Assembly (NCBI GenBank): GCA_023150935.1
Contig: JAKLJW010000008.1
Coordinates: forward strand, 1,721-65,720
Source: Candidatus Binatia bacterium
Lineage (GTDB): Bacteria > Desulfobacterota > Binatia > HRBIN30
Direction of reading: 5' to 3'
DNA: 64,000 nt
The notes beneath the pieces were generated by a model. That model ran no database searches, was not told the origin of the DNA, and was given only the letters and a program-made list of their open reading frames with translations. How positions within the stretch are numbered: position 1 is the first letter of the stretch; every line of letters starts with the position of its first letter. The position numbers and the translations under genes are program-made. Shown here one piece after another: positions 1-64,000 of this stretch.

Positions 1-1
1 C

Positions 2-1534
2 GACATGGCGGCATACACGATCAACGTCGCCTCGCTCATCGGCCTCGGGGTCGCTATCGACTACTCCCTGTTCATCGTCAGCCGCTACCGGGACGAACTC
101 GCCGCGGGGGCGGACTACGAGCGGGCGCTCGGCCGGGCGGTGGCGAAGACGGGTCGGGCGGTGGTCTTTTCCGGCGTTGCGGTGGGCGTGGGACTGTCCG
201 GGCTGGTGTTCTTCCGCGGCTCGTTTCTCGCCTCCATGGGCATCGCGGCGGCCATTGTCGTAACGCTGGCGGTCATCTTCGCCCTGACCTTTCTGCCCGC
301 GTTGCTCGCGGTACTCGGCCCGGCAATCGACACCGGCCGGGTAAGCATACCCGGGGCGGGCCGATACGCGGGCCTCTGGCGACGCATCGCGCACTGGGTG
401 ATGAAGCGCCCCGTGCTGGTGCTGTTACCGACCCTGGCGTTCGTGACCATGCTGGGGTTGCCGTTTTGGGATCTGCGTCTGGCGGGCGCCGACGTCACCA
501 CGCTGCCCGCCTCGGTCGAGGCGCGCGAGGGGTTCGAGCTGCTGAAGCGGAGTTTCCCGGACCAGCTCGGCAATCGCATCCTGGTGCTCGTGCGTTTCCC
601 TTCCGCCCCGGTCCTGACGGTACCGAGGGCGCGGGCGCTCTACGATCTCGGCCAGCGCATTCGAGCCCTGCCCGGCGTCCACGACGTCGAGAGCATCGTC
701 GAACTCGGGCCCGAACTGGCGGCCACCCTGGCCACCACGCCGCCCATGTTCCTGCCGCCCGAGGCGCGGCTCGCGCTGAAGGGCACCGTCGGCCGCGACT
801 TCGCGCTGCTGCAGGTATCGAGCGATCTGCCGCCCGCCGGCAAGGAGGCAGCGGCGCTCATCGAAGCCATCCGCGAGCACCGGCAGGTGGCCGACGGCAC
901 CTTACTGGTCGGCGGCAACGCGGCGTTGGATCTCGACACGACCAACTTCATCCTCGAACGGGCGCCGGCGGCGATCGCGTTCGTCGTCGTGGTCACCATG
1001 ATCGTGCTGTTCCTGTCGTTGCGATCGGTGGTGCTCCCGATCAAGGCGGTGGTCATGAACTTCCTGTCGATCACCGCGTCGTTCGGCGCCCTGGTGTGGA
1101 TCTTTCAGGAAGGACACCTGCAGTGGCTGCTGCATTTCCAGGCCGGACCGATCGATCCGACGCTGCCGGTGCTGCTGTTCTGTTCGGTCTTCGGGCTCTC
1201 GATGGACTACGAAGTCCTGATGCTGACCCGGATGCGCGAGGAGTACGACCGCACCGGCGACAACACGCAGGCGGTGGCCGACGGCCTCGAACGAACCGGC
1301 AAGGTGGTCACCAGCGCCGCGGCGATCATGGTCGTCGTCTTCGGCGCATTCGGCCTGTCCCGGGTCGTCGTCGTAAAGGCGATGGGCGTGACGCTGGCAC
1401 TTGCCATCGCCCTCGACGCCACTCTGGTGCGCGTGCTCATCGTACCGGCGACGATGCGTTTATTCGGCGATCTCAACTGGTGGGCCCCGGCCCCCCTGCT
1501 ACGGGTGCTCGATCGGTTGCGCGACGAGGCGTGA
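2..1534 (+). CDS. MMPL / RND-superfamily membrane transporter, C-terminal part (5' end outside window)
   Basis: The frame of ORF 5..1534 is open to the window edge. The profile is polytopic and hydrophobic. The tail ...RLFGDLNWWAPAPLL is characteristic of MMPL exporters. Stop TGA at 1532-1534. Confidence 0.8.
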   Translation, partial: DMAAYTINVASLIGLGVAIDYSLFIVSRYRDELAAGADYERALGRAVAKTGRAVVFSGVAVGVGLSGLVFFRGSFLASMGIAAAIVVTLAVIFALTFLPALLAVLGPAIDTGRVSIPGAGRYAGLWRRIAHWVMKRPVLVLLPTLAFVTMLGLPFWDLRLAGADVTTLPASVEAREGFELLKRSFPDQLGNRILVLVRFPSAPVLTVPRARALYDLGQRIRALPGVHDVESIVELGPELAATLATTPPMFLPPEARLALKGTVGRDFALLQVSSDLPPAGKEAAALIEAIREHRQVADGTLLVGGNAALDLDTTNFILERAPAAIAFVVVVTMIVLFLSLRSVVLPIKAVVMNFLSITASFGALVWIFQEGHLQWLLHFQAGPIDPTLPVLLFCSVFGLSMDYEVLMLTRMREEYDRTGDNTQAVADGLERTGKVVTSAAAIMVVVFGAFGLSRVVVVKAMGVTLALAIALDATLVRVLIVPATMRLFGDLNWWAPAPLLRVLDRLRDEA

Positions 1535-2706
1535 TGCGCATTGCATTCGTCATCGATTCGCTCGACGGACTCGGCGGGGGCGTGGCCACGGCGCGGCGCT
1601 TCGTCGCCGCGCTGCGGCAGCGGCACGACGTCACGCTGGTAACCACGGGTCCCGCCGGCGCGGGCCGGGTGACTGTCCCTGGATTCGAGCTGCCGCTGCA
1701 TGCGATGCGCGCGCAGCAGTTCGCTTTCGGCTGGCCCGTCCGAGCGACGCTGGAACGGGTGTTGGCTGCCGTCGATGTTGTCCACCTGCAGTTCCCGTTC
1801 TTGCTCAGCTTCGCGGCGCTGCGCATCGCGCGCAGGCGGGGCCTGCCGGTGGTCGCTTCCTTCAATGTCCAGCCCGAGAACCTACTGCACGGCCTCGGCA
1901 TCCGTGCGCCGTGGCTCAACCGGTTTGCCTATCGCCTGTGGACCCGCGCCTTCTACGAACGCGCCGACCTGGTTTTGTGTCCGACCGCGTTCGCGGAAGA
2001 GCTGCTGCGCGAGCACGGCCTTCGCAAACCGGTGGCGATCGTGTCGAACGGCGCACCGCCGGGGTGGGGGCGTGCGACCCCCCGGCAGCCGCCGGCACCG
2101 GATGCTCCTGTGCACGTTCTCTCCGTCGGGCGCTTCGCGCGCGAGAAGCGCCACGACGTCATTCTCGAAGCCGTCGCGCGCTCGCGGCACCGGGCCCGGT
2201 TACGGTTGGCGTTCGCGGGCGCCGGGCCTCTCGACCGGGAGATCCGCGCTCATGCGGCGCGCCTGGGCCTACCACTGGATATCGAGTACGCGTCGCCCGA
2301 GCGTCTGCGCGCCCTGTACGAGGAGGCCACCGTGTTCGTCCACGCCAGCGAGGTCGAGCTGGAGGGCATGGCCGTGGTCGAGGCGCTGGTCATGGGGCTG
2401 CCGCTGCTGCTCGCCGACGCGCCCGCCAACGCCTCGGCGCGCTATGCGCCCGGCCCCGACTTCCTGTTCCGGAGCGGCGATCCGGCGGCACTTGCGGCGC
2501 GCCTCGACGCGCTCCTCGACGACCCCGAGGCGTACGCGGCCGCGAGCGCGTTCTGCGTCAAGCTCGCTCCGCAGTTCGACTTCGCCACCTGCGTGCGCCA
2601 GCTCGAACGCGCCTACGCCCGCGTCGTCGAGCAGGCCGCCGCCGCCGAAGCGGCGCCGGTCAAAGGCGACCGCCCCGACGTTCCGCCGCGGCTCGCGGCG
2701 GAGTGA
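1534..2706 (+). CDS. Glycosyltransferase, GT-B fold (GT4-like)
   Basis: In-frame ATG at 1534 inside track ORF 466..2706, overlapping the MMPL stop as TGATG. N-terminus MRIAFVIDSLDGLGGG. C-terminal EVELEGMAVVEALVMGLPLL matches the E-x7-E motif of retaining GT4/GT1 enzymes. Confidence 0.8.
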   Translation: MRIAFVIDSLDGLGGGVATARRFVAALRQRHDVTLVTTGPAGAGRVTVPGFELPLHAMRAQQFAFGWPVRATLERVLAAVDVVHLQFPFLLSFAALRIARRRGLPVVASFNVQPENLLHGLGIRAPWLNRFAYRLWTRAFYERADLVLCPTAFAEELLREHGLRKPVAIVSNGAPPGWGRATPRQPPAPDAPVHVLSVGRFAREKRHDVILEAVARSRHRARLRLAFAGAGPLDREIRAHAARLGLPLDIEYASPERLRALYEEATVFVHASEVELEGMAVVEALVMGLPLLLADAPANASARYAPGPDFLFRSGDPAALAARLDALLDDPEAYAAASAFCVKLAPQFDFATCVRQLERAYARVVEQAAAAEAAPVKGDRPDVPPRLAAE

Positions 2707-2718
2707 ACACGGCCCCGG

Positions 2719-3333
2719 TCAGTCGCCGCGAACGATACCCTGCTGCATCATTTTCTTGACGACGAGATCCGCCAGCTCGGTCTTCTCCGAGCGCGGATCG
2801 CGGAACGCCTTGGTTTCCGTTGTCGCCGACCAGACACGTTGCGCCGTGCGGCTATCGAAGACGATGCTCTCGAGCGTGACCAGCGCGTATTCGGCCGGCG
2901 GGGGCGCCATCGCGGCTCGGTAGTAACCGAAAAAGTCCCCCGCGTTCGAGCGGTCGCCATAGCGAGCCGTCGGAGCATTGGCGCCGGCACTGCGCCTGTC
3001 GACGTCACGGATGCGCACGGCCAGCACGGCATCGAGATGGGCATCCGCGACGATCCGTTCGACGGTCGGCCGATCGATCGGGGCGCCGGCGGGAATCACT
3101 TCGTAGTCGGGCACGGCCGTCACGCCGCGTGCGCGCAACGCCTGCACGAATGCACCCTCGATGGTCCGCCGCAAATCCTGGTTAGCGGTGACCGCTACGA
3201 CCAGCACCGAGGCGTAGGCCGGCTTCGGGCGATCCGGGTCCTGCCACACCTCGACCATCCGACTGCGCGAACACGCCGCCGCCGCCGCAACCGCCAACAC
3301 GGTCAGTGCCAGATAGATCCGCCGAATCGCCAT
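2719..3333 (-). CDS. Putative lipoprotein, function unknown
   Basis: N-terminus MAIRRIYLALTVLAVAAAAAC reads as a signal peptide plus lipobox-like Cys. It lies 14 bp downstream of the ACAD gene on the same strand. No catalytic motif recognised. Confidence 0.55.
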   Translation of the reverse strand: MAIRRIYLALTVLAVAAAAACSRSRMVEVWQDPDRPKPAYASVLVVAVTANQDLRRTIEGAFVQALRARGVTAVPDYEVIPAGAPIDRPTVERIVADAHLDAVLAVRIRDVDRRSAGANAPTARYGDRSNAGDFFGYYRAAMAPPPAEYALVTLESIVFDSRTAQRVWSATTETKAFRDPRSEKTELADLVVKKMMQQGIVRGD

Positions 3334-3346
3334 GCCGCTCGTCCTC

Positions 3347-4507
3347 TCACAGCCCCAACTGCCGCGAGGCCAGTTCTTTCATGATCTCCTCCGCGCCGCC
3401 GCCGATGGCATTGACCTTGACCTCGCGGTAGATGCGCTCGACCCGGGTGCCGCGCATGTAGCCCATACCGCCGTGGATCTGCACCGCCTCCGACGCGCAG
3501 AAGGCCATGGTTTGCGTCGCCTGGTTCTTCAGCATGGCGATGTCTGCAACCGGCGAGTCACCGTTCTGTATCCGCCACGCCAGCATTTCGAGGTACGCCT
3601 GGGTGGCGTTGATGCGCATCGCCATGTCGACCAGCTTGTGGCGGATAACCTGCTGGTGCATGAGCGGCTTACCGAAGACCATCCGTTGCCGCGCCCAGGC
3701 GATGGCTTCCTCGAGGCAGACGCGCGAGAACGCGTTGGCGCTGGCGGCCATGCCGATCCGTTCGCCGTTGAAATTGAGCATGATGCCGAGGAAGCCCATG
3801 TTTTCTTCGCCGATCAGATTGGTGACGGGCACGCGCACGTCGTCGAAGATCAACGTCGCGGTGTCGGAAGCCCACCAGCCCATTTTCTTCAGCGGCGTCC
3901 GCGTGAAGCCGGGCATGTCCTTTTCCAGCAGCAGGAGAGAGATGCCGCCCATGCCGGGCCCGCCGGTGCGCACCGCAACGGTGACGAAGTCGGCGCGCAT
4001 GCCGGAGGTAATGAAGGTCTTGCTGCCGTTGACGACGTAGTGGTCGCCGTCGCGGCGTGCGCTGGTGCGCAAGCTGGCGACGTCGGAGCCGGCGTCCGGT
4101 TCGGTAATCGCGAGGGCGCTGATCTTGTCGCCGGCGAGAACGGGCGGGAGCACGCGGCGTTTCATTTCCTCGCTGCCGAGGCGGGCGATCGGCGGACAAC
4201 CGATGCCGTGGCTCATAAGACTGGCGGAAATGCCACCGGACCCCGCGCGGGCGAGTTCCTGCGCGGCGACAATGGCGAAGAAGAGATCGGCGGGCGTTCC
4301 TCCGTACTCCTCGGGAAAGCCCGCGCCGATCAGGCCGACGGCGGCAGCTTTCTTGTAGAGTTCGCGGGGAAACCCTTCGGCCTCGTCCCACTCGTCGACG
4401 TGGGGGGTGATTTCCTGCTCGACGAAGCGGCGGATGGTGGCGCGGAATTCCTCGTGGCTGGGGGTATAAAACGGGCTCATCGGGGGGTCCCACAAACTCA
4501 TGTGCAT
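3347..4507 (-). CDS. Acyl-CoA dehydrogenase
   Basis: 386-aa ORF with an ACAD family pattern throughout: ...ALAITEPDAGSDVASL..., YVVNGSKTFITSG, QIHGGMGYMRGTRVERIYREVKVNAIGGGAEEIM. Confidence 0.9.
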   Translation of the reverse strand: MHMSLWDPPMSPFYTPSHEEFRATIRRFVEQEITPHVDEWDEAEGFPRELYKKAAAVGLIGAGFPEEYGGTPADLFFAIVAAQELARAGSGGISASLMSHGIGCPPIARLGSEEMKRRVLPPVLAGDKISALAITEPDAGSDVASLRTSARRDGDHYVVNGSKTFITSGMRADFVTVAVRTGGPGMGGISLLLLEKDMPGFTRTPLKKMGWWASDTATLIFDDVRVPVTNLIGEENMGFLGIMLNFNGERIGMAASANAFSRVCLEEAIAWARQRMVFGKPLMHQQVIRHKLVDMAMRINATQAYLEMLAWRIQNGDSPVADIAMLKNQATQTMAFCASEAVQIHGGMGYMRGTRVERIYREVKVNAIGGGAEEIMKELASRQLGL

Positions 4508-4855
4508 CCTCTTTCGACCGGCTCACCGCCGCTACGCGGCCACAGGCGTTCGCTGGTTTGCCGACGAGACGCACGACGCGCCGTCCCATCGGCGTTCCGT
4601 CTTGACGGAAGTTCGCCGCCGGCGCAAGCCACCCGTACCGCACCGATCGTCCCAGGCAGCGCCGTCATCTCGGCGCGGGGCAGCGCCCGCAGCCCAAAGC
4701 GAACAACCAGCCCGTTCGCCCCTGCCGAGCCTGTCCCTCGATACGCCGCCTGAGAAGACGGCTGCTACTCGGGACGAACGGCAGGACACAGCCCTTACAT
4801 GGCCTGAAGATTTCTTCGCGCAGTGCGCGCAAACGCGGAATTCGTAAATCGGATC

Positions 4856-5575
4856 CTATCGCCGCGCGACGCGCCGGTCGCAGCGGAGGAACGCCGAGTC
4901 GGCCAGCCACTGGCGGTCGGGGTAGTACGCGAACACGGCCGTGCCGTCCTTGATACGGTCGATCACCGCGTCGTGCACTCCGAGAGGTAGCGCCGGGCAG
5001 CCCCAACTGCGCCCGAGCCGGCCGTGTTCCGCCAGATACGCCTCGCTGACGTACGGCGCCCCGTGCACCACGATCGCCCGATCCTCGGCGCGATCGTTAA
5101 CCCCCCACTCGAGCCCCGACAGGCGCAACGACTGTCCGTGCCGGCCCCAGTACGTCTGCTCGGTTCGAAACAGACCCAGACTCGATTGCCGCGAGCCCGG
5201 CGTGTTCGAGAAGGCCACCGCGTACGCTTCGCCGCTGCCCTCGCCGTGCGCCACCAGCTCGTTGAACAGCACCGTTCCGCGGTCGACGTCGATCACCCAG
5301 AGCCGGCGCGCCGCCGACGGCAGAGAGTAATCGATGACCGTCAACAAACTCCCCTGGAAATGCCCCGCGGAACGACCGCACTCGAAGGCTCTGAGCGCCA
5401 GGTCGAGCACTTCGGCGCGCGGACCCGAGGCTTCCATAGCGGACGGTACCGGGCGCCACGGCTCCTTCGTCCACCGCTTCGACGTCGACTGGTATCGGGG
5501 TGTCGCGCAGGCCGCAAGCGCCGTCGCCGCCGCCACCGCAACCACCACCACCTGGAGGACGCTTTTGCCCTTCAC
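4856..5575 (-). CDS. L,D-transpeptidase-like catalytic-domain protein (YkuD_2 type), probable lipoprotein
   Basis: GTG at 5575 is preceded by AGGAGG at 6-nt spacing. Signal/lipobox ...AAATALAAC. C-terminal VVHGAPYVSEAYLAEHGRLGRSWGCPAL matches the His/Cys active-site context of murein L,D-transpeptidase catalytic-domain family proteins. The track ORF start (5686) is probably an over-extension. Confidence 0.7.
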   Translation of the reverse strand: MKGKSVLQVVVVAVAAATALAACATPRYQSTSKRWTKEPWRPVPSAMEASGPRAEVLDLALRAFECGRSAGHFQGSLLTVIDYSLPSAARRLWVIDVDRGTVLFNELVAHGEGSGEAYAVAFSNTPGSRQSSLGLFRTEQTYWGRHGQSLRLSGLEWGVNDRAEDRAIVVHGAPYVSEAYLAEHGRLGRSWGCPALPLGVHDAVIDRIKDGTAVFAYYPDRQWLADSAFLRCDRRVARR

Positions 5576-5760
5576 TCCCGCCTCCTGAGCGTTGCGCGCC
5601 ACGCTTCTTATGCGGATCCGGAAACCGCTGCAAGGTATTTTTTCGAGTCGAAAGCCGAGACCAGCAACCGAAAGGGTGTTGCTCAATGTACCCGACTCCG
5701 GTTATCTGGGAGACGGATGCAGCGGAGATGAACCGACCTGGGCGGGGGAGGAAGTACGTA

Positions 5761-7533
5761 ATGGCGGTACAAGGGCAGCGCGATCGCCCACCGACTCGGG
5801 CGATGCGGGCGAGCCCGGCATCGTGCGCCCCGTCGGAAACGAGATCATTCGGTCTTGCAGTCGCCGCGGTGTTCTTGAGTATCGTCTGCGCGACACCGCT
5901 GCGCGCCGCACTCGACCCGGGAGCCGTCGCGCCGGCAGTCACGACGATGCTCGGGCGGCCGACGCCGCTGCTCGTCGACGGCACCGTGCTCGACGCCGAG
6001 ACTTTGCGGTTCGCTTACGAAGCGCGCGCCGGAGCGCCACTCTGGGTGGCTCGCGGCAAGGACGACGAGCAGCGGGTTCGCGCCGTGGCCGACGTGTTGG
6101 CCGCGGCGAACGGTGAAGGCCTCGACCCGCGCGCCTATCACGTCGGCCTCATCCAGCGCCGGCTCGGCACCGAAGAGCCTACCGGGCTCGTCGAGCTCGA
6201 GTTGCTGCTCTCCGACGGCGTCTTGCGATACGCCGCCCATCAGACCCGCGGCGTCAACCCGCCGCGGTATGGCAACGGAGAGCTAGGCTTCGAACGCGAA
6301 GCGCTCGACGCCCGGGGAACCCTGCTCGGCATCGCGGAAGCGCCGGACCCGGCGCGGGCTCTGCGCGACCTGGCGCCGCAACACGCCGGATATGCGCGCC
6401 TGCGCGACACGCTGCGCAACTACCGCGAGATCCAGAAAGCCGGCGGCTGGCCCACCCTACCCGACGGACCGAAGCTGGAAGTGGGCATGAGTGACGCGGC
6501 CGTCCCGGCCCTGCGCCAACGCCTGGCGGCGACCGCGGAATACGACGGCGCTCCGTCCGACTCCAGAATCCTCGACGCGGCGCTCGTCGACGCGCTGAAA
6601 CGGTTCCAAACGCGCAACGGATTGCTCGCCGACGGAATCCTCGGCAAAGGAAGCCGGGCGGCGTTGAACGTTTCTGTCGATCGGCACATCGACCAGATCG
6701 TCGTCAACATGGAGCGCTGGCGATGGCTTGGTCCCACGCTCGGCGACCGTCACGTCAAGGTCAACGTCCCGGCCTTCGCGCTCGAACTCGTCGAGAACAG
6801 CAAGGCCGTGATGGCGATGCCCGTCGTGGTCGGCAAGCAGAACCAGCGCACTCCGAATTTCAGCAGCGAGATCCGCCAGCTCGTGTTCAACCCCTCCTGG
6901 TTCATCCCGCCGAGCATCGCTCGCGCCGAGATCATGCCCAAAGCGCGCGTCGACTCGACGTACCTGAGCCGCAACGGTTACGTCGTGCGTTACGCCGCCG
7001 CGCCGACTCCGGCGACCGCGACCGACGCTGCCGCAGGGCCGCCACCCCCTTCGCCGGCGCCGCGGGTGATCGGCCTCAAGCAGCCGCCGGGTCCGAAGAA
7101 TCCGCTCGGACGCGTGAAGTTCGACCTACCGAACGCCTTCGGCGTGTATCTGCACGACACGCCGTCGCGTGCCAGCATTCAGCAGAGCGGCCGCGCCGCC
7201 AGTCACGGCTGCATCCGGCTCAGCAACGCCCTCGGCCTTGCCGATGCGCTCCTTACCGACAGCGGCGGCCTGTCCGACGCGCGGCGCAAGAAACTGCTGT
7301 CGACCTGGCAGACAAAGACCGTCACGCTGTCGCAGCCGGTCCCCGTGCACATCGTGTACGAAACCGTCTGGGTCGACGACAGCGGCGTCGTACACACACG
7401 TCCGGACGTCTACGGGCGCGACGACAAGCTGAAGAAGCAACTCACCGAGGCGCGGTCGGCACGGCCGACGGTCTACGCCCGCCGGCAGCCCGAGCCCCCG
7501 ATCGACGCCGAAAAGACCGTCGCCGCACCGTAA
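5761..7533 (+). CDS. L,D-transpeptidase with peptidoglycan-binding domain (YcbB/LdtD-like)
   Basis: ATG at 5761 is preceded by GGGGGAGGAAG. PG_binding_1-like segment LRQRLAATAEY...LKRFQTRNGLLADGILG. YkuD catalytic motif ...VYLHDTPSRASIQQSGRAASHGCIRLSNA. An alternative start exists at 5803. Confidence 0.85.
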   Translation: MAVQGQRDRPPTRAMRASPASCAPSETRSFGLAVAAVFLSIVCATPLRAALDPGAVAPAVTTMLGRPTPLLVDGTVLDAETLRFAYEARAGAPLWVARGKDDEQRVRAVADVLAAANGEGLDPRAYHVGLIQRRLGTEEPTGLVELELLLSDGVLRYAAHQTRGVNPPRYGNGELGFEREALDARGTLLGIAEAPDPARALRDLAPQHAGYARLRDTLRNYREIQKAGGWPTLPDGPKLEVGMSDAAVPALRQRLAATAEYDGAPSDSRILDAALVDALKRFQTRNGLLADGILGKGSRAALNVSVDRHIDQIVVNMERWRWLGPTLGDRHVKVNVPAFALELVENSKAVMAMPVVVGKQNQRTPNFSSEIRQLVFNPSWFIPPSIARAEIMPKARVDSTYLSRNGYVVRYAAAPTPATATDAAAGPPPPSPAPRVIGLKQPPGPKNPLGRVKFDLPNAFGVYLHDTPSRASIQQSGRAASHGCIRLSNALGLADALLTDSGGLSDARRKKLLSTWQTKTVTLSQPVPVHIVYETVWVDDSGVVHTRPDVYGRDDKLKKQLTEARSARPTVYARRQPEPPIDAEKTVAAP

Positions 7534-7541
7534 GTCCGCGC

Positions 7542-7571
7542 CCTTGCGAGCCCGGAACCACGCTCGCAAGG
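7542..7571 (+). terminator. Perfect 10-bp stem hairpin 9 bp after the ldt stop
   Basis: ccttgcgagc (7542-7551) pairs with gctcgcaagg (7562-7571) around a 10-nt loop. There is no U-tract, so the intrinsic-terminator call is tentative. Confidence 0.4.
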
Positions 7572-7743
7572 TGCGAGGCCAGCCGAGGCTCAGTCGGCGC
7601 ATCGGCAGCGGTCATCCTTCCCCAATCGGGATTCTGGAAAACTCGGCGTCGTCTTTCGAGCCAGCGGAACCGGCTTGCGAGCCCCCCGCATGAGCCTCGA
7701 TTGCAGTAATGCGTCCGTGCTAATGAGGAGACGGAGAAAGGCA

Positions 7744-7986
7744 ATGCGGTACTCGGTGTTTCTGGAACCGGTCGAAGAAGCAGGCTTTGACGGGTTTTAC
7801 TACGCGCATATTCCGGTCCTGGACCTCACGACCCACGGTCCCGGAGTCGAAGGTGCGCTCGCTGCTGCGCGCGACCTGGCTCGAGCGTGGGTTGCCGAAA
7901 AGCGCTGTCATGGAGACCCGCTGCCCGTCGAAACCACGGCTTTGATCGGTCACATCGACCTTCCCGATACCGTACTCGCCCCGTGA
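7744..7986 (+). CDS. hicB: HicB-family antitoxin (UPF0150)
   Basis: ATG at 7744 is preceded by [56 protein letters not shown] matches the HicB N-terminal fold pattern (MRY..v.e....gy.a.vPdlpgc.t.G.t.eEA). Confidence 0.8.
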
Positions 7987-8173
7987 GGTCCTGACGCGGC
8001 TTCTCCGTGCGGGCTTTGTCGAGGTTCACCAGACAGGTAGCCACAAGGTGCTTCGCCATCCCGACGGTCGCCAGACGTACGTGGCGATGCACACCGCGAC
8101 GCTTCCCACCGGAACCTTCCGCAAGATTCTGAAGCAGGCAGGTCTGACCGAGGAGGAGTTCCGAGATCTGTAG
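7967..8173 (+). pseudogene. hicA: HicA-family mRNA-interferase toxin ORF lacking a canonical start codon
   Basis: The frame is open only over 7946-8173. It translates ...[63 protein letters not shown], with the HicA GSH and ILKQAGL signatures. There is no ATG/GTG/TTG before GTG 8048, which would delete the GSH motif. ATA at 7967 is one transition away from ATG. Not in the ORF track. Confidence 0.6.
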
Positions 8174-8200
8174 GTTTCCGATTCCGTCCCGACCCTGCTC

Positions 8201-8340
8201 GGTTCCCTCTCCCTCAACTTCTGCTTCGAAAATCCGGGAGGGCAAGCGCAATGGCGGGTAGCCATCGGGGTCGGCATCGGTATCGGAATCGGTATCGATT
8301 CGAATGCCTCGATCCCGATAGCGATTCCGACCCCGACCCC
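8201..8340. repeat. Composite repeat, left copy: palindromic hexamer-repeat element (core 8241-8340)
   Basis: The core ggcaagcgcaatggcgggtagccatcggggtcggcatcggtatcggaatcggtatcgat...cgatagcgattccgaccccgacccc is about 90 percent identical to 20032-20125, apart from a 6-nt indel. It consists of tandem ATCGGN hexamers on one arm and their complement on the other. Confidence 0.85.
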
Positions 8341-8403
8341 GCAGAGGGCACCACATTTTCATCCTCTTCAGACGACCGCCAGGTCATGGGCGGCATGTGC
8401 GGC

Positions 8404-8435
8404 AACGCGCGCGGAGCGCGCGTTCCACCCGGGCG
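8404..8435. repeat. GC hairpin repeat, left copy (aacgcgcgc-gga-gcgcgcgtt + ccacccgggcg)
   Basis: A 9-bp perfect stem with a 3-nt loop. The same sequence occurs at 20534-20566 (two substitutions in the tail). Both copies lie just 3' of a minus-strand gene end (8552 and 20575), so it may act as a terminator. No U-tract. Confidence 0.7.
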
Positions 8436-8551
8436 ACTCGACTCCCCGCTTGCACCACCTGCCGCACGGGGATCCCGGCGTGCCACTGGCGCCCTGCCGG
8501 CCAGGGAAGTCGAAATCGTCGCGCCGGGCACACATCCGCGGGAATCGCAAC

Positions 8552-9502
8552 TCAACAGCCCGTCGCACGATCGAGGAGCGGCACCGCCGCGTTCGCTACC
8601 AGAACCGCCAACGCCGCACCGTCGGGGTAAGGAGTGTAGTAGCGCACCGCCATCGTATAGACCGCCGCGAGCACCGCGAAGATCACCCGCCCCCGGGCCG
8701 AGAACGGCGCGGTCACCGGATCGGTGAGCATGAAGAAGGCCGCCAGCAAAGCGCCGCCGGATAGCAACTGCGCCAACGCATCCCCCGCCAGCCACGGGGC
8801 GTGCCCTGCCATTCTCGCGCCCGGCGGAAGAACCAATGCCAGCAACGCCACCCCGGCCAGATACGTCAACGGCACACGCCAATCGACGGTCCGCATCAGG
8901 ATCAAGCATAACCCGCCGCCGAGCACCGCCAGCGGCGCCGCCTCGGCAAGCGCGCCCGGGTGAAGCCCGAACAACAACTCCCTCACCCCCGGTGCCACCG
9001 CACCGATCTCCTTCGCCAACGGCGTCGCCGCACTCACCCCGTCGACACCCGACCACGCCGGCGCAAGGAGCCGCGCCGGAACGATGCCCATGAGAACCAC
9101 CCGCCCCACCGCCGCCGGGTTGAACACGTTGTTGCCGAGACCGCCGAACAGGTGCTTGCCGACGAGAATCGCCGCCGCCGCACCCACCGGCCCAAGCCAG
9201 ATCGGCCCACTTGCCGGCATCGACAGCGCCGTAACAATCCCCGCAACCACGGCACTGCCGTCGAACGCTCGCCGCGCATCGCACGCCAGGTCGAATACCC
9301 ACGCCACCACCACGGCCAGACCGAGCGGCACGGCCGCCGCCGTTCCGTATCGCCAGATCGCCACCACACAAATCGGCAATAGCGCCAGCACCACTTCGAA
9401 CATCAGCCGCCGCAGAGTCCGCCCGCTATGGAGGAACGGACCCGTCACCTCGCCGGCCGCGGCGGTCGGTTTCATCCATGCCGGCGGTCGCGCATCGGTC
9501 AT
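8552..9502 (-). CDS. rnfD: RnfD/NqrB-family membrane subunit
   Basis: ATG at 9502 overlaps the upstream stop (ATGA). ...GKHLFGGLGNNVFNPAAVGRVVL..., flavinylation-type motif VDGVSAATPLAKE, and FFMLTDPVTAP are typical of the NQR2_RnfD_RnfE family. Confidence 0.85.
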   Translation of the reverse strand: MTDARPPAWMKPTAAAGEVTGPFLHSGRTLRRLMFEVVLALLPICVVAIWRYGTAAAVPLGLAVVVAWVFDLACDARRAFDGSAVVAGIVTALSMPASGPIWLGPVGAAAAILVGKHLFGGLGNNVFNPAAVGRVVLMGIVPARLLAPAWSGVDGVSAATPLAKEIGAVAPGVRELLFGLHPGALAEAAPLAVLGGGLCLILMRTVDWRVPLTYLAGVALLALVLPPGARMAGHAPWLAGDALAQLLSGGALLAAFFMLTDPVTAPFSARGRVIFAVLAAVYTMAVRYYTPYPDGAALAVLVANAAVPLLDRATGC

Positions 9503-9906
9503 CGGAACACGTACGCCAGCGGCTGAAGCGCAAAGTACACGATCGCACACGCCGCCAGACCCATCGGCACGCCCTGTAACCGCACCGCCACTTCGTCACC
9601 GAACTGCAACCGCTCGACAATCGCATCGACCAGAGCCGTCGCCGCCACCCACAGCGCCATGGCTCGCAGCACTTCCCCGACACCTTCGTACTCCGGCACG
9701 GCAAGCACCAGAGCCACGGGCGCAACCCGGGGCGCCGCCAGCACGATCAGGCCCGCCGCCAGCGGGAATCCCAACCCGGCCGGCCACGGCCCAATGGCAC
9801 CCGCCCAGGCAATCGCCGGCGCCAGCACCGCCACCCAGCGACCCGGCCCCGGCCCGATCGACACGGCAACCGCGACGGCCAGGAAGACCAGGTCATACGC
9901 GGTCAC
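9499..9906 (-). CDS. Small polytopic membrane protein, unassigned (occupies an RnfE/A position)
   Basis: GTG at 9906 is preceded by GGGAGA. About 135 aa, Ala/Gly/Val/Leu-rich with about 4 hydrophobic spans. No RnfA/E signature seen. The stop overlaps the rnfD ATG. Confidence 0.5.
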   Translation of the reverse strand: MTAYDLVFLAVAVAVSIGPGPGRWVAVLAPAIAWAGAIGPWPAGLGFPLAAGLIVLAAPRVAPVALVLAVPEYEGVGEVLRAMALWVAATALVDAIVERLQFGDEVAVRLQGVPMGLAACAIVYFALQPLAYVFR

Positions 9907-10315
9907 GAGGTCTCCCGAGCGCAACGATCGCCACCGCGCACCCCAGCAGCAGCACGCCCGCCGTGCGGAATTGCAGCGGCACAAACAGCGCGACTGGCGG
10001 CCCGGCGACGGCCGCTACCAGTAGATTAGGCCACCGTCCCGCCAGTAGACCCGCCGCAACGATCGCCATCGCATTCACCCCCGGAACCACCGCCGCAGAC
10101 GCCCACGCCACGGCAATCCAGCGCAGAGGCGAGGCGTTCGCAACCGCTGCGCCAACGACCAGCGCCGCCGACCAGGCCAGCGCTCCCGACCACGACAGAT
10201 CGGCCACCGCCGGCAACAACGCAGCGACGACCCCGGCGCCTATCCACGCCTCCGACACCGGCACCGCCAACGCGCCAGCCGACTCGCCCGAGTTCACGGA
10301 GTCACCGCCTTCCAT
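9893..10315 (-). CDS. Small polytopic membrane protein, unassigned (occupies an RnfE/A position)
   Basis: ATG at 10315 overlaps the end of the upstream gene by 22 nt. 140 aa, Ala/Gly/Val-rich with about 4 hydrophobic spans. No motif recognised. Coding status rests on operon context and frame continuity. Confidence 0.45.
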   Translation of the reverse strand: MEGGDSVNSGESAGALAVPVSEAWIGAGVVAALLPAVADLSWSGALAWSAALVVGAAVANASPLRWIAVAWASAAVVPGVNAMAIVAAGLLAGRWPNLLVAAVAGPPVALFVPLQFRTAGVLLLGCAVAIVALGRPRDRV

Positions 10316-10776
10316 GCCTGCAGCCGTTCGTTGACGGCATCCACGACGCGCTGAGAGGACACCGTCGCACCGGTCACCGTGTGTACCACGAGAGGCGGCG
10401 TTGCCGCCCGGCCGCGGAACCGCTCGAGGAAGTCGCTCCGAAGCAGCGCGGTCCGATCGACTCCTTCGTGCCCGCGCACGAGCAGGACTTGCTCGATACC
10501 CCCTTCATCGACGACCACCGCGCCGCGCACGGGACCCTGCACACCGACGACATCGAAGAACAGCACCGCCGCCGAGCCGGCCCGGAACGCCGGCGGCCCG
10601 GACACGGCGACCGGCTCGACCGGACCGATCAGCGACTCCGCCAGTCGACGCGCAGCGTCGGGTCGCGGCAACGCCACGTTGAGTCCCAGTGCGCACGCCA
10701 GGAGCACGGCCCCCAGCCGATCCGCTCGCCCCACACCGGCCATGACCGCGGTCCGGACGCGGCTCGCCACAGTCAT
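10294..10776 (-). CDS. FMN_bind-domain protein (RnfG/NqrC-like), membrane-anchored
   Basis: ATG at 10776 overlaps the rnfC stop (ATGA). N-terminal anchor LGAVLLACALGL. C-terminal ...VVHTVTGATVSSQRVVDAVNERL carries the [ST]GAT[IV][ST] covalent-FMN motif of RnfG/NqrC. Confidence 0.75.
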   Translation of the reverse strand: MTVASRVRTAVMAGVGRADRLGAVLLACALGLNVALPRPDAARRLAESLIGPVEPVAVSGPPAFRAGSAAVLFFDVVGVQGPVRGAVVVDEGGIEQVLLVRGHEGVDRTALLRSDFLERFRGRAATPPLVVHTVTGATVSSQRVVDAVNERLQAWKAVTP

Positions 10777-11900
10777 GCACAACCCCCGGCCACGCGCGCG
10801 ACGAAATCGCGCTTCAGCACCCGCATGCGCGCCACCAGACGCCGCTCGGAAGGACAGACGAATTCGCACAGACCGCACTCGACACAATCGAGCACGGCCG
10901 CGGTCGGCCGCCGGATCAACCGGCTAACCGGCAGCTCGAACGGACAAGCCGCAAGGCACCGCCCGCACCTCACGCAACGCTCGTCCCGCCGTCCACTCAC
11001 CTCGTCGTGCGTCAGCGCCAGCACGGCAATCGTGCCGGCGGCGATCGGCGTCTCCGGCGCCGCGGCGTATCCCATCATCGGCCCACCGCAGATAACCGCC
11101 GCGACCCGCTCCATGTCGACCTCACAGCTCGCCAGTACGTGTCCGACCTCGGTGCCGATCGGAACGACGTAGTTGCCCGGCCGGCCGACGGCGCCCCCGT
11201 CCACGGTGATCACACGATCGACCAGGGGACGGCGTTCGTTGACCGCACGGTGGATCGCCCGGATCGTCTGCACGTTCAGCACCACGGCCCCGACCGCAGG
11301 CGGACGACCGCCCCGCGGCACCTCGCGCGCAAGCGTTCGACGAACGAGCATGCGCTCGTCGCCTCCCGGGTAGCCGCGATCGTCATCCACCACCAGCGCG
11401 CGCGCGGCGCCGACCGCCGCAACCGCCAACCCGGCCCCCGCCTCGATCTCCGCGCCATGCTCGGCAAGCACCCGGCTGTCGCAGGTCACGTACGGTTCGC
11501 TTTGCAGCGCGTTGACGACCACCGTATCGAGGCCCGGCCGCGAGGCGACGCGCGAGAGCTTGAGGTAAGTGGGAAACATCGCCCCGCCCATGCCCACCAC
11601 TCCGGCATCGCGCACGGCGTCGACGACATCCGCACCACGGGCAAGCGGCCGCACGACGTCCGGCTCGCCCGCAACCGCGATCTCGCCGCCGACGCCGACC
11701 ACGGTCCCGGATAGCGGCGAATGGACGCGCAACTGCCATGCGGCGCCTTGCGCCGATCGCGCCAGCAGGTCGCCGGCGCGGACGCGGTCGCCCGACTGCA
11801 CGACGCAGTGCAGGTCTCGCACCGGCAGGCGAACCAGCGGCGGCGCCACCAGCGGCGCGATGCGCGAGTCCGCCGTGCGCTTGCGAGCAGGTATTCTCAC
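10773..11900 (-). CDS. rnfC: RnfC-like subunit (NAD(H)/FMN-binding fold plus 2x[4Fe-4S])
   Basis: GTG at 11900 overlaps the cytochrome stop (GTGA). VVGMGGAMFPTYLKL, SEPYVTCD, and two ferredoxin motifs (CVRCGRCLAACP and CVECGLCEFVCP). The track start (12215) is an over-extension into the upstream gene. Confidence 0.85.
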   Translation of the reverse strand: MRIPARKRTADSRIAPLVAPPLVRLPVRDLHCVVQSGDRVRAGDLLARSAQGAAWQLRVHSPLSGTVVGVGGEIAVAGEPDVVRPLARGADVVDAVRDAGVVGMGGAMFPTYLKLSRVASRPGLDTVVVNALQSEPYVTCDSRVLAEHGAEIEAGAGLAVAAVGAARALVVDDDRGYPGGDERMLVRRTLAREVPRGGRPPAVGAVVLNVQTIRAIHRAVNERRPLVDRVITVDGGAVGRPGNYVVPIGTEVGHVLASCEVDMERVAAVICGGPMMGYAAAPETPIAAGTIAVLALTHDEVSGRRDERCVRCGRCLAACPFELPVSRLIRRPTAAVLDCVECGLCEFVCPSERRLVARMRVLKRDFVARVAGGCA

Positions 11901-12469
11901 GGTGCCCACTCCTCGATGCGATGGCACTCGGCACATTGCGCGGCGAAGTATTCCGCGTGGCATTCGAGGCACCCCGCGCCCCGTTCGAGCCCGGCGCTCG
12001 CATGTTCCTGTCGCGCACGCCGGTCCCGTCCCGGATCGCGTACCGATTCGGTATGCCACGGCGGCACCTGCCTGACGTGGCAGTCGCGGCACTGCTCGGT
12101 CCGATGGCAGCCAAGGCACTGAGGGCGATCGGCTACCGCCGCGGCGCCGTGGGTCAGCGTCACGAACGCCGCGTCGTGCGTGGCCTGCACGCGGCCCCGG
12201 TGGCACTCGGCGCAACCCTGCGACGCCTCGCCACCGCGCGGGACGGGATCGCGACGAACTGCATTGACGCCCGCCCAGGCAAACGCCGCGACCAGCACAA
12301 CGCCGGCCAGTCCCGTCGCCGCCACGGGTCCGAGCATGCCCCTACCGGCTCGCCCGAGAACGGCGGCCGAGCCCGGAGCAGGAAGCCTCGCGCGGAGACG
12401 ACGCGCGTTCGTTTCGAAGTCCGTGCCCATGCCCGGGTACCGTGTTCCCCGATCGGAGCGGTTTTTCAA
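11897..12469 (-). CDS. Membrane-anchored multihaem c-type cytochrome (5 x CXXCH)
   Basis: Hydrophobic anchor GPVAATGLAGVVLVAAFAWAG, followed by CAECH, CLGCH, CRDCH, CLECH and CAECH within about 110 aa. The size and anchor resemble the NrfH/NapC class, but with five sites. The start is uncertain (12469, or an internal ATG). Confidence 0.8.
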   Translation of the reverse strand: MKNRSDRGTRYPGMGTDFETNARRLRARLPAPGSAAVLGRAGRGMLGPVAATGLAGVVLVAAFAWAGVNAVRRDPVPRGGEASQGCAECHRGRVQATHDAAFVTLTHGAAAVADRPQCLGCHRTEQCRDCHVRQVPPWHTESVRDPGRDRRARQEHASAGLERGAGCLECHAEYFAAQCAECHRIEEWAP

Positions 12470-12559
12470 CCCGCCCGCAGCCCGAAGCGATCCGCGCCGT
12501 CGCCCCCGCGGGTCCGCCGAGCGACTCCTCGCCGGGCGGCATATCGACGCCCGCGGCGG

Positions 12560-15500
12560 CTAGCGCGGAACGCCGAGATCGATCCAGCGTACAACGGCCG
12601 CCAGCTCCTGCTCCGAAAGAGGATGCGCCGACGGATGCGGCCGGTCCCCTGCGATCGCGCCCGGTGCGTGCAACTCCCGACCCAGCAACTTCTCCGTCAG
12701 AGCGCTCTCGATCGCCAGTCCCTCGCCCGCCGTGTATCGGCGCAACGCCTCGTACGCCTCCGTGCCGGTCAGGTTCACCCCCGCCGCAGGGTCTTTGCCC
12801 GCGTGGCAGCTCGCACAACGCGCCTCGACGATCGGCCGCACATCGGTGTCGAAACTCGCCTCGCGCAACTCCACGGGTCCGTCGCCCGACCAGTTCGCAG
12901 GCATACGGCCCGTACCGCTTTCCTGGCTCCAGTTCGCCAGCGTCCGCGACGCCGAAGTCATCGCGTCGGGCCGGCGCAGGGTATCGGCCGGCCTCCCCGT
13001 CAGTCCGCCGTGACAGCCCCCACAGGTCTGCGCGAAGAGACGCCGCGGAATCGACAGGGTGTGCAGCTCGCCCGGCTGCGCGTACAGCCAGCGGTTCGGC
13101 GAACGCAACGCCATGCCCCGGCCGTTCAGCGACTGGAGGTCGAAAGCGAGCCCCGACGGCACCGCGGCGTAGAACGAACCGTCGGGTTCGAGCGGCAGCT
13201 CCGCGATAGTGACGCGCCTGTCGTCGCGCCATCCCACCAGTCTGACCCCCTGCACCTGATCGACGTCGGGCGTTTCCGTACCGCAGATCGGGCAGCTCGC
13301 CGTCGCGATGTGACGAGGCCCCACCGGCACGATCTGCTCGAAGAACGCATCGAGCAGCGGCAGGTCGGCCACGTGCAAGACGGCCGGCGTTCCTTCCGGA
13401 TAGCCGGCAAAGCCGCGCACGACCGCCGGCGCCCCGAACAGTCTCTCCTGCCGCAGCAACGACTTGCCCACCGGCTCCTTAAGACGGGCAACGACCGGGC
13501 GCGGCCACAGCTCGGAGTCGGGACCCCCGATCGTCGGCTCGCGCCGGAAAGCGCCGGGGGCGAACCCGTCCGGGGTCTGCCACGCCGGCGCCGGTACAAG
13601 TCGAAAGATGTCGAAGTCGGGATCGGCCCCCGCATCGGTCAGATCCAATGGCCCCTGCGCCCATGCAACAACGACGCTCCCGTCGGGCATCGGGAAAGGA
13701 TCGCGGTACGCACCGCCGGCCGACACACCGCGGGCCGCAGCCGTTGCATCGAGCGCCAACCACCCCGGCACGAAGCGCGGCAGCGACGTCACCGGCGTGC
13801 CGGTCGCATACGGATGATCGAGATTGTCGGTGGGGTTGTCGGCCTCGATCGTCGGGCCGAACTGGTGATCGGAAAGAATCAGACTGCCGCCCCACCACGA
13901 ATCGGCGTCACGGCCGATGCGGACCTCGAGGCCGTTCGGCAACTCGCGGTCGTCGGCGAAGATCGGCACTCCCGAACGGTTGCCGTTGTGGGTGTGGAAG
14001 TTCGAGCCGTCGACGTGGGTGCGGAACAACGCGCCGTTGAAGAACGGCCGGCCGTCCTGTTCTCCGGTACGCAGCGACGTGAACACGATCTCGCCCGACG
14101 ATCTCATCGTCGGACGCCTGACCTGACTCGGCGAGTAGGTCATACGCCGCAGCGTCGACCGCAACGTCTCCCGTTCCTGCCCCGGCGCCGCCAGTCGCAT
14201 ACGATAAGCGTCGAAACACGGCGCCAAGCGCGGCGTGCCTTCGATCACGTAGTGCGTCGTCGAGTCGATCGCGCGCGGCAGGGGCGCGTCGAGCAGCAGC
14301 TTCCCGGTTTCGTGACGCCGGACACGCCGCAGCGCTCCGGCGTTGCTGCCGCGAACGAAACGCACGGTACGACCGTCGTAGGCGCCCGCTCGCTCGGTGA
14401 GCTGGTCGTCGAGCAGCGCCGTCGAGCTGCCACCCTCGGCCTCGCCGAGGCGGCCGGCCGGACTCGACCGGCAAGCGCCCGCGTCGAGATTGGAGACGAA
14501 CACCAGCGCCGCGCGCGACAGGTCGTCGCCGTCACGGTCGTCCGGGTCCGGCACGTACAACGGATCGAGGAAGTGTACCGCCGGATCGGTCGAGAACGTC
14601 AATTGCCGCGCGGCACCGGTCGCGAGTTCGATCTCCCACAAGTCGAACGGTTCCTCCGCCGACCGGCGCATCGCAAAGACCACGCGGCGGGCGTCATAGC
14701 TCACCGCGGGCGCGCGCACGTCGGCCGCGGTGCCCTTGTGCAGGCCGGCCGTGAGGTTGACCTCCTCGCCGTCGCTGCGCCGCCAGTAGAGATCGCCCCC
14801 CGGCAGAAAGGTCAGGTCCTCGAAGAACCGTTCGGGGGAGTGACGTGGCCGGCGCACGAACACGAAGCCCCGCACCTCGCCGAGGGCGGCCGCCGTCCGC
14901 CGGCGGGCATCCTCGGCTTCGAGCCGCAGCCATTCGACCAGTAACCGGTAATCGGGATCGTCCTTGCGGAAAAAGTCGTTCCCGCCCTTGTGCACGATGC
15001 CGCCCTGCTCGACCGGGATGTTCTTGAGCAGTTGCTTCGACTGCTCGACGTCGCCGTCGAGCGCGACGAGCCGGGTGACCTTGCCGAGCATCGCCTGCCG
15101 GTTCGCACGGTGCATCGCGCCGGAAAACCGCGCCGGCAGGGCCGGCATACCGGCATCCAGCTTGAGGTCGTTGAAGGCCAGCTCGCCGTGGCAGTTGGCG
15201 CCCAGGCAGGTCTTGCGCACGAGGATCGGCGCGACCCGGCCGGCGAAGAACTCCTCGGTGGCACTCGGCGGGGACGGTGCGGACTGACGGGTGCGCGCCT
15301 CGACCTCGAGCCAGGCAACCAGTTCCGCGTAATCCGGGTCGTCGGGCGAGGCGAACACCTCCGGATGCCGCCAGTACCCGGAGTAGGCGGTCGCCAGCGG
15401 GGCGCGGGCAAGGAGACTTGCGGCCGGCGTTCCCGGATCGATCGGGCGCAGCGTGCGCGTCTGAGTCTCCCGGATCCGGGTACACCGATCGTAAGCGGCA

Positions 15501-15808
15501 CGCCGCTGGTCGGCCGAACCGATCCGACCTCGGTCGTCGGTGGGCCATTGCAGCAGCGCCGGCGCAGCGGCCTCCTCCTCCATCGCCCGGTAGCGCGCTT
15601 CGCGGACACCGTGACAGCCGCCGCAGCGCCGATCGAGGACGGGCACGACGCGCTCGCCGAACCGCGCCTCGGAATCCTCTTCAGCGACCGGCGGGGCATA
15701 GACCCACGGCAACCAGACCGAGCCTCCGGCGGCCGCGATCACAGCGCCGATTCCCAGTAAGGCGAGGGCCACGCCGCGCCGGCGTCTATGCGGTCGGGGC
15801 TCGATCAT
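12560..15808 (-). CDS. Large (about 1083 aa) exported haem-motif / PD40-like beta-propeller protein
   Basis: ATG at 15808 overlaps the apbE stop (ATGA). N-terminal anchor GVALALLGIGAVIAAAG. CGGCHG, CGGCHGG and CASCHAG lie in F..V.P[IV]L...C..CH contexts typical of Planctomycete-type cytochrome c domains. There is one CLGANCH (CX4CH). The segment DLYWRRSDGEEVNLT...VVFAMRR...DLWEIELATG looks PD40/TolB-like. Track residues 1-229 overlap apbE and were rejected. Confidence 0.75.
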   Translation of the reverse strand: MIEPRPHRRRRGVALALLGIGAVIAAAGGSVWLPWVYAPPVAEEDSEARFGERVVPVLDRRCGGCHGVREARYRAMEEEAAAPALLQWPTDDRGRIGSADQRRAAYDRCTRIRETQTRTLRPIDPGTPAASLLARAPLATAYSGYWRHPEVFASPDDPDYAELVAWLEVEARTRQSAPSPPSATEEFFAGRVAPILVRKTCLGANCHGELAFNDLKLDAGMPALPARFSGAMHRANRQAMLGKVTRLVALDGDVEQSKQLLKNIPVEQGGIVHKGGNDFFRKDDPDYRLLVEWLRLEAEDARRRTAAALGEVRGFVFVRRPRHSPERFFEDLTFLPGGDLYWRRSDGEEVNLTAGLHKGTAADVRAPAVSYDARRVVFAMRRSAEEPFDLWEIELATGAARQLTFSTDPAVHFLDPLYVPDPDDRDGDDLSRAALVFVSNLDAGACRSSPAGRLGEAEGGSSTALLDDQLTERAGAYDGRTVRFVRGSNAGALRRVRRHETGKLLLDAPLPRAIDSTTHYVIEGTPRLAPCFDAYRMRLAAPGQERETLRSTLRRMTYSPSQVRRPTMRSSGEIVFTSLRTGEQDGRPFFNGALFRTHVDGSNFHTHNGNRSGVPIFADDRELPNGLEVRIGRDADSWWGGSLILSDHQFGPTIEADNPTDNLDHPYATGTPVTSLPRFVPGWLALDATAAARGVSAGGAYRDPFPMPDGSVVVAWAQGPLDLTDAGADPDFDIFRLVPAPAWQTPDGFAPGAFRREPTIGGPDSELWPRPVVARLKEPVGKSLLRQERLFGAPAVVRGFAGYPEGTPAVLHVADLPLLDAFFEQIVPVGPRHIATASCPICGTETPDVDQVQGVRLVGWRDDRRVTIAELPLEPDGSFYAAVPSGLAFDLQSLNGRGMALRSPNRWLYAQPGELHTLSIPRRLFAQTCGGCHGGLTGRPADTLRRPDAMTSASRTLANWSQESGTGRMPANWSGDGPVELREASFDTDVRPIVEARCASCHAGKDPAAGVNLTGTEAYEALRRYTAGEGLAIESALTEKLLGRELHAPGAIAGDRPHPSAHPLSEQELAAVVRWIDLGVPR

Positions 15809-16851
15809 CGCAGCCATTGCAAGCGGTCGCCTTCGAGACGCAGGCCCCGCGACAGATGTACTCGGCCATCGCGATCGACGGCGAGAGCCTCGACGTCCGG
15901 CAGTGCGTCGGCCAGCGCAATCCCCCGTTCCCAGCCGAGCACGGCGATCGCGGTAGCCAGCGCGTCGGCGGCGGTGCCGTTGCCGGCGATCGCGGTCGCA
16001 CCGGTCACTTCGCGTGCCGGCCAGCCGGTGCGCAGGTCGACGATATGCTGATAGCGCGTGCCATCGACGGCGAAGAACCGTTCGTAGTCGCCGGAAGTGG
16101 CGATCGCGCAGTCGGTGGCCGGGAGCGTTGCGAGCAGGGTGTCGCGGCGCGGATCGCGCACCCCGACGATCCACGGGGCACCGTCCCGAGAGCCGCCGAC
16201 GACGACGTCGCCACCCGCATCGACGATGAAATTCGGGAAGCCGATCTGCCGCAGCCGCGCGGCCATGCGGTCGGCGGCGAAGCCCTTGCCGATGGCGCCG
16301 AAGCCGAGCTTCATGCCCGCACGGGCAAGGCCGATGCGGGCGCCTTCCTGCCGAATGCCCCGGTAGCCGACCAGTGCCTGGCGTGCGGCGATTTCCGCGC
16401 CGGCCGGCAGCCTTCGGGTCAGCCGCGCCCGCTCCCACAACTCGAAGAGCGGTCCCCCGGTGACGTCGAAGGCGCCGTCGCTGCGGCGCGCCCATTCAAT
16501 CGATCGCTCTACCAGCTCCTGCAGTTCGGGTCCGACGGCCACCGTCGCGGCCCCGGCCGCGGCATTGATCGCCGACGTCTCGCTGCCCGGCTGCCACTCG
16601 CTGATGCGCGCCTCGATCGCGGCGGCCAGGTCGAGCGCCTCGTTGGCGGCCGCGGCCGCGCGCGGCTGAGCGCCCGCTTCCGCCCACACCGACACCTCCA
16701 CCAGCGTACCCATCATGGGCCGCGCCACCCGGACGATCGCTCCGGCCGAACCGGGCCGGCCGCGCCGCTCGGCAACGCCGAGCGCGACCAGCACGGCAAC
16801 GCCCACCGCGACCGCCGCTATTCGATAGATAGGACGTACCGTGTCAGGCAT
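15805..16851 (-). CDS. apbE: FAD:protein FMN transferase (ApbE family)
   Basis: ATG at 16851. MMGTLVEV..., SEWQPGSETSAINAAAG, FDVTGGPLFELW, KLGFGAIGKGFAADRMA, IATSGDYERFF and HIVDLRTGWP form the ApbE pattern. Confidence 0.9.
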   Translation of the reverse strand: MPDTVRPIYRIAAVAVGVAVLVALGVAERRGRPGSAGAIVRVARPMMGTLVEVSVWAEAGAQPRAAAAANEALDLAAAIEARISEWQPGSETSAINAAAGAATVAVGPELQELVERSIEWARRSDGAFDVTGGPLFELWERARLTRRLPAGAEIAARQALVGYRGIRQEGARIGLARAGMKLGFGAIGKGFAADRMAARLRQIGFPNFIVDAGGDVVVGGSRDGAPWIVGVRDPRRDTLLATLPATDCAIATSGDYERFFAVDGTRYQHIVDLRTGWPAREVTGATAIAGNGTAADALATAIAVLGWERGIALADALPDVEALAVDRDGRVHLSRGLRLEGDRLQWLR

Positions 16852-19800
16852 TCGATATCCCAGACGGTCAGGTGCGACGTGACGCCGTGTGTGTCCGGCA
16901 ACCCGTCCCGCTCGTTGAGTCCCCGCTCGCGTTGGTCGGGCCGGTCGGCGTCGGGCCGCGGAGCCGGCAGGCGGCCCAGCGCGGGATGGTCGGGAGTGCA
17001 GAGCACCTCGCGCAAGCTGACCGCGTGTCCGTGGTGCAGAAACCGCGGCGGCCGCGCCCACAGGCCGCGCAGCGACGGCGCCACGAAGAACCCTTCGCGC
17101 TCCTCGACGCGCCCGCCATCGTCCGGATCCCAGGGGCGAACGTAGCCGTTGATCGCGTCGATCCGGTCAGCGCTGACGAGGGTGTGCGCGTCGTCTCGGG
17201 CGGCCGGTGTGACGAGCGGCGGGAAGGCCCGGTTCTGATTGTACGCGTGTTGTTTGTCGGTAAAGGCCGGCGCCGGATGACAGCCGGCGCAGCCGACCCG
17301 CGGGCTTTCGAACAGCGCCCGTCCGTGCCGCACCATCGGGTCGCCGGGATCGACCGGGTTGGGCAGCAGGCGCGGCTCGCCGCGCTGGTAGTCGCCGATG
17401 AACTTCTGCAGCTCGCGGAACGAGTAGGCGCGGCCGAGGTATCTTGCCGAGATCCGTGCAAAGTGCCGGTCGCGCCGCTTGAGCAGGTCGGCCAGCGTCA
17501 CGCCTTCCCGGTTCCACGCCCGGCCGGTGGCAACCACGATCGTGTCGGCCGAGGTCGCGTAACGGGCGGCGTCCTCGGCGGTGACACGGATGCCGTCGAA
17601 ATCGCCCGCCGGCGTGTGCCCCTGGAAGTCGACCAGCGGGTTGTGCTCCATCATCATGGTCAAGGGCTCGTCGATCGACAGTGTGCCTTCGACGAAGAAG
17701 GGGACCTTCTGAACCAGCGCCCGGAGGTCGGGAACCTCACGGCTGCCTCCCGTACGCTCGTCGCCGTGGCGGCTCTGGCCCATAACCTGGCTGACGCTCC
17801 ACTGCTTCCCGTCGGAGGTATCGCGGTAATGGCAATGAACGCAGCTCTGATCCTGGTCGACCGAGAACACGCTGGTCTGCACGAAGAACTCGCCGCGTTC
17901 GAAGTCAGTGGCCGGGAACGCTTGGGGTAGCCGCGATACCGAGCGGGTGACGGTTGTACCGTCGCGCATATCGACGAACGTGACGCTCTCGTCGAGGTGG
18001 TTGGCGACCACCAGCGTCGACCCGGCGACCGCCAGACCCGTAGGTTTGAGGCCGGTGGCGAAGACGCGACCGGGGCGCAGTCGCCCGGACGGCGGCGCAT
18101 CGACCGAAACGTGCCATTCCTGCACTTCGAAGGTGCCCGACATGGAGACGAACAGGCGGTCGCCGTCCGCGGCGATCTGTTCCGGGAAGGCGCCGGCGAC
18201 GCGCAGAAGATCCGGCGGCAGATCGCCTTTGACGTCGCCGGGAAGGGCTTCGAACGAATCGGACGTGTAGCGAGTGAAGGTCTCCGAAGCCGTGTACACA
18301 TCGACGCGCTCAGCGCCCGGATCGAGGATGACGATGTCGTTGCCGATGTCGCGGAACTTCTCCTGCGCGGTGCCGTCGACGGCATCGAACCGACCGAGCG
18401 GCCGTTGCCTGTCGAGCGGCAGCGGCCGGGCCGTGGCGGGATCGCGCCACAGCGTGAAATCGGCGTTCGGCTCGCGGGAATCGAGGCTCTCGCGACCGGC
18501 GTCGTGGTCGCCAGGGTGTCCCGAACCGACGTTGAGCGTGGCGAACACGAGTCGGCCTCGCGCCCAGGCGATGTCGTTGACCGGCGAACGGGTGAAGATG
18601 CGCCGCGTCTCGCGCCGCGAGCCGAGATCGACCACCGACACGTCGAGCGACCCGGTGTTGGCGACGTACAGCGTGCTGCCGTCCGGCGCGATGGCCATGT
18701 CGCGCGGTTTGTCGCCGACGGAGATGCCAGGCCCCTCGGTGCCGTCGGCGATCCAACGGCGCAGCGCTGCGAAGTCGGGATCGCGGTCCGGTTCCGGAAA
18801 CACGACGCCGCCGGGGTGATGCTTGCCGTCGATGCTGTCGGCACGGCCACCGTGACGCGTTGCGGTCACCGCAAGGAGAAGCGGACTGAGTTCCGGCGCT
18901 CCGGCGCGCGCGTGGACGACCGTGCTCCGAAAGATCTGCCGGTCGTCGCGACCGGCATAGAACCCGCCGGCCGCATAGAGGTGGCAGCTCGCCGTGCCGC
19001 AGCGGGCGCGCAGGACGCCTTTGATGCCGTCGGGACCGCCCGTTTGCGGGGGCGGGGCGATTTCCTCGAGCGGGGCGAAGCCGCAGCGCACGCACCGGGT
19101 CGCCGCCGGGTTGGCATCGCGCCATCCACACATGGGACACTTGCGCCACCCGGTCGGGTGGCGCCGTGGCGTACCGAAAAACCGGCGGCGGTCGAAACCC
19201 AGCTCGCGCAGCCGACCGGAGAGCCGGTCGTCGTCCCACGTCAGGTCGACCACGAGCACCTGGTTCGTCCAGAAGTTCGAGACGTAGACCGTGCGCCCAT
19301 CCGGCGCGAAGATCAGATCCTCGGCGTAGAACGGCACGGGGATGCTGGAGACGACGCGGTCGGTGGCGACGTCGATCACGGATAGGTAGTTGGAGAATCG
19401 ATTGGTGACGACGACCCAGCGACCCGTGGGGTGCAGAGCGATTCCGTACGGGTGGGACCCGACGGCGACGCGGCCGATCTCGCGCCGGCGGGGCACGTCG
19501 AAGACAACGACCTCCGACCCCGGAGCGATCTCCTTGCCGGCGAGCGTCACGTAGGCCCTGGCACCGTCGAGGGTGGCCGCGACGCGGTAAGGCCGGGTGC
19601 GAAGCGGCTGGCGGGGCAGCGACGGATCGGGGTTGGCGACGGGCAACAGGTTCCGGGGCGCCTCCGGGGCCGAGCTATCGTCGGGCGTGCCTGCAAGGTC
19701 AACCGGCGGTGCCACCGGCACCGCCCGCCCGGCATCGTGGTTGCCGGCAGAATTACGGTACAGCGAAACCCCGATGCCGGTAACGAGCGCGGCGCACGCC

Positions 19801-19892
19801 AGGACGGCGAGCCAGAGATCTCCCCTGTCTTGGCGGTCGATCGGCCGCCGTCGAGGGCGAGGGATTCGACTTGATCCCGGAAGCTCGAACAT
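16818..19892 (-). CDS. Large (about 1024 aa) anchored YVTN-type beta-propeller protein with a C-terminal di-haem peroxidase/MauG-like region
   Basis: ATG at 19892. Anchor LWLAVLACAALVTGIGV. YVTN-like blades (GSHPYGIALHPTGRWVVVTNRFSNYLSVIDVATDRVV..., YVSNFWTNQVLVVD, LYVANTGSLDVSVVD). Zinc-ribbon-like CPMCGW...CVRCGF. One CGTASCH (CX4CH). CVHCHYRD and CAGCHPAPAFTD sit in a CCP/MauG-like tail. Confidence 0.75.
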   Translation of the reverse strand: MFELPGSSRIPRPRRRPIDRQDRGDLWLAVLACAALVTGIGVSLYRNSAGNHDAGRAVPVAPPVDLAGTPDDSSAPEAPRNLLPVANPDPSLPRQPLRTRPYRVAATLDGARAYVTLAGKEIAPGSEVVVFDVPRRREIGRVAVGSHPYGIALHPTGRWVVVTNRFSNYLSVIDVATDRVVSSIPVPFYAEDLIFAPDGRTVYVSNFWTNQVLVVDLTWDDDRLSGRLRELGFDRRRFFGTPRRHPTGWRKCPMCGWRDANPAATRCVRCGFAPLEEIAPPPQTGGPDGIKGVLRARCGTASCHLYAAGGFYAGRDDRQIFRSTVVHARAGAPELSPLLLAVTATRHGGRADSIDGKHHPGGVVFPEPDRDPDFAALRRWIADGTEGPGISVGDKPRDMAIAPDGSTLYVANTGSLDVSVVDLGSRRETRRIFTRSPVNDIAWARGRLVFATLNVGSGHPGDHDAGRESLDSREPNADFTLWRDPATARPLPLDRQRPLGRFDAVDGTAQEKFRDIGNDIVILDPGAERVDVYTASETFTRYTSDSFEALPGDVKGDLPPDLLRVAGAFPEQIAADGDRLFVSMSGTFEVQEWHVSVDAPPSGRLRPGRVFATGLKPTGLAVAGSTLVVANHLDESVTFVDMRDGTTVTRSVSRLPQAFPATDFERGEFFVQTSVFSVDQDQSCVHCHYRDTSDGKQWSVSQVMGQSRHGDERTGGSREVPDLRALVQKVPFFVEGTLSIDEPLTMMMEHNPLVDFQGHTPAGDFDGIRVTAEDAARYATSADTIVVATGRAWNREGVTLADLLKRRDRHFARISARYLGRAYSFRELQKFIGDYQRGEPRLLPNPVDPGDPMVRHGRALFESPRVGCAGCHPAPAFTDKQHAYNQNRAFPPLVTPAARDDAHTLVSADRIDAINGYVRPWDPDDGGRVEEREGFFVAPSLRGLWARPPRFLHHGHAVSLREVLCTPDHPALGRLPAPRPDADRPDQRERGLNERDGLPDTHGVTSHLTVWDIECLTRYVLSIE

Positions 19893-19987
19893 CCCCCAAC
19901 CGCCGTAGTCCCGTGAGGAGTTGAAGACAGCCAGCATATGCGACGCGAACGAAGGGGCGGTCAAGTACCTCATCCCGCTGCGCAGTC

Positions 19988-20125
19988 AGGTCCCTCTCCT
20001 TCGAACATTGGGATGGGTGGGACCGGGGATGGGCAAGTGCAATGGCGGGCAGCCATCGGGGTCGGCATCGGCATCGGTATCGATCCGATTCCCTCGATCC
20101 CGATAGCGGTTCCGACCCCGACCCC
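19988..20125. repeat. Composite repeat, right copy: palindromic hexamer-repeat element (core 20032-20125)
   Basis: Homologous to 8201-8340 and in the same orientation. The core is ggcaagtgcaatggcgggcagccatcggggtcggcatcggcatcggtatcgat...cgatagcggttccgaccccgacccc. Confidence 0.85.
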
Positions 20126-20130
20126 ACGGC

Positions 20131-20190
20131 AACAGCACCCCACCGCGGAGTCAGGTCCCTCTCCCAGCGGGAGAGGTCAGGTGAGGGGAT
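20131..20190. repeat. 60-bp inverted repeat, left arm, flanking the DUF559 fragment
   Basis: aacagcaccccaccgcggagtcaggtccctctcccagcgggagaggtcaggtgaggggat. The reverse complement of 20453-20512 matches at 56/60 positions. Contains an internal 8-bp hairpin cctctccc/gggagagg. Confidence 0.9.
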
Positions 20191-20207
20191 CCACATCCTC
20201 CCGCAGT

Positions 20208-20444
20208 TCAGTCCCGTGTCACGATCGCCACGCCCCGCACCGCTTCCCCAATTCTCGCCAGCACACCCTCGATGTTTTCAATCACGTCGTTGTTCCAGAA
20301 CCGCACAACCCGGCACCCCGAGAGTTTCAGAAACCGGGCACGCTCTTGGTCGTATTCCCGTTGCTCCAAGTGCTGACCGCCATCTACTTCCACCACCAGC
20401 CTCGATTCCACGCAACAGAAGTCGACGTGACGCTCGTGCCTCAT
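20208..20444 (-). pseudogene. DUF559 (Vsr-like endonuclease domain) fragment, N-terminally truncated
   Basis: 78 aa: ...VDFCCVESRLVVEVDGGQHLEQREYDQERARFLKLSGCRVVRFWNNDVIENIEGVL. This is the C-terminal two-thirds of a DUF559 domain. An in-frame TAA lies just upstream of the ATG. Confidence 0.75.
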
Positions 20445-20452
20445 TCGATCTT

Positions 20453-20512
20453 ATCCCCTCACCTGTCCTCTCCCGCCGGGAGAGGAACCTGACTCCGCGG
20501 CGGGGTGCTGTT
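20453..20512. repeat. 60-bp inverted repeat, right arm
   Basis: atcccctcacctgtcctctcccgccgggagaggaacctgactccgcggcggggtgctgtt. Pairs with 20131-20190. Confidence 0.9.
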
Positions 20513-20533
20513 ACCGTGCTGTGGCGGGCATCG

Positions 20534-20566
20534 AACGCGCGCGGAGCGCGCGTTTCACCTGGGCGG
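20534..20566. repeat. GC hairpin repeat, right copy
   Basis: aacgcgcgcggagcgcgcgtt + tcacctgggcgg. Homologous to 8404-8435. Lies 9 bp beyond the stop of the minus-strand gene that ends at 20575. Confidence 0.7.
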
Positions 20567-20574
20567 GCCGGTGG

Positions 20575-23127
20575 TTACTGCGGTACCGCCCGCCAACTCC
20601 GGTGCGCCGGCACGCCGATCTCCGGCGCATGGCCGAGCACCGCGTACGGATATGCGAAGGCCAGGGCATCGCGCTGCACGTCGAGCGGCGGGGCGTCGCC
20701 CAGGTACGGCGCGATCAGCAACCGGAAATGCTGCCGCTGTCCGTTGTAGGAAGGCGCATGCGGATCGGTAGTGTCCGCCAGCTTCTCCGCCAGGAACTTG
20801 CCGAGACCCGTGACCCCCGTGGCGTAAGAGAGTTGCCGGCCGTAGTAGCTGCCGAAGGGATTGAGAAAGATGAGCGTCTCGTTGCCGTCGCGGCGCGTGC
20901 GCATCGGGCAGAACGCGAAACACGCCATCGCATCGGCCGTCTGCGCAACCAGCAACCCGCGTTCGCCGTCGCTGACGGCGACCCAGCCGTGGGTGACGTG
21001 GTTGTTGAACGCGTCGAGTTCGCGGTTAGCCGAGAAGGCGCCGTACTCGGGCTCGTAGCTGCTGACGTGCCCGAAGTAATTGTGCTTCCACACCCGCAGC
21101 GGGCGTCCCGGTCGACCGCGCAACGCCGGCACGATCTCGCACGGCATCACCTCGTGCCAGTGGCCGTCGTAAACCTGTTCGAGGCGCCGTGCCCGCTCGC
21201 GCTTGAAGTTGCGCGAGTGCGTGTGCGGATAGCGGACGCGCGTATCCACGAACAGGTACGGCAGGCCGGTCGCCAACAGGTACTCGCGCTCGAACTCCAC
21301 GTCGGCGGCAGGCTCGCTGTAGATGGTCGCTTTCCCGCGCACACCCACGATCCCGATATTGCCATCGCCGAGTGCGGCTACGGTCGTGGGTTCCCATTGC
21401 GTCACCCGGGTTACGGCCCCGCGGTAGGTCACGGCGCTGCGCATGACTTCTCCCGCGCTCCATTGCTGTCCGAGCGCGGTCAGGCCCACTGGCCGGCCCG
21501 CGGCGTCGAAGGCGAGGGTCAGATGCTCGTTAAGCAGCACACCGTCGCGCGCGATGACGGTCCCCGACGACGGCGCGATCGCGGGTGCTCCCAGTTCGAG
21601 GCGGTACGGGCGCCGCTCGCCCGCCTCCAGCGTCGCCACGAAGAGCAGTTCGCCGTCGGCGTTGCCGGGAGCGCCGGAAAGGCCACGCACCGCCGCGGTC
21701 TGCCTCCGGCCGTCGCCGGTGACGACCGCGGCGCCAGCCGGCGGCGCGGCAGCGAGGCGCAGCGGCAGTCGCACCAGCGCCCGCGACGGGGCGGCGGCGT
21801 AGGTTACGGCGTCGGTGGAGACGCCGCGCACGTAGTCCACGAGCGAGAACGAAAAGCCCTGCGGATCTTCGGCCGTGGCGCCGGCGGCCAGATCGAAGGC
21901 CCGGGCGGCCTCGGCGACCGCTTCGTCGACCAGGGCGGTGACCGTGTGCAGCCGGGTCTTGTTGACGATCGGGGAGGCCAGACCGAAGTGAGTGGTCGAA
22001 AGCGCGAGGAGGCGCGCCTGCGCCGCGGCCTCGAGCCGCGCCGCGATGACGTCGCGGTCGCCGCCGGAGAGGGAATCGTCGCACAGGCGGCGCGCCTGCA
22101 GGTCGAGGATGCGGGCCCGTTCGATGCCCGTCCAGATGTGATGGTTCGACCATTTCTCCGCCCAGCTCGAGTAACCGTCGAAACTGCCGTCGGCCGTGTC
22201 CTGCGCAATGACGATATCGGCCAGAGGGGGGTGGGTTTCCAGGTACGCGCCGGGGGTCGTGAAGGCGACGAAGTCGAGCCCGCGGGCAATATCGATCAAA
22301 CCGTCGAGGCCGCGAAGCTCCGGCATGAGACGATCGATCAGCGGCACGGAGACCCCGGCCCAGAAAGGGTCGTCGGCGTCGGCATCGAGCAGGAGCAGGA
22401 AGTCGATCGGCTCCGCCATGGCGAGTTGATAGCGCCGCAAGCGCCGCAGCCAGCGCGCGAACGAGACGTGCTCGGCGAGGTCGCCGTGGTTGTGCGCCGG
22501 CAGGAGGACCATGGAGCGCTCGATACCCGAGTAGGTCAGGCGCAGCGGATTGCAGCGCCGTTCGAGGGGCAACGGCGGCACGAAGTTGCTGAAGGCGTTG
22601 AACGGCACGCCGCTGTAATAGAGGCTGATGCAGTCGATGCCGTGGCGCGGGTACAGAGCCAGGTGCAGCGGCGTGTACATCATCTCCTGCGGGCGTACGA
22701 TCGGCGCGAAAGTGCCGAAGAGGTCGCGTACGCCCGACCCGGCTGCGTTGGTCAGGGCGCGAGAGATAGCGGCGTCGAATTCGCTGGCCGTGTGCGCGGC
22801 AATCAAACCGTTGTTGTACGACATCGCCTCGACTTCGTCCTGCCCGGCGGCGACGCGGCGCCGGATAGCGGCGATCAGGTCGGGGCAGTGCGCGGGCATG
22901 ATACGTTCGAGCGAGAAGTAGTTCTCGATATCCCAGGTGCCGCGCACCGGCACGCCGCGCGCATTCCAGGTGTCGAGGACCTCGACGATCCGGCGGATGA
23001 TGCGGATGTCCTTGCCGAAGCCGTCCTCGTCGACCGTGTCGCCGCGGTAGGAATGGTAGAAGTTCGCGTGAAAGCGAAACGCGAGATGGATCCGCGGCGC
23101 AGAGGCGGCTGCCGGCGTGCCTGCCAT
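20575..23127 (-). CDS. Large cytoplasmic protein, possibly a GH57/GH38-clan glycoside hydrolase or polysaccharide-processing enzyme
   Basis: ATG at 23127 is preceded by AAGGAG at 7-nt spacing. N-terminus RIHLAFRFHANFYHSYRGD...WDIENYFSLE...RPQEMMYTPLHLALY resembles the (beta/alpha)7 N-domain of GH57-like enzymes. The family assignment is weak. Confidence 0.4.
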   Translation of the reverse strand: MAGTPAAASAPRIHLAFRFHANFYHSYRGDTVDEDGFGKDIRIIRRIVEVLDTWNARGVPVRGTWDIENYFSLERIMPAHCPDLIAAIRRRVAAGQDEVEAMSYNNGLIAAHTASEFDAAISRALTNAAGSGVRDLFGTFAPIVRPQEMMYTPLHLALYPRHGIDCISLYYSGVPFNAFSNFVPPLPLERRCNPLRLTYSGIERSMVLLPAHNHGDLAEHVSFARWLRRLRRYQLAMAEPIDFLLLLDADADDPFWAGVSVPLIDRLMPELRGLDGLIDIARGLDFVAFTTPGAYLETHPPLADIVIAQDTADGSFDGYSSWAEKWSNHHIWTGIERARILDLQARRLCDDSLSGGDRDVIAARLEAAAQARLLALSTTHFGLASPIVNKTRLHTVTALVDEAVAEAARAFDLAAGATAEDPQGFSFSLVDYVRGVSTDAVTYAAAPSRALVRLPLRLAAAPPAGAAVVTGDGRRQTAAVRGLSGAPGNADGELLFVATLEAGERRPYRLELGAPAIAPSSGTVIARDGVLLNEHLTLAFDAAGRPVGLTALGQQWSAGEVMRSAVTYRGAVTRVTQWEPTTVAALGDGNIGIVGVRGKATIYSEPAADVEFEREYLLATGLPYLFVDTRVRYPHTHSRNFKRERARRLEQVYDGHWHEVMPCEIVPALRGRPGRPLRVWKHNYFGHVSSYEPEYGAFSANRELDAFNNHVTHGWVAVSDGERGLLVAQTADAMACFAFCPMRTRRDGNETLIFLNPFGSYYGRQLSYATGVTGLGKFLAEKLADTTDPHAPSYNGQRQHFRLLIAPYLGDAPPLDVQRDALAFAYPYAVLGHAPEIGVPAHRSWRAVPQ

Positions 23128-23171
23128 GATGTCGCTCCTTTCCTCGTCCGCCGGTGCGCCCGGTCTGGGAA

Positions 23172-26100
23172 CTAAGTGGTGTGGCCGCGGTCGATTGCCG
23201 GCGTTGCCGCCGGCGGTAGACCGGGGGCCGCCGAAGGCACACGATCGGCTCGGCGTCCGCTGATTCGCGCCAGGAAGCGGCCGATATCCTCGAGAACCAG
23301 GTACCCGCACGGAACCACGAGCAGCGTGATAAGCGTTGCGAACAGCACCCCATAACCGAGCGAGATGGCCATCGGGATTAGAAACTGCGCCTGGACGCTT
23401 TGCTCCGTCATCAGAGGCAACAATCCGACGAAGGTCGTCAGTGAAGTCAGCACGATGGGCCGAAACCGGGCCACGCCCGCTTCGGTAATCGCGTCGTGGA
23501 CGGTCACGCCTTCGCTGCGGGCCTCGTTGACGAAGTGCACCAACACCAGACTCGCGTTCACCACCACACCGGAAAGGGCGACGATACCGATCACCGACAT
23601 CATGCTCAGATGTCGACCCATCAAGAGGTGCCCGCCGATCGCACCGACGATGCCGAACGGAATCACGCTCATGATGATGAACGGCTGGGTATACGAACCC
23701 AGCGGGATCGCCAGCAACGCGTACACCGCGAACAGCGCCAGAACGTACGCGCCCAGCAAACCCGACAGCGCGCGGGTCTGCTCGCGTTGCTCCCCTTCGA
23801 GATCGTAAGACACCGACGGGTAGTCGGCGAGGATGCGCGGCAGCTTCTCGCCGGTCATATCCTCCAGCACTTCGTTTGCCGTCGTCACCGCGCGGTCGAC
23901 GTCGGCCGTAACGTTGACGACGCGCTTGCGGTCGGTGCGCCGGATCGTCGAATAGCCGCGGCCGAGATCGACCGTGGCCACCGTCGAAAAGGGCACCTCG
24001 GTGCCGTCCGGGGCGCGCACGCGGAGATTTTCGAGATCGCCGATCGAAGTTCGATCGCGCTCCGGGTACCGGACCATGACCCGGATGTCGTCGCGCCCGC
24101 GCTGGATGCGTTGCGCCTCCTGTCCGTAGAAAGCCTGCCGCACCTGACGCGCGAGGTCCTGCAGGGTCAACCCCAGCAATTCGGCCGACGGTCGGATGCC
24201 GAGCTTGATCTCGCGCTTGCCGGCACGAAAGGAGTCGGCGATGTCGACGACGCCGGGATAACGCGCGAGTTCGTCCTTTACGCGCCGTGCCGCCTGCGCC
24301 AGTTCATCGATGTCGGTGCCGGCCAACTCGATATCGATGGCGTTGCCGGCCGAAAACAGGTCGGAGGCATACCCGAGCTCGGTCGCTCCCGGCACGGCGC
24401 CGACGAGATCGCGCCAGCGCTGGCCGATCTCCCCGGTGCTGATGTCGCGCTCCTCGGAAGGCACGAGCCCGATCACCACCTCGGCGACATTGCCGCGCAC
24501 TTCGCCGATCCCCTGCACCGCCGCGGGGTTATTGTCCTGCCGGTCCTTCAACGGCTGCGCCCCGACCGCCGTGAGCACGTTCTTGAATAGACTGGCGCCG
24601 GGCCGCGCGTGCGCCGCGTCGATCTCCTGCCGCAACGGCCCCACGGCCGCCGCGATACGGTCGACCGCCGCCTGCGTGACTTCGGCGGTCGTGCCCGGCG
24701 GCATCGTCAGACGGGCTGACAGGTAATCCGCCTCGATGGGCGGAAAGAAGGAGAAGTGCATGCGGCCGCTGGCAACCACCGTGAACGCCAGCAGCAACAG
24801 TACCATCGCAATGGCAATGGTCGTGTAGCGCCATTCCTGCGCCAGCACCAACACCGGGCGGTAGACCTTGTGCGCGAAAGCTATCAACCCATCGCTGCAG
24901 CGGTCTTGCAGCCCCACCCATGCGCGCCCGACTCGGGTACGAGGTCCGCGGTGCGGATGGGCGTGACCGAGATGAGCGGGCAGCACGAATTGCGACTCGA
25001 TCAGCGAACACACCAGGCACGCGATCGACACGATGCCGGCGACGGCGAACACCTGGCCCATCGGGCCCGGCAGCACCACCATCGGCACGAACGTCGCCAC
25101 GGTCGTCAGGACGCCGAAGACCACCGGTACCGTCACCTGTTGCGTGCCGATCACCGCGCCTTCGAGGTTGTTGCCGAGCTTCTCCTGCCAGGTGTGAACG
25201 CTCTCGCCGACCACCGTGGCGTCGTCGACGAGGATGCCGAGCACGACGATGAACGCGAACAGCGAAATGACGTTGATCGAGATGCCGAGCGGATTGAACA
25301 GCGCGAGAGCGCCGAGGAAGGAAATCGGGACGCCGAGGGTTACCCACGCCGCCAGTCGCGTGTGCAGGAACAGCGTGAGCACGATAAACACGAGAATGAA
25401 CCCGCTTCTCGCGTTGCTCAGCAGCGTTTCGAGCCGGCCGCGCAACGGCACCGAATCGTCTTGCCAGACGGTCAGCGAGACGCCCTCGGGCAGCCGCGGT
25501 TGGGCCGTGGCGACGTATTCTTTGACCGCCTCCGCGATCTCGATAACGTCCTGCTGCCCGACCCGAAACACCTGGATCAGCAGCGCGGGTTTTCCGTCGA
25601 AACGTCCCGAGACGCTGGTATCCGCGAAGCCGTCGACGACCGTGGCGACGTCGCCGAGCGTTACCCGGGTGCCGTCGGCGCGCGTGAGGACGATGATGTC
25701 CTCGAAGTCCGGCCCGCGGTACGCCTGCCCTTTCGCGCGCAGCAGGATTTCTCCGCCGGCCGTCTCGATGGTGCCTCCGGGCAGATCGAGCGAAGAGCGG
25801 CGGACGGCGGCGGCGACATGATCGAACGTGATGCCGTGGCGGCGCAGCGCCTCCTCGGAAATCTCGATCGAGATCTCGAACGGCCGCGCCAGTACCACGT
25901 CGACCTGAGTGATCGCCGGATGGGCGGCAAGCTCGTCGCGGATCCGTTCGGCAATGGCGCGCAGGCTGCGCTCGTCGGCGGGCCCGTAGAGGGCGATGTC
26001 GCTCACCGGGCGCCGAATCGTAACGCGCGCCACGATCGGCTTCTCCGTCTCCGTGGGAAACGTGTTGATGGCATCGACGCGGTTCTTGATGTCGGTGAAC

Positions 26101-26414
26101 ACGCGATCGACGTCGGAGCCGGCGAGCACCTCCGCAATAACCGCACATGCTCCCTCGGCGGCCGTCGAACGAATGCGGTCGATGCCGTCGATACCGTCGA
26201 TCTGCTCTTCGATGCGAACGCAGACGCCCTCTTCGACTTCCTCGGGCGCGGCGCCCAGGTACTCGACGGCGACGCTCACCATGTCGATATCGATGTCCGG
26301 GAAGGTCTTTTGCGGAATCGACGGCAGGGCCATCAGGCCGCCGACGACGAGAACCATCATCAGCAGGTTGGCCGCGACGTTGTTGCGCGCGAACCAGGCT
26401 ACCGCCGTCTTCAT
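23172..26414 (-). CDS. RND efflux permease (AcrB/HAE-type)
   Basis: ATG at 26414, 4 nt after the adaptor-gene stop. About 1080 aa. MKTAVAWFARNNVAANLLMMVLVVGG...PDIDIDMVSVAVEYLGAAPEEVEEGV is the typical AcrB N-terminus. Two 6-TM bundles and large periplasmic loops. Confidence 0.9.
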   Translation of the reverse strand: MKTAVAWFARNNVAANLLMMVLVVGGLMALPSIPQKTFPDIDIDMVSVAVEYLGAAPEEVEEGVCVRIEEQIDGIDGIDRIRSTAAEGACAVIAEVLAGSDVDRVFTDIKNRVDAINTFPTETEKPIVARVTIRRPVSDIALYGPADERSLRAIAERIRDELAAHPAITQVDVVLARPFEISIEISEEALRRHGITFDHVAAAVRRSSLDLPGGTIETAGGEILLRAKGQAYRGPDFEDIIVLTRADGTRVTLGDVATVVDGFADTSVSGRFDGKPALLIQVFRVGQQDVIEIAEAVKEYVATAQPRLPEGVSLTVWQDDSVPLRGRLETLLSNARSGFILVFIVLTLFLHTRLAAWVTLGVPISFLGALALFNPLGISINVISLFAFIVVLGILVDDATVVGESVHTWQEKLGNNLEGAVIGTQQVTVPVVFGVLTTVATFVPMVVLPGPMGQVFAVAGIVSIACLVCSLIESQFVLPAHLGHAHPHRGPRTRVGRAWVGLQDRCSDGLIAFAHKVYRPVLVLAQEWRYTTIAIAMVLLLLAFTVVASGRMHFSFFPPIEADYLSARLTMPPGTTAEVTQAAVDRIAAAVGPLRQEIDAAHARPGASLFKNVLTAVGAQPLKDRQDNNPAAVQGIGEVRGNVAEVVIGLVPSEERDISTGEIGQRWRDLVGAVPGATELGYASDLFSAGNAIDIELAGTDIDELAQAARRVKDELARYPGVVDIADSFRAGKREIKLGIRPSAELLGLTLQDLARQVRQAFYGQEAQRIQRGRDDIRVMVRYPERDRTSIGDLENLRVRAPDGTEVPFSTVATVDLGRGYSTIRRTDRKRVVNVTADVDRAVTTANEVLEDMTGEKLPRILADYPSVSYDLEGEQREQTRALSGLLGAYVLALFAVYALLAIPLGSYTQPFIIMSVIPFGIVGAIGGHLLMGRHLSMMSVIGIVALSGVVVNASLVLVHFVNEARSEGVTVHDAITEAGVARFRPIVLTSLTTFVGLLPLMTEQSVQAQFLIPMAISLGYGVLFATLITLLVVPCGYLVLEDIGRFLARISGRRADRVPSAAPGLPPAATPAIDRGHTT

Positions 26415-26418
26415 CCGC

Positions 26419-27681
26419 TCAGTGCGCCCCGGCGGCGGCCGTCGCCACCGCCGCGTTGTTCCGCATGGCCGGGCGGACGCGCATGCCGTCGACGGCGGTC
26501 TCGATCGCCGAGGTGACGATGCGATCTCCGCGTGCGAAGGTCTTCGCGGCCAGCACAACGTCGCGGCGCTCCCGGCGGATCACATCGGCGCGGCGCATTC
26601 GCAGTCGGTCGTCCGCATCCACCACCAGGACGTGATCTCGATCGCGCATCGCCGCCCGGGGCACCACGACGACCTCGTCGACGGTCCGGCCCAGGATCTC
26701 GGCCTCGACGAACAGACCGACCGCCAGGGGCGGCGCCCCGTCGTTGTCGCCGTAAGGATCGTCGACCGCGGCAACCAGGTTCACCAGGCGACTGCGCGTG
26801 TCGATCTCGCCCTCGGTGCGCACGACATGTCCGCGCCACTCCTGTTCGCGACCGGCAAACTCGGCGCGCAGGACGACTTCCGGGTTTTCGGCCGGCGGCA
26901 GACCGCTACGGCTCAGGAGCGGCACATCGATAAAAGCCAGTTCCGCATCGGCGATCGGCAGGCGGACTTCGGCGCGGTCGATGGCGTACAGGTGAGCCAC
27001 AGGAGCGCCGCGGCTAACGAACTGGCCGACGTCGACGGTCTCGCGGCGCACTCGTCCCGTAAACGGCGCGCGCAGCCTGGTCCGATCGAGATCGCGCTCG
27101 GCCTGTTCGAGTGCGGCCCGAGCCTCCCGCAACGTCGCCGCGGTTACGCGTTCGGCACGCTCGACGTCGTCGAGTTGAGCCTGGCTGGCGACGCCCGTCT
27201 TGATCAGGCCGCGCAGCCGCTCGAGTTCCTTGTCGGCGCGGACGTGCTCGCTTTCGGCGCGGGCCAGCGCCGCCCGCGCCCGCTCGCGCGCCACTTCGTA
27301 GTCGGCGGGTTCGATCTCGATCAGGACCTCCCCCTCCTCGAAGAACCCGCCCGAAACCAGTCGCGGCGATACCCAGACCGCCTTGCCCGAGACCTGCGGC
27401 ACCAGATCGCTCTCGGTCCGGGCCGAGACGGTACCCTGGGTACGCACCCGCATCCGGTGACGGGTGACGTTAACCGGGGCCACTTCGACCGCCGGCGCGA
27501 CCGCCTCCGGGACCCGTTCCGTTACATCCGGCGCGGTTGCGAACAACAGCGCCACGGCACCCAGGCCGGCCGCGAACACGGCAACCGGTAGCACGATCTT
27601 GAGGGTTCGCTTCACGATCGCGACTATAGGAGGTCGCCTGCCCCAATCAAGGTAGAGCCTCGACGGGGCGGCTCGAGGCAT
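26419..27681 (-). CDS. RND efflux periplasmic adaptor (membrane fusion protein, HlyD family)
   Basis: Anchor LKIVLPVAVFAAGLGAVALLF. Lipoyl/hairpin pattern VSGKAVWVSP...GEVLIEIEPADYEVARERARAALARAE...LRAPFTGRV. The start is ATG 27681 or GTG 27615. Confidence 0.85.
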   Translation of the reverse strand: MPRAAPSRLYLDWGRRPPIVAIVKRTLKIVLPVAVFAAGLGAVALLFATAPDVTERVPEAVAPAVEVAPVNVTRHRMRVRTQGTVSARTESDLVPQVSGKAVWVSPRLVSGGFFEEGEVLIEIEPADYEVARERARAALARAESEHVRADKELERLRGLIKTGVASQAQLDDVERAERVTAATLREARAALEQAERDLDRTRLRAPFTGRVRRETVDVGQFVSRGAPVAHLYAIDRAEVRLPIADAELAFIDVPLLSRSGLPPAENPEVVLRAEFAGREQEWRGHVVRTEGEIDTRSRLVNLVAAVDDPYGDNDGAPPLAVGLFVEAEILGRTVDEVVVVPRAAMRDRDHVLVVDADDRLRMRRADVIRRERRDVVLAAKTFARGDRIVTSAIETAVDGMRVRPAMRNNAAVATAAAGAH

Positions 27682-27719
27682 CGCCGGACCCCGGCGGGCG
27701 CTCGGCCGCGGTTGGCGAC

Positions 27720-30389
<2,670 letters not shown>

Positions 30390-30636
30390 GGCGACTGCTA
30401 CCCGGCGAGAGCGTCGAACGGCACCGGCTCGGCACGATCCGCATGCCCCGCCCCCGTGCAGGGACGCTCCGGCGTCGTCCGGGTCGGGACTCTCGGCCAC
30501 GATCGACGGCTAACGGGGCATCGCAGTCGAACCCACCGCGGGCCCGCACAAGCGATCTGTTCATCCGCGGCCGTCATTCACGCAGCTTGTACTTGACGCA
30601 AGCTGCCCCGTCGAGACGGCCGGGTTCCAGCGGGGG

Positions 30637-30670
30637 CCCGTCGTGTGCGGGTCCCCGTCGTGTGCGGGTC
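30637..30670. repeat. Perfect 17-bp tandem duplication (cccgtcgtgtgcgggtc x2)
   Basis: Read directly: 30637-30653 equals 30654-30670. Each unit holds a short cccg...cggg inverted repeat. It lies about 250 bp upstream of the ATPase start codon. Confidence 0.9.
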
Positions 30671-31127
30671 GGACCACTTCAACCTGCGGTAATCGCTGGA
30701 TCTACGTAACGAAATCAGGCGCATTTTGCGGCTATGGCGTCGTTTTCGACGCCAGAACCGCCAGGATACGCCGCCGCTTCCTCACGCAGGACATGGGGCG
30801 CCGCCCTCACCCACCCGATTCCGAGGCAAAAAACGACCGCATAGACCCGTCTTTGAAGCCAGAATAAGCGACTTGTCAAATAAATGCGCGTACATCCGGA
30901 GGTCCGACCCACGCGACTCCGCAGGGTGCGAATTCCCACCGTTTCTCGCTGCGGGCTATGGCGTCCTTCCCGCCCCGTCCCGGCTTGTCCCGGACCGTTC
31001 GTTTGCAGAATGTTTGCGCCTCGTCGGTTCCGGATCTCGGTGGGATGTTGCATCACTCCGAGGGCGACATGGCGACCGTTCGGGCAGGCGCCGGCATCGG
31101 TGGGTGACGGTGCCCGAGTGGCCGCGA

Positions 31128-31400
31128 TCAGTACCTATCGATGTTCTCTCTCAGGATCAGCTTCAGCATTGTCTGATAAGGCAAGCCGCGTTTCTTCCCC
31201 TTCTGGGTCAGACGCGCGATAAGATCCGCCTCCAATTTGATGGAGGTTGGCCGGAGGGGCCGAACCACGACCGCCGAACCGGCCGCCTGTGCTGCGTCCG
31301 CCCAGTCCCCGCCCACCGTATCATTGCGGGTATTCCTCACTACGCCGATTCGCTTTCCCGCCGCCGCCGGTTTCCTCTTCCCGGCCGATGAGGCTCTCAT
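31128..31400 (-). CDS. brnA: BrnA-family antitoxin
   Basis: The C-terminus TSIKLEADLIARLTQKGKKRGLPYQTMLKLILRENIDRY is the BrnA RHH-like pattern. It sits directly downstream of brnT. The start is uncertain because the track start overlaps brnT by 80 nt. Confidence 0.75.
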   Translation of the reverse strand: MRASSAGKRKPAAAGKRIGVVRNTRNDTVGGDWADAAQAAGSAVVVRPLRPTSIKLEADLIARLTQKGKKRGLPYQTMLKLILRENIDRY

Positions 31401-31710
31401 AGAATTTCCTTTCCTTACGCCCCATGGGGCGACAACTGATTACACGTACCTTCGCGCCGCGGCGGGTGAAGACCATCGTGAGCCGTTTGCCGGTGTCTGT
31501 CTCTCCGAAGAGCACCCAGCGGGGTTCCGCATAGACCGGACTCACGACGCGGCCGGCGAGCACGAACACGCGTTCGATCAGGGACTCCGCCTCGTCGCAG
31601 GTCACGCCGTGCTTGGTCGTGCTCTTCAGGCTGTTGCCCTGGTCCCATACAAACGGGGGACGCCGCGCAAGCCACGCCGCCGTCTCCTCATCCGCAACGA
31701 GCCGCCTCAT
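31321..31710 (-). CDS. brnT: BrnT-family toxin (DUF497 ribonuclease)
   Basis: FVWDQGNSLKSTTKHGVTCDEAESL...RWVLFGETDTGKRLTMVFTRRGAKVRVISCRPMGRKERKFY matches the DUF497 consensus (F.WD..K...N..KHGV.F.EA...R.ISAR.....E...Y). Confidence 0.85.
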   Translation of the reverse strand: MRRLVADEETAAWLARRPPFVWDQGNSLKSTTKHGVTCDEAESLIERVFVLAGRVVSPVYAEPRWVLFGETDTGKRLTMVFTRRGAKVRVISCRPMGRKERKFYESLIGREEETGGGGKANRRSEEYPQ

Positions 31711-31724
31711 TGCCCACCAGCAAC

Positions 31725-31743
31725 GTAGCTACCGCGTAGCTAC
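31725..31743. promoter_or_regulatory. Twin 8-bp palindromes GTAGCTAC-cgc-GTAGCTAC: putative BrnTA operator
   Basis: GTAGCTAC at 31725-31732 and 31736-31743, with an 11-bp centre-to-centre spacing. They begin 15 bp upstream of the brnT ATG (31710). Confidence 0.5.
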
Positions 31744-31826
31744 CCGTCAATCATCGTACGGAGCCGCGCCCGCGATGCTTTGCGTTGCCGGCGTTGCTCC
31801 GCTCCTTGATCCCGTTGGGCGGAACC

Positions 31827-31862
31827 GACGAGACACCCACGTGCGAACCCGACCCGCCACCG
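31827..31862. repeat. 36-bp direct repeat, copy A (CACGTG core)
   Basis: gacgagacacccacgtgcgaacccgacccgccaccg. 33/36 identical to 32070-32105. Confidence 0.85.
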
Positions 31863-32069
31863 ATGAGCGCAGGGTGAGCGGGGGAAACCCAATCAAATTC
31901 CACCACCGCTCAGGCTGAGCCTGTCGAAGCCGGGTTTGGCCGCTTATCGACAGTCTCTTTCGCGGGAATGACGAAGGTCCCGCCGAGGCTTTGCAGGACG
32001 GCCACCCACGCGGTTTTCGCTGACCCTTGCCACAGGCTGCCGAGCATCCGTTAGTGTAACTGACGAACT

Positions 32070-32105
32070 GACGACACACCCACGTGCAAACCCCACCCGC
32101 CACCG
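32070..32105. repeat. 36-bp direct repeat, copy B (CACGTG core)
   Basis: gacgacacacccacgtgcaaaccccacccgccaccg. Lies 207 bp from the 3' end of tRNA-Sec. Confidence 0.85.
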
Positions 32106-32261
32106 TTCGTGCCGAGTAGCGCCGCTTCCTCAGGCGCGTATCGAGGCACGTCCGCTGTCACCCCTCGATACGGCCCCTGAACAAACGGGTCCTACTCGGG
32201 GCGAACGGGGAGTTGCGGGCATTGGGTTGCGGGGGGTAGCCCGCGCGATGTTCCAGGAGGA

Positions 32262-32311
32262 GGAGGACAAGTCCTCCGTAGCCCCCGCGTCAGATGAAGC
32301 GTGCGCGGGGG
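32262..32311 (-). terminator. Two GC hairpins immediately 3' of tRNA-Sec
   Basis: On the minus strand, CCCCCGCG-14 nt-CGCGGGGG (32311-32282) abuts the tRNA 3' end. It is followed by GGAGGA-cttg-TCCTCC (32277-32262). No U-tract. Confidence 0.35.
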
Positions 32312-32403
32312 CGGAGGAGGAAGGGAGTCGAACCCTCCGTCCGACTTGCGCCGGACCACGCGGTTTTGAAGACCGGGGAGGCCACCGGGCCCCATCCTCC
32401 TCC
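32312..32403 (-). tRNA. selC: tRNA-Sec (anticodon UCA)
   Basis: Minus-strand 92-nt sequence: GGAGGAGG-AT-GGGGCC-CGGT-GGCCTC-..CGGT-CTTCAAA-ACCG..-GTCCG-GCGCAAGT-CGGAC-G-GAGGG-TTCGACT-CCCTT-CCTCCTCC-G. It has an 8-bp acceptor, a 6-bp D-stem with a 4-nt loop, a UCA anticodon in a CTTCAAA loop, a long variable arm, a 5-bp T-stem with GGTTCGACTCC, and discriminator G. This is the bacterial 8/5 tRNA-Sec architecture (compare E. coli selC). CCA is not encoded. Confidence 0.9.
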
Positions 32404-32415
32404 GTACCGTCCGCA

Positions 32416-32443
32416 AGACTATTCGATTTGAGAACATGGGCAA
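32416..32443 (-). promoter_or_regulatory. Candidate sigma70-type promoter for selC
   Basis: Minus strand: TTGCCC (32443-32438), 16-nt spacer, TAGTCT (32421-32416), ending 12 nt upstream of the tRNA 5' end. Weak consensus match. Confidence 0.3.
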
Positions 32444-32580
32444 GGCGGGGATGAAGGGCCTGGGGGATCCACCACCTCACGTCCCCACGCCCTCATGCCC
32501 CCATGCCCTCACGCCCCAAGCCCCCAGCCATTGTCCCCGCCCTCCGTTTGCGTATTCTCTGGGCCCGGAGGACCGTACTC

Positions 32581-33786
32581 ATGCCTGCAGAACACGGCGC
32601 GCCCCCGTGGCGTAGCTTCGATCTCTTCGCCCCCACCGACGAACACCGCATGCTCGCCGACACTCTGCACACTTTCGTCCGCGACGAGGTGGAACCGCAA
32701 GCCGCCGCTTACAACCGCGACGAGCGCTTCAACCTTGCCCTGTTCCGCCGCGCCGGCGAACTCGGCCTGCTCGGGCTCACCATCCCCGAAAGCGAAGGCG
32801 GCGCCGGACTCGATGCCACCGCCGCGGTCATGACCCACGAGGCCCTCTCGTATGCCGACCCCGCCTTCTGCCTCTCGTACCTGGCGCACGCCGTGCTCTT
32901 CGCCCACAACTTCGCCCACAACGCCACCCCCGCCCAGCTTGCCCGCGTCCTGCCCAAAGCCATCAGCGGCGAGTGGATCGGCGGCATGTGCATGACCGAA
33001 CCGGACGCCGGCACCGACGTCCTCGGCATGCGCTCCACCGCCGTCCGCCAGGGCGATCACTACGTCCTCAACGGCCGCAAAATGTTCATCACCAACGGCG
33101 CTGTCGACGACCACACCCTCGGCGACGTCTTCCTCGTCTACGCCAAGACCGACGGCAAGATCAGCACCTTCCTGATCGAGAAGGGATTTCCCGGATTCGC
33201 CCTCGGCCAGCGCCTGCACGACAAGCTCGGCATGCGCGCCTCGATGACCGCCGAGCTGGTCTTCGATAACTGCATCGTGCCCGCCGGCAACCTCATCGGC
33301 CACGAAGGCGAGAGCATGAAACACATGATGCGGAACCTCGAGATGGAACGTCTGACCCTCGCCGCCATGTCGCTCGGCATCGCCATGCGCGCGGTCGAGG
33401 TCATGTTCCGCTACGCCAACGAGCGGAAGGCGTTCGGCACCGCCATCCGTGACTTCGGTCAGGTTCAGGCCCACCTCGCCAACTCGTACGCCGAGTTCAA
33501 AGCCGCCCGCGCCCTGGTCTACGATGTCGCGCGCCGGCTCGACCCCAGCACCTTCGGCAACCGCGCCGACGCCGACGCCGCTAAACTGTTCGCCGCCCGC
33601 ATCGCCAAAGACATCGCCGACCGCGCCATTCAGGTCCTCGGCGGCTACGGCTACATCGGCGAGTACGTCGTCGAACGCCTGTGGCGCGATGCCAAGTTGC
33701 TGGAGATCGGCGGCGGCACCAACGAGGCGCACCAGAAGAACATCACCAAAGACGTCTCCCGCACCCCGGAGATGATCCGCCGGTGA
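32581..33786 (+). CDS. Acyl-CoA dehydrogenase, isovaleryl-CoA dehydrogenase-like
   Basis: ATG at 32581. ...FNLALFRRAGELGLLGLTIPESEGGAGLD..., LSYLAHAVLFAHNF, GGMCMTEPDAGTDVLGM, YVLNGRKMFITNG and QVLGGYGYIGEYVVERLWRDAKLLEIGGGTNEAH align in order with IVD/LiuA-type ACADs. Confidence 0.85.
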   Translation: MPAEHGAPPWRSFDLFAPTDEHRMLADTLHTFVRDEVEPQAAAYNRDERFNLALFRRAGELGLLGLTIPESEGGAGLDATAAVMTHEALSYADPAFCLSYLAHAVLFAHNFAHNATPAQLARVLPKAISGEWIGGMCMTEPDAGTDVLGMRSTAVRQGDHYVLNGRKMFITNGAVDDHTLGDVFLVYAKTDGKISTFLIEKGFPGFALGQRLHDKLGMRASMTAELVFDNCIVPAGNLIGHEGESMKHMMRNLEMERLTLAAMSLGIAMRAVEVMFRYANERKAFGTAIRDFGQVQAHLANSYAEFKAARALVYDVARRLDPSTFGNRADADAAKLFAARIAKDIADRAIQVLGGYGYIGEYVVERLWRDAKLLEIGGGTNEAHQKNITKDVSRTPEMIRR

Positions 33787-34745
33787 ACCGCCCCATTCTC
33801 GCCGCAATGGTCACGCTCGCGGTCGCCGCCGGCACCGCATGCGCCCACCCCCCGCACGCCTCCACGTCCCCACGCCCCCACGCCCTCACGCCCCCACGCC
33901 CCCCCCGCTTCTTCGTCCACGGCGACGGCCGTTTACGGCTCCGCCACGCCCACTTCAACAGCGTCCTCGACGTTCGCTATCGCCGCCCCGACGGCACTTA
34001 CGATCCGGCGGCGCTGGCCGAGATCCGGCACTTCTTCCGTTCCCGCGGCGACGGACGCGAAGGCCGCATATCGCTGCGACTGATCGAGCTGCTCGGCTAC
34101 GTACAAACCCACTACCGGCCACGGACGATGACCCTCGTCTCCGGATATCGCAGTCCGGACTACAACGAAGGAATCCGCTCGGCCGGGGCGCTGGCGGCGC
34201 AAACCTCGCTGCACACCCAGGGCCTTGCCGCGGACGTGGCAATGACCGGCGTCAACTTGAAGCGGCTCTGGACCGACCTGCGCGCCGAACAAGTCGGCGG
34301 CGCCGGGTACTACCGTAGCGGCAACTTCCTGCACCTCGACACCGGGCCGCCGCGCTTCTGGGAGGAAACGACCTCGCGGGTGAAAGACAACCTCTCCGCC
34401 GACAACGCGCGCGTCTTCGTTCGCACGGACTTCGACTACTACGACCGGCTCGACGGCGCCCGGGTGGAGCTGCACAGCGTCACGGCGTTTCCCCTCGCGA
34501 TCCGCCGGGAAGCGTCCGTGGGGGGAACGCAGGTTGTGCTCGAAGCGGCGGACAACACGCCGGCGACGCGGCGCGGCGATTGCCTCGTCATCGACGCCCC
34601 GGCCGACGCCTACGTCTTCAACGTACGCTCCGCCGACGGGCACGGTTCCGCCGGCAAGGCGCCGCTGGTGCTCACCACCTGCGCGCCGCGCACCGGCAAG
34701 ACGAAGGCCGAACTGGTCTCGAATCCGATCGAGGCGGAGCGGTAG
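33783..34745 (+). CDS. DUF882 / peptidase M15A-family protein (YcbK/MepK-like murein endopeptidase)
   Basis: GTG at 33783 overlaps the ACAD stop (GTGA). Signal-like ILAAMVTLAVAAGTACA. SGYRSPDYNEGI, the zinc-ligand pattern SLHTQGLAADV (H-x6-D) and NFLHLDTG. Confidence 0.75.
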   Translation: MNRPILAAMVTLAVAAGTACAHPPHASTSPRPHALTPPRPPRFFVHGDGRLRLRHAHFNSVLDVRYRRPDGTYDPAALAEIRHFFRSRGDGREGRISLRLIELLGYVQTHYRPRTMTLVSGYRSPDYNEGIRSAGALAAQTSLHTQGLAADVAMTGVNLKRLWTDLRAEQVGGAGYYRSGNFLHLDTGPPRFWEETTSRVKDNLSADNARVFVRTDFDYYDRLDGARVELHSVTAFPLAIRREASVGGTQVVLEAADNTPATRRGDCLVIDAPADAYVFNVRSADGHGSAGKAPLVLTTCAPRTGKTKAELVSNPIEAER

Positions 34746-34828
34746 CGGCACTTCGTACGCGCGGCGCACCGAACCCGGGCAAGTGCGGGGCGGCAGCCGG
34801 CGCCGCTCTGCGGCGGGTTGGGTCCTGC

Positions 34829-35644
34829 CTATTCGGGCTTTTCGAGGGCGTCGAGCTGGGGCGGCTCGATCTTCTTGAAGCCGGCGGGGACGGCGAACAC
34901 GTCGGCCGGCGGGGTTTCCGACTTTACCTCGATGGCCTCGGTCGTCGTCGAGGTCCGCTCCCCTCCGGCGCCCCAATCGATGGTCGTGCGCAGCGGAACG
35001 CCCTGCACGCTGGCCAGCGTTTCCATCACGCGAGCCATGTCCCAGCCTTCGCCGAGGTCTTTCGTCGCCGCCACGGCCTTCTCGGCGTAACCCGGCGGCA
35101 GGCGCAACGACTCGGCCACCCACGCCTCGATCGACGAGTCGCCGCTGCGGGCGGCGTATTCTTTGGTCTCGTAACCGGCGATCCGTTCCGTCTTGCCCGT
35201 GGGTTTCAATTCCGCGGCCGGGGAGTTGGCCATGCCGCCCTCGCCCCCGCCCATCTTACCCAGGTATTGTTGGGCACGGGCGCGGGCTTCCGGGGGCATT
35301 TCCGCCATCTGCTGTTCGAGCTGACGGCGCATCTTGTCCATGTGCACCCGCACCCCGCGCACGCGTTCCCGCATGGCCACGAAGCTCTCGCTGTAATAGG
35401 TCTTGTCTTCCTTGTTCACGAAGGTCAGGCGATCGGTGTCAAGGTCCAGTATGAGCCGCATCGCCCTGGTATCGACGGCCATCTTGCCGCCCGACCAGTA
35501 CTGGGTCGACTCCTCCGGCGGCGTGCCCATGCCGGCGTTGGTGACACGCTGGCGAACGATCAAATCGAGCGCCGACGCCGGCGACGCCAGCGTCGCTACA
35601 ATCGTCACGATCCACAATCCCTTCACGCGCTTTACGCTTCTCAC
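34829..35644 (-). CDS. Secreted DUF4412-like protein
   Basis: GTG at 35644 is preceded by AGGAGG at 8-nt spacing (the track ATG 35665 has no RBS). Signal peptide KGLWIVTIVATLASPASA. The body is rich in Met and charged residues. The family call is from memory of DUF4412 architecture and is only moderately certain. Confidence 0.55.
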   Translation of the reverse strand: MRSVKRVKGLWIVTIVATLASPASALDLIVRQRVTNAGMGTPPEESTQYWSGGKMAVDTRAMRLILDLDTDRLTFVNKEDKTYYSESFVAMRERVRGVRVHMDKMRRQLEQQMAEMPPEARARAQQYLGKMGGGEGGMANSPAAELKPTGKTERIAGYETKEYAARSGDSSIEAWVAESLRLPPGYAEKAVAATKDLGEGWDMARVMETLASVQGVPLRTTIDWGAGGERTSTTTEAIEVKSETPPADVFAVPAGFKKIEPPQLDALEKPE

Positions 35645-35808
35645 GGCCGGTCCTCCTGGCTGCATTGCGACGCCACCGGCACTCAGGACCGGGGAGTGGC
35701 GCCCCGTGCTTACGGCGACCGGCGCCCGCCGTCAACGGCGCGGGGTCCATTATACGATCGTGAACCCGCGCCCCTTGCCTCTTGGGGTCGATGCGGTATC
35801 GTCCGCGC

Positions 35809-37065
35809 ATGCACGTCGAGGAAACGGTGGTGGCGCTGTGCCGCGAGGCGCGGCAGGCGGCGCGGCGGCTGGCTACCGCCGGTACGGAGACGAAGAACCG
35901 CTGCCTGCGCGACGCCGCGGGGCGGTTGCGCCGGGCCGGAGCCCGACTGCTGGAGGCCAATCGAGACGACGTGGCAAGAGGGCGAGAGGCCGGCATGTCG
36001 GCGGCATTCGTCGACCGGCTGACCCTCAACGAGGCGCGGATCGAGGCGATGGCCGCGGGGGTCGAGCAGGTGGCCGCCCTGCCCGATCCGGTCGGTGAAA
36101 CGATCGCGCAATGGAAGCGGCCGAACGGTCTCGAGATCGGTCAGGTGCGCATCCCGCTCGGCGTCGTCGGCGTGATCTACGAATCCCGCCCCAACGTAAC
36201 CGCCGACGCGGCGGCCCTGTGCCTGAAGGCGGGCAACGCCACGATCCTGCGGGGCGGGTCCGAGGCGATCATCACCAACCGGGCCATCGCCGGCGAGCTC
36301 GCGGCCGCGGCCGCCGCCGTGGGCCTCCCGGCCGCGGCCATCCAACTGGTGCCGACGACCGACCGCGAGGCGGTCCAGGTGTTGCTGCGGCAGAGCACCT
36401 ACATCGACGTCATTATTCCGCGCGGCGGCGAAAGCCTGATCCGCGCCATCACCGAGTCGTCGAAGATCCCGGTGGTACAGCACTATGCCGGGGTCTGCCA
36501 TACCTACGTCGACGCGCACGCCGACCTGGCCATGGCGGAACGGATCTGTTTCAACGCCAAGGTGCAGCGGCCCGGGGTCTGCAACGCCATGGAGACCATG
36601 CTGGTCCACGCCGCCGTGGCCGAGCGCTTCCTCCCCGCGATGCTGCGGGCGTTCGCCGACGCCGGAGTAAGGTTGCGCGGTTGCGATCGGACCAGAGCGA
36701 TCGTGCCGGCGGTCGATGCGGCGACCGAAGACGACTGGCGGACCGAGTACCTCGACCTCATCCTGGCGGTGAAGGTAGTCGACTCGCTCGACGAGGCGAT
36801 CGACTTCATTGCCGTTTACGGCACCGGTCACTCGGACGCGATCGTCACCGAGCATTACGGTAACGCGCGGCGGTTCCTCGCCGAGGTCGACTCGGCCGCC
36901 GTCTACGTCAACGCCTCGACGCGTTTCACCGACGGCTACGAATTCGGCTTCGGCGCCGAAGTGGGGATTTCGACCAATCGCCTGCACGCACGCGGTCCGA
37001 TGGGACTGCGTGAGCTGACCACATACAAGTACACGGTGCTCGGCAGCGGCCAGATTCGGCAATGA
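35809..37065 (+). CDS. proA: Glutamate-5-semialdehyde dehydrogenase (gamma-glutamyl phosphate reductase)
   Basis: MHVEETVVALCREARQAARRLATAGTETKNRCL aligns with the ProA N-terminus. ...VIYESRPNVTADAAALCLKAGNATILRGGSEA..., PGVCNAMETMLVH, HSDAIVTE and ASTRFTDGYEFGFGAEVGIST. Confidence 0.92.
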   Translation: MHVEETVVALCREARQAARRLATAGTETKNRCLRDAAGRLRRAGARLLEANRDDVARGREAGMSAAFVDRLTLNEARIEAMAAGVEQVAALPDPVGETIAQWKRPNGLEIGQVRIPLGVVGVIYESRPNVTADAAALCLKAGNATILRGGSEAIITNRAIAGELAAAAAAVGLPAAAIQLVPTTDREAVQVLLRQSTYIDVIIPRGGESLIRAITESSKIPVVQHYAGVCHTYVDAHADLAMAERICFNAKVQRPGVCNAMETMLVHAAVAERFLPAMLRAFADAGVRLRGCDRTRAIVPAVDAATEDDWRTEYLDLILAVKVVDSLDEAIDFIAVYGTGHSDAIVTEHYGNARRFLAEVDSAAVYVNASTRFTDGYEFGFGAEVGISTNRLHARGPMGLRELTTYKYTVLGSGQIRQ

Positions 37066-37075
37066 AGTCCCGGGC

Positions 37076-37783
37076 GTGAACAGCGCGGCGCATCGACGCC
37101 GCCGAGCGCCCCGCCGGCGGGCGGTGAGGATCGGCATACTCGGCGGCACCTTCAATCCCATTCACCTCGCGCACCTGCGCTGTGCGGAGGAGGTGGGTCA
37201 GGCGCAGGCGCTCGACCGGGTTCTGTTCGTGCCGAGCGCGACGCCGCCGCACAAGGGCGCCGACAACCTGGCCCCGGCGGCCGCTCGGCTGGCCATGGTG
37301 CGGCTCGCCATTGCCGGCAACCCGCGCTTCCGCGTCTCCACGCTGGAGATCGACCGTGGCGGCCGTTCGTACTCGGTCGACACGTTACTGGCCTTGCGCG
37401 CGGCCATGCCGGAGGCGCACCTCACCTTCATCTTGGGCATGGACGCCTTCCGCGAGATCGAAACGTGGAAGCGTTACGCCCAACTGTTCGAGCTCTGCGA
37501 CCTGGTGGTAACTTCCCGGCCACCGTTGCCCGACCCGCCGGCACGCCTCATCTTGCCCGTTGCCGTGCGACGGCAGTTCTGGTATCAGCCCGAACAGGGA
37601 ATCTTGGAGCATCACAGGGGTACGAAAGTCATTTTCCAACCGATCACCGCCCTCGACATCTCCGCCTCGGCCATCCGGCAGCGTCTCGCCACCGGGGCGT
37701 CGGTTCGCTACCTCGTCCCCGACTCTGTCCTCCGATACATTCGACGGCACGGGCTGTACGCGCCGGAAGCGGTGTCGCATTGA
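37076..37783 (+). CDS. nadD: Nicotinate-nucleotide adenylyltransferase
   Basis: GTG start. IGILGGTFNPIHLAHL ((T/H)xGH motif), ...PPHK..., and ISASAIRQRL (ISSTxxR-type motif). Conserved proA-nadD-rsfS order. Confidence 0.9.
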   Translation: MNSAAHRRRRAPRRRAVRIGILGGTFNPIHLAHLRCAEEVGQAQALDRVLFVPSATPPHKGADNLAPAAARLAMVRLAIAGNPRFRVSTLEIDRGGRSYSVDTLLALRAAMPEAHLTFILGMDAFREIETWKRYAQLFELCDLVVTSRPPLPDPPARLILPVAVRRQFWYQPEQGILEHHRGTKVIFQPITALDISASAIRQRLATGASVRYLVPDSVLRYIRRHGLYAPEAVSH

Positions 37784-38181
37784 CGTCCAACAGCTCGCTG
37801 GAAAAGGCCCTCCAGTGCGTCCGTTTCGCGCTCGAGAAGAAGGCGTACGACCTGGTGCTGATGGACGTCGAGGCTTTGACTTCGCTCGCCAGCTATTTCC
37901 TGATCTGCACGGGCCGTTCCGACACACAGGTCCAGGCGATCGCCCAGGCGATCGAGGGAAACCTGAGTCTGGTGGGGTTCAAGCCCCTATCGATCGAGGG
38001 ATACACCGCCGGTCAGTGGGTGATCCTCGACTTCGGCGACGTGCTCGTCCACGTCTTCTACGAGCCGGTGCGCGAGTTCTACGATCTCGAGCGGCTGTGG
38101 GCGCGGGCCCCCCGCGTCGCGCTCCCCGAGCCCTACCGCAGTCAGGCCAACGATCTGCGCCTGGCCGGTCACGGGCGCTGA
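37780..38181 (+). CDS. rsfS: Ribosome silencing factor RsfS (iojap family)
   Basis: TTG at 37780 overlaps the nadD stop (TTGA). ...ALEKKAYDLVLMDVEALTSLASYFLICTGRSDTQVQAIA...WVILDFGDVLVHVFYEPVREFYDLERLW is the RsfS pattern. Confidence 0.85.
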   Translation: MTSNSSLEKALQCVRFALEKKAYDLVLMDVEALTSLASYFLICTGRSDTQVQAIAQAIEGNLSLVGFKPLSIEGYTAGQWVILDFGDVLVHVFYEPVREFYDLERLWARAPRVALPEPYRSQANDLRLAGHGR

Positions 38182-38205
38182 ATCTTCGCGCCCGGGTGAC
38201 GAGAT

Positions 38206-39501
38206 ATGCGCCGGCTGTTCGCCATCGTCGTCGGCCTGCTCGTGGTGCTCGGGGTGGTCTACCTGGCCTCGGTCAATCCGACCCACGTGGACTTCCATTA
38301 CGGACCGGTCCACCGTCTCGAACAGGTGCACGTCGTCACGTTGCTGGTAGCGGCGTTCACGGGCGGAGTAATTCTGGTGGTCCTCGTGCTCCTGCTGCAG
38401 GCGGGCTGGAGGACCGTTGCCGGCTGGGGGCCGAGCCGACGCGAGCGACGCAGCGATCGAGTCATGGAATGGACCGCCGCCGGACAAGATCTGGTGTGGC
38501 GCGGCGATGCGCAACGGGGACGCAGCCTGCTGCAGAGAGCCTGGCGATCCCGGCCGGACGACCCGTCCCCGCTGGTGGCCCTGGCGGCCTCGTACCGGGA
38601 GGCCGGCGAGGTCGGGCGGGCGCGGGCCCTGCTCATGGAAAAGGCGCGCGATCACCATACCGACCCCGACGTGCTTCTGGCTCTGGCGGAGGCACAGCAG
38701 GCCGACGGCGACCGCGGTGCGGCCATAGAAACTCTTGAACGGCTGCGGGCCTTGCACCCGCGCGCCGCACGCGGCCTGCGCGCACTGCGGGACGCGTACA
38801 TCGACGCCGGGCGCTGGCAGGACGCCGCCTCCGTACACGAGGCGTGGATCGCGACGTTGAGCGATCCGAGACAGATGGCTCGCGAGCGGGACCATCTGGT
38901 CGTCCTGCGTTACGCCGCGGCGGTGGATCTAAAGGATGCACCGGCACGGGTTGCGGCGTTCGAGGCGCTCGCAGAGGGCCGGGTGGTTAGTGTCCCGGTG
39001 CTGGTCGGTCTCGGCGACGCGCTGCTCGGGGCGGGGCGCAGCGACGAGGCTTCAGTGTTGTGGGAACGAGCGTTGCGGGCAGCGCCGCGGACCGTGTTCG
39101 TCGAGCGGCTGACGGCGATGGCAAACGAGCCTGCGCATCGGGAGCGAATACGCAACCTGCTCCGCAAGTTGCGCGCGGATCACGTACAGCCGGACAGCGT
39201 GCTCTTGCTGCTTGCGCAGTTGAGCCTTCTGGACGGTGAGCCGGAGGAGGCGGCGCGGGCGTTGGAGGGCTTGCAGTCGCCGCCCCGCCACGCCGCGCTG
39301 CTCCACCACCTCTGGGGAGAAGTGCACCGGCGCCGGGGCGCGCTGGAACGGGCGGTGGCTGCCTACGCCCTGGTCAACGATGCGCCGTGGGCGTACCGCT
39401 GCCGCAACTGCAGCCGCCAGAGTCAGGCCTGGGTGGCGTACTGCCCGCAATGCCGGGGCTGGGACTCGTACCGCTCGGTGGCTGAAATCGGCCGTGACTG
39501 A
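38206..39501 (+). CDS. lapB: LapA-like membrane domain fused to LapB (YciM) TPR/rubredoxin-like LPS-assembly regulator
   Basis: N-terminal two-TM segment MRRLFAIVVGLLVVLGVVYLASVNPTHVDFHY...VVTLLVAAFTGGVILVV (LapA/DUF1049-like). TPR-type repeats follow. C-terminus YRCRNCSRQSQAWVAYCPQCRGWDSY matches the LapB CxxC...CxxC metal site. Confidence 0.75.
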   Translation: MRRLFAIVVGLLVVLGVVYLASVNPTHVDFHYGPVHRLEQVHVVTLLVAAFTGGVILVVLVLLLQAGWRTVAGWGPSRRERRSDRVMEWTAAGQDLVWRGDAQRGRSLLQRAWRSRPDDPSPLVALAASYREAGEVGRARALLMEKARDHHTDPDVLLALAEAQQADGDRGAAIETLERLRALHPRAARGLRALRDAYIDAGRWQDAASVHEAWIATLSDPRQMARERDHLVVLRYAAAVDLKDAPARVAAFEALAEGRVVSVPVLVGLGDALLGAGRSDEASVLWERALRAAPRTVFVERLTAMANEPAHRERIRNLLRKLRADHVQPDSVLLLLAQLSLLDGEPEEAARALEGLQSPPRHAALLHHLWGEVHRRRGALERAVAAYALVNDAPWAYRCRNCSRQSQAWVAYCPQCRGWDSYRSVAEIGRD

Positions 39502-39507
39502 GCGCCG

Positions 39508-40125
39508 TCACTCGGCGCGCGGGATGTAGCCGTTGGCCTCGAGGTAAGACAGAATGACAGCGAGGCTTTCTTCCTGCGTCTGGCGGTGGGTTTGCACCGT
39601 GATTTCGGGCCGCTCGGGGGCCTCGTACGGAGCCGAGATGCCGGTGAACTCCGGGATTTCCCCCGCGCGAGCTTTCTTGTAGTGGCCCTTGGGGTCTCTG
39701 CGCTCGCACTCGTCGACACTGCACTCGACGTAGGTTTCGACGAACTCGCCGGGTTCCATGATGGCGCGGACACGGTCGCGATCGCTGCGGTACGGCGAAA
39801 TGAAGGCGGTGACATTGATGACCCCGGCGGTAGTAAACAGCTTGGCAACCTCGCCGATGCGACGGATGTTCTCGTTGCGGTCCTCGGGCGAAAACCCGAG
39901 GTCCTTGTTGAGTCCGTGCCGCACGTTGTCGCCATCGAGCACGAAGGAGTGTACGCCGCGCTCCCAGAGCGCCTTCTCGAGCGCGACGGCCAGCGTCGAC
40001 TTGCCGGAGGCCGGGAGTCCGGTCATCCACAGGGTACACGACTTGTGTCCGGTGATCGCCTCGCGATCGGCCTTGGTGACCATGCCCGGGTGCCACACGA
40101 CATGCTTCGACTTGAGATTTGCCAT
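39508..40125 (-). CDS. cysC: Adenylyl-sulfate (APS) kinase
   Basis: ATG at 40125. [15 protein letters not shown] (P-loop), [36 protein letters not shown], and [13 protein letters not shown]. Confidence 0.92.
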
Positions 40126-40211
40126 GAAACGCTTGTCCTTTGCCGCGAAAGTGGAGAGGCTTCTAGCCAACGCCCGCCGCCGCCTCAAGGCCGGCAGGAA
40201 GGACGTGCACA

Positions 40212-42044
40212 ATGACTCGAACGAATGACTCGCCGGCCGCGGGCGTCACCTGGGACCTCGGCGATCTTTACGCCGGCCCCGCCGACCCGCGCCTCGCCGC
40301 CGATCTCGACGCGGCCATGGCCGCCGCACAGCAGTTCGCCGGCGACTTCCGGGGCCGCATCGGAACGACACCCGGGCCGGCACCCGCCGTGGTCCTCGAA
40401 GCCGTAACCCGCCTCGAAGCGATCCTGGAGCAGGTCGGCCGGGCGGTCGTCTTTGCCGATCTGTTGCACGCGGCCGACGCCACCGTCGCGGAGCACGGCG
40501 CCCTGGTTGCCCACACCCAGGACCTGGCGTCGGCGATCAGGCGGGAGCTGATCTTCTTCGAGCTCGAGTGGATCGCCCTCGAAGATGACGCGGCCAGGCG
40601 AATAATCGAGGCCCCCGAGTGCGCGCGCTACCGCCATTTCCTGGCGAGCCTGCGCCGCTACCGGCCGCACGTGCTGTCCGAACCGGAGGAGCGGGTCCTC
40701 GAACTCAAGGCCAACACGGGGGCACGGGCGTTCGCCCGGCTTTTCGACGAGCTGGTCGCCGAGCTGTCGTTCGAGGTAACCGTCGACGGCGAGTCGAAGG
40801 CGCTCAACGAGAGCGAGACGCTCGCCCTGCTTTACGACGAGCGCCGGGAGGTGCGGCGAGCGGCAGCGGCGGCCCTGACCGCGGGACTGCAAGACAACCA
40901 GCTCGTCATCGGATTCGTCTTCAACACGCTGGTGCACGACCACGCCGGTGACGATCGCTTGCGGCGTTTTACGACGCCGATGTCCGCCCGTCACCTCGCG
41001 AACGAGATCGACGCCGGGACGGTGGAGGCGTTGATGAACGCCTGCGAAGCGCGGCACGACATTGTCCACCGGTACTACGCCCTCAAGCGCCGCCTGCTCG
41101 GGCTCGACGAGCTTCTGGACTACGATCGCTACGCGCCGGTGGCGGCGGATAACGCGGCGGTACCGTGGCAACGCTGCCGCGAGATCGTGCTCGACGCCTA
41201 CGGCGGCTTCGCGCCGCGTATGCGCGAGCTGGCGACGTGGTTCTTCGAGCGCCGCTGGATAGATGCCGAGGTCAGGAACGGCAAACGCGGCGGCGCCTTC
41301 AGTGCCTCCACCGTAACCAGCGCGCATCCCTACGTGCTGGTCAACTACACCGGCACGCGCCACGACGTGCTCACGGTGGCGCACGAGCTGGGTCACGGCG
41401 TCCACCAGTATCTTTCGCAACCGCGCGGCTACCTGCAGGCCGATACTCCCCTGACGCTCGCCGAGACCGCCAGTGTCTTCGGCGAAATGCTGGTCTTCGA
41501 GCACCTCCTCGGCGGCGAAACGGACCGGGCCGCGCAACTCGGCCTGCTCTGCGGCAAGATCGAGGACGCGATCGCGACCGTCTTCCGGCAGGTCGCGCTG
41601 ACCCGCTTCGAGGAACGGCTGCACGCCGCGCGGCGGGCCGAGGGCGAGCTTGCGCGCAACCGCATCTGTACGCTCTGGCAGGACACCAACGCCGCGCTCT
41701 ACGGCACGTCGGTGCGGCTGACCGAGGATTACCGCTGGTGGTGGGCTTACATCTCGCACTTCGTTCACACGCCCTTCTATTGTTACGCGTACGGGTTCGG
41801 CGAGCTTCTGGTCCTCGCACTGTACGAGTTGTACCGCCGCGAGGGCTCGTCGTTCGTGCCGCGGTATCTCGACTTGCTGGCGGCCGGCGGTTCGGCGCCA
41901 CCGGACGCCCTCCTGCGGCCGTTCGGACTGGACATCCGCGATCCGGGTTTCTGGAACATGGGGCTGGAACCGCTGGCGGCCATGGTGACCCGCGTCGAGG
42001 AACTGATCGACGCCTCGGGAGCCGCATTGGTGACCTCGCCTTGA
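40212..42044 (+). CDS. pepF: Oligoendopeptidase F family (M3B) metallopeptidase
   Basis: 610 aa. HELGHGVH zinc motif followed by ...[11 protein letters not shown]... and the PepF-type C-terminal helical domain pattern. Confidence 0.85.
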
Positions 42045-42094
42045 CCCCGTTGGGGCACGGTGTTAGCGGAGCGACCGCGCCGAGAATCACGCGC

Positions 42095-42766
42095 ATGCGT
42101 CTTCCCCAACCTTTTACTTCCGTGCTGCCCGTTCTGGTCGCTTCGACCATGGCCGGGTGCAGCCTTGTCGGTTGGAGGCATCCCGAGGCCCTACCGACGG
42201 TAACCCTCCGGGCGTCGACTGTGACGGCTCTGAGCGAGGGCGAGATCGCGGCCACCATCGTGCTGACGGTGCGCAACCCCGATTCGAACCCTGTACGGGT
42301 CGGGCGCGTTCGTTACCGGCTCACCTTCCCCGGAGGCGCCGAGGCCGGGGGCGCGGTAATCGTGAACGCGACCGTACCCGGCGGCGACGGCCATCTCGAT
42401 ATCGAGCTTCCGGTGCGTATAGCGAAGCGCCGTCTCCTGCCGGGGGCGGCGCCGATGCTGCTTTTGGGCGAGTTGCCGTACGACCTCGACGTCGGCGTGA
42501 GCATCGGAGCGCCGCTATTCGGCCACACCATCGACGTGCAGACATCCAGCGCGCTGCGGCTCGATCTGCCTCTGGAGCTGGTGCGACCCGGTCCCGGGCG
42601 GGACCCGGCCGGGGCCACGGCAAAGTCGTTCACCGAGGGGCGAACGGTTTTCAGGCATTACGGAACCCGGAATCCGTTCGGGCCGAGTAGCCGCCTTCTT
42701 CTGGCGGCGTATCGAGGCTCCGTCCCCGACTATGCCGTGGCCCTGGGGACTCGGCCCCCGGTTTGA
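42095..42766 (+). CDS. LEA_2 / WHy-domain lipoprotein
   Basis: ATG at 42095. Lipobox LVASTMAGC. VTLRASTVTALSEGEIAATIVLTVRNPDSNPVRVGRVRYRLTF...LDIELPVRI is the LEA14-like beta-sandwich pattern. The reality of the C-terminal tail is uncertain. Confidence 0.6.
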   Translation: MRLPQPFTSVLPVLVASTMAGCSLVGWRHPEALPTVTLRASTVTALSEGEIAATIVLTVRNPDSNPVRVGRVRYRLTFPGGAEAGGAVIVNATVPGGDGHLDIELPVRIAKRRLLPGAAPMLLLGELPYDLDVGVSIGAPLFGHTIDVQTSSALRLDLPLELVRPGPGRDPAGATAKSFTEGRTVFRHYGTRNPFGPSSRLLLAAYRGSVPDYAVALGTRPPV

Positions 42767-42872
42767 ATTCGCCTCCGGCGGCTGGCAAACGAGGTAGAGG
42801 TTGCCGGTGCCGCGGCACCGGATGCCGGCCGCTGCCGATACGATCATCCCCGCAAAGGAGACACCGAACACC

Positions 42873-44522
42873 ATGGCCTTTACGCTTGCCGACATCAACG
42901 AAGCACTGGCCGGAGCCTTTCCGGAACGCGAATGTCTCGTCTTCGGTAAGCGCCGCGACTCGTGGCGGGAACTGAACTTGCGCACGCGGCGGCTCGCCAA
43001 CTTCCTCGTCAGTCAGGGGCTCGGCTGCCATCGCGAACGCGACCAATTGCAGAACTACGAGTCCGGCCAGGACCACCTCGGCATCTACCTGTACAACGGC
43101 AACGAGTATCTCGAATCCATGATCGGCGCGTTCAAGGCTCGCGTCGCCCCCTTCAACGTCAACTACCGCTACGTCGCCGACGAACTGATCTATTTGCTCA
43201 ACGACGCCGACTGCCGAGCGCTGGTCTACCACGCACGGTTCGCGCCGGTTCTGGAACAAATCCGGGCCGAGTTGCCGCATCTCCGATCGCTCATCCAGGT
43301 GGAAGACGAGTCGGGCAATCCTCTCCTCCCGGGCGCGGTCGATTACGAGGCCGCCCTGCGGCAGTCATCGGACGCGCGGCCGGCCCTGCTATGGTCCCCC
43401 GACGATCTCTACATCCTGTACACCGGCGGGACGACGGGCATGCCCAAGGGCGTGCTGTGGCGGCAGGAGGACATCTTCTTCGGCGCACTCGGCGGGCATC
43501 CACCGGGGGCTCCAAAGCACGAAACGATGGACACCGTGCTGGCCGCCGCGGGCAGCGGTTCGCTGCGCGCGCTCCCGGCCCCCCCGTTCATGCACGGCGC
43601 CTCGCACTGGATGGCCTTCAATTGCCTGCATCAGGGCGGGACCGTGATCATCCAGGACAAGCCGGGCCACCTTGACGCCCACGACATATGGGCGACCATC
43701 GAACGCGAGAAGGTGACGTTTCTGACCATCGTCGGGGACGCCTTCGGTCGCCCTCTCATCGATCAACTGGCCAAGCACGACTACGACCTGTCGTCGCTGG
43801 CGGTAATCCTGTCCGGCGGCGCGATTCTCACCCCCGCCCTCAAACAGGCGTTCCTCGAACGCATCCCGCAGATAATGATCATCGACGGCTTCGGCGCCTC
43901 CGAGACCGGCGGACACGGCACCCAGATCACCATGGCCGGAATGAAGCCGACTACCGGGTCGTTCCAGATGAACGAACAAACCACCGTACTCACGCACGAC
44001 CTGAGCGGGCGCCTGACCTCGGGCAGCGAAGAGTCGGGGTGGCTCGCGCGAAGCGGCCACGTCCCCCTCGGATATTTCAAGGACGCCGAGAAGACCGCCA
44101 GGACGTTCCCGGTGATCGGCGCCACGCGATACGCCGTTCCCGGCGACCACGCCACCATCGCCGCCGACGGCACCATCGTCGTGCTGGGGCGCGGTTCGGT
44201 GAGCATCAATTCCGGCGGCGAGAAGATCTATCCCGAGGAGGTCGAAAAGGCCCTCAAGCATCACCCGTCGGTGTACGACGCCGTGGTCGTCGGCACCCCT
44301 AACGAGCGCTTCGGCCAACAGGTAACCGCCGTCGTTCAGGCCCGTGCCGGGGAAGAACCTACCGAGCAAGAGTTGGTGGACTTCTGCGGCCGACACCTGG
44401 CGCGCTACAAGCTGCCGCGGGCGGTGGTCTTCGTCGACGAAATGGTGCGGAGTCCGTCGGGGAAAGCCGACTACCGCTGGGCGAAGGCGACGGCCCTGAA
44501 GCACCTCGGCATCGAAACCTGA
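42873..44522 (+). CDS. Acyl-CoA synthetase / AMP-dependent ligase (FadD-like)
   Basis: ATG at 42873 with an upstream AAGGAG. ILYTGGTTGMPKGVLW (AMP-binding core), DGFGASETG, ATIAADGTIVVLGRGSVSINSGGEKIYPEEVE and PSGKADY. Confidence 0.88.
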   Translation: MAFTLADINEALAGAFPERECLVFGKRRDSWRELNLRTRRLANFLVSQGLGCHRERDQLQNYESGQDHLGIYLYNGNEYLESMIGAFKARVAPFNVNYRYVADELIYLLNDADCRALVYHARFAPVLEQIRAELPHLRSLIQVEDESGNPLLPGAVDYEAALRQSSDARPALLWSPDDLYILYTGGTTGMPKGVLWRQEDIFFGALGGHPPGAPKHETMDTVLAAAGSGSLRALPAPPFMHGASHWMAFNCLHQGGTVIIQDKPGHLDAHDIWATIEREKVTFLTIVGDAFGRPLIDQLAKHDYDLSSLAVILSGGAILTPALKQAFLERIPQIMIIDGFGASETGGHGTQITMAGMKPTTGSFQMNEQTTVLTHDLSGRLTSGSEESGWLARSGHVPLGYFKDAEKTARTFPVIGATRYAVPGDHATIAADGTIVVLGRGSVSINSGGEKIYPEEVEKALKHHPSVYDAVVVGTPNERFGQQVTAVVQARAGEEPTEQELVDFCGRHLARYKLPRAVVFVDEMVRSPSGKADYRWAKATALKHLGIET

Positions 44523-44529
44523 CGGCCGG

Positions 44530-44550
44530 GCCCCCCGGCGGGGGGTTTGT
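44530..44550 (+). terminator. Intrinsic-terminator-like hairpin after the acyl-CoA synthetase gene
   Basis: cccccc-ggc-gggggg (44531-44545) is followed by tttgtgctt. It begins 8 bp after the stop codon. Confidence 0.5.
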
Positions 44551-44667
44551 GCTTGCCGAGAAAAAGCTTTCCAACCGGCTTGAGTTGGCCCACGCGGTGT
44601 GCTGTAACCGCCGCGCAGCAGCGGCACGACAGTGAGGGGCACAGCGATCTCAGGAGGTACGTGATCG

Positions 44668-45054
44668 ATGTCGAGGCTCGTTGAAGAAAAGGAAACGGCG
44701 TGGCCCGGACTCACCGCCCTGCGCACACTCACTCCGGTCTGTGGTGGCGAAACGCGCGTCGGGCAACCCACGGGGGTCAAGGCCCTGATGTTGGCCGTCC
44801 TGGAAGACGGCATCCGCAGCGTCTTGAGCCACGTGCCGCAAATTCGTGCCGAAGCCGAATACTGGGTGATGAGCAAACAGCGCCGTTCCCCGTTCTCCTT
44901 TGCGATCGTCTGCGAATCGCTTGGCCTCGACCCGAGCGCCGCGCGGCGGGCGATCCTCGATATGCGCGCCGAAGCCCGAGCGGGTAGTCAACCCGTTCGT
45001 CGCAGTCGCCCGAACGTCCACCGCCGCGGCCGCCTCAGCCCTTCGAAGAACTAG
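44668..45054 (+). CDS. Hypothetical protein (128 aa)
   Basis: ATG is preceded by AGGAGG at about 10-nt spacing. Non-repetitive, protein-like composition (..ALMLAVLEDGIRSVLSH...EAEYWVMSKQRRSPFSFAIVCESLGLDPSAARRAIL..). No family recognised. Confidence 0.45.
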   Translation: MSRLVEEKETAWPGLTALRTLTPVCGGETRVGQPTGVKALMLAVLEDGIRSVLSHVPQIRAEAEYWVMSKQRRSPFSFAIVCESLGLDPSAARRAILDMRAEARAGSQPVRRSRPNVHRRGRLSPSKN

Positions 45055-45296
45055 CGCGGCCTCGGAGAATCCGCTGCGCCCGGTGCGGGCACCGCGGCGA
45101 GATTCGGCCGGCTTCGGACGCGAGGCAGATCGCCGCCGAGATCGGTTCTAACCCCGTTCGGGCTCACAAGGCCTGCCGACTCGAACCCCGATCGGTTCCC
45201 CGGCGAAGCGCCCGCGCCACCGTTTATCGAAAGTCGCCTCCGCGCAGCCGGCGGACAACCTCGCCGTCCCGCGCAACGATCTCCGCCCACCGCGGT

Positions 45297-47357
45297 TCAG
45301 AGGCCGAGCAGTTCCCGCACCGAGCGAGCCGCGCCGGCCGCCGTAACGCCGTACTTCTCGAAGATCAGGTCGCCCGGCGCCGAACTGCCGAACCGATCCA
45401 CGCCGATGGCGCGGCCATGAGCGCCAATCCAGCGCTCCCAGCCGAGCGTGACCCCGGCCTCGATCGACACCCGGGCGGCCACGTTGCGCGGCAGGACGGT
45501 CTCCCGATACTCGGCACTCTGCGCCGCAAACAGCTCCCACGACGGCATCGACACGACGCGCACGCGGAGGCCGTCGCGCGCCAGCGCCGCGCGCGCCGCC
45601 AACGCCACCTCGACTTCGGAACCGGTGGCGATCAGGATCGCCTGCGGGGCGCCGCCTGCTGACTCGGCAATGACGTACGCACCGCGATCTAATCCACCGC
45701 CCGGGAGCGCCTCGCGACGATCGAGAACCGGCACCTTCTGCCTGGTCAATATAAGGGCCACGGGTCCATCGCGGTATGCCATCGTCCACCGCCATGCCGC
45801 CGCGGTTTCGAAGGCATCCGCCGGGCGGATGACCGTAAGGCCGGGAATTACCCGCAACGACATGAGCTGCTCAACGGGCTGGTGAGTGGGTCCGTCCTCG
45901 CCGACACCGATCGAGTCGTGTGTCCACACGTAGATGACCGGCAGCGCGTTCAACGCCGCCAGCCGCACCGGCGGGCGCATGTAATCCGAGAAGCAGAAAA
46001 ACGTCGCCGCAAACGCGCGCAGGCCGCCGTGATAGGCGATACCGTTGATCGCCGCTCCCATGACGTGTTCGCGCACGCCGAAGTGCAGGTTGCGACCCGC
46101 ACCGGTCTGCCCGTCGAACGAACCGCCATCGGCGATCGCGGTCATCGTCGAGCTGGACAGATCGGCATCGCCGCCCACCAGCCACGGCACCCGCGCGGCA
46201 ACGGCGTTCATCGCCTTGCCGGCCGCAACCCGCGTCGCCACGGCGTCGCCTACCTTCCATACCGGCAACTGGCCGTCCCAGCCGTCCGGGAGTTCTCCGC
46301 GCCCGGCGCACCGCCACTCCCGCGCAAGGTCGGGGTACGCCGCCGCCCAGCTATCGAAACGTTTCTGCCACTCCGCCTGCAACCGGGCACCGCGATCGAC
46401 CGCGCCGCGGAAGTGTGCCAGCGCCGCCTCGGGAACCAGAAACTTCTCCTCCGGATCGAAGCCGAGGTTAGTCTTGGTCAGCGCGACTTCCTCGACGCCG
46501 AGCGGGCTACCGTGCGCCTCGGACTTGCCCTGCTTGTGTGGCGCGCCGTAGCCGATCGTCGTTTCGACGATAATCAAACTCGGCCGTTCGGCGTCGGCCT
46601 CCGCGGCGGTCAGCGCGTTGTCGATCGCCGCGGTGTCGGTGTTGCCGTCGGCGACGCGCAGCACCTGCCATCCGTAGGCGGCGTAGCGCGCGGCGACGTC
46701 TTCGCGGGAAAAGGCCAGGGTGGTCGGCCCGTCGAGGGACACGTGGTTGCTGTCGTAGACGACGATCAACTTGCCCAGCCGCAGGTGGCCGGCGAGCGAG
46801 GCGGCTTCGGCGGAGACGCCTTCCATCAGGTCGCCATCGGAGGCCAGCACGTAGGTCCGATGGTCGACGATCCGATGCCCCGGTCGGTTGAAGCGATGCG
46901 CGAGCATGCGCTCGGCTATCGCCATGCCGAGGGCATTCCCGGTCCCCTGCCCCAGCGGCCCGGTCGTGGCCTCGACTCCCGGGGTCAAGAGCATCTCCGG
47001 ATGCCCGGGCGTGCGACTCTCCCACTGCCGGAAGGCGAGCAGGTCGTCCATCGACACGGCGTAGCCCGTGAGGTGAAGCAGCGCGTAGAGGAGCATCGAC
47101 CCGTGCCCGGCCGACAACACGAAACGGTCGCGGTCCGGCCACGACGGATCGGCGGGGTTATGACGCAGATGTCGCTGCCAGAGCACGTAGGCGGCGGGCG
47201 CCGCTCCGAGAGGAAGCCCGGGATGCCCCGAGCCGGCCTTCTGGATGGCGTCGATCGCCAGGGTCCGGATTGTATTGATGCACAGACGCTCGGTTTCTCT
47301 ATCGTCCCCTGCCACTTGCCCCGGCTCCGTCGTCGCGAGATGCGGGTCTCCTAGCAA
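45297..47357 (-). CDS. tkt: Transketolase
   Basis: 686 aa. [85 protein letters not shown]. Confidence 0.95.
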
Positions 47358-47400
47358 ACGGGCGGAGAGAACTGCAAATGGGGGCGCGGCTGCCTGGGGG

Positions 47401-48369
47401 TCAGCGGTCTCCTCCGGCGGGGATGGCGGTGGCTGTCTCCGACGCGTCTCGCTTCTGCGTGGCTTTGGCCACGGTCATTGCCGTACCGATCATCGAGGCA
47501 ACGTCAGCCACGTTGGCGGGCAGGATGAGGGTGTTGGTCGTCCTTGCCAGTTCGCCGAAGCGGGAGATGTACTGTTCGGCCACGCGCAACTGCACGGCCT
47601 CGAATCCGCCGGGTAGTCGGATCACGTCGGCCACAGCGCGGATGCCATCGGCCGTCGCCGTCGCCACGGCGCGGATCGCCGCCGCCGCCCCTTCGGCCTC
47701 GTTGATTTGCTGTTGCTTCTTCGCCTCCGACGCCTTGATGACCTGCTGCTTATCGCCTTCGGCGACGTTGATCGCCGCGTCGCGTTCCCCCTCTGAGGTC
47801 AGGATGGTGGCCCGCTTTTCGCGCTCGGCCCGCATCTGCTTCTCCATCGCCGCCAGCACGTCCCGCGGGGGCGTGATGTTCTTGATCTCGTAGCGCAACA
47901 CCTTGATGCCCCACGGCTCGGATGCCTTGTCGAGTTCGTTGACCACCTGGGTATTGATGTGGGAGCGCTCTTCGAACGTGCGGTCGAGCTCGATGCGGCC
48001 GACCTCGCTACGCAGCGTCGTCTGCGCAAGCTGGGAAATGGCGAACAGGTAGTCGGCCACGCCGTAAGAAGCGCGTTCGGGGTTCAGGACCTGCAAATAC
48101 AGCACACCGTCGACGTGCACCTGCACGTTGTCGCGCGTAATGCAGACCTGTTCGGGAATATCGACGGCAGTTTCCTTGAGCCCGTGGCGATAGCGAATCA
48201 CATCCACGAACGGCACCAGGATGTGGAAGCCGGCGCCCAGCGTCTTCTGGTACCTGCCGAGACGCTCGACCACGAAGGCGCTTTGCTGCGGTACTACGAC
48301 GGCGGTCTTCGCCAGCACGACGATCACCAGCACCGCCAGGAAAACCGCGACGAACAGTGCTCCGGTCAT
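47401..48369 (-). CDS. SPFH/band-7 (stomatin-like, slipin) protein
   Basis: N-terminal TM followed by [32 protein letters not shown]...[17 protein letters not shown]...[17 protein letters not shown]...[15 protein letters not shown]. Confidence 0.9.
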
Positions 48370-48412
48370 CCCTTGCTCCCTCCTCTCGCGTTACGCCCGC
48401 CGACAGCGCATC

Positions 48413-48847
48413 TCATTCGGCACCGACCCACAGCATCAAACCATCGACGCGCCGCACCCGGCAGCGTTGCCCGCGGTGTAGCGGCCCGGTGCCGGCATTG
48501 CGCACGGTCCACGTGGTACCGCGCAGCTCGGCTTTGCCCACCGCACCCGGATCGAGGTCGTCGGCCAGCACCGCGACCTCGCCGACGAGGGTTTCCACGC
48601 CCACCCCGTGGCCCTGCGCTCCCTGCAGTAACTGCCGCAAGCGGCTCCGTAAGAACACCAGAGAAGAAACCGACAGTGCGGAGAACCACAGGCACTGCGC
48701 CCAGAGCGGCCCGCCCGCGCCGAGGGCCACCAGCACCCCGACCGCAACGGCACCGACACCGAAGAACACCACGAAGAAGCCGCCGGGGGTGAGCAGCTCG
48801 AGGCCCATCAGAACCAGCCCGGCCAGTATCCAGATCCACCAATCCAT
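48413..48847 (-). CDS. NfeD-family membrane protein (stomatin operon partner)
   Basis: MDWWIWILAGLVLMGLELLTPGGFFVVFFG... with three TM spans, followed by a C-terminal OB-like GEVAVLADDL...GKAELRGTTWTVRN. Classic NfeD-SPFH pairing. Confidence 0.85.
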   Translation of the reverse strand: MDWWIWILAGLVLMGLELLTPGGFFVVFFGVGAVAVGVLVALGAGGPLWAQCLWFSALSVSSLVFLRSRLRQLLQGAQGHGVGVETLVGEVAVLADDLDPGAVGKAELRGTTWTVRNAGTGPLHRGQRCRVRRVDGLMLWVGAE

Positions 48848-48980
48848 GGGTGAGCAGGCGTCTACACCCTGCCCTGCGGCAGGTCAACGCGACCCGCCGC
48901 GCAAGCCGTCATCCGCTGCACGACGAAGGCCGCAATCGCGCCTTCGTCGGCTGTGGGGAAGGAGGCTCGGGAATCGTCGA

Positions 48981-50666
48981 TCAACGCGGCATGCGTACGG
49001 CCACTTCGCCCTCGACGTGTAACGTGCCCACGTCGACCGCGAGCCGTCCCGGTTCGTCGCGCAACGCCCACAGGTCGGCCGCCGTCGCGGTCAACCAGAA
49101 ACGCAACCGCCCCCCGCCCAGTGTCGTCCAGCGCAGGCGCACCCGGCGGCCGTCGTCGTCCTCGTAGATCGCCCGCCGCGAACCGTCGACAACCGGCGTT
49201 GCGGTGACGTGCACGACACACCCGCCCACACCCCGCAGGTCGAGGGTCAACGAGTCCCGCCGTGGATCGAGATCGGTCCCCACCGGTAATGAGATCTCGC
49301 CAACCACCGTCAGCCGGCCGATACCGGAGACGTCCGGACGCCCGACGGCGCGCGCGTCGGCCAGCCGTACCGCGACCGGCACCACCTCGAAGGCCCCCCG
49401 GTCCACGCCCCCGCCCAGCGGCCGCGCCACGCCACGCACATCGGCGGGCGGCGATCCCCTGGAGTCGGCACTGTCGATCGCCGCGCTGCCGGCGCCCGGC
49501 ACACCCGTCGTCGCCTCCAGCAACGGATCGATGGCGAAGGTGCCATCCCCCTGACCGGTCTCCTGCTGCCACCGGCCGTCGTTCACGTCGTTCCCCGAAT
49601 ACAACGCCGACCCGCCAACGCGGGTGAGCTCGATGAGTCGCTCCCTGGCCAGGGGCCTGTGGAAGATGTTGTGACTCTCGATCAGACGCACGCTGGCGTC
49701 GGCGACCAACGCCTTTGCGGGTCCGGTGACCACCGAGTTGCGCACCGTCAGCGTGTACGCCCCGCCGGTGGCGCGAATGCCGGTGTCGTTGTCGACCAGC
49801 GTACCGTTCAGAATGGTCGCCGCGGCGCCGGCACCGCCGATATTGATTCCCGTGCGCTGCCTTTCGACCACCAGGTTCTCGACCACGCCTCCGGCGGCGA
49901 GCTTCACTCCCGAGCACCCGTTGTCGCGTGCCCGGCTCGCGAGCAGCGTCACCGACGCGGTCTGCAGGTCGAAGCCGTCTTCGGAATTCCCGACTGCCTC
50001 GCAGCGTTCGAACAGGACGTCGGCCGTCGACTCGTCGGCACTGAAGCCGTCGGCATCTCCGGAGCAGCCGCCGCCGTCGTCGTTGCCGGCAGAGCGCGTG
50101 TCGGCCACGCGCACCCGCTGCGCTCCGGCGAAGATGCGCACGCCCGTGCGCGCCAGGCGCTCGATCACGCAGTCGCGCACCGTAACGTCGGTGGCGCCGG
50201 CAACCCAGATGCCGGCGTGATTGTCGTACAGGTGGAGCCCGGCCAGTTCGATCTCGCGGGCCCCGGGGCGCACGAACACCGTCTCGGCGAAGCCGGCGCG
50301 CAGCGTAAATCCCTCGATGCGCACGTGGGCCGCACCGGGAAGGACATCGAACGCCGACAGACTCGCCCCCGGGTTCGGACTTTCCAGCACGGCGCCGGGA
50401 AGGCCTCGGATGACGATCGGCACCCCCGGCGCGCCCGCCACGGCAACCGCGACCGCTTCGCGATAGACGCCGGGCAGCACAACGACATCGTCGCCCGGCA
50501 GGGCCGCGCGCACGCCCGCAGCTACGGTGCGAAACGGCGCGCGCTCACTGCCGACGTTGCCGTCGTCGCCCGTCGTCGCCACCACTCGCAGGACCGCTTG
50601 TGCCGCGGGCGGAAAGCTGGCGCCGAGCCAGACCACCGCGAGGACCATGAGCACGCGCGCCGTCAT
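48981..50666 (-). CDS. Secreted right-handed parallel beta-helix repeat protein
   Basis: ATG at 50666. Signal peptide MTARVLMVLAVVWLGASFPPAAQA. PFRTVAAGVRAALPGDDVVVLPGVYRE (DUF1565-like start) is followed by repeated ..N.I....G(I/V)....-type beta-helix turns. Confidence 0.7.
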   Translation of the reverse strand: MTARVLMVLAVVWLGASFPPAAQAVLRVVATTGDDGNVGSERAPFRTVAAGVRAALPGDDVVVLPGVYREAVAVAVAGAPGVPIVIRGLPGAVLESPNPGASLSAFDVLPGAAHVRIEGFTLRAGFAETVFVRPGAREIELAGLHLYDNHAGIWVAGATDVTVRDCVIERLARTGVRIFAGAQRVRVADTRSAGNDDGGGCSGDADGFSADESTADVLFERCEAVGNSEDGFDLQTASVTLLASRARDNGCSGVKLAAGGVVENLVVERQRTGINIGGAGAAATILNGTLVDNDTGIRATGGAYTLTVRNSVVTGPAKALVADASVRLIESHNIFHRPLARERLIELTRVGGSALYSGNDVNDGRWQQETGQGDGTFAIDPLLEATTGVPGAGSAAIDSADSRGSPPADVRGVARPLGGGVDRGAFEVVPVAVRLADARAVGRPDVSGIGRLTVVGEISLPVGTDLDPRRDSLTLDLRGVGGCVVHVTATPVVDGSRRAIYEDDDGRRVRLRWTTLGGGRLRFWLTATAADLWALRDEPGRLAVDVGTLHVEGEVAVRMPR

Positions 50667-50933
50667 CAGCGCGGGCAAGGAGCAACCGACATGCCTGTGC
50701 CGGGGACCAAGCCGACGGCTCCTCGTCCGCTTCCCGGCCCCCGCCCGCCGCACCGTCCCCGCCGATTCCGCCGCAACCGTCAAATTCGCGGCTAACTCCC
50801 GCGATTTGCGCTATGCACCCTGCCGCGGCGCCGGCTGCGACACCGCGCATGGCGAACGCGCGGCGCGAGAAAATCCTTGGGTCTCGCCGGCGGTGTTGGT
50901 AGGGTGCCGGCATCCCTACCGGAGGTACTCTCG

Positions 50934-52496
50934 ATGCGTCGTCCGGCACTCGCCCTCGTCCTGGTTGCTCTCGGCATTGCCTTGCCCGTACTCCCCGCCG
51001 GGGCCGCCGAAACCTGCGAACGGGCGGGCGCGTCGTTTCTGGTGTCGATCATCGGCGCCGCCCGGACCTGCCTGACCAAGGACGTGCCGGCGGGGCGTTC
51101 CTGCACAAGGCGCAACCGCGGCATGGAGCGGCGCGCCGAACTGGTAACGTCCCTGTGCGCTTCCGGCACGGTCGAACGGCTGACCTGCACCGCCCGCCAG
51201 GCGATTCTCGCCGCGGGCCTGCCCTATGCCGCAATGACCGGGACGGGCTTCGGCTACCTGTGCACGACGACGTCGTGCGGCAACGGCGTCACCGAACCGC
51301 CCGAGCAGTGTGACGACGCCAATGTGATCGGCGGCGACGGCTGCTCCGCAATCTGCCAACTCGAGGGCGGGGCCTGTACGGACGTCTGCGCCGGCATCGT
51401 ACCGGTAACCGGCACGTCCATCCGTGCGGAACGGGTTGCCACCGGACTGTCCCAACCGGTGTTCGTGGTCGCGCCGCCGCGCGACACGACGCGAGTGTTC
51501 ATCGTCGAGAAGACCGGCCGAATACGCATCCTCAAGTTCGGTACGTTGCTCCCGACCGCGTTTCTCGATCTCGCCGCCCTGATTTCCGGAGGCGGCGAGC
51601 AAGGCCTACTGGGACTGGCTTTCCACCCGAGCTACGCCGACAACGGACGCTTCTTCGTCAATTACACGGACACCGATGGCGACACCGTCGTGGCCGAGTA
51701 CCGCGTCTCGGCCAACCCCGACATTGCCGACGCCGGCAGTCAGGAAATCCTGCTGCAGATCGATCAGCCCTTCGACAACCACAACGGCGGTCAGGTGTCG
51801 TTCGGTCCGGACGGGTTTCTGTACATCGGCACCGGCGACGGCGGCAGCGGCGGCGATCCAATGGACAACGCCGAGAACATCGACTCGCATCTCGGGAAGC
51901 TGCTGCGCATCGACGTCGACAACGGCACCACCTACGTCAGCCCACCGACCAACCCCTTCTTCGGCGCCGTGCCCGGACTGGACGAGATCTGGGCGTACGG
52001 GCTGCGCAACCCATGGCGGTTCAGCTTCGATCGCCTCAACGGCGACCTGTATATCGGCGACGTCGGTCAGGGGAGCTGGGAAGAGATCGACTGGCGCCCG
52101 GGGAGCAGCACGGGCGGCGAAAACTACGGATGGGACGTGATGGAAGGTTTGCACTGCTTCGAGCCGCCGAGCGCGTGCACGCAGACCGGTCTGACCATGC
52201 CCGTTCTCGAGTACGATCACGGGCAAGGATGTTCGGTGACCGGTGGCTACGTCTACCGCGGATGTAAGATGCCCGACCTCGCCGGAACCTACTTCTACGC
52301 CGACTACTGCACCGAGTTTGTGCGCACGTTGACCATGTCCGGCGGCGTCGCCACCAACTTGCAGGACCGAACGGCGGAGCTGGAGTCCGGGGGCGTGAGC
52401 ATCGACGCCATCACCTCATTCGGCGAGGACGCGCGCGGCGAGATCTACATCACCGACCAGGGCGGCGAGGTGTTCAAGATCGTTCCGGGACCGTGA
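50934..52496 (+). CDS. PQQ-dependent sugar dehydrogenase (sorbosone/soluble glucose dehydrogenase family) with an N-terminal Cys-rich repeat
   Basis: ATG at 50934. Signal peptide MRRPALALVLVALGIALPVLPAGA. CGNGVTEPPEQCDDANVIGGDGCSAICQLE (myxococcal-type Cys-rich repeat). GLLGLAFHPSYADNGRFFVNYTD, NHNGGQVSFGPDGFLYIGTGDGG, GLRNPWRFSFD. Confidence 0.85.
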   Translation: MRRPALALVLVALGIALPVLPAGAAETCERAGASFLVSIIGAARTCLTKDVPAGRSCTRRNRGMERRAELVTSLCASGTVERLTCTARQAILAAGLPYAAMTGTGFGYLCTTTSCGNGVTEPPEQCDDANVIGGDGCSAICQLEGGACTDVCAGIVPVTGTSIRAERVATGLSQPVFVVAPPRDTTRVFIVEKTGRIRILKFGTLLPTAFLDLAALISGGGEQGLLGLAFHPSYADNGRFFVNYTDTDGDTVVAEYRVSANPDIADAGSQEILLQIDQPFDNHNGGQVSFGPDGFLYIGTGDGGSGGDPMDNAENIDSHLGKLLRIDVDNGTTYVSPPTNPFFGAVPGLDEIWAYGLRNPWRFSFDRLNGDLYIGDVGQGSWEEIDWRPGSSTGGENYGWDVMEGLHCFEPPSACTQTGLTMPVLEYDHGQGCSVTGGYVYRGCKMPDLAGTYFYADYCTEFVRTLTMSGGVATNLQDRTAELESGGVSIDAITSFGEDARGEIYITDQGGEVFKIVPGP

Positions 52497-52514
52497 CCGG
52501 GCGGCCGGCGGTTC

Positions 52515-53894
52515 TCACGCTTCCTCGCGCTTGCCGCGTTGGCGCTCTTTCCGGAGCAGCAGCTCGGCGCTCACGTCTTTACGGATCGCGCCCTGGCGCC
52601 GGAAGAGCACGCCGCTCATGCACTGCAGCGATACCGTGTCGTCGGCGCTGAGGGTGGTGCAGTTGGTGTTGAGCACCACGGGAAGCAAGGCGGCCGGGTA
52701 GCGGTCGATCTTGATGGCAAAGAAGGTGGCGGCCGCCAGCTTCAGCAGCGGGGGCAGCAGCCCGATCGAGCGCGGCCGCAGCGATACCGCGCAGGCGGCC
52801 ATGAAAGTGAACGCGCGAACCGCAAACGGCGAGCGCGCGAAGCGCTCCCAGACGCGCAACGCCGCGCCGAAGCGCCGCATGTTCAGGTAGTGGGTAATCG
52901 GCGCCAGGCTGCCGCGGCGGCGCACGAAGATCATGATCTGCGTGTACAGGCAAAGTCGCACGCCCATAAGGTTGAGCGCTGCCAGCATCATCTTTTGCAG
53001 CTCGAACCAGTCCCCGCGGTCGCCCGACCCGTAGCGCCGGTGCAGTACGTCCATCATCTCGTCGGGCATGATCATCATCGACGAGTCCATCCCCCGCCCC
53101 TCGCCGACCCACGCGAAGCCGTTGACCGATAGCTCCCTTACGAACGGCTTGTCCCGGGCGAACTCGATCGCCTCGACCAGCAGGTCCTCGTTGACGCCGC
53201 GAAAAATCGTCGGCGAAAGGACGGTGGCGATTCCCAGTTCGCCGAGATTCTGCAAGGCTTTCAACTTCAACGAATAGAACGCGTCGTCGTATGCGCCCAG
53301 CGTCGAGTCGGAGCCAAGCGACTCGATCGACACCCGGACCTCGTTCAACTTCGCCGCCGCCATGCGATCGCAATAGTCGCGGCGGGCGAACTGTATGCCG
53401 TTGGTTGCCAACTGCGTTGTCAGACCGAGCGCGTGGGCCTCGCGGAAGAAGTCCTCGGCGTTGGGATGCAGGGTGGCCTCCCCGCCCGACAGGGTCAGCT
53501 TGTCCTTCCCGAAGCGCCGCAGAATGCCGCGCAAATCGTCGAGCGACATGGTCTCGAACCATGGCGACTCGACTTCGGTCTGACAGAACGCGCAGTTCAT
53601 CTGGCAGCGCGGCGTCGACAACACCCAGTAGTTCGTGATCCGCCCGCTCGGCGCCCGGCCGTTGCCGAGCACCTCGAAGAAGAAGCGCTCCAGATCGCGG
53701 TACAGGGGGCCGTTGGCCGAAAGCAGGAAATCCCGCGGACCGTGTTCCGGACAGGTCCGGCACAGCAACGCCTTGCCGTCCACTTCCCGTATCGTTCCGT
53801 CGAGCGGGCGAACGCAGACCGGACAGACCGTCCGCGTCTGCCGCGGGGCGGCGCCGGCGCCGGCCGGTGCGTTGGAAACGAAGCTCGATGCCAC
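52515..53894 (-). CDS. Radical SAM enzyme with N-terminal zinc-ribbon (HMPTM/Tes-like architecture)
   Basis: CQMNCAFC is a CxxxCxxC radical-SAM cluster motif. It is preceded by CPVCVRPLDGTIREVDGKALLCRTCPEHG (CxxC...CxxH ribbon). ...LTLSGGEATLHP... No SPASM Cys cluster. GTG at 53894 is the only start that does not collide with the divergent gene at 54015, so the start is uncertain. Confidence 0.75.
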   Translation of the reverse strand: MASSFVSNAPAGAGAAPRQTRTVCPVCVRPLDGTIREVDGKALLCRTCPEHGPRDFLLSANGPLYRDLERFFFEVLGNGRAPSGRITNYWVLSTPRCQMNCAFCQTEVESPWFETMSLDDLRGILRRFGKDKLTLSGGEATLHPNAEDFFREAHALGLTTQLATNGIQFARRDYCDRMAAAKLNEVRVSIESLGSDSTLGAYDDAFYSLKLKALQNLGELGIATVLSPTIFRGVNEDLLVEAIEFARDKPFVRELSVNGFAWVGEGRGMDSSMMIMPDEMMDVLHRRYGSGDRGDWFELQKMMLAALNLMGVRLCLYTQIMIFVRRRGSLAPITHYLNMRRFGAALRVWERFARSPFAVRAFTFMAACAVSLRPRSIGLLPPLLKLAAATFFAIKIDRYPAALLPVVLNTNCTTLSADDTVSLQCMSGVLFRRQGAIRKDVSAELLLRKERQRGKREEA

Positions 53895-54014
53895 GATGAG
53901 GCGATGCTGGCACTTTCTCGGGCGGGGAACAAACTCTTCCGGCGAGGTGTCGATTCGGAGTACGCTGGGGATCGTGGATCTCTGGCAACCTCGCCGCTGG
54001 TGGCGCGTGCGACC

Positions 54015-55046
54015 ATGAACATATCTGTCGCCCTTGTCGACGGGACGGCCTTGGACGAGGTCCTGAACCGGCTCTTGCCCGCGGAAACGGAGCTGCCTTA
54101 CGCCAACTTCGCTCCGATCGCGGCGCGCCCGGGCGCCATCGTCGAACTGCATCGCGGGCGTTGGCTTGCCGCCGGCGAGCGCATCGAGGTGCTGGCCGCC
54201 TATGCAGGCGACCGCCCTCTCGGGGCGGTGCGCATCGAACATCGGCCCTTCGAGTCGGATCACTTCGGCTTACGCATGGCGCGCATCGACCAACCCATCG
54301 CCGTCAATGACTGCGTTGCACGCCGGACCGTGCTGCGCGAGCTGTACGCCGCGGCATTCGACAGCTTGCGTGGGCGCGGGTACCGGCACGTCAGCTCCAG
54401 AGCCTCGGCGAACGACAGCGCCGCGTCATGGGTCCTGCAGGAGCTGGGGGCGTTTCACGTCGACACGCAGGTGTCGTGGATGAGTTCTCTCGACGGTCCC
54501 GCGCCGGCGGACAATCTGGCTCCGGGCCTGACGGTCGAAATCCTGGACAAGCCCGCCCTGCGACGGCTCGACCGGGAATCCTGGCGTCAGGTGGTGGAGT
54601 GGACCGCGCAGGCCTTCGAGCGCGGCCCGTTGGTGTTCGACCACACGCTGCCGCGCGACCGCGCCGCCGGCGTGTACGGGGTCTGGGCCGAGCGCGCCAT
54701 GTGCGGCGATTGGGCCGACGCGGTTTGTGTGGTGCGCGACGGGAGCAAGATCGTGGCGTTCGGCTCCATGCTGCTTTTGGCAGACGTTTCCGCGCACGGA
54801 GGGGTTCGCGTGTGCGGTCGCGGTCTCGCCGCGACGCTGCCGAAGTATCGCGGCCTGTTCACCGCCATTCATCGCGAACTCATCGTGCGCAAGCCGCTCG
54901 GCGCCCAGTTCGCCGAGACCGACACCCAGGTGACCAATCTGGGTAGCGTCAACGTCTGCGTCAAACTCGGGTTCCGGTGCTTACGAGTCACCTCGACGTT
55001 CAGTCGCCGGCTCGACCAGGCCGCCGCCGGCACGGAGACTGGTTAA
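54015..55046 (+). CDS. Two-domain GNAT-like acetyltransferase (WecD-like)
   Basis: ATG at 54015 inside track ORF 53433..55046. RIEHRPFESDHFGLRMARID resembles the WecD N-domain start. The C-terminal VAFGSML...GRGLAATLPKYRGLF...VKLGF resembles a GNAT motif A/B region. The assignment is moderate. Confidence 0.5.
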   Translation: MNISVALVDGTALDEVLNRLLPAETELPYANFAPIAARPGAIVELHRGRWLAAGERIEVLAAYAGDRPLGAVRIEHRPFESDHFGLRMARIDQPIAVNDCVARRTVLRELYAAAFDSLRGRGYRHVSSRASANDSAASWVLQELGAFHVDTQVSWMSSLDGPAPADNLAPGLTVEILDKPALRRLDRESWRQVVEWTAQAFERGPLVFDHTLPRDRAAGVYGVWAERAMCGDWADAVCVVRDGSKIVAFGSMLLLADVSAHGGVRVCGRGLAATLPKYRGLFTAIHRELIVRKPLGAQFAETDTQVTNLGSVNVCVKLGFRCLRVTSTFSRRLDQAAAGTETG

Positions 55047-56011
55047 GAGTCTCGGGGTGACTCGCCGGCCCGGGCCCGGGTGCTGCCGTTTCGCGGTCCC
55101 TGCCGCACGACGTACGCGGGTTCGGCGCCGGCGACGAGGCGATACACGCGACCCAGGTACAGGCCCAGCATGCCGCCCGCGAAGAACACGGCACCGGTCA
55201 GCACCAGCGTGAGGGCGGCGGCGGGGATGACCCAGCCCGCGCCATCCAGGATGGCCCACAGGATCAGCATCGCCACGCCGGCCACAGTGCAGAGGGCCCC
55301 CGCCGCGCCCATGAGAGCGAGGGGCAGGGTGGTGAACGCGGTGATGAGGTCGAAGTTGATGCGCAGCAGCTTGAGCAGCGAGTACTTCGACGTGCCGAAG
55401 CGGCGGGGTTCGTGCCGGACAGTCACCTCGGTTACCGAGTGCCCCAGCCAGAGCGCCAGCGGGAAAAAGGGCTTACCGGGCGCCCAGGCGCGCCGCGTCG
55501 TCTCCAGCGCATCGCGACGGTAGGCTTTGAAGTTACCGCCGTAGTCCTCGATCTCGACTCCCGTCAGTCGGCACGCGAGCCAATGGATCGCCCGCGAACC
55601 GAGCCAGCGGAGGAGGCCCTCGTACCGACTGCCGCGCCGCGCGGTGGCAACGGCCGCGCCCGCCTCGATGGCGTCGAGCAGGCGCGGGATCTCTTCGGGT
55701 GGATTCTGCAGATCGCCGTCGAGGGTCACTGTCACCGCCCCGATCGCGGCAAAGAGCCCGCAGGCTAGAGCGGCGGCCTGCCCGAAGTTGCGGGTGAGCT
55801 CGAAGACGCGCACCCGCGCGTCTTGCGCCTCGATGGCGCGCAACAGCGCGACCGTTCCGTCACGGCTGCCGTCGTCGACGAAGATCAGCTCGAAAGTCTC
55901 GCCGCGCGCCGCTAACGCCGCGCTCGTGCGGTCAGCCAACTCCTTGACCGTATGGACGTCGTCGTAAACCGCGACGACGACCGAGATGGCAGGGGTTGTC
56001 TCAAGAGTCAT
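55043..56011 (-). CDS. GT2 polyprenyl-phosphate glycosyltransferase (ArnC/DPM1-like)
   Basis: ATG at 56011. ISVVVAVYDDVHTVKEL...FELIFVDDGSRDGT...TRNFGQAAALACG...TLDGDLQNPPEEIPRLL, plus two C-terminal TM helices. Confidence 0.85.
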   Translation of the reverse strand: MTLETTPAISVVVAVYDDVHTVKELADRTSAALAARGETFELIFVDDGSRDGTVALLRAIEAQDARVRVFELTRNFGQAAALACGLFAAIGAVTVTLDGDLQNPPEEIPRLLDAIEAGAAVATARRGSRYEGLLRWLGSRAIHWLACRLTGVEIEDYGGNFKAYRRDALETTRRAWAPGKPFFPLALWLGHSVTEVTVRHEPRRFGTSKYSLLKLLRINFDLITAFTTLPLALMGAAGALCTVAGVAMLILWAILDGAGWVIPAAALTLVLTGAVFFAGGMLGLYLGRVYRLVAGAEPAYVVRQGPRNGSTRARAGESPRDS

Positions 56012-58523
56012 CGCGTGCCGATTCCGCTGCGGCCAGATAGCGCGCGGCGGTTTCACCCAGTACCTCGGCGAGCGCCGCATCTCCCCGCGCAAGTGCGGCT
56101 GCCTTGCCGCGCTGCGCAGCCTCGGCCGCGGCGCTCCAGCGACGGTCCGCCGCGTACGCCGCCGCCAGAGTGGCGAGTGTGCCCGGATCCGCGAACCGGG
56201 TGGTCTGGCAGGCCCGCTCCGCCCAGTGCACCGCCTCCTCGGTCAGTCCCGGCGCCCGGCCGTCGAGCAGGGCTCGCGCCGTTGCCTCGAAGAGCGCCGT
56301 TTGCGCGAAGTTCCGCCGCACCGCCGTGCGCAACTCCTTCCGGGCTGCGTCGGGCTCCCCGCGCGTTTCGAGCTCTCGCGCCTCGGCCAGCACTGCCCCC
56401 GCCCAGGTCGCTTCCGTCTCGAGCCGCGCGCGGCATCCCACCTCGACCCATTCCCGATCGGGCAGCGCCGGAACCCACCCGGGACCGGTGGGACGCGCCA
56501 CGAACGCGCGTGAGAACCCCGCCCGGTCCGTGAGCACGTACACTGCGGCCGCCGGCCACTCGCGACATATCGCTTGCCGGACGAGCGCGTCTTCTTCGAG
56601 GGCCGGGTTCCAGACAATCAGTTCGGCCTCGCCCCCATTCGCTCCCGCCTGCCGCGGCGGACTTCCGTCGAACGGCCGCACCGACACCGGGTGCCGCACG
56701 AGGTCCGCGGCAAACTCGTTCAGGTACCAGTACGGAAAGCCGCGCGGATTCGGATGGTCGAGGAAGAGCACGCCACCCGGTACGGCGGCCGCCCCCAATG
56801 CCCGTAGAGAAACACTCACCCACGACGCCGGTAAGGTGTGGGGGACGACGCGGTCGAAAACGAAGCTCCCGCCAGCCGCGACTCCCAGGGCGGCGAGGGC
56901 GGCGGCGACCGTCGCGGTCCACCCCTGAAGACGGAGCCAGCGTTGCAACGTCGTCCATCCGACCCCCGCCAGCAACGCCATCGGCACGGTCATCGCCACC
57001 AGTCGTATCACGGAGATCCGATCCTGACTCGACAGAACCGCGGGCCCGGCGCCCAGAACCAACGTGCCCAGGAGCAGGCGTGCCGGCCACCCGCGGGTGA
57101 GAGCGCCGAGGGCCATGACGGCACCGACCACGGCGAGGGCCGTGCCGACGGGATCGAAAAGCGCGTCGCCGATCTTCCGCAGCGGGGTGCGAGCCACCGC
57201 TACGGGGGACAGCGCGGCGGCAAGTACGATGTCCCACGGTCGGGGGCTGGCGGCTTCCACCACGTACTCGGACCGTCGCGGCGAGATCTGGCCGAAGGCC
57301 GCCGTTTCGTGCCCGGCCCACTGGGCCCGGCCTTGCGAGTACGTGGCAGCTACCGACCGCAGGTTGCCGAAGTCGGTGCGGCCCGTGACTGCGCCGGCAA
57401 AGAACAGGAGTATCGCGGTGAGCACGACCTGGAGCCGCTGCGGGCGCGGCCACGCACGGCAACACATCAGCCCGGCAACCATCACTGCGAGCGCAACCAG
57501 GTTTGCCGTGTGCAGGGTCACCCCGATGCCGGCGAGCCCGCCAAGGCCGACCAAAGCCGCTGCGGACTGCCGCAGGCGGACCGCCGCGAAGAGGCCGATC
57601 AGCCCGGCGACGACCAGCGGGAAGAAGAAGAAGGGCAGCGGCGTCAGGACCAGAGCCAGCACGTAAGGCGAGAACAACAATGCCGCGGCCGCGACGGCGG
57701 CGGCGCCGAGGCCGAAAAGACGGCCCGCGATCCATCCGACGAGCAACCCGCACACCGGGAACCAGATCAGGTGGGCCGCCTGAGCGACGCGGCCGGCGAG
57801 ATCGATCCCCACCGTGCGTAACAGCGGCGCCCCTTGCAAGATGAAGTGATACGCCCCGGCGCCCGTCATTACTCGATCGGTGAGGAGGTTGTAATCGGGC
57901 TGCGTTACCTGAGAGAGGAACCGGATCCCCACCCAGGTGTCGGCGAGGTCGGCGGCGTCCGGCGACCGCCACATCGACGGCCCGCGCACGGCGAGCCAAC
58001 CGACAGCCACCAACGCGGCGACGGCCACACTGCCGGCCGTCCGCAGGCGGCGCGGCCGCGGCCGGGTGACCAGCACGAGGGGTGGCACCGCAAGACCCGC
58101 CACGTAAAGGAGCTGTCCCGCACGGCCGAACCTGTCCGCCCACAGACCCGCGACTGCCAGCAGGCCGGCGACCGCGAGGGCCACCCGTACGCGCCAGGTC
58201 GCCGCACGATCGGCGGGCGTCACCATCCGCAGACGCTCGTCGCACAGTGGGTTTGCCGATGGCGGAACCAGCCCGAGCAGCAGCAAGCCGGCGGCCGCGA
58301 GGCAGCCGAGCCGCCCGACGACCCACCACCCGGGCACGCCCGGGAAGAGCCGGTCCAGCAGCGTCGCACCCGGGGCGATGGGAACGATCGGTTGGCCCGG
58401 CGGCGGGACGAACAACGGCAGGCAGTACGCCGCAAGCAGCGCCAGTACCAGCCAGGGGCCGGCCCGGACCGCAAGGCGTTGCGGCGGCGGGTTTCCCGTC
58501 GGCGTGTGCATCGATCGGTGCAT
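56001..58523 (-). CDS. Polytopic membrane protein (GT-C/ArnT-PMT-like) with a C-terminal soluble TPR-like domain
   Basis: ATG at 58523 shares one nt with the aminotransferase stop (TGATG). About 12 hydrophobic spans over about 600 aa, followed by a helical Ala/Arg/Glu-rich tail (..EARELETRGEPDAARKELRTAVRRNF...LATLAAAYAADRRWSAAAEAAQ..). The track ORF N-terminus (to 59282) overlaps the upstream gene and was rejected. Confidence 0.5.
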   Translation of the reverse strand: MHRSMHTPTGNPPPQRLAVRAGPWLVLALLAAYCLPLFVPPPGQPIVPIAPGATLLDRLFPGVPGWWVVGRLGCLAAAGLLLLGLVPPSANPLCDERLRMVTPADRAATWRVRVALAVAGLLAVAGLWADRFGRAGQLLYVAGLAVPPLVLVTRPRPRRLRTAGSVAVAALVAVGWLAVRGPSMWRSPDAADLADTWVGIRFLSQVTQPDYNLLTDRVMTGAGAYHFILQGAPLLRTVGIDLAGRVAQAAHLIWFPVCGLLVGWIAGRLFGLGAAAVAAAALLFSPYVLALVLTPLPFFFFPLVVAGLIGLFAAVRLRQSAAALVGLGGLAGIGVTLHTANLVALAVMVAGLMCCRAWPRPQRLQVVLTAILLFFAGAVTGRTDFGNLRSVAATYSQGRAQWAGHETAAFGQISPRRSEYVVEAASPRPWDIVLAAALSPVAVARTPLRKIGDALFDPVGTALAVVGAVMALGALTRGWPARLLLGTLVLGAGPAVLSSQDRISVIRLVAMTVPMALLAGVGWTTLQRWLRLQGWTATVAAALAALGVAAGGSFVFDRVVPHTLPASWVSVSLRALGAAAVPGGVLFLDHPNPRGFPYWYLNEFAADLVRHPVSVRPFDGSPPRQAGANGGEAELIVWNPALEEDALVRQAICREWPAAAVYVLTDRAGFSRAFVARPTGPGWVPALPDREWVEVGCRARLETEATWAGAVLAEARELETRGEPDAARKELRTAVRRNFAQTALFEATARALLDGRAPGLTEEAVHWAERACQTTRFADPGTLATLAAAYAADRRWSAAAEAAQRGKAAALARGDAALAEVLGETAARYLAAAESARDDS

Positions 58524-59719
58524 CAGGCGCTGAAGTGTTGGACCAGACGCAGAAGCGCCTCGATGACGTCGTCCTGGTCGGCGTCGGTCATGGCCGGATG
58601 CAGCGGCAACGACAGCAACCGTCGCGACGCATCGGCCGCCACGGGCACTGCCTCCGGCGGCGTACCCAGCACCGCGCGGAAATGCCGGTGCAGGGGCAGA
58701 GCACGGAAGTGCACGCCGACGCCGATATTTTCGGCCAGTAATCCGCGCAGCACTTCGTCCCGATCGATGCGCAGTCGCTCGAGATCGAGCAATACCGGGA
58801 ACAGGTGCGCGGCGGTCTCGGCGCCGCCGGGGCCGACGACCGGTCGAACGGCGGGGACCAGTGCCAGGCGTTCCCGGTATCGCGCATCGAGCGCCCGGCG
58901 GCGCGCCAGCAGTACCGGCAAACGCTCGAGCTGGGCAAGACCGATCGCCGCCTGCAAGTCCGTCAGGTTGTACTTCCAACCGAGCGAGACGGCTTCCCAG
59001 TGGGCGAAGTTCGTCCCCCGGCGTTGGCTCGCATCGAGGTCGATACCGTGCAGGCGTTCCCGCCGCAGCCGCGCGACCAGGGCGGCGCGCTCGGTGGCGA
59101 TCATGCCGCCCTCGCCGGTGGTGATGCTCTTCGTCGGATAGAAGCTGAAGACCGCGGCGTCGCCAAGCGTTCCGACGGCGCGCCCGTCGAGAGTGGCGCC
59201 AAGCGCGTGTGCCGCATCTTCGATCGCGAACGCGCCTTGCGCCCGGGCCAACGCCAGCAACGGAGGCATCGTGCACGGCCACCCGGCATAGTGCACCGCA
59301 ACTACGGCACGCGTGCGCGCTGTCCAGGCCGCCGCGACGGCAACGGGGTCGAGCGTCAGGCGGTCGGGGAGGACATCGGCAAGCACCGGCCGCGCTCCGG
59401 CGTGCAGGATTGCGTTCGCGGTTGCGGCGAAGGTCATCGGTGACGTGATGACATCGTCACCGGGTCCGAGCGCGAAAGCCCGCAGAGTCAAGTGCAACCC
59501 GGCAGTGCACGACGCCACCGCAACGGCGCGCTCGGCCCCGATGGTCGCGGCGAAGCGGTTCTCGAACTCCGCCGTGCGCGGGCCGGTTCCCAGCCAACCC
59601 GAGCGCAGTACGTCGATGACGGCGGCCTCCTCGGCCGCGCCCAGCACCGGGCGCGACAGCGGCAAGAACGTCGTGCGAACGGGCGTTCCGCCGGCGATCG
59701 CCGGTCGCTCCGCGCTCAT
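58523..59719 (-). CDS. DegT/DnrJ/EryC1/StrS-family sugar aminotransferase (ArnB/WecE-like)
   Basis: 398 aa. ...VLRSGWLGTGPRTAEFE..., DDVITSPMTFAATAN, AIEDAAHALGA, and FSFYPTKSITTGEGGMI (PLP-lysine context). Confidence 0.9.
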   Translation of the reverse strand: MSAERPAIAGGTPVRTTFLPLSRPVLGAAEEAAVIDVLRSGWLGTGPRTAEFENRFAATIGAERAVAVASCTAGLHLTLRAFALGPGDDVITSPMTFAATANAILHAGARPVLADVLPDRLTLDPVAVAAAWTARTRAVVAVHYAGWPCTMPPLLALARAQGAFAIEDAAHALGATLDGRAVGTLGDAAVFSFYPTKSITTGEGGMIATERAALVARLRRERLHGIDLDASQRRGTNFAHWEAVSLGWKYNLTDLQAAIGLAQLERLPVLLARRRALDARYRERLALVPAVRPVVGPGGAETAAHLFPVLLDLERLRIDRDEVLRGLLAENIGVGVHFRALPLHRHFRAVLGTPPEAVPVAADASRRLLSLPLHPAMTDADQDDVIEALLRLVQHFSA

Positions 59720-60034
59720 CTCGTTTCCGGTATCCGGCCGGTGCGGCGACTGCGGTCAACCACCGATGTCACACCGGCCCTGCGAATTGCGCTGTGTATG
59801 CAAACCGCTCGCGTTGCCCTCAAGAAGGCCGAACCAGGCGCCGGACAGCCGCCCGAGTCGCCGGACGTTGCACCTTCTCGATTCATTGCGCCGACGTCGC
59901 AAGTTCATTGCACCGGGACGCGGAGCATACCGAATGCGTGTCGCCGAGGGCAAGGAACCGGGGGCCGTAAGCCCGGCGGTATGCGCAGGGGCTAGTGGAA
60001 AACACCGGCCGCTGCATGCTAGCCATCGTACCCG

Positions 60035-60571
60035 ATGCGCGCGTGGGTTCGCAAAATTCTTCGCCGGCAGGTACCCGCAGAGAGCATCCCGGAGGTGCGG
60101 CAGGAGATAGCCACGACGCTCGAGGCCGCGCAGCGGTCGGCCCGCGCGGTTGCCCGGCTGGGGCTACGTTTGGACCAGGTGGAGTCGAAGCTCGAGGGCG
60201 GCTTCGCCGATCTGCGGGCCCAGCTAAGTACGTTTCGCAGCAATGGCGTGCCGGCGTCTCGCCCGCCCTTCGAGCTGCTCTTCGACGCTGCCGACCTCCT
60301 CGACGAAGCCGCACGGCTGAGTGCTTCGCCCGGTCACGCGGCGGGGCTCGCCGGCATTCGCGAGCGACTGGAGCGGTTTCTTTTCGAAGCCGGCCTGCAA
60401 CGAGTGGCGCAAGTGGACGGTCCGGTGGATCCGCTGCGCTTTCGCGTCGTGGGCCGCGAGGACGGCGGCGCGAGGCCGCGCGTGATACGTGCGGCAATCC
60501 TCGACGGCGAGCGGCTGGTTCGCGAGGGCGAGATCGTTCTGGAACGCGAGAGGGAGGAAGCCACAACATGA
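60035..60571 (+). CDS. GrpE-like protein (divergent nucleotide-exchange-factor homologue)
   Basis: 178 aa. The N-half is predicted to be long helices. The C-terminus GLQRVAQVDGPVDPLRFRVVGRE....RPRVIRAAILDGERLVREGEIVL parallels the GrpE beta-domain (G...i...G..FDP..H.Av........V......GY...gr.lR.A.V.V). Translationally coupled (ATGA) to the Hsp70 gene. Confidence 0.5.
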   Translation: MRAWVRKILRRQVPAESIPEVRQEIATTLEAAQRSARAVARLGLRLDQVESKLEGGFADLRAQLSTFRSNGVPASRPPFELLFDAADLLDEAARLSASPGHAAGLAGIRERLERFLFEAGLQRVAQVDGPVDPLRFRVVGREDGGARPRVIRAAILDGERLVREGEIVLEREREEATT

Positions 60572-62253
60572 GTGCCTTCGGTATAGATCTCGGAACGACC
60601 AATTCCTCCATCTCGCGCATCGTCGACGGCCGCCCGGTAGCGTTGTCCGTGGACGGCTATCCGCTGCTGCCTTCGGTGGTGCTGTACCGCGACGGCGGCG
60701 TGACGGTCGGGCGCGAGGCTCGCAATCTCGAGCTGCAATGGCCCGAACACACCCTGCGCTCTGTCAAGCGCAAGATGGGGACCGGACACCGCTGGACGGT
60801 GGCCGGACGCGAGGTCGGTCCCGAGGAAGCTTCCGCCGAGATCCTCGCGGCACTGAAGCGCGGCGCCGAGGCGGCCACCGGGGAAACCGTTCGCGATGTT
60901 GTCATTACCGTGCCCGCCTACTTCGATGACGCCCAGCGGCGTGCGACCCTCAAGGCGGGCGAGCTGGCGGGTTTGAACGTCCTGCGCCTCTTGAACGAGC
61001 CGACCGGCGCATCGCTGGTCTACGATCAGGTTCGGCAGACCACGGCCCAGCCGGAGATCGTCATGGTCTACGATCTCGGCGGCGGCACCTTCGATGTGTC
61101 GGTGCTGGAGGTCTTCGAGGGGGTGCGCGAGGTCCGCGCCACGGCCGGCAACACTCACCTGGGCGGTGACGACTTCGACACGGCACTGGTCCGTTTTTTT
61201 GCCGATCGTCTCAAAGCCGAGGCGCACGTAGATCCACTCGGCGACGCGCATGCTCGCGTACGGCTTGCGCGCGTGGCCGAGGCCACGAAGATCCGCCTGT
61301 CGGCCGAAACGGAGGTCGACGTTGCCGAGGAGTTCCTGCTTGCCGACGACAAGGGCAAGCCGGTCCACCTGCGCCTGCAGGTCACGCGCCGTCAGCTCGA
61401 AGAAGCCATCGCGCCGCTGTTGGGGTCCACGATCGATCTGTGCCGGCAGGCGCTTGCCGAGGCGCGGCTCACGGGCGGACAGCAGCTCGCGCGGATTCTG
61501 CTGGTGGGCGGTTCCACACGTCTTCCCATGGTGCGCCGGTTGCTCCGCGAGGCCTTTCCCGATGCGCCCGTACACGAGGAGGTCGATCCCGACCTCGCCG
61601 TAGCGCTTGGCGCGTCGGTCCAGGCCGGGTTGCTGCGCGGAATCGCCCTCGAGCGGATACTCGTCGATGTCACGGCGCATTCGCTCGGCATGTGCGTTCT
61701 GAGCGAAGCCGACGATTTCAGGGAGAAGCCCGACACGTACGCCCCCATCCTGCACCGCAACACCGTGCTTCCCGCAGTGCGCGCCGAGGAGTTCTACACC
61801 CTTTTCGACGATCAGCCCGGGGTGACGGTCGACGTTTACCAGGGCGAGGCGCCCCGGGCCTCGCAGAACAACCACATCGGGTCGTTCCGCTTCCCGCTGC
61901 AGCCGGCGCCCGCGGGCTGCCCGGTGCGGGTAGAGTTCGCATACGATCTCAATGGAGTCGTGCGCGTGAGCATTGCCCAGTCCGGTACGGACAACGCCAA
62001 GACTGTGGCTTTGTCCGTTGCCGACACCGGCGTTCCCGTCAGCTCGGTCGACGCGCTCGAACGCCGGGTGGGCGCCCTGCTCGATCGCATTGCGGGCGAG
62101 GACAAGCCGGCGCTCGAAGCGGCGCTGGCAGCATGGCGCGTGGCACAGGGCGAGAGGCGTCAGGCTGCCGAGGACGCGTTGATCGATCTCTTGCTGTTCC
62201 TCGAAGACGAGGCCGAGGCCGACGGTATCGATGAGGAGGGCGATGGCGTCTGA
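60568..62253 (+). CDS. Hsp70-family ATPase paralogue (non-canonical DnaK)
   Basis: ATG at 60568 inside track ORF 59995..62253. GIDLGTTNS, VITVPAYFDDAQRRATLKAGELAGLNVLRLLNEPT, VYDLGGGTFDVSV, LLVGGSTRLPMV. 561 aa, with a short acidic tail and no EEVD or long lid. Confidence 0.88.
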   Translation: MSAFGIDLGTTNSSISRIVDGRPVALSVDGYPLLPSVVLYRDGGVTVGREARNLELQWPEHTLRSVKRKMGTGHRWTVAGREVGPEEASAEILAALKRGAEAATGETVRDVVITVPAYFDDAQRRATLKAGELAGLNVLRLLNEPTGASLVYDQVRQTTAQPEIVMVYDLGGGTFDVSVLEVFEGVREVRATAGNTHLGGDDFDTALVRFFADRLKAEAHVDPLGDAHARVRLARVAEATKIRLSAETEVDVAEEFLLADDKGKPVHLRLQVTRRQLEEAIAPLLGSTIDLCRQALAEARLTGGQQLARILLVGGSTRLPMVRRLLREAFPDAPVHEEVDPDLAVALGASVQAGLLRGIALERILVDVTAHSLGMCVLSEADDFREKPDTYAPILHRNTVLPAVRAEEFYTLFDDQPGVTVDVYQGEAPRASQNNHIGSFRFPLQPAPAGCPVRVEFAYDLNGVVRVSIAQSGTDNAKTVALSVADTGVPVSSVDALERRVGALLDRIAGEDKPALEAALAAWRVAQGERRQAAEDALIDLLLFLEDEAEADGIDEEGDGV

Positions 62254-64000
62254 TGGGTCGGCATGAGGAAAAACGGCGCAAGCGTGCCGGCGAGGCACTG
62301 ACGCGCGCCTTGCGGCGGGGGGAGGCAGAACCGGCGCTGGCAGCGCTGCTCGATCTGCCTCCGGACGAGCGGTCTGCGCACTCGCGAGCGGTGGGAGATC
62401 TCGTGACGGCGGCGGTAGCGGCCGACTTCCGGGCGCACCGCTGGGACCGGCTCGGATTCTGGGCGGCTCGAATCGAGCGCTGCGGGGGGTGGCTCGACGA
62501 CGAGAGTGGCGAACTGCGCTGGGCATTTTTCTGGGGCAGCGCGCGCACCGGCGCATGGGCTCGGGCGACAGCGCTCGTCGACGGCCTCGCCGGTCGGTTG
62601 CCGGCGGCCCTTGTCGATGCCCTCCGGGGATATGTCGCCGCCGCCGGCACTCCGGCTCCCGAGGGCCTCGATCGATGGGTTCCTCCGGCACTTACGGTGG
62701 CTGAGGCCGCGGACCCGCGCCTGGGGTACGACCGTGGGCAGGTGCCGGTAGCGCCCGCAGGCGAGCCCGAGGCTCCCGTCACGCCCGACGAGGTCGAGGA
62801 GAGAGTGCTGGCGGCGTGGGCTAGCCTCGGCTGGAACCGTTTCACGACCATGACCGGCAGTTGGGCGGCGAGGACACCGGCTCTCGCCCGTCCGATACGG
62901 CTGCTGGCTGCGCAATTGTCGGTTCGTACGCTGCTGGTGCGGGCGCGGGCCGCCGATGCAGGCTGGGAACAGGCGGCGCGGTTCATTGCCGCCGCGTGCG
63001 AGGATCTGAATCGCCCTGAAGAGCTGCGCGAAGCGATGGCATTGGCGGTGCGGGTTTCCCTGCGCGGCGGCAACGGTACGGTCGGTGGGGCGCTGACCGC
63101 CTGCCGGATGGCTAAAGCGGCGCTGGGTTATTCCGATCTTGCCAGCCTGGCGGTAACGGCATTCTGCGACCTGCCGAAAGTGGACCTGCACCGAGAGAAC
63201 GTTGTGACCCCGGACGAGGAGCGCCTCGCGCGCGAGATGCTCGCTCTGGGGCAGCGGTTACTCGAAAGGCATCCGGACCCTCACCTGTTCTGGCACGCCA
63301 TGCGCGTATGGGAGGGAGCGGGCGACGAGCCGAAGGTTCCGGGATGGTTGGGAAATGCCGTATCGACGCTGCTCGCGGACGGGGCGGACCTCGGCGGAGG
63401 ATTGCTGCAGATGGCGCCGGAAGATTGGCCGCGGTGCCTTTTTATCGCTGTGCACGCCCTGCCGCCGCCGATCGTGGAGCAGGTGCTGGAGTGCACGTGG
63501 GAGGCGGGGGGTCCGGCCCTCCGGCCCCACCTGGCGCAAGCGGCCGGATGCCTGATCGAGCGCCTGCGGCCAAAGACGCTCGGCAAAGAGCGGCTCGCCG
63601 AGGAGGCGCGGATCCTGCGCGAGAAGACAGGAATCGCGCTCTCGTTGGACGAGGTGCGGGCCATGTTCGAAAGCGCCGGAGGCCCGCTCCTCGACCTGCT
63701 CGGGGAGCGGACGGAAGGGCCGTTATCCGGGAAGGCGCTGGCGTTCTGGAAGCGCTTCGGCGAGCGTATCCTGCCCTACGACATTCGGCACCTGGAGTAC
63801 GCACTGGAAGTCGGGCCGGATCGGGCCACCCAGGAGACAGCTCTCGACCGCTACCTGGAACGGCGAGCCGATGCGGAGGCGATGCTCGACGAGATCCGCG
63901 CGGCGGATGGCGACGCCTGTGTTCTCGCCGCGGCGGCGATCGAAAGACGACTTCTGGAGCGATACGAGCGCGATCCGGCGGCGCTGGCCGGGGCGTTCCT
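62253..64000 (+). CDS. Large hypothetical protein, 3' end outside window (at least 582 codons)
   Basis: ATG at 62253 shares one nt with the Hsp70 stop (TGATG). I translated the frame by hand to position 64000 without meeting a stop: MGRHEEKRRKRAGEALTRALRRGEAEPALAALLDLPPDERSAH...WHAMRVWEGAGDEPKVPGWLGNAVSTLL...DIRHLEYALEVGPDR... It is absent from the ORF track because it has no stop. No family recognised. Confidence 0.6.
   Translation, partial: MGRHEEKRRKRAGEALTRALRRGEAEPALAALLDLPPDERSAHSRAVGDLVTAAVAADFRAHRWDRLGFWAARIERCGGWLDDESGELRWAFFWGSARTGAWARATALVDGLAGRLPAALVDALRGYVAAAGTPAPEGLDRWVPPALTVAEAADPRLGYDRGQVPVAPAGEPEAPVTPDEVEERVLAAWASLGWNRFTTMTGSWAARTPALARPIRLLAAQLSVRTLLVRARAADAGWEQAARFIAAACEDLNRPEELREAMALAVRVSLRGGNGTVGGALTACRMAKAALGYSDLASLAVTAFCDLPKVDLHRENVVTPDEERLAREMLALGQRLLERHPDPHLFWHAMRVWEGAGDEPKVPGWLGNAVSTLLADGADLGGGLLQMAPEDWPRCLFIAVHALPPPIVEQVLECTWEAGGPALRPHLAQAAGCLIERLRPKTLGKERLAEEARILREKTGIALSLDEVRAMFESAGGPLLDLLGERTEGPLSGKALAFWKRFGERILPYDIRHLEYALEVGPDRATQETALDRYLERRADAEAMLDEIRAADGDACVLAAAAIERRLLERYERDPAALAGAF

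Follow-up and report, generated by a model that had tools for sequence, protein, structure and literature searches.

The gene-poor DNA beside selC in a Candidatus Binatia genome is better explained as a brnTA cassette with REPIN-like repeats than as an integrated island

Introduction

A tract of 1.9 kb separates the 3′ side of selC from the start of a P-type ATPase gene in the metagenome-assembled genome (MAG) of an uncultured Candidatus Binatia bacterium. This tract is better explained piecewise, as a cassette of toxin-antitoxin genes, brnTA, that is found alone in other contexts, REPIN-like repeats and decaying non-coding DNA, than as an island. On balance we favor an ordinary pile-up of small selfish elements over a demonstrable integrated island. 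An earlier note on the same 64,000 nucleotides, referred to here as the window, had suggested a possible decayed island. That suggestion holds in part, in that selC is genuine and the tract is non-coding and slightly GC-poor except for brnTA; no integrase remnant, selC half-copy or phage or plasmid match supports the remainder.

We propose that an intergenic tract of unusual length, situated where synteny breaks, would have gathered small, independently mobile or decaying pieces. Reading along the minus strand from selC, these would be the trailer hairpins, element B, repeat D1b, a spacer of about 110 nt and element A, and then D1a, the brnTA cassette, 737 nt containing a 17-nt VNTR and the Ca-type P-ATPase. 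Current understanding is unchanged by this; what the analysis contributes is a clean negative for the proposed island together with a defined list of parts, and we suggest that annotators label the tract brnTA with repeat elements rather than an island.

Results and Discussion

A genuine tRNA-Sec gene borders the tract

The tRNA-Sec placed on the minus strand by the earlier note was recovered by the prediction programs. ARAGORN called one tRNA in the whole window, a tRNA-SeC at 32310-32403 (minus strand) with the anticodon tca (UCA) at position 35. Rfam family RF01852 matched 32313-32403 on the same strand over the full model (positions 1-91 of 91), with 77.7 bits against a gathering score of 47 (E = 1.8e-15), and in the Infernal alignment the acceptor stem and the variable arm are both long and the D stem has 6 bp. 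The gene has no encoded CCA and is 92% identical to selC in other Binatia MAGs. Directly 3′ of it lie two G+C-rich hairpins (32262-32312, minus strand; inverted repeat I3), GCCCCCGCG...CGCGGGGGC and GGAGGA-cttg-TCCTCC, both of which appear in the minimum-free-energy fold of 31711-32312. A consensus terminator scan found no T-run terminator at these hairpins, which are probably a trailer or a terminator without a U-tract.

Judging from this gene, it is plausible that the organism decodes UGA as selenocysteine. None of the approximately 45 ORFs scanned in the 64 kb was selA, selB or selD, and no credible selenoprotein gene with an in-frame TGA was seen there; the two candidates with an in-frame TGA resemble artefacts, from the antisense strand or from read-through of junk. 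With a real selC, the UGA-containing redox genes of this Binatia genome should be checked before they are called pseudogenes.

brnT and brnA are the only genes in a modestly GC-poor tract

Six-frame Pfam and codon phase agree with the previous reading that brnT and brnA are the only credible, and only protein-coding, genes between selC and the ATPase. At E <= 1, the Pfam search of 30390-32312 returned BrnT, a weak ribbon-helix-helix (BrnA/CopG) signal and no other domain, and no coding signal was detected from codon-phase GC in 30400-31100 or 31720-32310, and no other weak-phase run in the window is as long. The sole RNA family found by Rfam was tRNA-Sec, both at E <= 1 over 29.5-33.5 kb and at the gathering score over the whole window, and a consensus promoter/terminator scan of the tract found neither.

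The tract is also, as described earlier, less GC-rich than its surroundings (0.645 at 30390-32309 vs. 0.683 for the window), with brnTA at 0.626 and a minimum of 0.606 at 30691-31170, within the 737-nt gap. This drop is real but modest. The minimum is the lowest value among the weak-codon-phase stretches of the window; the tract as a whole falls within the range of the other such stretches (0.61-0.74) and of short intergenic spacers (0.64-0.83).

brnTA is a self-contained cassette

The BrnT/BrnA type II toxin-antitoxin system (PF04365/PF14384) was reportedly first described in Brucella abortus. Like that system, the pair found here is in toxin-first order, with a toxin above the Pfam cutoff: brnT (31321-31710, minus strand) matches PF04365 over residues 22-100 and profile positions 1-77 of 77, scoring 60.4 bits where the cutoff is 34.5. 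An identical NCBI protein is named 'BrnT family toxin [Candidatus Binatia bacterium]'. In contrast to that system, the product has 129 aa, a length kept by homologues at 66-85% identity, and carries an acidic 29-aa C-terminal tail. Directly downstream, in one operon and conserved along with brnT, is a small gene for a brnA-like ribbon-helix-helix antitoxin (90-aa ORF, 31128-31400, minus strand), which resembles BrnA in its C-terminal ribbon-helix-helix-like segment. It differs in scoring below the cutoffs of both CopG_antitoxin (PF12441, 21 bits vs. 28) and BrnA_antitoxin (PF14384, 17.8 bits vs. 26.1); no NCBIfam model matches either protein. A further difference is that the antitoxin frame overlaps the toxin gene by 80 nt, in 4/4 cassettes; this 90-aa frame is open with a Met start in all four, its C-terminal 44 aa being 79-84% identical across them. 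An alternative start at 31316 would yield 62 aa. From its family, the toxin is predicted to be an RNase neutralised by the cognate antitoxin.

Upstream of brnT, a block at 31722-31750 (minus strand) does not vary when brnTA cassettes from five different contexts, this one included, are aligned. It consists of TTGACG, a 17-nt spacer and TACGTT, the putative -10 box ending 11 nt before the brnT ATG, together with two GTAGCTAC palindromes, and TRF reports a repeat of period 11 (1.9 copies, 31724-31744) at this putative operator. We infer that brnTA would be transcribed from its own sigma-70-like promoter and that the two palindromes, which overlap the promoter as in BrnT/BrnA systems, would bind the ribbon-helix-helix antitoxin.

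The cassette measures about 0.63 kb and is found, sharply delimited, in three further genomic contexts. Homologous DNA is 94% identical at the nucleotide level in contig L144, 76% in L141 and 74% in L142 and L143. Homology begins at window positions 31750-31779, except in L142, where it begins at the brnT ATG (31710), and stops at the brnA stop codon (31127/31128) in L141, L142 and L143; the 1,012-nt contig L144 ends inside the cassette at window position 31257, and its downstream end is not visible. The flanks of the other cassettes are unrelated to this locus and no tRNA lies near brnTA in those contexts. brnTA would have arrived as a cassette.

Two REPIN-like elements each adjoin a copy of a 41-nt repeat

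The short repeats mentioned in the earlier note are real, and comprise a 41-nt direct repeat (D1), a 17-nt tandem repeat and a 106-nt hairpin. In E. coli, the mosaic elements known as BIMEs combine REP sequences with other conserved non-palindromic motifs; elements A and B are similar in adjoining such a motif, D1.

Element B (32103-32208; inverted repeat I2) is a REPIN-like hairpin of 106 nt built, as REPINs are, from two inverted modules of about 45 nt, each CCGTTCG-NN-CCGAGTAG-(variable stem-loop)-CGTATCGAGG. Its DNA fold reaches -33.4 kcal/mol (z = -4.4), and 0/200 shuffles folded equally well. Four modules can be aligned, from three loci in the 64 kb, all in weak-codon-phase DNA. The two single modules, dispersed in the non-coding DNA of the same genome in the manner of REPINs, lie at 4735-4781 (minus strand), downstream of a paralogue of the acyl-CoA dehydrogenase (ACAD) gene, and at 42675-42725 (plus strand), just upstream of an AMP-binding gene starting at 42801; the latter has a partial inverted arm at 42636-42649. 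Also as in REPINs, the inner stems vary among copies yet look able to pair when the alignment is inspected by eye.

Element A (31861-31953) is a REPIN-like pair with a left arm at 31861-31881, CGATGAGCGCAGGGTGAGCGG, and a right arm at 31906-31931, CCGCTCAGGCTGAGCCTGTCGAAGCC, adjoined by a hairpin at 31921-31953. The left arm is degenerate, unlike those of REPINs. In four unrelated IMG/VR contigs, 23-26 nt of the right arm recur exactly, in every case as inverted pairs whose other arm, CGACAAGCTCAGGATGAGCGG or one of its variants, lies at a distance of 20-75 nt. Element A is present once in the 64-kb window, and its multiplicity in the genome is suggested by the assembly breaks described below.

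Two papers (PMC3116915, PMC3337134) describe REP/REPIN elements as mobilised by RAYT (Y1, IS200-like) transposases and as mostly vertically inherited within lineages. Set against this lineage-bound inheritance, the identity of the A arm over 23-26 nt in unrelated viral contigs is a departure. So is the absence of a RAYT gene from the 64 kb, no Y1_Tnp gene being present among the approximately 45 ORFs scanned. In L141, a relative that carries brnTA, hairpin pairs that differ in sequence from A and B lie on both sides of an IS200-like Y1 transposase gene, which indicates that RAYT/REPIN-type systems exist in related genomes. Elements A and B would spread by means of a Y1 transposase of RAYT type whose gene lies at another place in the genome. 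They also resemble MITEs in being small, non-coding, hairpin-forming, probably multi-copy and intergenic, and differ from them in that no terminal inverted repeats of a known IS, target-site duplication or transposase homology were seen.

D1a (31822-31862) ends where element A begins and D1b (32065-32105) ends where element B begins. The two copies are 90% identical, and the two matches in the window compare with an expectation of 0 (0/100 shuffles give two). A dispersed repeat was rejected, D1 being absent elsewhere in the 64 kb, from the viral contigs and, at up to 7 mismatches, from all other fetched loci (1.2 Mb). Tandem duplication of a 243-nt unit was likewise rejected, since the two units fail to align outside D1. 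Each D1 exactly abuts a REPIN-like element, a juxtaposition that the pile-up we favor leaves unaccounted for. One might speculate, at rather long odds, that a D1 box and its hairpin (D1a with A, D1b with B) form a single unit of a modular, BIME-like mosaic repeat of Binatia that has yet to be described, with one common box that various REP-type hairpins either target or are joined to. The identity of the A arm, CCGCTCAGGCTGAGCCTGTCGAAGCC, in unrelated contigs would then mark a small hairpin element moving between distant lineages, unlike lineage-bound REPINs.

The ATPase-proximal gap is polymorphic non-coding DNA

From the brnA stop codon to the ATPase start, 737 nt (30390-31127) are non-coding and without codon phase. 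They contain the 17-nt VNTR (30630-30670), hairpins at 30582-30610 and 30728-30761, and an A/T-rich patch at 30828-30895, where poly-A/T had been pointed out before. The gap has no Pfam match in six frames and no Rfam match. In 4/10 same-species contigs there is a 17-nt indel at 30637-30653, and most substitutions between strains in the ten fall in this gap. It would be decayed DNA without function.

The tract could instead be a functional non-coding region that specifies regulatory RNA, either a long structured 5′ leader for the ATPase or sRNAs downstream of selC, with D1 as functional boxes (protein-binding sites or RNA 3′ ends). Consistent with this, on either strand the 602 nt between brnT and selC are more stably folded than shuffled sequence (z = -4.9 and -4.1), D1 is 90% conserved where the remainder of the two 243-nt units is unalignable, and a strong hairpin precedes each D1 on the minus strand. 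However, the REPIN-like hairpins account for the excess structure, and the D1 copies themselves fold no better than shuffles (z = -0.7 and +0.5). A structured leader in the gap was rejected, its RNA fold being non-significant (z = -1.6) in what is the most polymorphic part of the tract. No Rfam family (E <= 1) or consensus promoter or terminator was found, and the sequence is not conserved in any relative. We consider a functional role of this kind improbable, and retain the piecewise account.

selC is an attachment site in Binatia, with no demonstrable integration here

The 5′ flank of selC, consisting of the divergent ACAD gene (32581-33786, plus strand; Pfam) and a Peptidase_M15 gene (33783-34745), is conserved in Binatia; this pair adjoins selC in L032, L048, L057 and L060/L073. 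The 3′ flank is different in every Binatia relative, and selC is a synteny breakpoint in this group. The relatives compared, found by a selC-pattern scan of genomes and an ACAD scan of metagenomes, are distant (ACAD 75-80% identical at the amino acid level, tRNA about 92%), and exact-protein look-ups returned same-species contigs only. In the comparison of relatives proposed in the earlier note as a check on variability, the 3′ flank differs in every distant relative, and all retrieved same-species contigs carry the tract.

The suggestion that selC serves as an insertion site is confirmed for this lineage. In L018, the selC 3′ half and trailer are repeated over 83 nt and bound an insert of 2.4 kb; in L048, an insert of 3.1 kb separates a displaced selC 5′ half (a 42-nt half-copy) from the intact selC. 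The crossover lies at the anticodon loop in each case, and an integrase is absent from both inserts. Half-tRNA repeats thus bound small inserts in two relatives, and selC serves as an attachment site in Binatia. In L051, a type I R-M system adjoins selC.

selC-associated islands and phages of Enterobacteria include LEE, PAI-I of UPEC 536, SHI-2 and the retronphage phiR73. The present locus is like these in having gene-poor, slightly GC-poor extra DNA with a toxin-antitoxin module 3′ of selC, as are its relatives in having small inserts bounded by selC half-copies. Unlike them, it lacks an integrase and any virulence or phage cargo, the tRNA 3′ end is not directly repeated, and the tract is 1.9 kb long rather than tens of kb.

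Beyond the tract lies the gene for a P2-type (Ca2+-like) P-type ATPase (27720-30389, minus strand; Pfam), and after it come efflux genes of the HlyD type (26419-27699) and the AcrB type (23172-26558). The ATPase has its ATG at 30389, and its 889-aa product is 100% identical to an NCBI Binatia protein and scores 744.8 bits with NCBIfam TIGR01522, under the equivalog cutoff. The next homologues are 70-71% identical, those with names coming from Gammaproteobacteria or Nitrospiraceae. Synteny around the ATPase was of no help, the best non-self homologue (P0002, 70%) being in an unrelated context.

A decayed integrase-mediated island in the 3′ half of selC, having lost its integrase, distal half-copy and most of its cargo, would be in keeping with several of these data, and the ATPase and efflux genes may belong to it. 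The site is used in Binatia, by inserts (L018, L048) already without an integrase; a type I R-M system lies by selC in L051; the conserved 5′ flank is set against the variable 3′ flank; GC is lowered in the tract and in brnTA; and beyond the species the closest homologues share only 70-71% identity with the ATPase and, where named, come from Gammaproteobacteria or Nitrospiraceae. Indeed, a differing 3′ flank and a toxin-antitoxin module would also be the expected look of a very old, fully decayed island. Against this, the best local match to selC in the flank is 12 nt long with a score of 24, equalled in 18% of shuffles, and nothing significant was found elsewhere in the 64 kb, the half-copies of L018 and L048 serving as positive controls; the remark in the earlier note that no tRNA 3′ fragment is duplicated was accurate. 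Matches of 12-14 nt at 32006-32017 and 30525-30538 that resembled tRNA fragments were discarded on these grounds, the score of 24 being that of a Smith-Waterman alignment. The integrase remnants that an island might have left did not materialise, ORF-wise Pfam searches and a six-frame one at E <= 1 revealing no integrase or transposase domain, and blastn ('distant') gave no phage or plasmid similarity in either collection. In addition, brnTA stands alone elsewhere with sharp ends, GC3 is host-like in the ATPase (0.87) and close to it in brnT (0.77, vs. 0.80-0.88 for host genes), the tract is in all retrieved same-species contigs, and with relatives this distant the lost synteny may be plain rearrangement. 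An island is therefore an unlikely reading, albeit one with real points in its favor, and we prefer the pile-up of small elements.

Elements A and B coincide with breaks in short-read assemblies

We retrieved 18 of the 29 same-species Logan contigs on record, from at least 10 runs. The ten that cover the brnT side all stop at 31926-31941, and 7/8 on the ACAD side start at 32204-32211, the eighth starting further in. None of the 18 bridges the approximately 270 nt from 31941 to 32204. These figures raise the question of a mis-join through the repeats, in which selC/ACAD and brnTA/ATPase would not be truly adjacent, since the breaks fall inside elements A and B. However, they fall in different repeat families, with about 130 nt of unique sequence plus D1b between them, and a simple repeat-mediated chimera would not produce this arrangement. 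Both sides also co-occur in the same runs (e.g. SRR5266476, SRR35280560, SRR35280562 and SRR36303771), and short middle contigs without called genes are invisible to a protein-based look-up. We judge a mis-join very improbable. Strain polymorphism, rather than the copy number of the repeats, could lie behind the breaks. REP/REPIN-like hairpins are present in a little-studied phylum and fragment its metagenome assemblies, elements A and B breaking short-read assemblies as REPINs do.

Coding content and composition of the selC flank

The only tRNA that ARAGORN detects in the whole 64-kb window is a tRNA-SeC with a TCA anticodon (32310-32403, minus strand). It matches the Rfam family RF01852 over the full model (32313-32403; 77.7 bits, compared to a gathering score of 47), and so belongs to this family. 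These two calls agree that the selC gene proposed in the earlier note is genuine. Two G+C-rich hairpins follow immediately after the tRNA. Among the roughly 45 window ORFs scanned, we found neither selA, selB or selD nor a credible UGA-interrupted gene.

About 1.9 kb separate selC from the start of a P-type ATPase gene at 30389, whose 889-aa product is identical to the NCBI entry 'cation-translocating P-type ATPase [Candidatus Binatia bacterium]'. A six-frame Pfam search with stops masked clearly identified BrnT at 31321-31710 (PF04365, 60.4 bits) and gave a weak, sub-threshold signal for a ribbon-helix-helix ORF downstream of it (31128-31400, brnA); no other domain was seen in 30390-32312 at E ≤ 1. 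Neither 30400-31100 nor 31720-32310 showed a codon signal in phase-specific GC, and the longest weak-phase run in the window consists of these two gaps plus the weakly phased brnA. G+C content was 0.645 for 30390-32309 vs. 0.683 for the window, with a minimum of 0.606 at 30691-31170, a modest drop that lies inside the range of the window's other stretches of weak codon phase. Since the coding scans, phase-specific GC and composition agree, the previous description of this tract as lower in GC, with brnT/brnA as its only coding content, is correct. In the 737 nt that separate brnA from the ATPase gene there is no ORF with a Pfam domain signal, no Rfam match and no significant structure (z = -1.6); a 17-nt tandem repeat lies here.

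The ATPase itself (27720-30389, Ca-type) has closest homologues outside the species that are merely 70-71% identical, and the named ones belong to Gammaproteobacteria (Sulfuricaulis, Sulfurifustis) and Nitrospiraceae, not to Binatia. The gene may have been acquired laterally.

selC is an attachment site in related genomes

A scan of a genome collection with a selC pattern yielded 53 loci (loci and contigs from other genomes are given L-numbers). The closest tRNAs, 86-93% identical to that of the window, came from 13 loci of Candidatus Binatia-type MAGs (two carry the label delta-/Deltaproteobacteria) and from one Terriglobales locus. On the 5′ side, an acyl-CoA dehydrogenase gene (ACAD; 32581-33786, plus strand, in the window) and a Peptidase_M15 gene (M15) adjoin selC in L032, L048, L057 and L060, as in the window. 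The 3′ side is different in every relative: a ferric-reductase-like membrane protein 36 nt from selC in L073 (seemingly the same organism as L060), a methyltransferase-like protein in L057, a hybrid histidine kinase in L033, YceI in L031, an enoyl-CoA hydratase in L024, a TPP enzyme in L014, DoxX and DUF3419 proteins in L039 and, directly 3′ of selC in L051, a type I restriction-modification system (2-7471; an HsdR-like protein of 1,244 aa plus N6_Mtase). Because the relatives are distant (75-80% aa identity in ACAD), loss of synteny alone proves little.

Two of the loci, L018 and L048, carry true integration scars. The first has a 2.4-kb insert (Lcl_C lipoprotein, PDDEXK_3 nuclease and a 104-aa ORF) between repeats at 2858-2940 and 5282-5397, the bounding 83-nt direct repeat corresponding to the 3′ half of selC plus 20 nt of trailer. 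In L048, a displaced 42-nt 5′ half of selC (3879-3920) lies 3.1 kb upstream of the intact gene (7003-7097), and the insert encodes a TPR protein and an unknown protein of 515 aa; this layout indicates an integration event by which the tRNA gene acquired a new 5′ half. In both loci the anticodon loop marks the limit of similarity, and neither insert contains an integrase. Together, the scars and the variable 3′ flanks argue that, in the Binatia lineage, selC serves as an attachment site and also marks a breakpoint of synteny.

The ACAD gene of the window is itself bracketed by short arrays, CACGCCCC x6.2 (32478-32526) and CCCACGCC x7.4 (33844-33903), the latter within the part of the M15 gene that encodes the lipoprotein's N-terminal linker. 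They are the window's only period-8 arrays with at least 6 copies. Relatives have other short-period arrays, of different units and some in direct-plus-inverted sets, at the same two positions (L057, 6938-7107 and 5560-5761; L048, 1300-1490; L032, 7293-7388; L073, 9793-10000). We have no explanation for these arrays.

The tract may have accumulated rather than decayed from an island

The earlier note read the tract as a possible decayed integration island with a surviving brnT/brnA toxin-antitoxin (TA) module. The use of selC as an attachment site in relatives supports this reading in part, but evidence from the window itself goes against it. The integrase remnants that the note proposed to look for did not appear in the six-frame Pfam search of the tract, nor did any transposase remnant, and there was no phage or plasmid similarity. 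The best local match to selC in the flank scored 24, a value reached by 18% of shuffled flanks, and nothing significant was seen elsewhere in the 64 kb, confirming the previous remark that no tRNA 3′ fragment is duplicated. The GC3 of BrnT and the ATPase is host-like. A fully decayed island thus seems doubtful to us, even at a site that is both an attachment site and a breakpoint in the lineage, since the half-tRNA repeat is absent from the window yet still plain in L018 and L048, where integration happened. We think it rather probable that this is an extended intergenic tract at a tRNA locus prone to rearrangement, and that the tract has gathered a stand-alone brnTA cassette and two REPIN-like elements, the remainder being decaying DNA. 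The two readings are not mutually exclusive. The feature is an ordinary one.

The brnTA cassette occurs in unrelated contexts

DNA homologous to the segment from about 31750/31779 down to 31127/31128 was found in four other contigs, with nucleotide identities of 94% (L144), 76% (L141) and 74% (L142 and L143). Because L142 and L143 are near-identical, these represent three distinct contexts for the cassette, not four. The match starts 40-70 nt ahead of the brnT ATG in L141, L143 and L144, and at the ATG itself in L142. Its other end coincides with the brnA stop codon in L141, L142 and L143, while L144, only 1,012 nt long, stops within the cassette at window position 31257. The flanks of these cassettes are unrelated, and no tRNA was found at any of the four loci. 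The sole invariant upstream block (31722-31750, minus strand) comprises TTGACG-N17-TACGTT and two GTAGCTAC palindromes, its -10 ending 11 nt ahead of the ATG. This block is predicted to give the cassette a promoter of its own, which the antitoxin operator would overlap.

BrnT qualifies as a PF04365 protein and is 129 aa long, both in the window and in the five homologues that share 66-85% identity with it. A 90-aa antitoxin frame with a Met start is open in all four cassettes and overlaps brnT by 80 nt, far more than is usual in TA operons. The overlap (31321-31400) is out of frame, and neither frame is interrupted in cassettes whose BrnT is 66-71% identical. As the antitoxin falls below Pfam cutoffs but is conserved alongside brnT, we describe it as BrnA-like.

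Two candidate REPINs lie beside selC

Two inverted modules of about 45 nt make up element B (32103-32208), a hairpin of 106 nt (DNA fold z = -4.4), and further single modules of this family occur at positions 4735-4781 and 42675-42725. Common to all four modules are CCGTTCG-NN-CCGAGTAG and CGTATCGAGG, which flank an inner stem-loop; the inner stems vary among copies, yet pairing is possible, as judged by inspecting the alignment rather than counting pairs. The segment 31711-32309 shows excess folding (z = -4.9 and -4.1), which would speak for a functional RNA in this region, but hairpin B accounts for that excess and we consider such an RNA unlikely.

Element A (31861-31953) consists of a right arm, CCGCTCAGGCTGAGCCTGTCGAAGCC, and a degenerate left arm. 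The right arm recurs unchanged over 23-26 nt in four IMG/VR contigs, each time paired with an inverted arm (consensus CGACAAGCTCAGGATGAGCGG) at a distance of 20-75 nt; the left arm in the window is a degenerate copy of this inverted arm. The identity of the A arm in unrelated contigs is unexplained.

A 41-nt direct repeat, D1 (31822-31862 and 32065-32105), is 90% identical between copies, with none expected by chance. Its copies stop exactly at the starts of A and B, an abutment for which we likewise have no explanation. The 243-nt units carrying D1 show no alignment outside it.

REPs and REPINs are defined by inverted pairs, dispersed singlets and an extragenic location (PMC3116915, PMC3337134), and A and B resemble them in these respects. 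We treat both as candidate REPINs. L141, which also holds a brnTA cassette, has an IS200-like Y1 transposase gene (13310-14149; NF033573, 68.7 bits) with 100-150-nt hairpin pairs on both sides. This RAYT/REPIN-like arrangement shows that such systems exist in related genomes, although its REP sequences differ from those of the window.

Same-species contigs break at the repeat elements

Exact-protein look-ups identified 21 contigs with this BrnT and 8 with this ACAD, of which 10 and 8, respectively, were retrieved and compared. These come from Logan assemblies of at least 10 sequencing runs, and each matches the window at 98.7-100% identity. Every compared brnT-side contig (10 of the 21) ends at 31926-31941, within the right arm of A, and seven of the eight ACAD-side contigs begin at 32204-32211, the end of B, with the eighth beginning further in. 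None of the compared contigs bridges the approximately 270 nt between the breaks, which fits multi-copy repeats or strain polymorphism. That the MAG contig was mis-joined via repeats is a small residual risk, since each break falls in a separate repeat family, unique sequence lies between the two, and the same runs contain both sides. One copy of the 17-nt repeat (30637-30653) is missing from four of the 10 brnT-side contigs, and substitutions among these lie mostly in the non-coding part, a polymorphism that looks like neutral evolution.

Other features of the window

About 200 nt are repeated at approximately 90% identity, 11.8 kb apart, at 8240-8435 and 20031-20565, with CATCGG hexamer arrays; the second site also has a 75-nt inverted repeat (20116-20190/20453-20527, 88% complementary). 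The ORF at 60334-62691 (minus strand) matches PF10712 (NAD-GH), a family to which antisense ORFs of high-GC DNA frequently give hits; the true gene probably lies opposite, at 59995-62253 on the plus strand. Lastly, a second ACAD paralogue lies at 3347-4507 (minus strand), and the two paralogues explain a 157-nt inverted repeat (4001-4157/32943-33099, 73% complementary).

Follow-up and report, generated by a model that had tools for sequence, protein, structure and literature searches.

A bacterial radical SAM protein family of Tes-like architecture, linked to polyprenyl-phosphate glycosyltransferase genes and possibly acting on lipid-linked glycans

To our knowledge, tetraether lipid synthase (Tes, or GDGT-MAS) is the only protein combining an N-terminal ribbon with a radical SAM domain for which a reaction is established, and we know of no precedent, at the time of its discovery, for its coupling of two inert sp3 carbons. 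The architecture has also carried the name HMPTM, for a class D radical SAM methylase acting on C7 and C9 of the pterin in methanopterin biosynthesis. The protein behind both names, MJ0619, has been shown to be a tetraether synthase, whereas no corroboration was obtained for its role as a pterin methylase (PMC9433317). HMPTM and Tes are thus not two enzymes with a common layout, as an earlier note on the DNA discussed here had assumed, and the name HMPTM survives only for a Pfam domain. In Tes, lipids lie in hydrophobic pockets, and the C-terminal cluster holds the substrate radical (PMC9433317; PMC13459092). This auxiliary [4Fe-4S] cluster includes a labile Met439; Tyr459, strictly conserved and located beside the substrate, is reported to be non-essential for activity (Y459F/L data; PMC9433317). 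Two bacterial proteins invite comparison. TrsS, a radical SAM (seleno)protein, has the same ribbon and radical SAM architecture as the protein described here. Mss from Thermotoga, which joins lipid tails by radical SAM chemistry, is only remotely related to Tes (PMC13159169), and is likened to our protein by description only. A literature search on our family, on PF23545 and on TrsS function found nothing specific.

The protein is encoded in a stretch of 64,000 nucleotides from a Candidatus Binatia bacterium, here called the window. The gene and its parts are as follows.

52515..53894, minus strand: coding sequence of the Tes-like radical SAM enzyme, 459 aa, GTG start at 53894, stop codon at 52515-52517
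53727..53843, minus strand: rubredoxin-like ribbon, residues 18-56 (Pfam PF23545), C24-x2-C27-x20-C48-x2-H51
53157..53618, minus strand: radical SAM core, residues 93-246 (Pfam PF04055, E 3.6e-20)
53583-53606, minus strand: C97-x3-C101-x2-C104 motif, the three cysteines invariant in the close subfamily and in 80 relatives
52518..53066, minus strand: C-terminal domain, residues 277-459, a small beta-sheet and a hydrophobic helical cap
52950-52952, 52659-52661 and 52620-52622, minus strand: codons of C315, C412 and C425, conserved alongside D418
53895..54014, no strand: divergent intergenic region of 120 bp between the radical SAM gene and a GNAT-like gene

The reading frame and its two cysteine motifs are where the earlier note had placed them: CPVCVRPLDGTIREVDGKALLCRTCPEHG and CQMNCAFC both occur in the 459-aa translation of 52515-53894 on the minus strand. 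A homologue search recovered 67 full-length homologues and, in P0001, a protein of 459 aa that is 99% identical to this one. The gap of 120 bp that separates the frame from the divergent gene at 54015 offers GTG 53894 as its one in-frame start codon, and the resulting N-terminal length agrees with that of close homologues (459-465 aa), in keeping with the proposal that this is the sole usable start. The remark that it lacks an obvious ribosome binding site also stands, as nothing resembling a Shine-Dalgarno sequence is found at normal spacing, and the sequence GAGAAAG lies 18-24 nt upstream. The intergenic region 53895-54014 has no sigma-70-like promoter and no Rfam match, and a promoter and terminator scan with an Rfam search of 52000-56500 gave no matches.

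The ribbon is recognised by the Pfam model Zn_ribbon_HMPTM (PF23545) over residues 18-56 with 43 bits against a cut-off of 27 (E 3e-11). C24, C27, C48 and H51 form the C-x2-C-x20-C-x2-H pattern of Tes, with a spacing identical to that of the GDGT-MAS/Tes iron site C9x2C12x20C33x2H36 (PMC9433317). The ribbon ligands had been expected to be conserved, and they are. Across 80 relatives of 18-43% identity, C24, C27 and C48 are invariant, together with C97, C101 and C104 of the radical SAM motif, and H51, C315, C412, D418 and C425 are at least 90% conserved. C45, previously taken for a ribbon ligand, is not conserved in close homologues or in the 80 relatives; the fourth ligand is His51. These conserved residues recur, wholly or for the most part, among 10 paralogues from other clusters, with H51 substituted in two of the ten. 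The core provides the CX3CX2C motif and partial TIM barrel (PF04055) that are also features of Tes.

Over its whole length, the protein is related to Tes, and to no other structurally known enzyme so closely. The family profile matched GDGT-MAS (7tol) among PDB sequences at E 6e-41, and an hhalign comparison of the family with Tes/TrsS gave a probability of 100 and E 1.8e-70 over 412 columns. The AF2 model, a structure prediction that the earlier note had proposed, has a pLDDT of 91.2 and a pTM of 0.91, and its top Foldseek match is Tes (7tom/7tol, TM 0.70 over 468 columns). The second-best structural match, MoaA, reaches a TM of 0.37, which leaves the lipid enzyme GDGT-MAS as the sole close structural relative. 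The HMM search returned the Zn_ribbon_HMPTM and Radical_SAM domains. None of the more specific NCBIfam models reached its cut-off: the scores were 85.5 bits against 450 for Tes (NF045702, an equivalog model), 91 against 490 for TrsS (NF045646, the best NCBIfam match of the protein) and 49.6 against 284 for MoaA (TIGR02666, matching the core only). The last of these values bears on the database names of a few homologues ('cyclic pyranopterin monophosphate synthase', 'MoaA', 'dihydro-6-hydroxymethylpterin dimethyltransferase'), which, together with the rank of MoaA among the structural matches, would suggest a MoaA-type or pterin-related enzyme. There are no molybdopterin genes nearby, and the pterin-methylase role of MJ0619 has itself not been corroborated (PMC9433317). 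Such an identity is scarcely credible, and is in effect ruled out by the HMM cut-offs together with the literature.

The relationship to Tes does not extend to the full set of cofactor ligands. The Cys3His rubredoxin-like iron site of Tes is kept, as are the [4Fe-4S] motif for SAM cleavage and the C-terminal domain with its cap. In contrast, the N-terminal auxiliary [4Fe-4S] motif of Tes (C73, C77, C80 and a His) is deleted. The 7tol segment GCPYDCGLCPNH aligns to a gap in the family profile, and the stretch from the ribbon to CX3CX2C is free of cysteines in the window protein and in 7 of 8 scorable paralogues. For the C-terminal cluster of Tes, we infer from invariance in the Tes/TrsS alignment that the cysteine ligands are C338, C455 and C470. 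According to hhalign, C315 and C425 of the window protein correspond to C338 and C455 of MJ0619, whereas Met439, Tyr459 and Cys470 are not conserved and are replaced by Asn409, Val429 and Ser442. The conserved C412 is new, three residues past the Met439 position. The window protein thus keeps three conserved cysteines in this region, but with an altered predicted ligand set, in which the third C-terminal cysteine appears to have moved to C412.

The pairwise comparison with Tes points the same way. MJ0619 (PDB 7TOL/7TOM) is 19-24% identical to the window protein, and BLASTP against its residues 3-475 gave 23.8% identity over 369 aa, 110 bits and E 1.8e-30 pairwise, or E 7e-22 at an nr-like database size. 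The published criterion for Tes homologues is E < 1e-50 with more than 20-30% identity to a confirmed Tes (PMC8941075), and the window protein falls short of it, with the reservation that the reference here was MJ0619 and that of the published work MA_1486 or Maeo_0574. Although Tes-like in architecture, as the earlier note had it, the window protein is not a Tes orthologue, in view of the HMM score, the absent N-terminal cluster, the lack of conservation at Met439, Tyr459 and Cys470, and the BLASTP result.

The protein could still be a true bacterial synthase of tetraether or membrane-spanning lipids that couples chains tail to tail, with brGDGT-like or diabolic-acid-like products, since brGDGT synthesis has been proposed for bacterial homologues of Tes (PMC8941075). 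The Tes fold over the whole length with a hydrophobic cap and the putatively retained C-terminal cysteine site would fit such a role, as would the long-chain acyl-CoA ligases and B12 radical SAM proteins (possible chain methylases) that recur nearby. However, the HMM score and the BLASTP value both fall short of the Tes thresholds, the N-terminal cluster motif is lacking, Met439, Tyr459 and Cys470 are not conserved, the close subfamily was found in a few MAG lineages only, and its conserved genomic partner is a polyprenyl-phosphate glycosyltransferase rather than a glycerolipid or ether-lipid gene. We regard a tetraether synthase as unlikely.

By sequence comparison, the window protein falls in a bacterial family, large and so far unnamed, that forms the sister group of Tes (GDGT-MAS) and TrsS. 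A family profile search collected 427 clusters at E<=1e-30, and the recovered homologues of the close subfamily are metagenomic sequences only. None of the 80 relatives reached the Tes or the TrsS cut-off, the best TrsS match being below cut-off in spite of an E of 4e-64. TrsS-clade proteins, unlike the window family, retain the Tes-type N-terminal cluster motif and a C-terminal CC...C pattern, and in neighbour-joining trees they group with Tes, apart from the window family. The phylogeny that had been suggested thus gave a clear answer in one respect and a less firm one in another. The close subfamily is a clade in 40/40 and 100/100 bootstraps, but the Tes/TrsS split itself has moderate support only (24/40 and 81/100). 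The first of the two trees contained invalid distances for saturated pairs, which were capped in the second. The family can be defined by a length of about 430-470 aa, C-x2-C-x20-C-x2-H, CX3CX2C, the absence of a cysteine cluster between the two, and a C-terminal C...C-x5-D-x6-C. All of these elements are present in the window protein and in the paralogues that were checked, and their conservation across 80 representatives is 90% or higher.

The C-terminal domain deserves separate comment. Pfam detects no SPASM domain (PF13186, CX2CX5CX3C-type motif) in the window protein, so that the earlier statement about the lack of a SPASM-type cysteine cluster was correct, but it overlooked that three of the four C-terminal cysteines (C315, C368, C412 and C425) are conserved ones. 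Because C315, C412 and C425 are conserved, including invariance in the close subfamily, the C-terminus is not cysteine-free. These residues likely form an auxiliary Fe-S site, putatively with a second [4Fe-4S] cluster. The description of the last 170 or so residues as fairly hydrophobic is partly borne out, by helices at about residues 293-309 and 357-391, but extends to only one borderline transmembrane-like segment (376-394, Kyte-Doolittle 1.67). A true transmembrane anchor was rejected because the family-mean hydropathy, with a 17-residue peak of 1.2-1.4, is below typical transmembrane values. The domain is a candidate lipid-binding region. A profile of this domain alone produced only spurious PPR-repeat matches among PDB sequences, and its homology to the Tes C-terminus is detectable only by profile-profile and fold comparison.

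The genomic context is best described against the Arn pathway for the aminoarabinose of lipid A, which comprises ArnB, ArnA, ArnC, ArnD, ArnE/F and ArnT. In the classical pathway, ArnD acts between lipid loading and flipping. The neighbouring genes in the window are as follows.

54015..55046, plus strand: GNAT-like protein, 343 aa, plus strand supported by codon-position GC
55043..56011, minus strand: ArnC/PgfS-type GT2 polyprenyl-phosphate glycosyltransferase (NCBIfam ArnC, Pfam Glycos_transf_2)
56001..58523, minus strand: GT-C-fold multi-pass membrane protein, 821 to about 840 aa (AF2 fold)
58523..59719, minus strand: DegT/ArnB-like PLP-dependent sugar 4-aminotransferase (Pfam DegT_DnrJ_EryC1, E 2e-109)

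The DegT gene is the first of a DegT / GT-C / GT2 operon, in which the GT-C gene overlaps the DegT stop with its start and the GT2 start with its stop. The best NCBIfam match of the DegT protein is ArnB. The GT2 aligns with the full ArnC profile (NF007986), has C-terminal transmembrane-like segments, is 36% identical to the GT2 beside a homologue at another locus (L001), and probably starts at ATG 56011, with the frame open to 56092. By its profile scores, it is a polyprenyl-phosphate GT2 of ArnC/PgfS type and not ArnC itself. The membrane protein has no Pfam or NCBIfam family and no BLASTP match (821-aa form) to the PMT_2, TPR or other membrane proteins beside homologues, and it was assigned to GT-C from the predicted fold only. 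Its AF2 model (residues from 58466) has a pLDDT of 89, with ArnT (5f15), EmbA/B/C, ALG9/12, STT3/PglB and Pmt4 as the best PDB fold matches and a TPR-like domain at the C-terminus. The lipid-carrier glycosyltransferases reported to adjoin the radical SAM gene are thereby confirmed for the GT2 and, by fold, for the membrane protein. The divergent WecD-like acetyltransferase fared less well. The reading frame is real by codon-position GC and divergent, but only weakly GNAT-like, in its C-terminal half (Pfam Acetyltransf_1, E 0.017 over residues 222-320). It is 25% identical to the GNAT protein adjoining the L001 homologue.

With an ArnB-like aminotransferase, an ArnC-like GT2 and a GT-C transferase with ArnT as best fold match, the window resembles the Arn pathway, and a putative N-acyltransferase stands where that pathway has the formyltransferase domain of ArnA. 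Unlike in the Arn pathway, the scores are below equivalog level (344 bits against 631 for ArnB, 204 against 529 for ArnC), ArnA, ArnD and ArnE/F are absent, and a Tes-like radical SAM protein is present. The window is a compact version of the locus with five genes (DegT, GT-C, GT2, GNAT-like and radical SAM; 52515-59719).

The association with the GT2 is a property of the family. In 18 of 25 non-redundant loci, directed BLAST with the window proteins places a homologue of the window GT2 within 8.5 kb, in most cases at less than 3 kb. The linked loci carry at least 5 phylum-level labels and show at least 8 different arrangements, and all eight neighbouring GT2s that were tested had ArnC or PgfS as best match. 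The GT2 is absent nearby in the remaining seven loci, several of which end at contig ends (L022 and L024 do not). GT2 linkage was found for distant family members too. The family is thus genomically coupled to ArnC/PgfS-type polyprenyl-phosphate glycosyltransferases, whereas archaeal Tes belongs with archaeal lipid genes. It is also often found near sugar 4-aminotransferases (DegT), sugar N-acetyltransferases (NeuD/PglB type) and GT-C transferases (PMT_2/TPR proteins). Further recurrent neighbours are SPASM and B12 radical SAM proteins and acyl-CoA ligases. SPASM and B12 radical SAM genes are typical of peptide-modification clusters as well. Single-linkage clustering of six-frame reading frames from 29 loci was discarded, as it merged the GT2 cluster with antisense frames of the radical SAM gene.

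Chemistry on a lipid-linked sugar or glycolipid is probable because the family usually lies beside lipid-carrier sugar transferases. A lipid or lipid-linked glycan, the substrate class suggested by the earlier note, is still the best reading, from gene linkage and fold only, because the ribbon ligands are conserved and the linkage to lipid-carrier glycosylation holds across phyla. More specifically, we see about an even chance that the protein is a membrane-peripheral cytoplasmic radical SAM enzyme acting on such a substrate. The enzyme would be located on the cytoplasmic side of the membrane. It would bind the product of the neighbouring GT2, a polyprenyl-phosphate-(N-acyl)amino-sugar, or else a glycolipid made with it. 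From an unactivated carbon of this substrate, a 5'-deoxyadenosyl radical would take a hydrogen. The second [4Fe-4S] cluster, if bound by C315, C412 and C425, might thereupon, as in Tes, keep the substrate radical in place or act as an electron donor or acceptor. C-C coupling, sugar rearrangement or modification of the lipid tail could follow. With an Arn-like order in the window of DegT, GNAT, GT2 and GT-C, the radical SAM step might fall between lipid loading and flipping. Two facts sit uneasily with this proposal. The radical SAM gene is outside the DegT / GT-C / GT2 operon, in a separate transcription unit and with an opposite-strand gene in between. Moreover, the Tes active site is reached by the end of the lipid tail and not by the head group, and sugar chemistry would require a re-shaped pocket.

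The sugar might instead be modified in soluble form, as a nucleotide sugar upstream of the GT2, by deoxygenation, epimerisation or C-methylation of the kind carried out by DesII, BlsE or AprD4-type enzymes. Linkage to DegT, sugar N-acetyltransferases, WbqC and Asn-synthase-type glycan genes, and the presence of BlsE among the structural matches for the core, would agree with this alternative, which we nevertheless hold to be quite unlikely. Alternatively, the protein may modify a peptide or protein, either in a RiPP-like maturation or on the protein that the GT-C system glycosylates. In that case, the lipid-carrier genes would have no role but glycosylation of the modified target. SPASM radical SAM genes occur in 11 loci and B12 ones in 7, with RiPP maturases among the best NCBIfam matches; small reading frames follow the radical SAM gene in some loci, and the PMT_2 and TMTC-like GT-C/TPR proteins are of protein O-glycosyltransferase types. 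However, no conserved precursor peptide was seen, and the window and the Myxococcota loci contain neither SPASM nor B12 radical SAM genes nor a small reading frame. The radical SAM protein has no RiPP-recognition or SPASM domain according to Pfam, and its close structural relative is a lipid enzyme. Both forms of the peptide explanation appear very unlikely. NCBIfam scans of the neighbouring radical SAM, B12 radical SAM, hexapeptide and other genes gave generic, sub-threshold matches only.

Returning to lipid-linked glycans, the bacterial sister family is distinguished by its cofactor complement, its linkage to lipid-carrier glycosylation and its tendency to form multi-paralogue arrays, and therefore suggests unexplored radical chemistry at the interface of membrane and glycan. 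Tentatively, its members may represent the first case of radical SAM enzymes acting on polyprenyl-phosphate-linked sugars or derived glycolipids, in which a lipid-binding scaffold derived from Tes and an auxiliary Fe-S cluster serve to make or rearrange C-C bonds of a membrane-bound glycan precursor. If so, arrays of three to six diverged paralogues, with B12 radical SAM methylases, would tailor envelope sugars or lipids, and uncultured, mostly anaerobic phyla would have heavily tailored, so far undescribed envelope products. The five-gene set of the window is a tractable entry point for heterologous expression. The data also call for caution where surveys of bacterial metagenomes equate 'Tes homologues' with brGDGT producers, because the window family, which is probably not a tetraether synthase, would be captured if thresholds were relaxed or if only the Pfam domain pair were required.

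Radical SAM enzymes and GT2 proteins are also paired elsewhere, as in the case of HpnJ and the GT2 HpnI. Calditol synthase Cds and the hopanoid enzyme HpnJ are a precedent for the reshaping of a lipid-attached sugar by radical SAM enzymes (PMC13459092). HpnJ has a B12 domain, and Cds and HpnJ are likened to the window enzyme by precedent, not by architecture. The B12 radical SAM proteins that neighbour the family at other loci have weak HpnJ matches in NCBIfam.

The radical SAM enzyme encoded at 52515-53894 on the minus strand (459 aa) belongs to an undescribed sister family of the archaeal tetraether synthase Tes (GDGT-MAS, MJ0619), a family that has a cofactor signature of its own and a conserved association with genes for lipid-carrier glycosylation. 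An earlier note, made from the sequence alone, had described a zinc ribbon and a radical SAM domain without SPASM domain, and this description is correct. In Pfam, the protein matches Zn_ribbon_HMPTM at residues 18-56 (43 bits, cut-off 27) and Radical_SAM at residues 93-246, far beyond chance, and no SPASM domain is found. The finding was thus real and the instinct behind it good, but the protein is no member of HMPTM or Tes, and probably none of Mss. 'HMPTM' and 'Tes' are not separate families for comparison, but names of one protein, MJ0619, for which the role as a pterin methylase is uncorroborated and was argued against by the structure (PMC9433317). Mss has been reported as merely remotely related to Tes (PMC13159169).

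The HMM search and phylogeny that the note had called for, run against Tes and the bacterial radical SAM (seleno)protein family TrsS, point to a separate family. On the NCBIfam models, the window protein reaches 85.5 bits for Tes (cut-off 450) and 91 bits for TrsS (cut-off 490), and each of 80 relatives likewise stays below both cut-offs. No function for TrsS was found in the literature. BLASTP against MJ0619 gives 23.8% identity with E 1.8e-30, whereas the published criterion for Tes homologues is E < 1e-50 (PMC8941075). In rough neighbour-joining trees, the close subfamily (the nearest homologues) is a clade in all bootstraps and lies nearest to members of the broad family of full-length distant relatives, and Tes/TrsS are set apart in 60-81% of bootstraps. 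Taken together, the scores, the BLASTP E-value and the trees indicate a sister family, not Tes.

Conservation was assessed in alignments, first with 28 close homologues (39-72% identity) and afterwards with 80 distant representatives (18-43% identity). Invariant positions are C24, C27, C48 and the cysteines of CX3CX2C; H51, C315, C412, D418 and C425 reach at least 90% conservation. C45, previously counted as a ribbon cysteine, is not conserved, and the N-terminal site is therefore C-x2-C-x20-C-x2-H. Its spacing exactly equals that of the rubredoxin-like iron site of GDGT-MAS, C9x2C12x20C33x2H36 (PMC9433317). The last 170 residues, said to lack a SPASM-type cysteine cluster, are not cysteine-free, but carry a conserved three-cysteine signature (C315, C412, C425). 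They had also been called fairly hydrophobic, and their hydrophobicity is moderate. Averaged over the family, 17-residue hydropathy peaks at 1.2-1.4, and a single borderline segment (376-394) is present in the window protein, which favours amphipathic or hydrophobic helices over a transmembrane anchor.

The family profile matches GDGT-MAS (7tol) with E 6e-41 across ribbon and core, with MoaA next at 1e-19. The AlphaFold2 model of the window protein has a pLDDT of 91.2 and a pTM of 0.91. The C-terminal domain alone found nothing in the PDB by sequence. Full-length profile-profile alignment of the family with Tes/TrsS (probability 100%, E 1.8e-70, 412 columns) relates the residues as follows, with the MJ0619 sequence and numbering taken from HMMER alignments (in the 7tol chain, MJ0619 carries a 20-residue tag).

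Residues of the window protein and their counterparts in MJ0619
C315: C338
N409: Met439 (labile cluster ligand)
C412: Met442
D418: D448
C425: C455
V429: Tyr459
S442: C470

The C-terminal cluster ligands of Tes were given as '3 Cys + Met439', with the cysteines unnamed (PMC9433317). We take them to be C338, C455 and C470 together with Met439, since in the Tes/TrsS alignment the cysteines are invariant and Met439 is nearly so. Two of the three C-terminal cysteine positions are therefore common with Tes, and the third is shifted, though without leaving its strand-loop region. The motif that serves Tes for its N-terminal auxiliary cluster, CPYDCGLCPNH, is absent from the family. That the enzyme is a true tail-coupling synthase appears unlikely.

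An exhaustive profile search over 1.84 billion representatives yielded 427 clusters at E<=1e-30, about 10 of them in the close subfamily; full-length relatives scoring 160-300 bits form a broad set beneath it. Of the species-representative genomes, only MAGs carry members of the close subfamily, and these are labelled as Myxococcota or Deltaproteobacteria, Hydrogenedentota, Auribacterota, Omnitrophota, Planctomycetales and Flavobacteriales. Nearest to the window protein are the Myxococcota/Deltaproteobacteria members (73-74% identity). Source names on homologues are generic or at most MoaA-type, and literature searches found no paper on this family. In some broad-family members, namely P0087 (950 aa), P0095 (642 aa) and P0099 (771 aa), the Tes-like module is only the C-terminal 420-440 residues, preceded by an extension of 170-510 residues; these are possible fusions, which might hint at partners.

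In the window, the gene has the following neighbours.

minus strand, DegT aminotransferase, best match ArnB (344 bits)
56001-58523, minus strand, multi-pass membrane protein of about 840 aa, GT-C fold by AF2 model
minus strand, GT2 with C-terminal TM segments, best match ArnC (204 bits across the full profile)
50877-52496, plus strand, PQQ-type glucose/sorbosone dehydrogenase with myxobacterial cysteine-rich repeat
48981-50783, minus strand, right-handed beta-helix protein with choice-of-anchor Q domain

The DegT, membrane protein and GT2 genes overlap, and are followed by a GNAT-like gene on the plus strand and then the radical SAM gene. The DegT stop codon and the first ATG of the GT-C gene share one base (TGATG, 58521-58525), and the end of the GT-C gene runs 11 bases (56001-56011) into GT2, whose likely start is ATG 56011; this arrangement suggests coupled translation of all three. 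GT2 and the GNAT-like gene are convergent with a 4-bp overlap (55043-55046). With an Hsp70 gene (59995-62253, plus strand) past DegT, and the secreted dehydrogenase and beta-helix protein just downstream of the radical SAM gene, the module comprises five genes (52515-59719). Neither the dehydrogenase nor the beta-helix protein recurs beside other homologues of the radical SAM enzyme. Opposite the Hsp70 gene, a 785-aa antisense open frame (60334-62691, minus strand) with a Pfam NAD-GH match is not a gene.

Neither Pfam nor NCBIfam has a family for the membrane protein, whose homologues number only about 20. Its AF2 model (pLDDT 89) best resembles GT-C glycosyltransferases (ArnT first, then EmbA/B/C, ALG9/12, STT3/PglB and Pmt4) and carries a C-terminal TPR domain; the fold assignment is a remote one, given the modest TM scores and E-values (from 8.5e-5). 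At two other loci, L029 and L030, the GT-C-fold protein adjoins a 586-610-aa radical SAM protein of a different type, a Rieske oxygenase and FA_hydroxylase genes (two or three); L030 also has DegT, and L029 an SDR as well as a sulfatase-family protein. These surroundings look like a lipid-modification neighbourhood, and the Rieske and SDR pair is reminiscent of bacterial sterol C-4 demethylation.

The adjoining lipid-carrier glycosyltransferase, recognized in the earlier note, is borne out at other loci. A homologue of the window GT2 lies within 8.5 kb, mostly <3 kb, at 18 of 25 non-redundant close-subfamily loci, in at least 8 different arrangements, and ArnC or PgfS is the best match of each of the eight neighbouring GT2s tested. 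The chance of an ArnC-type GT2 in a 17-kb span is roughly a few percent, estimated from typical gene counts and not computed. Of the further recurrent neighbours, a SPASM radical SAM protein is found at 11 loci, a PMT_2/TPR membrane protein and a NeuD/PglB-type sugar N-acetyltransferase at 8 each, a long-chain acyl-CoA ligase and a B12 radical SAM protein at 7 each, and DegT at 4. What the Myxococcota loci share with the window is only GNAT and GT2. The Hydrogenedentota homologues repeatedly have long-chain acyl-CoA ligases beside them; in the window, an AMP-binding gene of acyl-CoA-ligase type (42798-44522, plus strand) lies about 8 kb from the radical SAM gene.

The same GT2 linkage is seen among distant family members, often in arrays. 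L031 (1-17353), found via broad-family member P0083, holds three tandem Zn-ribbon radical SAM paralogues with three GT2s, a PMT_2 GT-C protein, DegT, four other radical SAM proteins (a B12-type, best match TIGR04295, and three more), a SufS-like cysteine desulfurase and two PP-loop-like proteins. L034 (1-17329) and L035 (ENA/Logan metagenome contig, via broad-family member P0119) have six tandem paralogues (434-450 aa, just 28-38% mutual identity) in one operon with four B12-binding radical SAM proteins, a short GT2, Asn synthase and WbqC. All six keep the family cysteine signature, with His51 replaced in two. Three close-subfamily paralogues (60-66% mutual identity, 41-42% to the window protein) cluster in a Hydrogenedentes MAG contig (CAITNO010000148.1, L025 4826-10887) with PNP_UDP_1, an SDR, a B12 radical SAM protein and an ArnC-like GT2.

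Fold, metal-ligand pattern and gene linkage of the family are shown, and the function can be proposed conditionally. Besides the SAM cluster, the enzyme is predicted to bind a rubredoxin-like iron and, through C315, C412 and C425, a second [4Fe-4S] cluster. It would dock at the cytoplasmic membrane face and take a lipid-linked substrate into a Tes-like hydrophobic cavity, where the 5'-deoxyadenosyl radical would abstract hydrogen. The substrate radical that results may be stabilised or redox-coupled by the second cluster, in the way put forward for Tes (PMC9433317, PMC13459092). The partner GT2 would make the most economical substrate, a polyprenyl-phosphate-(N-acyl)amino-sugar, which might also act in the form of a glycolipid built from it; we judge this reading to be about as likely as not. 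In a scheme like Arn, no other step calls for a cytoplasmic enzyme that binds lipids. Action on a nucleotide sugar is quite unlikely, modification of a peptide or protein very unlikely, and a MoaA-type or pterin enzyme can practically be discounted. HpnJ is a precedent for radical SAM reshaping of a lipid-linked sugar. Cds is another (PMC13459092).

Window GC is 65-71%, and within the minus-strand stop-to-stop open frame 52515-54269, the gene proper is 52515-53894 only. Upstream, on the plus strand, lies a 343-aa ORF (54015-55046) with the codon-position GC of a real gene (GC3 ~0.8-0.88, GC2 ~0.5), and 53895-54269 is therefore a non-gene antisense open frame, as is common in high-GC DNA. GTG 53894, already picked out as start codon, is the sole in-frame start inside the 120-bp intergenic gap and, as noted then, has no Shine-Dalgarno-like sequence at normal spacing. 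The N-terminal length of the 459-aa product is that of the closest homologues.

Follow-up and report, generated by a model that had tools for sequence, protein, structure and literature searches.

What might an additional bacterial Hsp70 be doing when its gene is locked to that of a GrpE-like protein and to a third, long reading frame? "DnaK derivates" abound in large-genome bacteria, and what they do is acknowledged to be an open question (PMC13580251, PMC8265645). The locus considered here confronts us with such a paralogue at the downstream edge of the window, the whole 64,000-nucleotide stretch of DNA that was analysed. An earlier note on this DNA had reported three plus-strand genes joined by short overlaps, and its coordinates hold exactly: genes 1 and 2 overlap by ATGA (60568-60571), and genes 2 and 3 by TGATG (62251-62255). 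Shine-Dalgarno-like sequences lie inside gene 1 (GGGAGG, 60552-60557) and inside gene 2 (GAGGAGG, 62233-62239). Gene 3 was absent from the ORF list because the ORF tool drops reading frames that run off an end. A metagenome contig (L001), which matches the window letter for letter along 13,433 nt and continues for another 757 nt, supplied the rest of gene 3 and revealed a fourth gene, again joined by an ATGA overlap (Table 1). The earlier note saw no J-domain protein, which is correct within the window itself, but the downstream sequence that it proposed to inspect encodes one in this coupled gene, some 270 nt beyond the end of the window. Upstream, the divergent intergenic region is presumably the promoter region of the cassette; a scan of it found no sigma-70-like site, and no upstream motif common to the window cassette and orthologous cassettes was found.

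Table 1. Features of the cassette, in window positions or, beyond the window end, in window-equivalent positions.
Feature	Position	Strand	Remarks
Divergent intergenic region	59720..60034		Between DegT-type aminotransferase gene (minus strand) and cassette; ORF map
Gene 1, GrpE-type nucleotide exchange factor	60035..60571	+	178 aa, divergent
Gene 2, Hsp70 paralogue	60568..62253	+	561 aa, MSAFGIDLGTTNS...
Gene 3, DUF6109 protein	62253..64000 in window	+	First 582 of 672 codons, open to window end
DPRLGYD codons, DUF6109 residues 154-160	62712..62732	+	Linear motif with the strongest conservation in the family
Gene 3 stop	64271 (window-equivalent)	+	271 nt past window end; contig L001
Gene 4, J-domain protein	64268-64645 (window-equivalent)	+	125 aa; outside window; contig L001

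The four-gene cassette is a conserved and hitherto undescribed module. A phylogenomic survey, suggested earlier as a check, bore this out: the three genes and the J-like gene occur together, in the identical order GrpE-like, Hsp70, DUF6109, J-like, in every related locus examined (18 of 18; 15 genome loci reached via the J-like gene and 3 via divergent DUF6109 proteins). Most of these loci have intergenic gaps of -4 to +3 nt, and no fifth conserved gene was found in their flanks.

Taken alone, the gene 1 protein had no Pfam match. Nine of 10 orthologues, with which it shares 33-55% identity, match PF01025, the GrpE family (best 9.5e-17), and a profile of the orthologous proteins aligns from end to end with GrpE structures (3a6m, 1.7e-6; 1dkg, 9e-5; 4ani, 1e-3). 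By way of its orthologues and family profile the 178-aa protein is thus, on sequence grounds, a member of the GrpE family, as the earlier note had surmised. The start codon is supported by the N terminus, MRAWVRKILRR, which aligns with MFxWLRRLF in orthologues.

Gene 2 encodes a member of the Hsp70 family (PF00012, 2e-119), to which DnaK structures align at 1e-100 through residue 497. Its family conserves GIDLGTTNS, DLGGGTFD, VGGSTRIP, and the hydrophobic linker RILVDV, which follows a nucleotide-binding domain of about residues 1-356 and precedes a beta substrate-binding domain reaching to about residue 483. After the beta domain, the AF2 model (pLDDT 90.3) has in place of the canonical five-helix lid only three helices (residues 493-551) and then an acidic tail, in keeping with the reduced lid first noticed in the sequence; EEVD is a eukaryotic Hsp70 feature, so its absence from a bacterial Hsp70 means nothing. 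An amphipathic, acidic C-terminal motif, AEEALLDFFLxxE, is conserved across the family, and loop L1,2 carries a family-specific insertion of 9-14 aa. The DnaK J-site residues R-x-x-N-E-P-T are kept, and the GrpE-signature loop region, which HscA and HscC lack, is retained at DnaK-like length. Because the catalytic motifs, the linker, the J-docking R/N/E/T residues, and the GrpE loop are all in place, the protein could plausibly run an active ATPase cycle that employs a nucleotide exchange factor.

This protein is not a canonical DnaK. Its scores, 428 bits for PRK00290 and 426 for TIGR02350, fall short of the respective cut-offs of 648 and 823, so that it misses the DnaK cut-offs of NCBIfam, as it does the HscA cut-off, and a rough neighbor-joining tree places the cassette Hsp70s in a separate clade. 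The same data bear on the idea, raised at the outset, of a dedicated pair like grpS-sglK of Myxococcus xanthus, according to which the cassette would be an orthologue of grpS-sglK (or stk) and control exopolysaccharide and type-IV-pilus motility. Both loci do have a GrpE-like gene directly upstream of an Hsp70 gene, and the GrpE homologue GrpS is co-transcribed with SglK; the cassette's host, too, was judged probably to be a myxobacterium. The analogy fails because SglK (MXAN_6671) is a full-length, canonical PRK00290-class DnaK, one able to stand in for DnaK in an E. coli dnaK mutant (PMC8265645), and it sits in another Hsp70 clade. The M. xanthus system also has no linked J-protein or DUF6109, the J-partner of SglK being unlinked, and the stk locus is StkA-SCP2-StkC. 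No Myxococcus protein was found among the 120 best Hsp70 relatives and no Myxococcus locus in the scan with the J-like gene. Such orthology is largely refuted, and we regard it as highly improbable.

The Hsp70 of the cassette has more in common with E. coli HscC in its architecture. At 561 aa it is similar in length to HscC (556 aa) and within the HscC-type range of 550-580, and the two have in common a lobe-I deletion, an L1,2 insertion, a shortened lid, an acidic aliphatic C-terminal tail, and two identical one-residue deletions in the beta substrate-binding domain. In the rough tree, however, the cassette Hsp70s do not group with HscC but make up a clade of their own, and in BLAST they score higher with DnaK (about 300-324 bits) than with HscC (236-261 bits). 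HscC has lost the GrpE loop and is thought to be GrpE independent, whereas the cassette Hsp70 keeps the loop and travels with a GrpE-like gene.

PF00226 is matched by 11 of 11 gene 4 orthologues (best 5.7e-6), the protein of the window contig itself scoring 18.5 bits, under the gathering score of 27.8. The family profile finds the J-domain structures of DNAJA1, Sis1, and DnaJ at about 3e-6 to 1e-4. The domain is of the short-loop subtype seen in DjlB/DjlC (HPETDPQGFKxLRQAYEEAL there, HPPHTDPAGFRRVRDAYEAL in the cassette protein), but the protein is soluble looking and far shorter than the about 480 aa of the DjlC/DjlB system, with a helical C-terminal part of about 60 aa. In place of the invariant HPD tripeptide the family has H-[P/S]-P-[H/Q]-x-D-P (HPPHxD): in alignments with DnaJ, HscB, DNAJA1, and Sis1 the position of the HPD aspartate is proline, and a conserved aspartate follows three residues later. 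The HPD aspartate of DnaJ is essential for ATPase stimulation; with proline in its place, the gene 4 protein could be a non-stimulating regulator.

The third reading frame had been described as a giant, probably all-helical protein carrying no placeable motif. It is indeed open for 582 codons and all-helical in its AF2 model, but the completed protein is 672 aa long and falls into DUF6109 (PF19604), which Pfam already lists as a family of unknown function, so that neither "giant" nor motif-less describes it. The match reaches 8.5e-35 with the truncated form and 1.3e-41 with the complete one, whose 143.5 bits (cut-off 25) come from pairing residues 1-649 with profile positions 1-634 of 671. The family is small, with a single architecture and 103 representatives among 1.84 billion proteins, and no paper on it turned up in the library that was searched. 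In the model (pLDDT 88.8) a TPR/HEAT-like superhelix, for which repeat matches are generic only, runs to about residue 628 and gives way to a disordered basic tail. Within the DPRLGYD motif, residues R156, L157, and G158 occur in 83-93% of 72 family members, and an invariant P175 follows; the loop is flexible, with low model confidence (pLDDT <50 at residues 149-155 and 158-163), and it may be a binding site. The tail, histone-H1-like with about 25% Lys/Arg, contains QLDLF at residues 656-660, a match by sequence only to the beta-clamp-binding consensus (QLxLF / QLxLxL), which as QLxLF is often C-terminal (PMC4549789). Related tail motifs occur in 23 of the 72 members, where shuffling predicts 1.4. 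Some members instead end in (D/E)x(I/L)PF, which we take to resemble the SSB tip. DUF6109 has diverged much more quickly than the Hsp70 (identity to the window proteins, 25-32% versus 54-66%), a pattern compatible with a client and also with an adaptor or a conflict-system sensor.

With these parts in hand, we favor the reading that the cassette is a self-contained, coupled module, a private Hsp70 machine with DUF6109 as its obligate partner and, by best reading, its client, and we assign it a probability of about 0.55. The specialised chaperone-client or chaperone-scaffold system envisaged earlier is likewise the best reading of the evidence now available, with DUF6109 as obligate client or adaptor. 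In such a working cycle, the helical C-terminal part of the J-protein would dock on DUF6109 and bring it to ATP-bound Hsp70, whose substrate-binding domain would clamp a conserved flexible segment. This could be the DPRLGYD loop or else the tail, which is rich in Lys/Arg and bears a Qxx(L/I)(P)F motif at its end. The GrpE-like protein would reset the cycle, and ATP turnover would switch the conformation, assembly state, or binding partners of DUF6109, the last possibly including DNA and the beta sliding clamp. HscC-type substrate-binding domains favor positively charged peptides (PMC8215388), a preference that the basic DUF6109 tail would suit. The altered HPD motif of the J-protein counts against this reading. 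Against the tail motif as an Hsp70 site, it has acidic residues, which are disfavored in classical DnaK binding sites, and it appears to fit the beta-clamp-binding consensus at least as well.

The closest analogy for the proposed machine is HscA-HscB-IscU. In each, one operon encodes a specialised Hsp70 and a small J-protein in which a J-domain is joined to a helical domain that binds the client, putatively so in the cassette. HscA serves a single dedicated client recognised via a short conserved loop motif, LPPVK (PMC8215388), as is proposed for the cassette Hsp70 and DUF6109. In contrast to the cassette Hsp70, which keeps its GrpE loop and a GrpE-like partner, HscA lacks the loop and works independently of any nucleotide exchange factor. 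The protein that HscA serves is a small Fe-S scaffold rather than a 672-aa superhelix, and HscB keeps the HPD motif that the cassette J-protein has replaced. No Fe-S genes were found near the cassette.

DUF6109 could instead be a TPR-like adaptor or co-chaperone, its groove holding the conserved Hsp70 C terminus AEEALLDFFLxxE much as TPR co-chaperones bind eukaryotic Hsp70 tails, while its own tail anchors the chaperones at, for example, DNA or the beta clamp so that third-party proteins would be remodelled there. The superhelical fold, the conservation of the Hsp70 motif, and the QLDLF sequence within a basic tail all suit this arrangement, and the E. coli ybeQRS-TUV-hscC locus likewise sets helical-repeat genes (Sel1, TPR-like) beside an Hsp70 gene. 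Yet sequence comparison did not connect DUF6109 with E. coli YbeT or YbeU, no third-party client gene is conserved near the cassette, and no bacterial Hsp70 is known to us to have its tail bound by a TPR clamp. We see the adaptor as possible. A related proposal, which we find doubtful, is that DUF6109 is a DNA- and replisome-tethered platform that the private Hsp70, GrpE, and J set loads, unloads, or activates: its histone-H1-like tail would bind DNA, and QLxLF, or elsewhere in the family the (D/E)xIPF tip, would engage the beta sliding clamp or SSB partners.

The distribution of the cassette raises one further alternative. Its loci are mostly in Myxococcota, in a patchy pattern that looks like horizontal transfer, and their flanks are unrelated between lineages. 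Some neighborhoods contain STAND/NACHT NTPases, a caspase-STAND-WD40 protein, toxin-antitoxin pairs, Uma2, or Cas4. The cassette might accordingly be a conflict or anti-phage module in which DUF6109 is a sensor or effector whose activation is gated by the Hsp70 cycle, occupying, for example, clamp or SSB-partner sites during infection; its rapid divergence relative to its partners and the SSB-tip-like ends of some members would fit. Precedent comes from predicted conflict systems of bacteria with multicellular habits, the GAP1-N2 GTPase systems (Kaur et al. 2020, PMC7159879), where a large additional protein likewise accompanies Hsp70, GrpE, and a J-domain protein. Those systems are found in Actinobacteria and Firmicutes, however, and the cassette lacks both their defining GTPase core and their FNIII repeats (present there as DnaJ-FNIII). 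It has no nuclease, protease, pore, or other effector domain, and PADLOC returned only a marginal Hsp70 match (E 0.0017). STAND genes are so abundant in Myxococcota that their proximity may be chance, and the window copy adjoins sugar-modification genes, not defence genes. A role in conflict seems to us unlikely.

Among the many DnaK derivates of large-genome bacteria, the cassette offers a clean, portable case, in which a single Hsp70 paralogue is supplied with a dedicated exchange factor, a J-protein of its own, and one obligate partner. DUF6109, until now a Pfam family free of function, gains a concrete biochemical context, and its DPRLGYD motif and basic tail with QLDLF are candidate recognition peptides that can be tested directly. 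HPPHxD is a naturally occurring departure from the HPD motif, which is supposed to be invariant, and it stands beside a co-evolved Hsp70 against which it can be tried. If the clamp-motif reading is true, a dedicated Hsp70 machine would be linked to the replisome, and if DUF6109 is a tethered platform, the cassette would represent a new kind of chaperone-driven device that acts on replication or repair hubs in social bacteria or might instead block those hubs during infection.

At the end of the window and just past it, four plus-strand genes encoding a GrpE-like protein, an Hsp70, a DUF6109 protein (PF19604) and a J-like protein form a coupled cassette. The earlier note described three of them, joined by ATGA (60568-60571) and TGATG (62251-62255) overlaps, and the ORF list and direct translation uphold that layout, including a third frame that stays open to the window end; this gene is missing from the ORF track because ORFs touching an end are omitted there. 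Four metagenome contigs were retrieved by exact match to the Hsp70 protein, and one of them, L001, is identical to the window across 13,433 nt and extends 757 nt further. On L001 the third gene runs to completion and meets a fourth at another ATGA overlap, so that the statement that no J-domain protein is visible holds inside the window but not just beyond its end. Genes 2 and 3 each have, 10-13 nt before the start codon and inside the preceding gene, a Shine-Dalgarno-like run of purines, which together with the overlaps forms the usual sequence signature of translational coupling.

Features of the cassette and of the Arn-like trio beside it (window positions unless marked)
Feature	Position	Strand	Length	Basis or remark
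Gene 1, GrpE-like	60035-60571	+	178 aa	ORF list and direct translation
Gene 2, Hsp70	60568-62253	+	561 aa	ORF list and direct translation
Gene 3, DUF6109	from 62253, open for 582 codons to window end	+	672 aa	full length on L001
Gene 4, J-like	window-equivalent 64268-64645, past window end	+	125 aa	read on L001
DegT/ArnB-type aminotransferase	58523-59719	-		Arn-like trio
Polytopic membrane protein, helical-repeat C-terminus	56001-58523 (L001 5434-7956)	-	840 aa	Arn-like trio
GT2 glycosyltransferase	within 55043-59719	-		Arn-like trio

The gene set recurs as a unit. The J-like alignment was used to scan for loci, one genome per species; the DUF6109 alignment lacks a conserved stretch of 7-10 columns. 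Strong matches came from 15 loci (Polyangia, Nannocystales, Enhygromyxa, Archangium, Hyalangium, Vitiosangium, a Myxococcaceae MAG and one MAG labelled Solirubrobacteraceae), all of which have the order GrpE-like, Hsp70, DUF6109, J-like, with intergenic gaps of -4 to +3 nt in most. Three further loci, reached through divergent DUF6109 proteins, keep the same order, one being cut by a contig end within the gene upstream of DUF6109, and the co-occurrence that the earlier note proposed to survey is thereby borne out for the loci examined. Identity to the window proteins is 54-66% for Hsp70, 40-58% for the J-like protein (full-length alignment), 33-55% for the GrpE-like protein and 25-32% for DUF6109. 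The flanks are wholly different between lineages, and no fifth conserved neighbour recurs in those of the loci examined. As a module of four genes the cassette is self-contained, and DUF6109 is its obligate, uncharacterised partner.

Two loci depart from this picture. L011 (same as L007/L008), from the MAG labelled Solirubrobacteraceae, is the sole non-Myxococcota genome among the strong matches of the scan; at 4572-6475 two overlapping ORFs, of 387 aa and ~250-280 aa, take the place of a single DUF6109 gene, which suggests a frameshift or assembly error and so possibly a decaying copy, and its surroundings hold toxin-antitoxin, Uma2 and Cas4 genes. In a Polyangiaceae MAG (L030, 6132-9268), J-like, weak GrpE-like and Hsp70 genes follow one another on one strand without DUF6109. 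This Hsp70 branches beside the cassette clade in a rough NJ tree, and the arrangement may represent a sister system.

The third protein had been described as carrying no motif that could be placed, a claim overturned by a Pfam DUF6109 match across its whole length. No paper mentioning the family was found in the literature searched. Word-index searches with the single sequence and with a 72-sequence profile returned two proteins each, a poor yield because the Ala/Leu/Arg composition is low-complexity; an exhaustive HMMER search, used instead, found only 103 relatives among 1.84 billion representatives, nearly all of 600-760 aa and aligned end to end. The AF2 model (pLDDT 88.8, pTM 0.73) is an all-alpha superhelix to about residue 628. 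One of two conserved elements in flexible regions is DPRLGYD (residues 154-160), which sits in a loop of low model confidence and has the invariant P175 after it; the other belongs to the tail. In every member the tail is Lys/Arg-rich and disordered, in some with AKK or TKK repeats like those of histone H1 tails. Tails tend to end in Q-[LVI]-x-L-[FLP] (QLDLF, residues 656-660, in the window protein), and another subset has (D/E)-x-(I/L)-P-F at the extreme C-terminus, which we take to resemble the SSB tip DDDIPF. Of 72 tails, 23 have the Q-type motif, where shuffling predicts 1.4, and as a sequence match it fits QLxLF, the consensus for beta-clamp binding, a peptide that is often C-terminal (PMC4549789). 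Alternatively, the tails may be Hsp70 sites, since the substrate-binding domains of Hsp70s take up basic stretches with Leu in the core. HscC especially prefers positive charge in bound peptides (PMC8215388). Candidate peptides for binding by Hsp70 or another partner are DPRLGYD and RGRKAQLDLFEAG.

Gene 2 matches Hsp70 at 2e-119 (Pfam) and falls well under the curated DnaK and HscA cut-offs. Its AF2 model (pLDDT 90.3) predicts a normal nucleotide-binding domain, linker and beta substrate-binding domain, after which come only three short helices (residues 493-551) and an acidic tail. Set against E. coli DnaK, HscA and HscC in an alignment, the cassette Hsp70 shares with HscC the lobe-I deletion, a shortened lid, an insert in loop L1,2 beside the substrate cleft and, in the beta domain, two deletions of one residue each. 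HscA and HscC, however, are without the GrpE-signature loop segment of DnaK, whereas the cassette Hsp70 retains it, in keeping with the GrpE encoded beside it. The residues on which J-domains dock in DnaK (R167, N170, E171 and T173) are also kept. A rough NJ tree and BLAST scores place the cassette Hsp70s in a clade of their own, outside that of HscC. A conserved amphipathic AEEALLDFFLxxE at the C-terminus could dock on the DUF6109 superhelix.

The gene 1 protein alone has zero Pfam matches; nine of ten orthologues match PF01025 (GrpE), GrpE crystal structures align with the family profile over its whole length, and by these sequence criteria gene 1 encodes a divergent GrpE. Gene 4 encodes a J-domain protein: all 11 orthologues match PF00226, and the family profile matches J-domain structures. 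Its signature HPD is swapped for H-[P/S]-P-[H/Q]-x-D-P, and its loop and helix III (HPPHTDPAGFRRVRDAYEAL) are much like those of the HscC J-proteins DjlB and DjlC of E. coli (HPETDPQGFKxLRQAYEEAL). The two segments are also akin to a wider set of short-loop J-domains adjoining non-canonical Hsp70s. This broad subtype, H-x-P-[DE]-x-D-P-E-G-F-[RQ]-R-x-R-D-A-Y-E, was seen among loci L024-L078, for example in Pseudomonas (L035, L042), in Planctomycetota/Verrucomicrobiota (L031, L037, L040) and in L045, L049, L055 and L075. It counts DjlB and DjlC among its members, mostly forms the N-terminus of ~550-1000 aa proteins, and in many cases adjoins true HscC-clade or other non-canonical Hsp70 genes.

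Comparison with known systems sets the cassette apart. The earlier note's observation of the coupled genes is confirmed and its interpretation partly supported: the analogy with grpS-sglK fails, because SglK, which can complement E. coli dnaK (PMC8265645), is a canonical DnaK, and its J-partner is encoded at an unlinked site. The best 120 relatives of the cassette Hsp70 include no Myxococcus protein, and no cassette copy was detected in M. xanthus by these relatives or by the J-like scan of one genome per species. Judged by the best relatives, the host of the window is probably an uncultured myxobacterium. The M. xanthus stk locus differs and was rejected as an equivalent, as was the CoCoNuT Hsp70-like CnuD, which is fused with McrB or McrC and has degenerate ATPase motifs. 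Systems with HSP70, GrpE and DnaJ described by Kaur et al. (PMC7159879) are centred on a GTPase that they require, and the cassette is without one. In architecture the nearest characterised relative is HscC-DjlC, from which the cassette differs in having a GrpE, a retained GrpE loop, a minimal J-protein, and DUF6109 where HscC-DjlC has Sel1 and DUF1266 proteins. The E. coli hscC neighbourhood (L082 1-5664; K-12 676000-681663) is a tandem duplication of a unit of Sel1-repeat, DUF1266 and J-protein genes (ybeQ-ybeR-djlB; ybeT-ybeU-djlC), and is another Hsp70 system with helical-repeat partners. Kinship of DUF6109 with YbeT (Sel1) or YbeU (DUF1266) was rejected (hhalign probability <0.1%).

Around the window cassette, DegT, GT2 and membrane glycosyltransferase genes on the opposite strand, which form a divergent Arn-like trio directly upstream (55043-59719), are not conserved with it elsewhere. 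Neither a sigma-70-like site upstream of the cassette nor upstream k-mers common across cassette lineages were found. The intergenic region 5' of gene 1 holds a pair of near-identical direct repeats, TTCATTGCGCC and TTCATTGCACC, 26 nt apart (59870-59915), with no counterpart upstream of orthologous cassettes. A Myxococcaceae MAG (L010) and Hyalangium (L012) have a similar stretch, CCTACT.A...GGTTACAT..TG.C.G.CCCT.TG, ~40-70 nt upstream of the GrpE-like start, which may be an operator or mere shared ancestry of two fairly close relatives. A role in conflict is possible, faintly suggested by the neighbourhood content of some cassette loci and by fast evolution, but PADLOC defence models match nothing beyond a marginal Hsp70 match.

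By analogy, we infer that the cassette operates as a dedicated system in the manner of HscA-HscB-IscU or HscC-DjlC. The C-terminal part of the J-protein would present DUF6109 to Hsp70, which would grip one flexible motif of it, and the GrpE-like protein would reset the Hsp70 cycle; DUF6109 may be the client, or an adaptor tethering the machine to DNA or to the clamp. Though undescribed, the cassette can be recognised as a variant of a dedicated Hsp70 system, distinguished by a non-HPD J-domain and by a partner with a clamp-binding-like motif.
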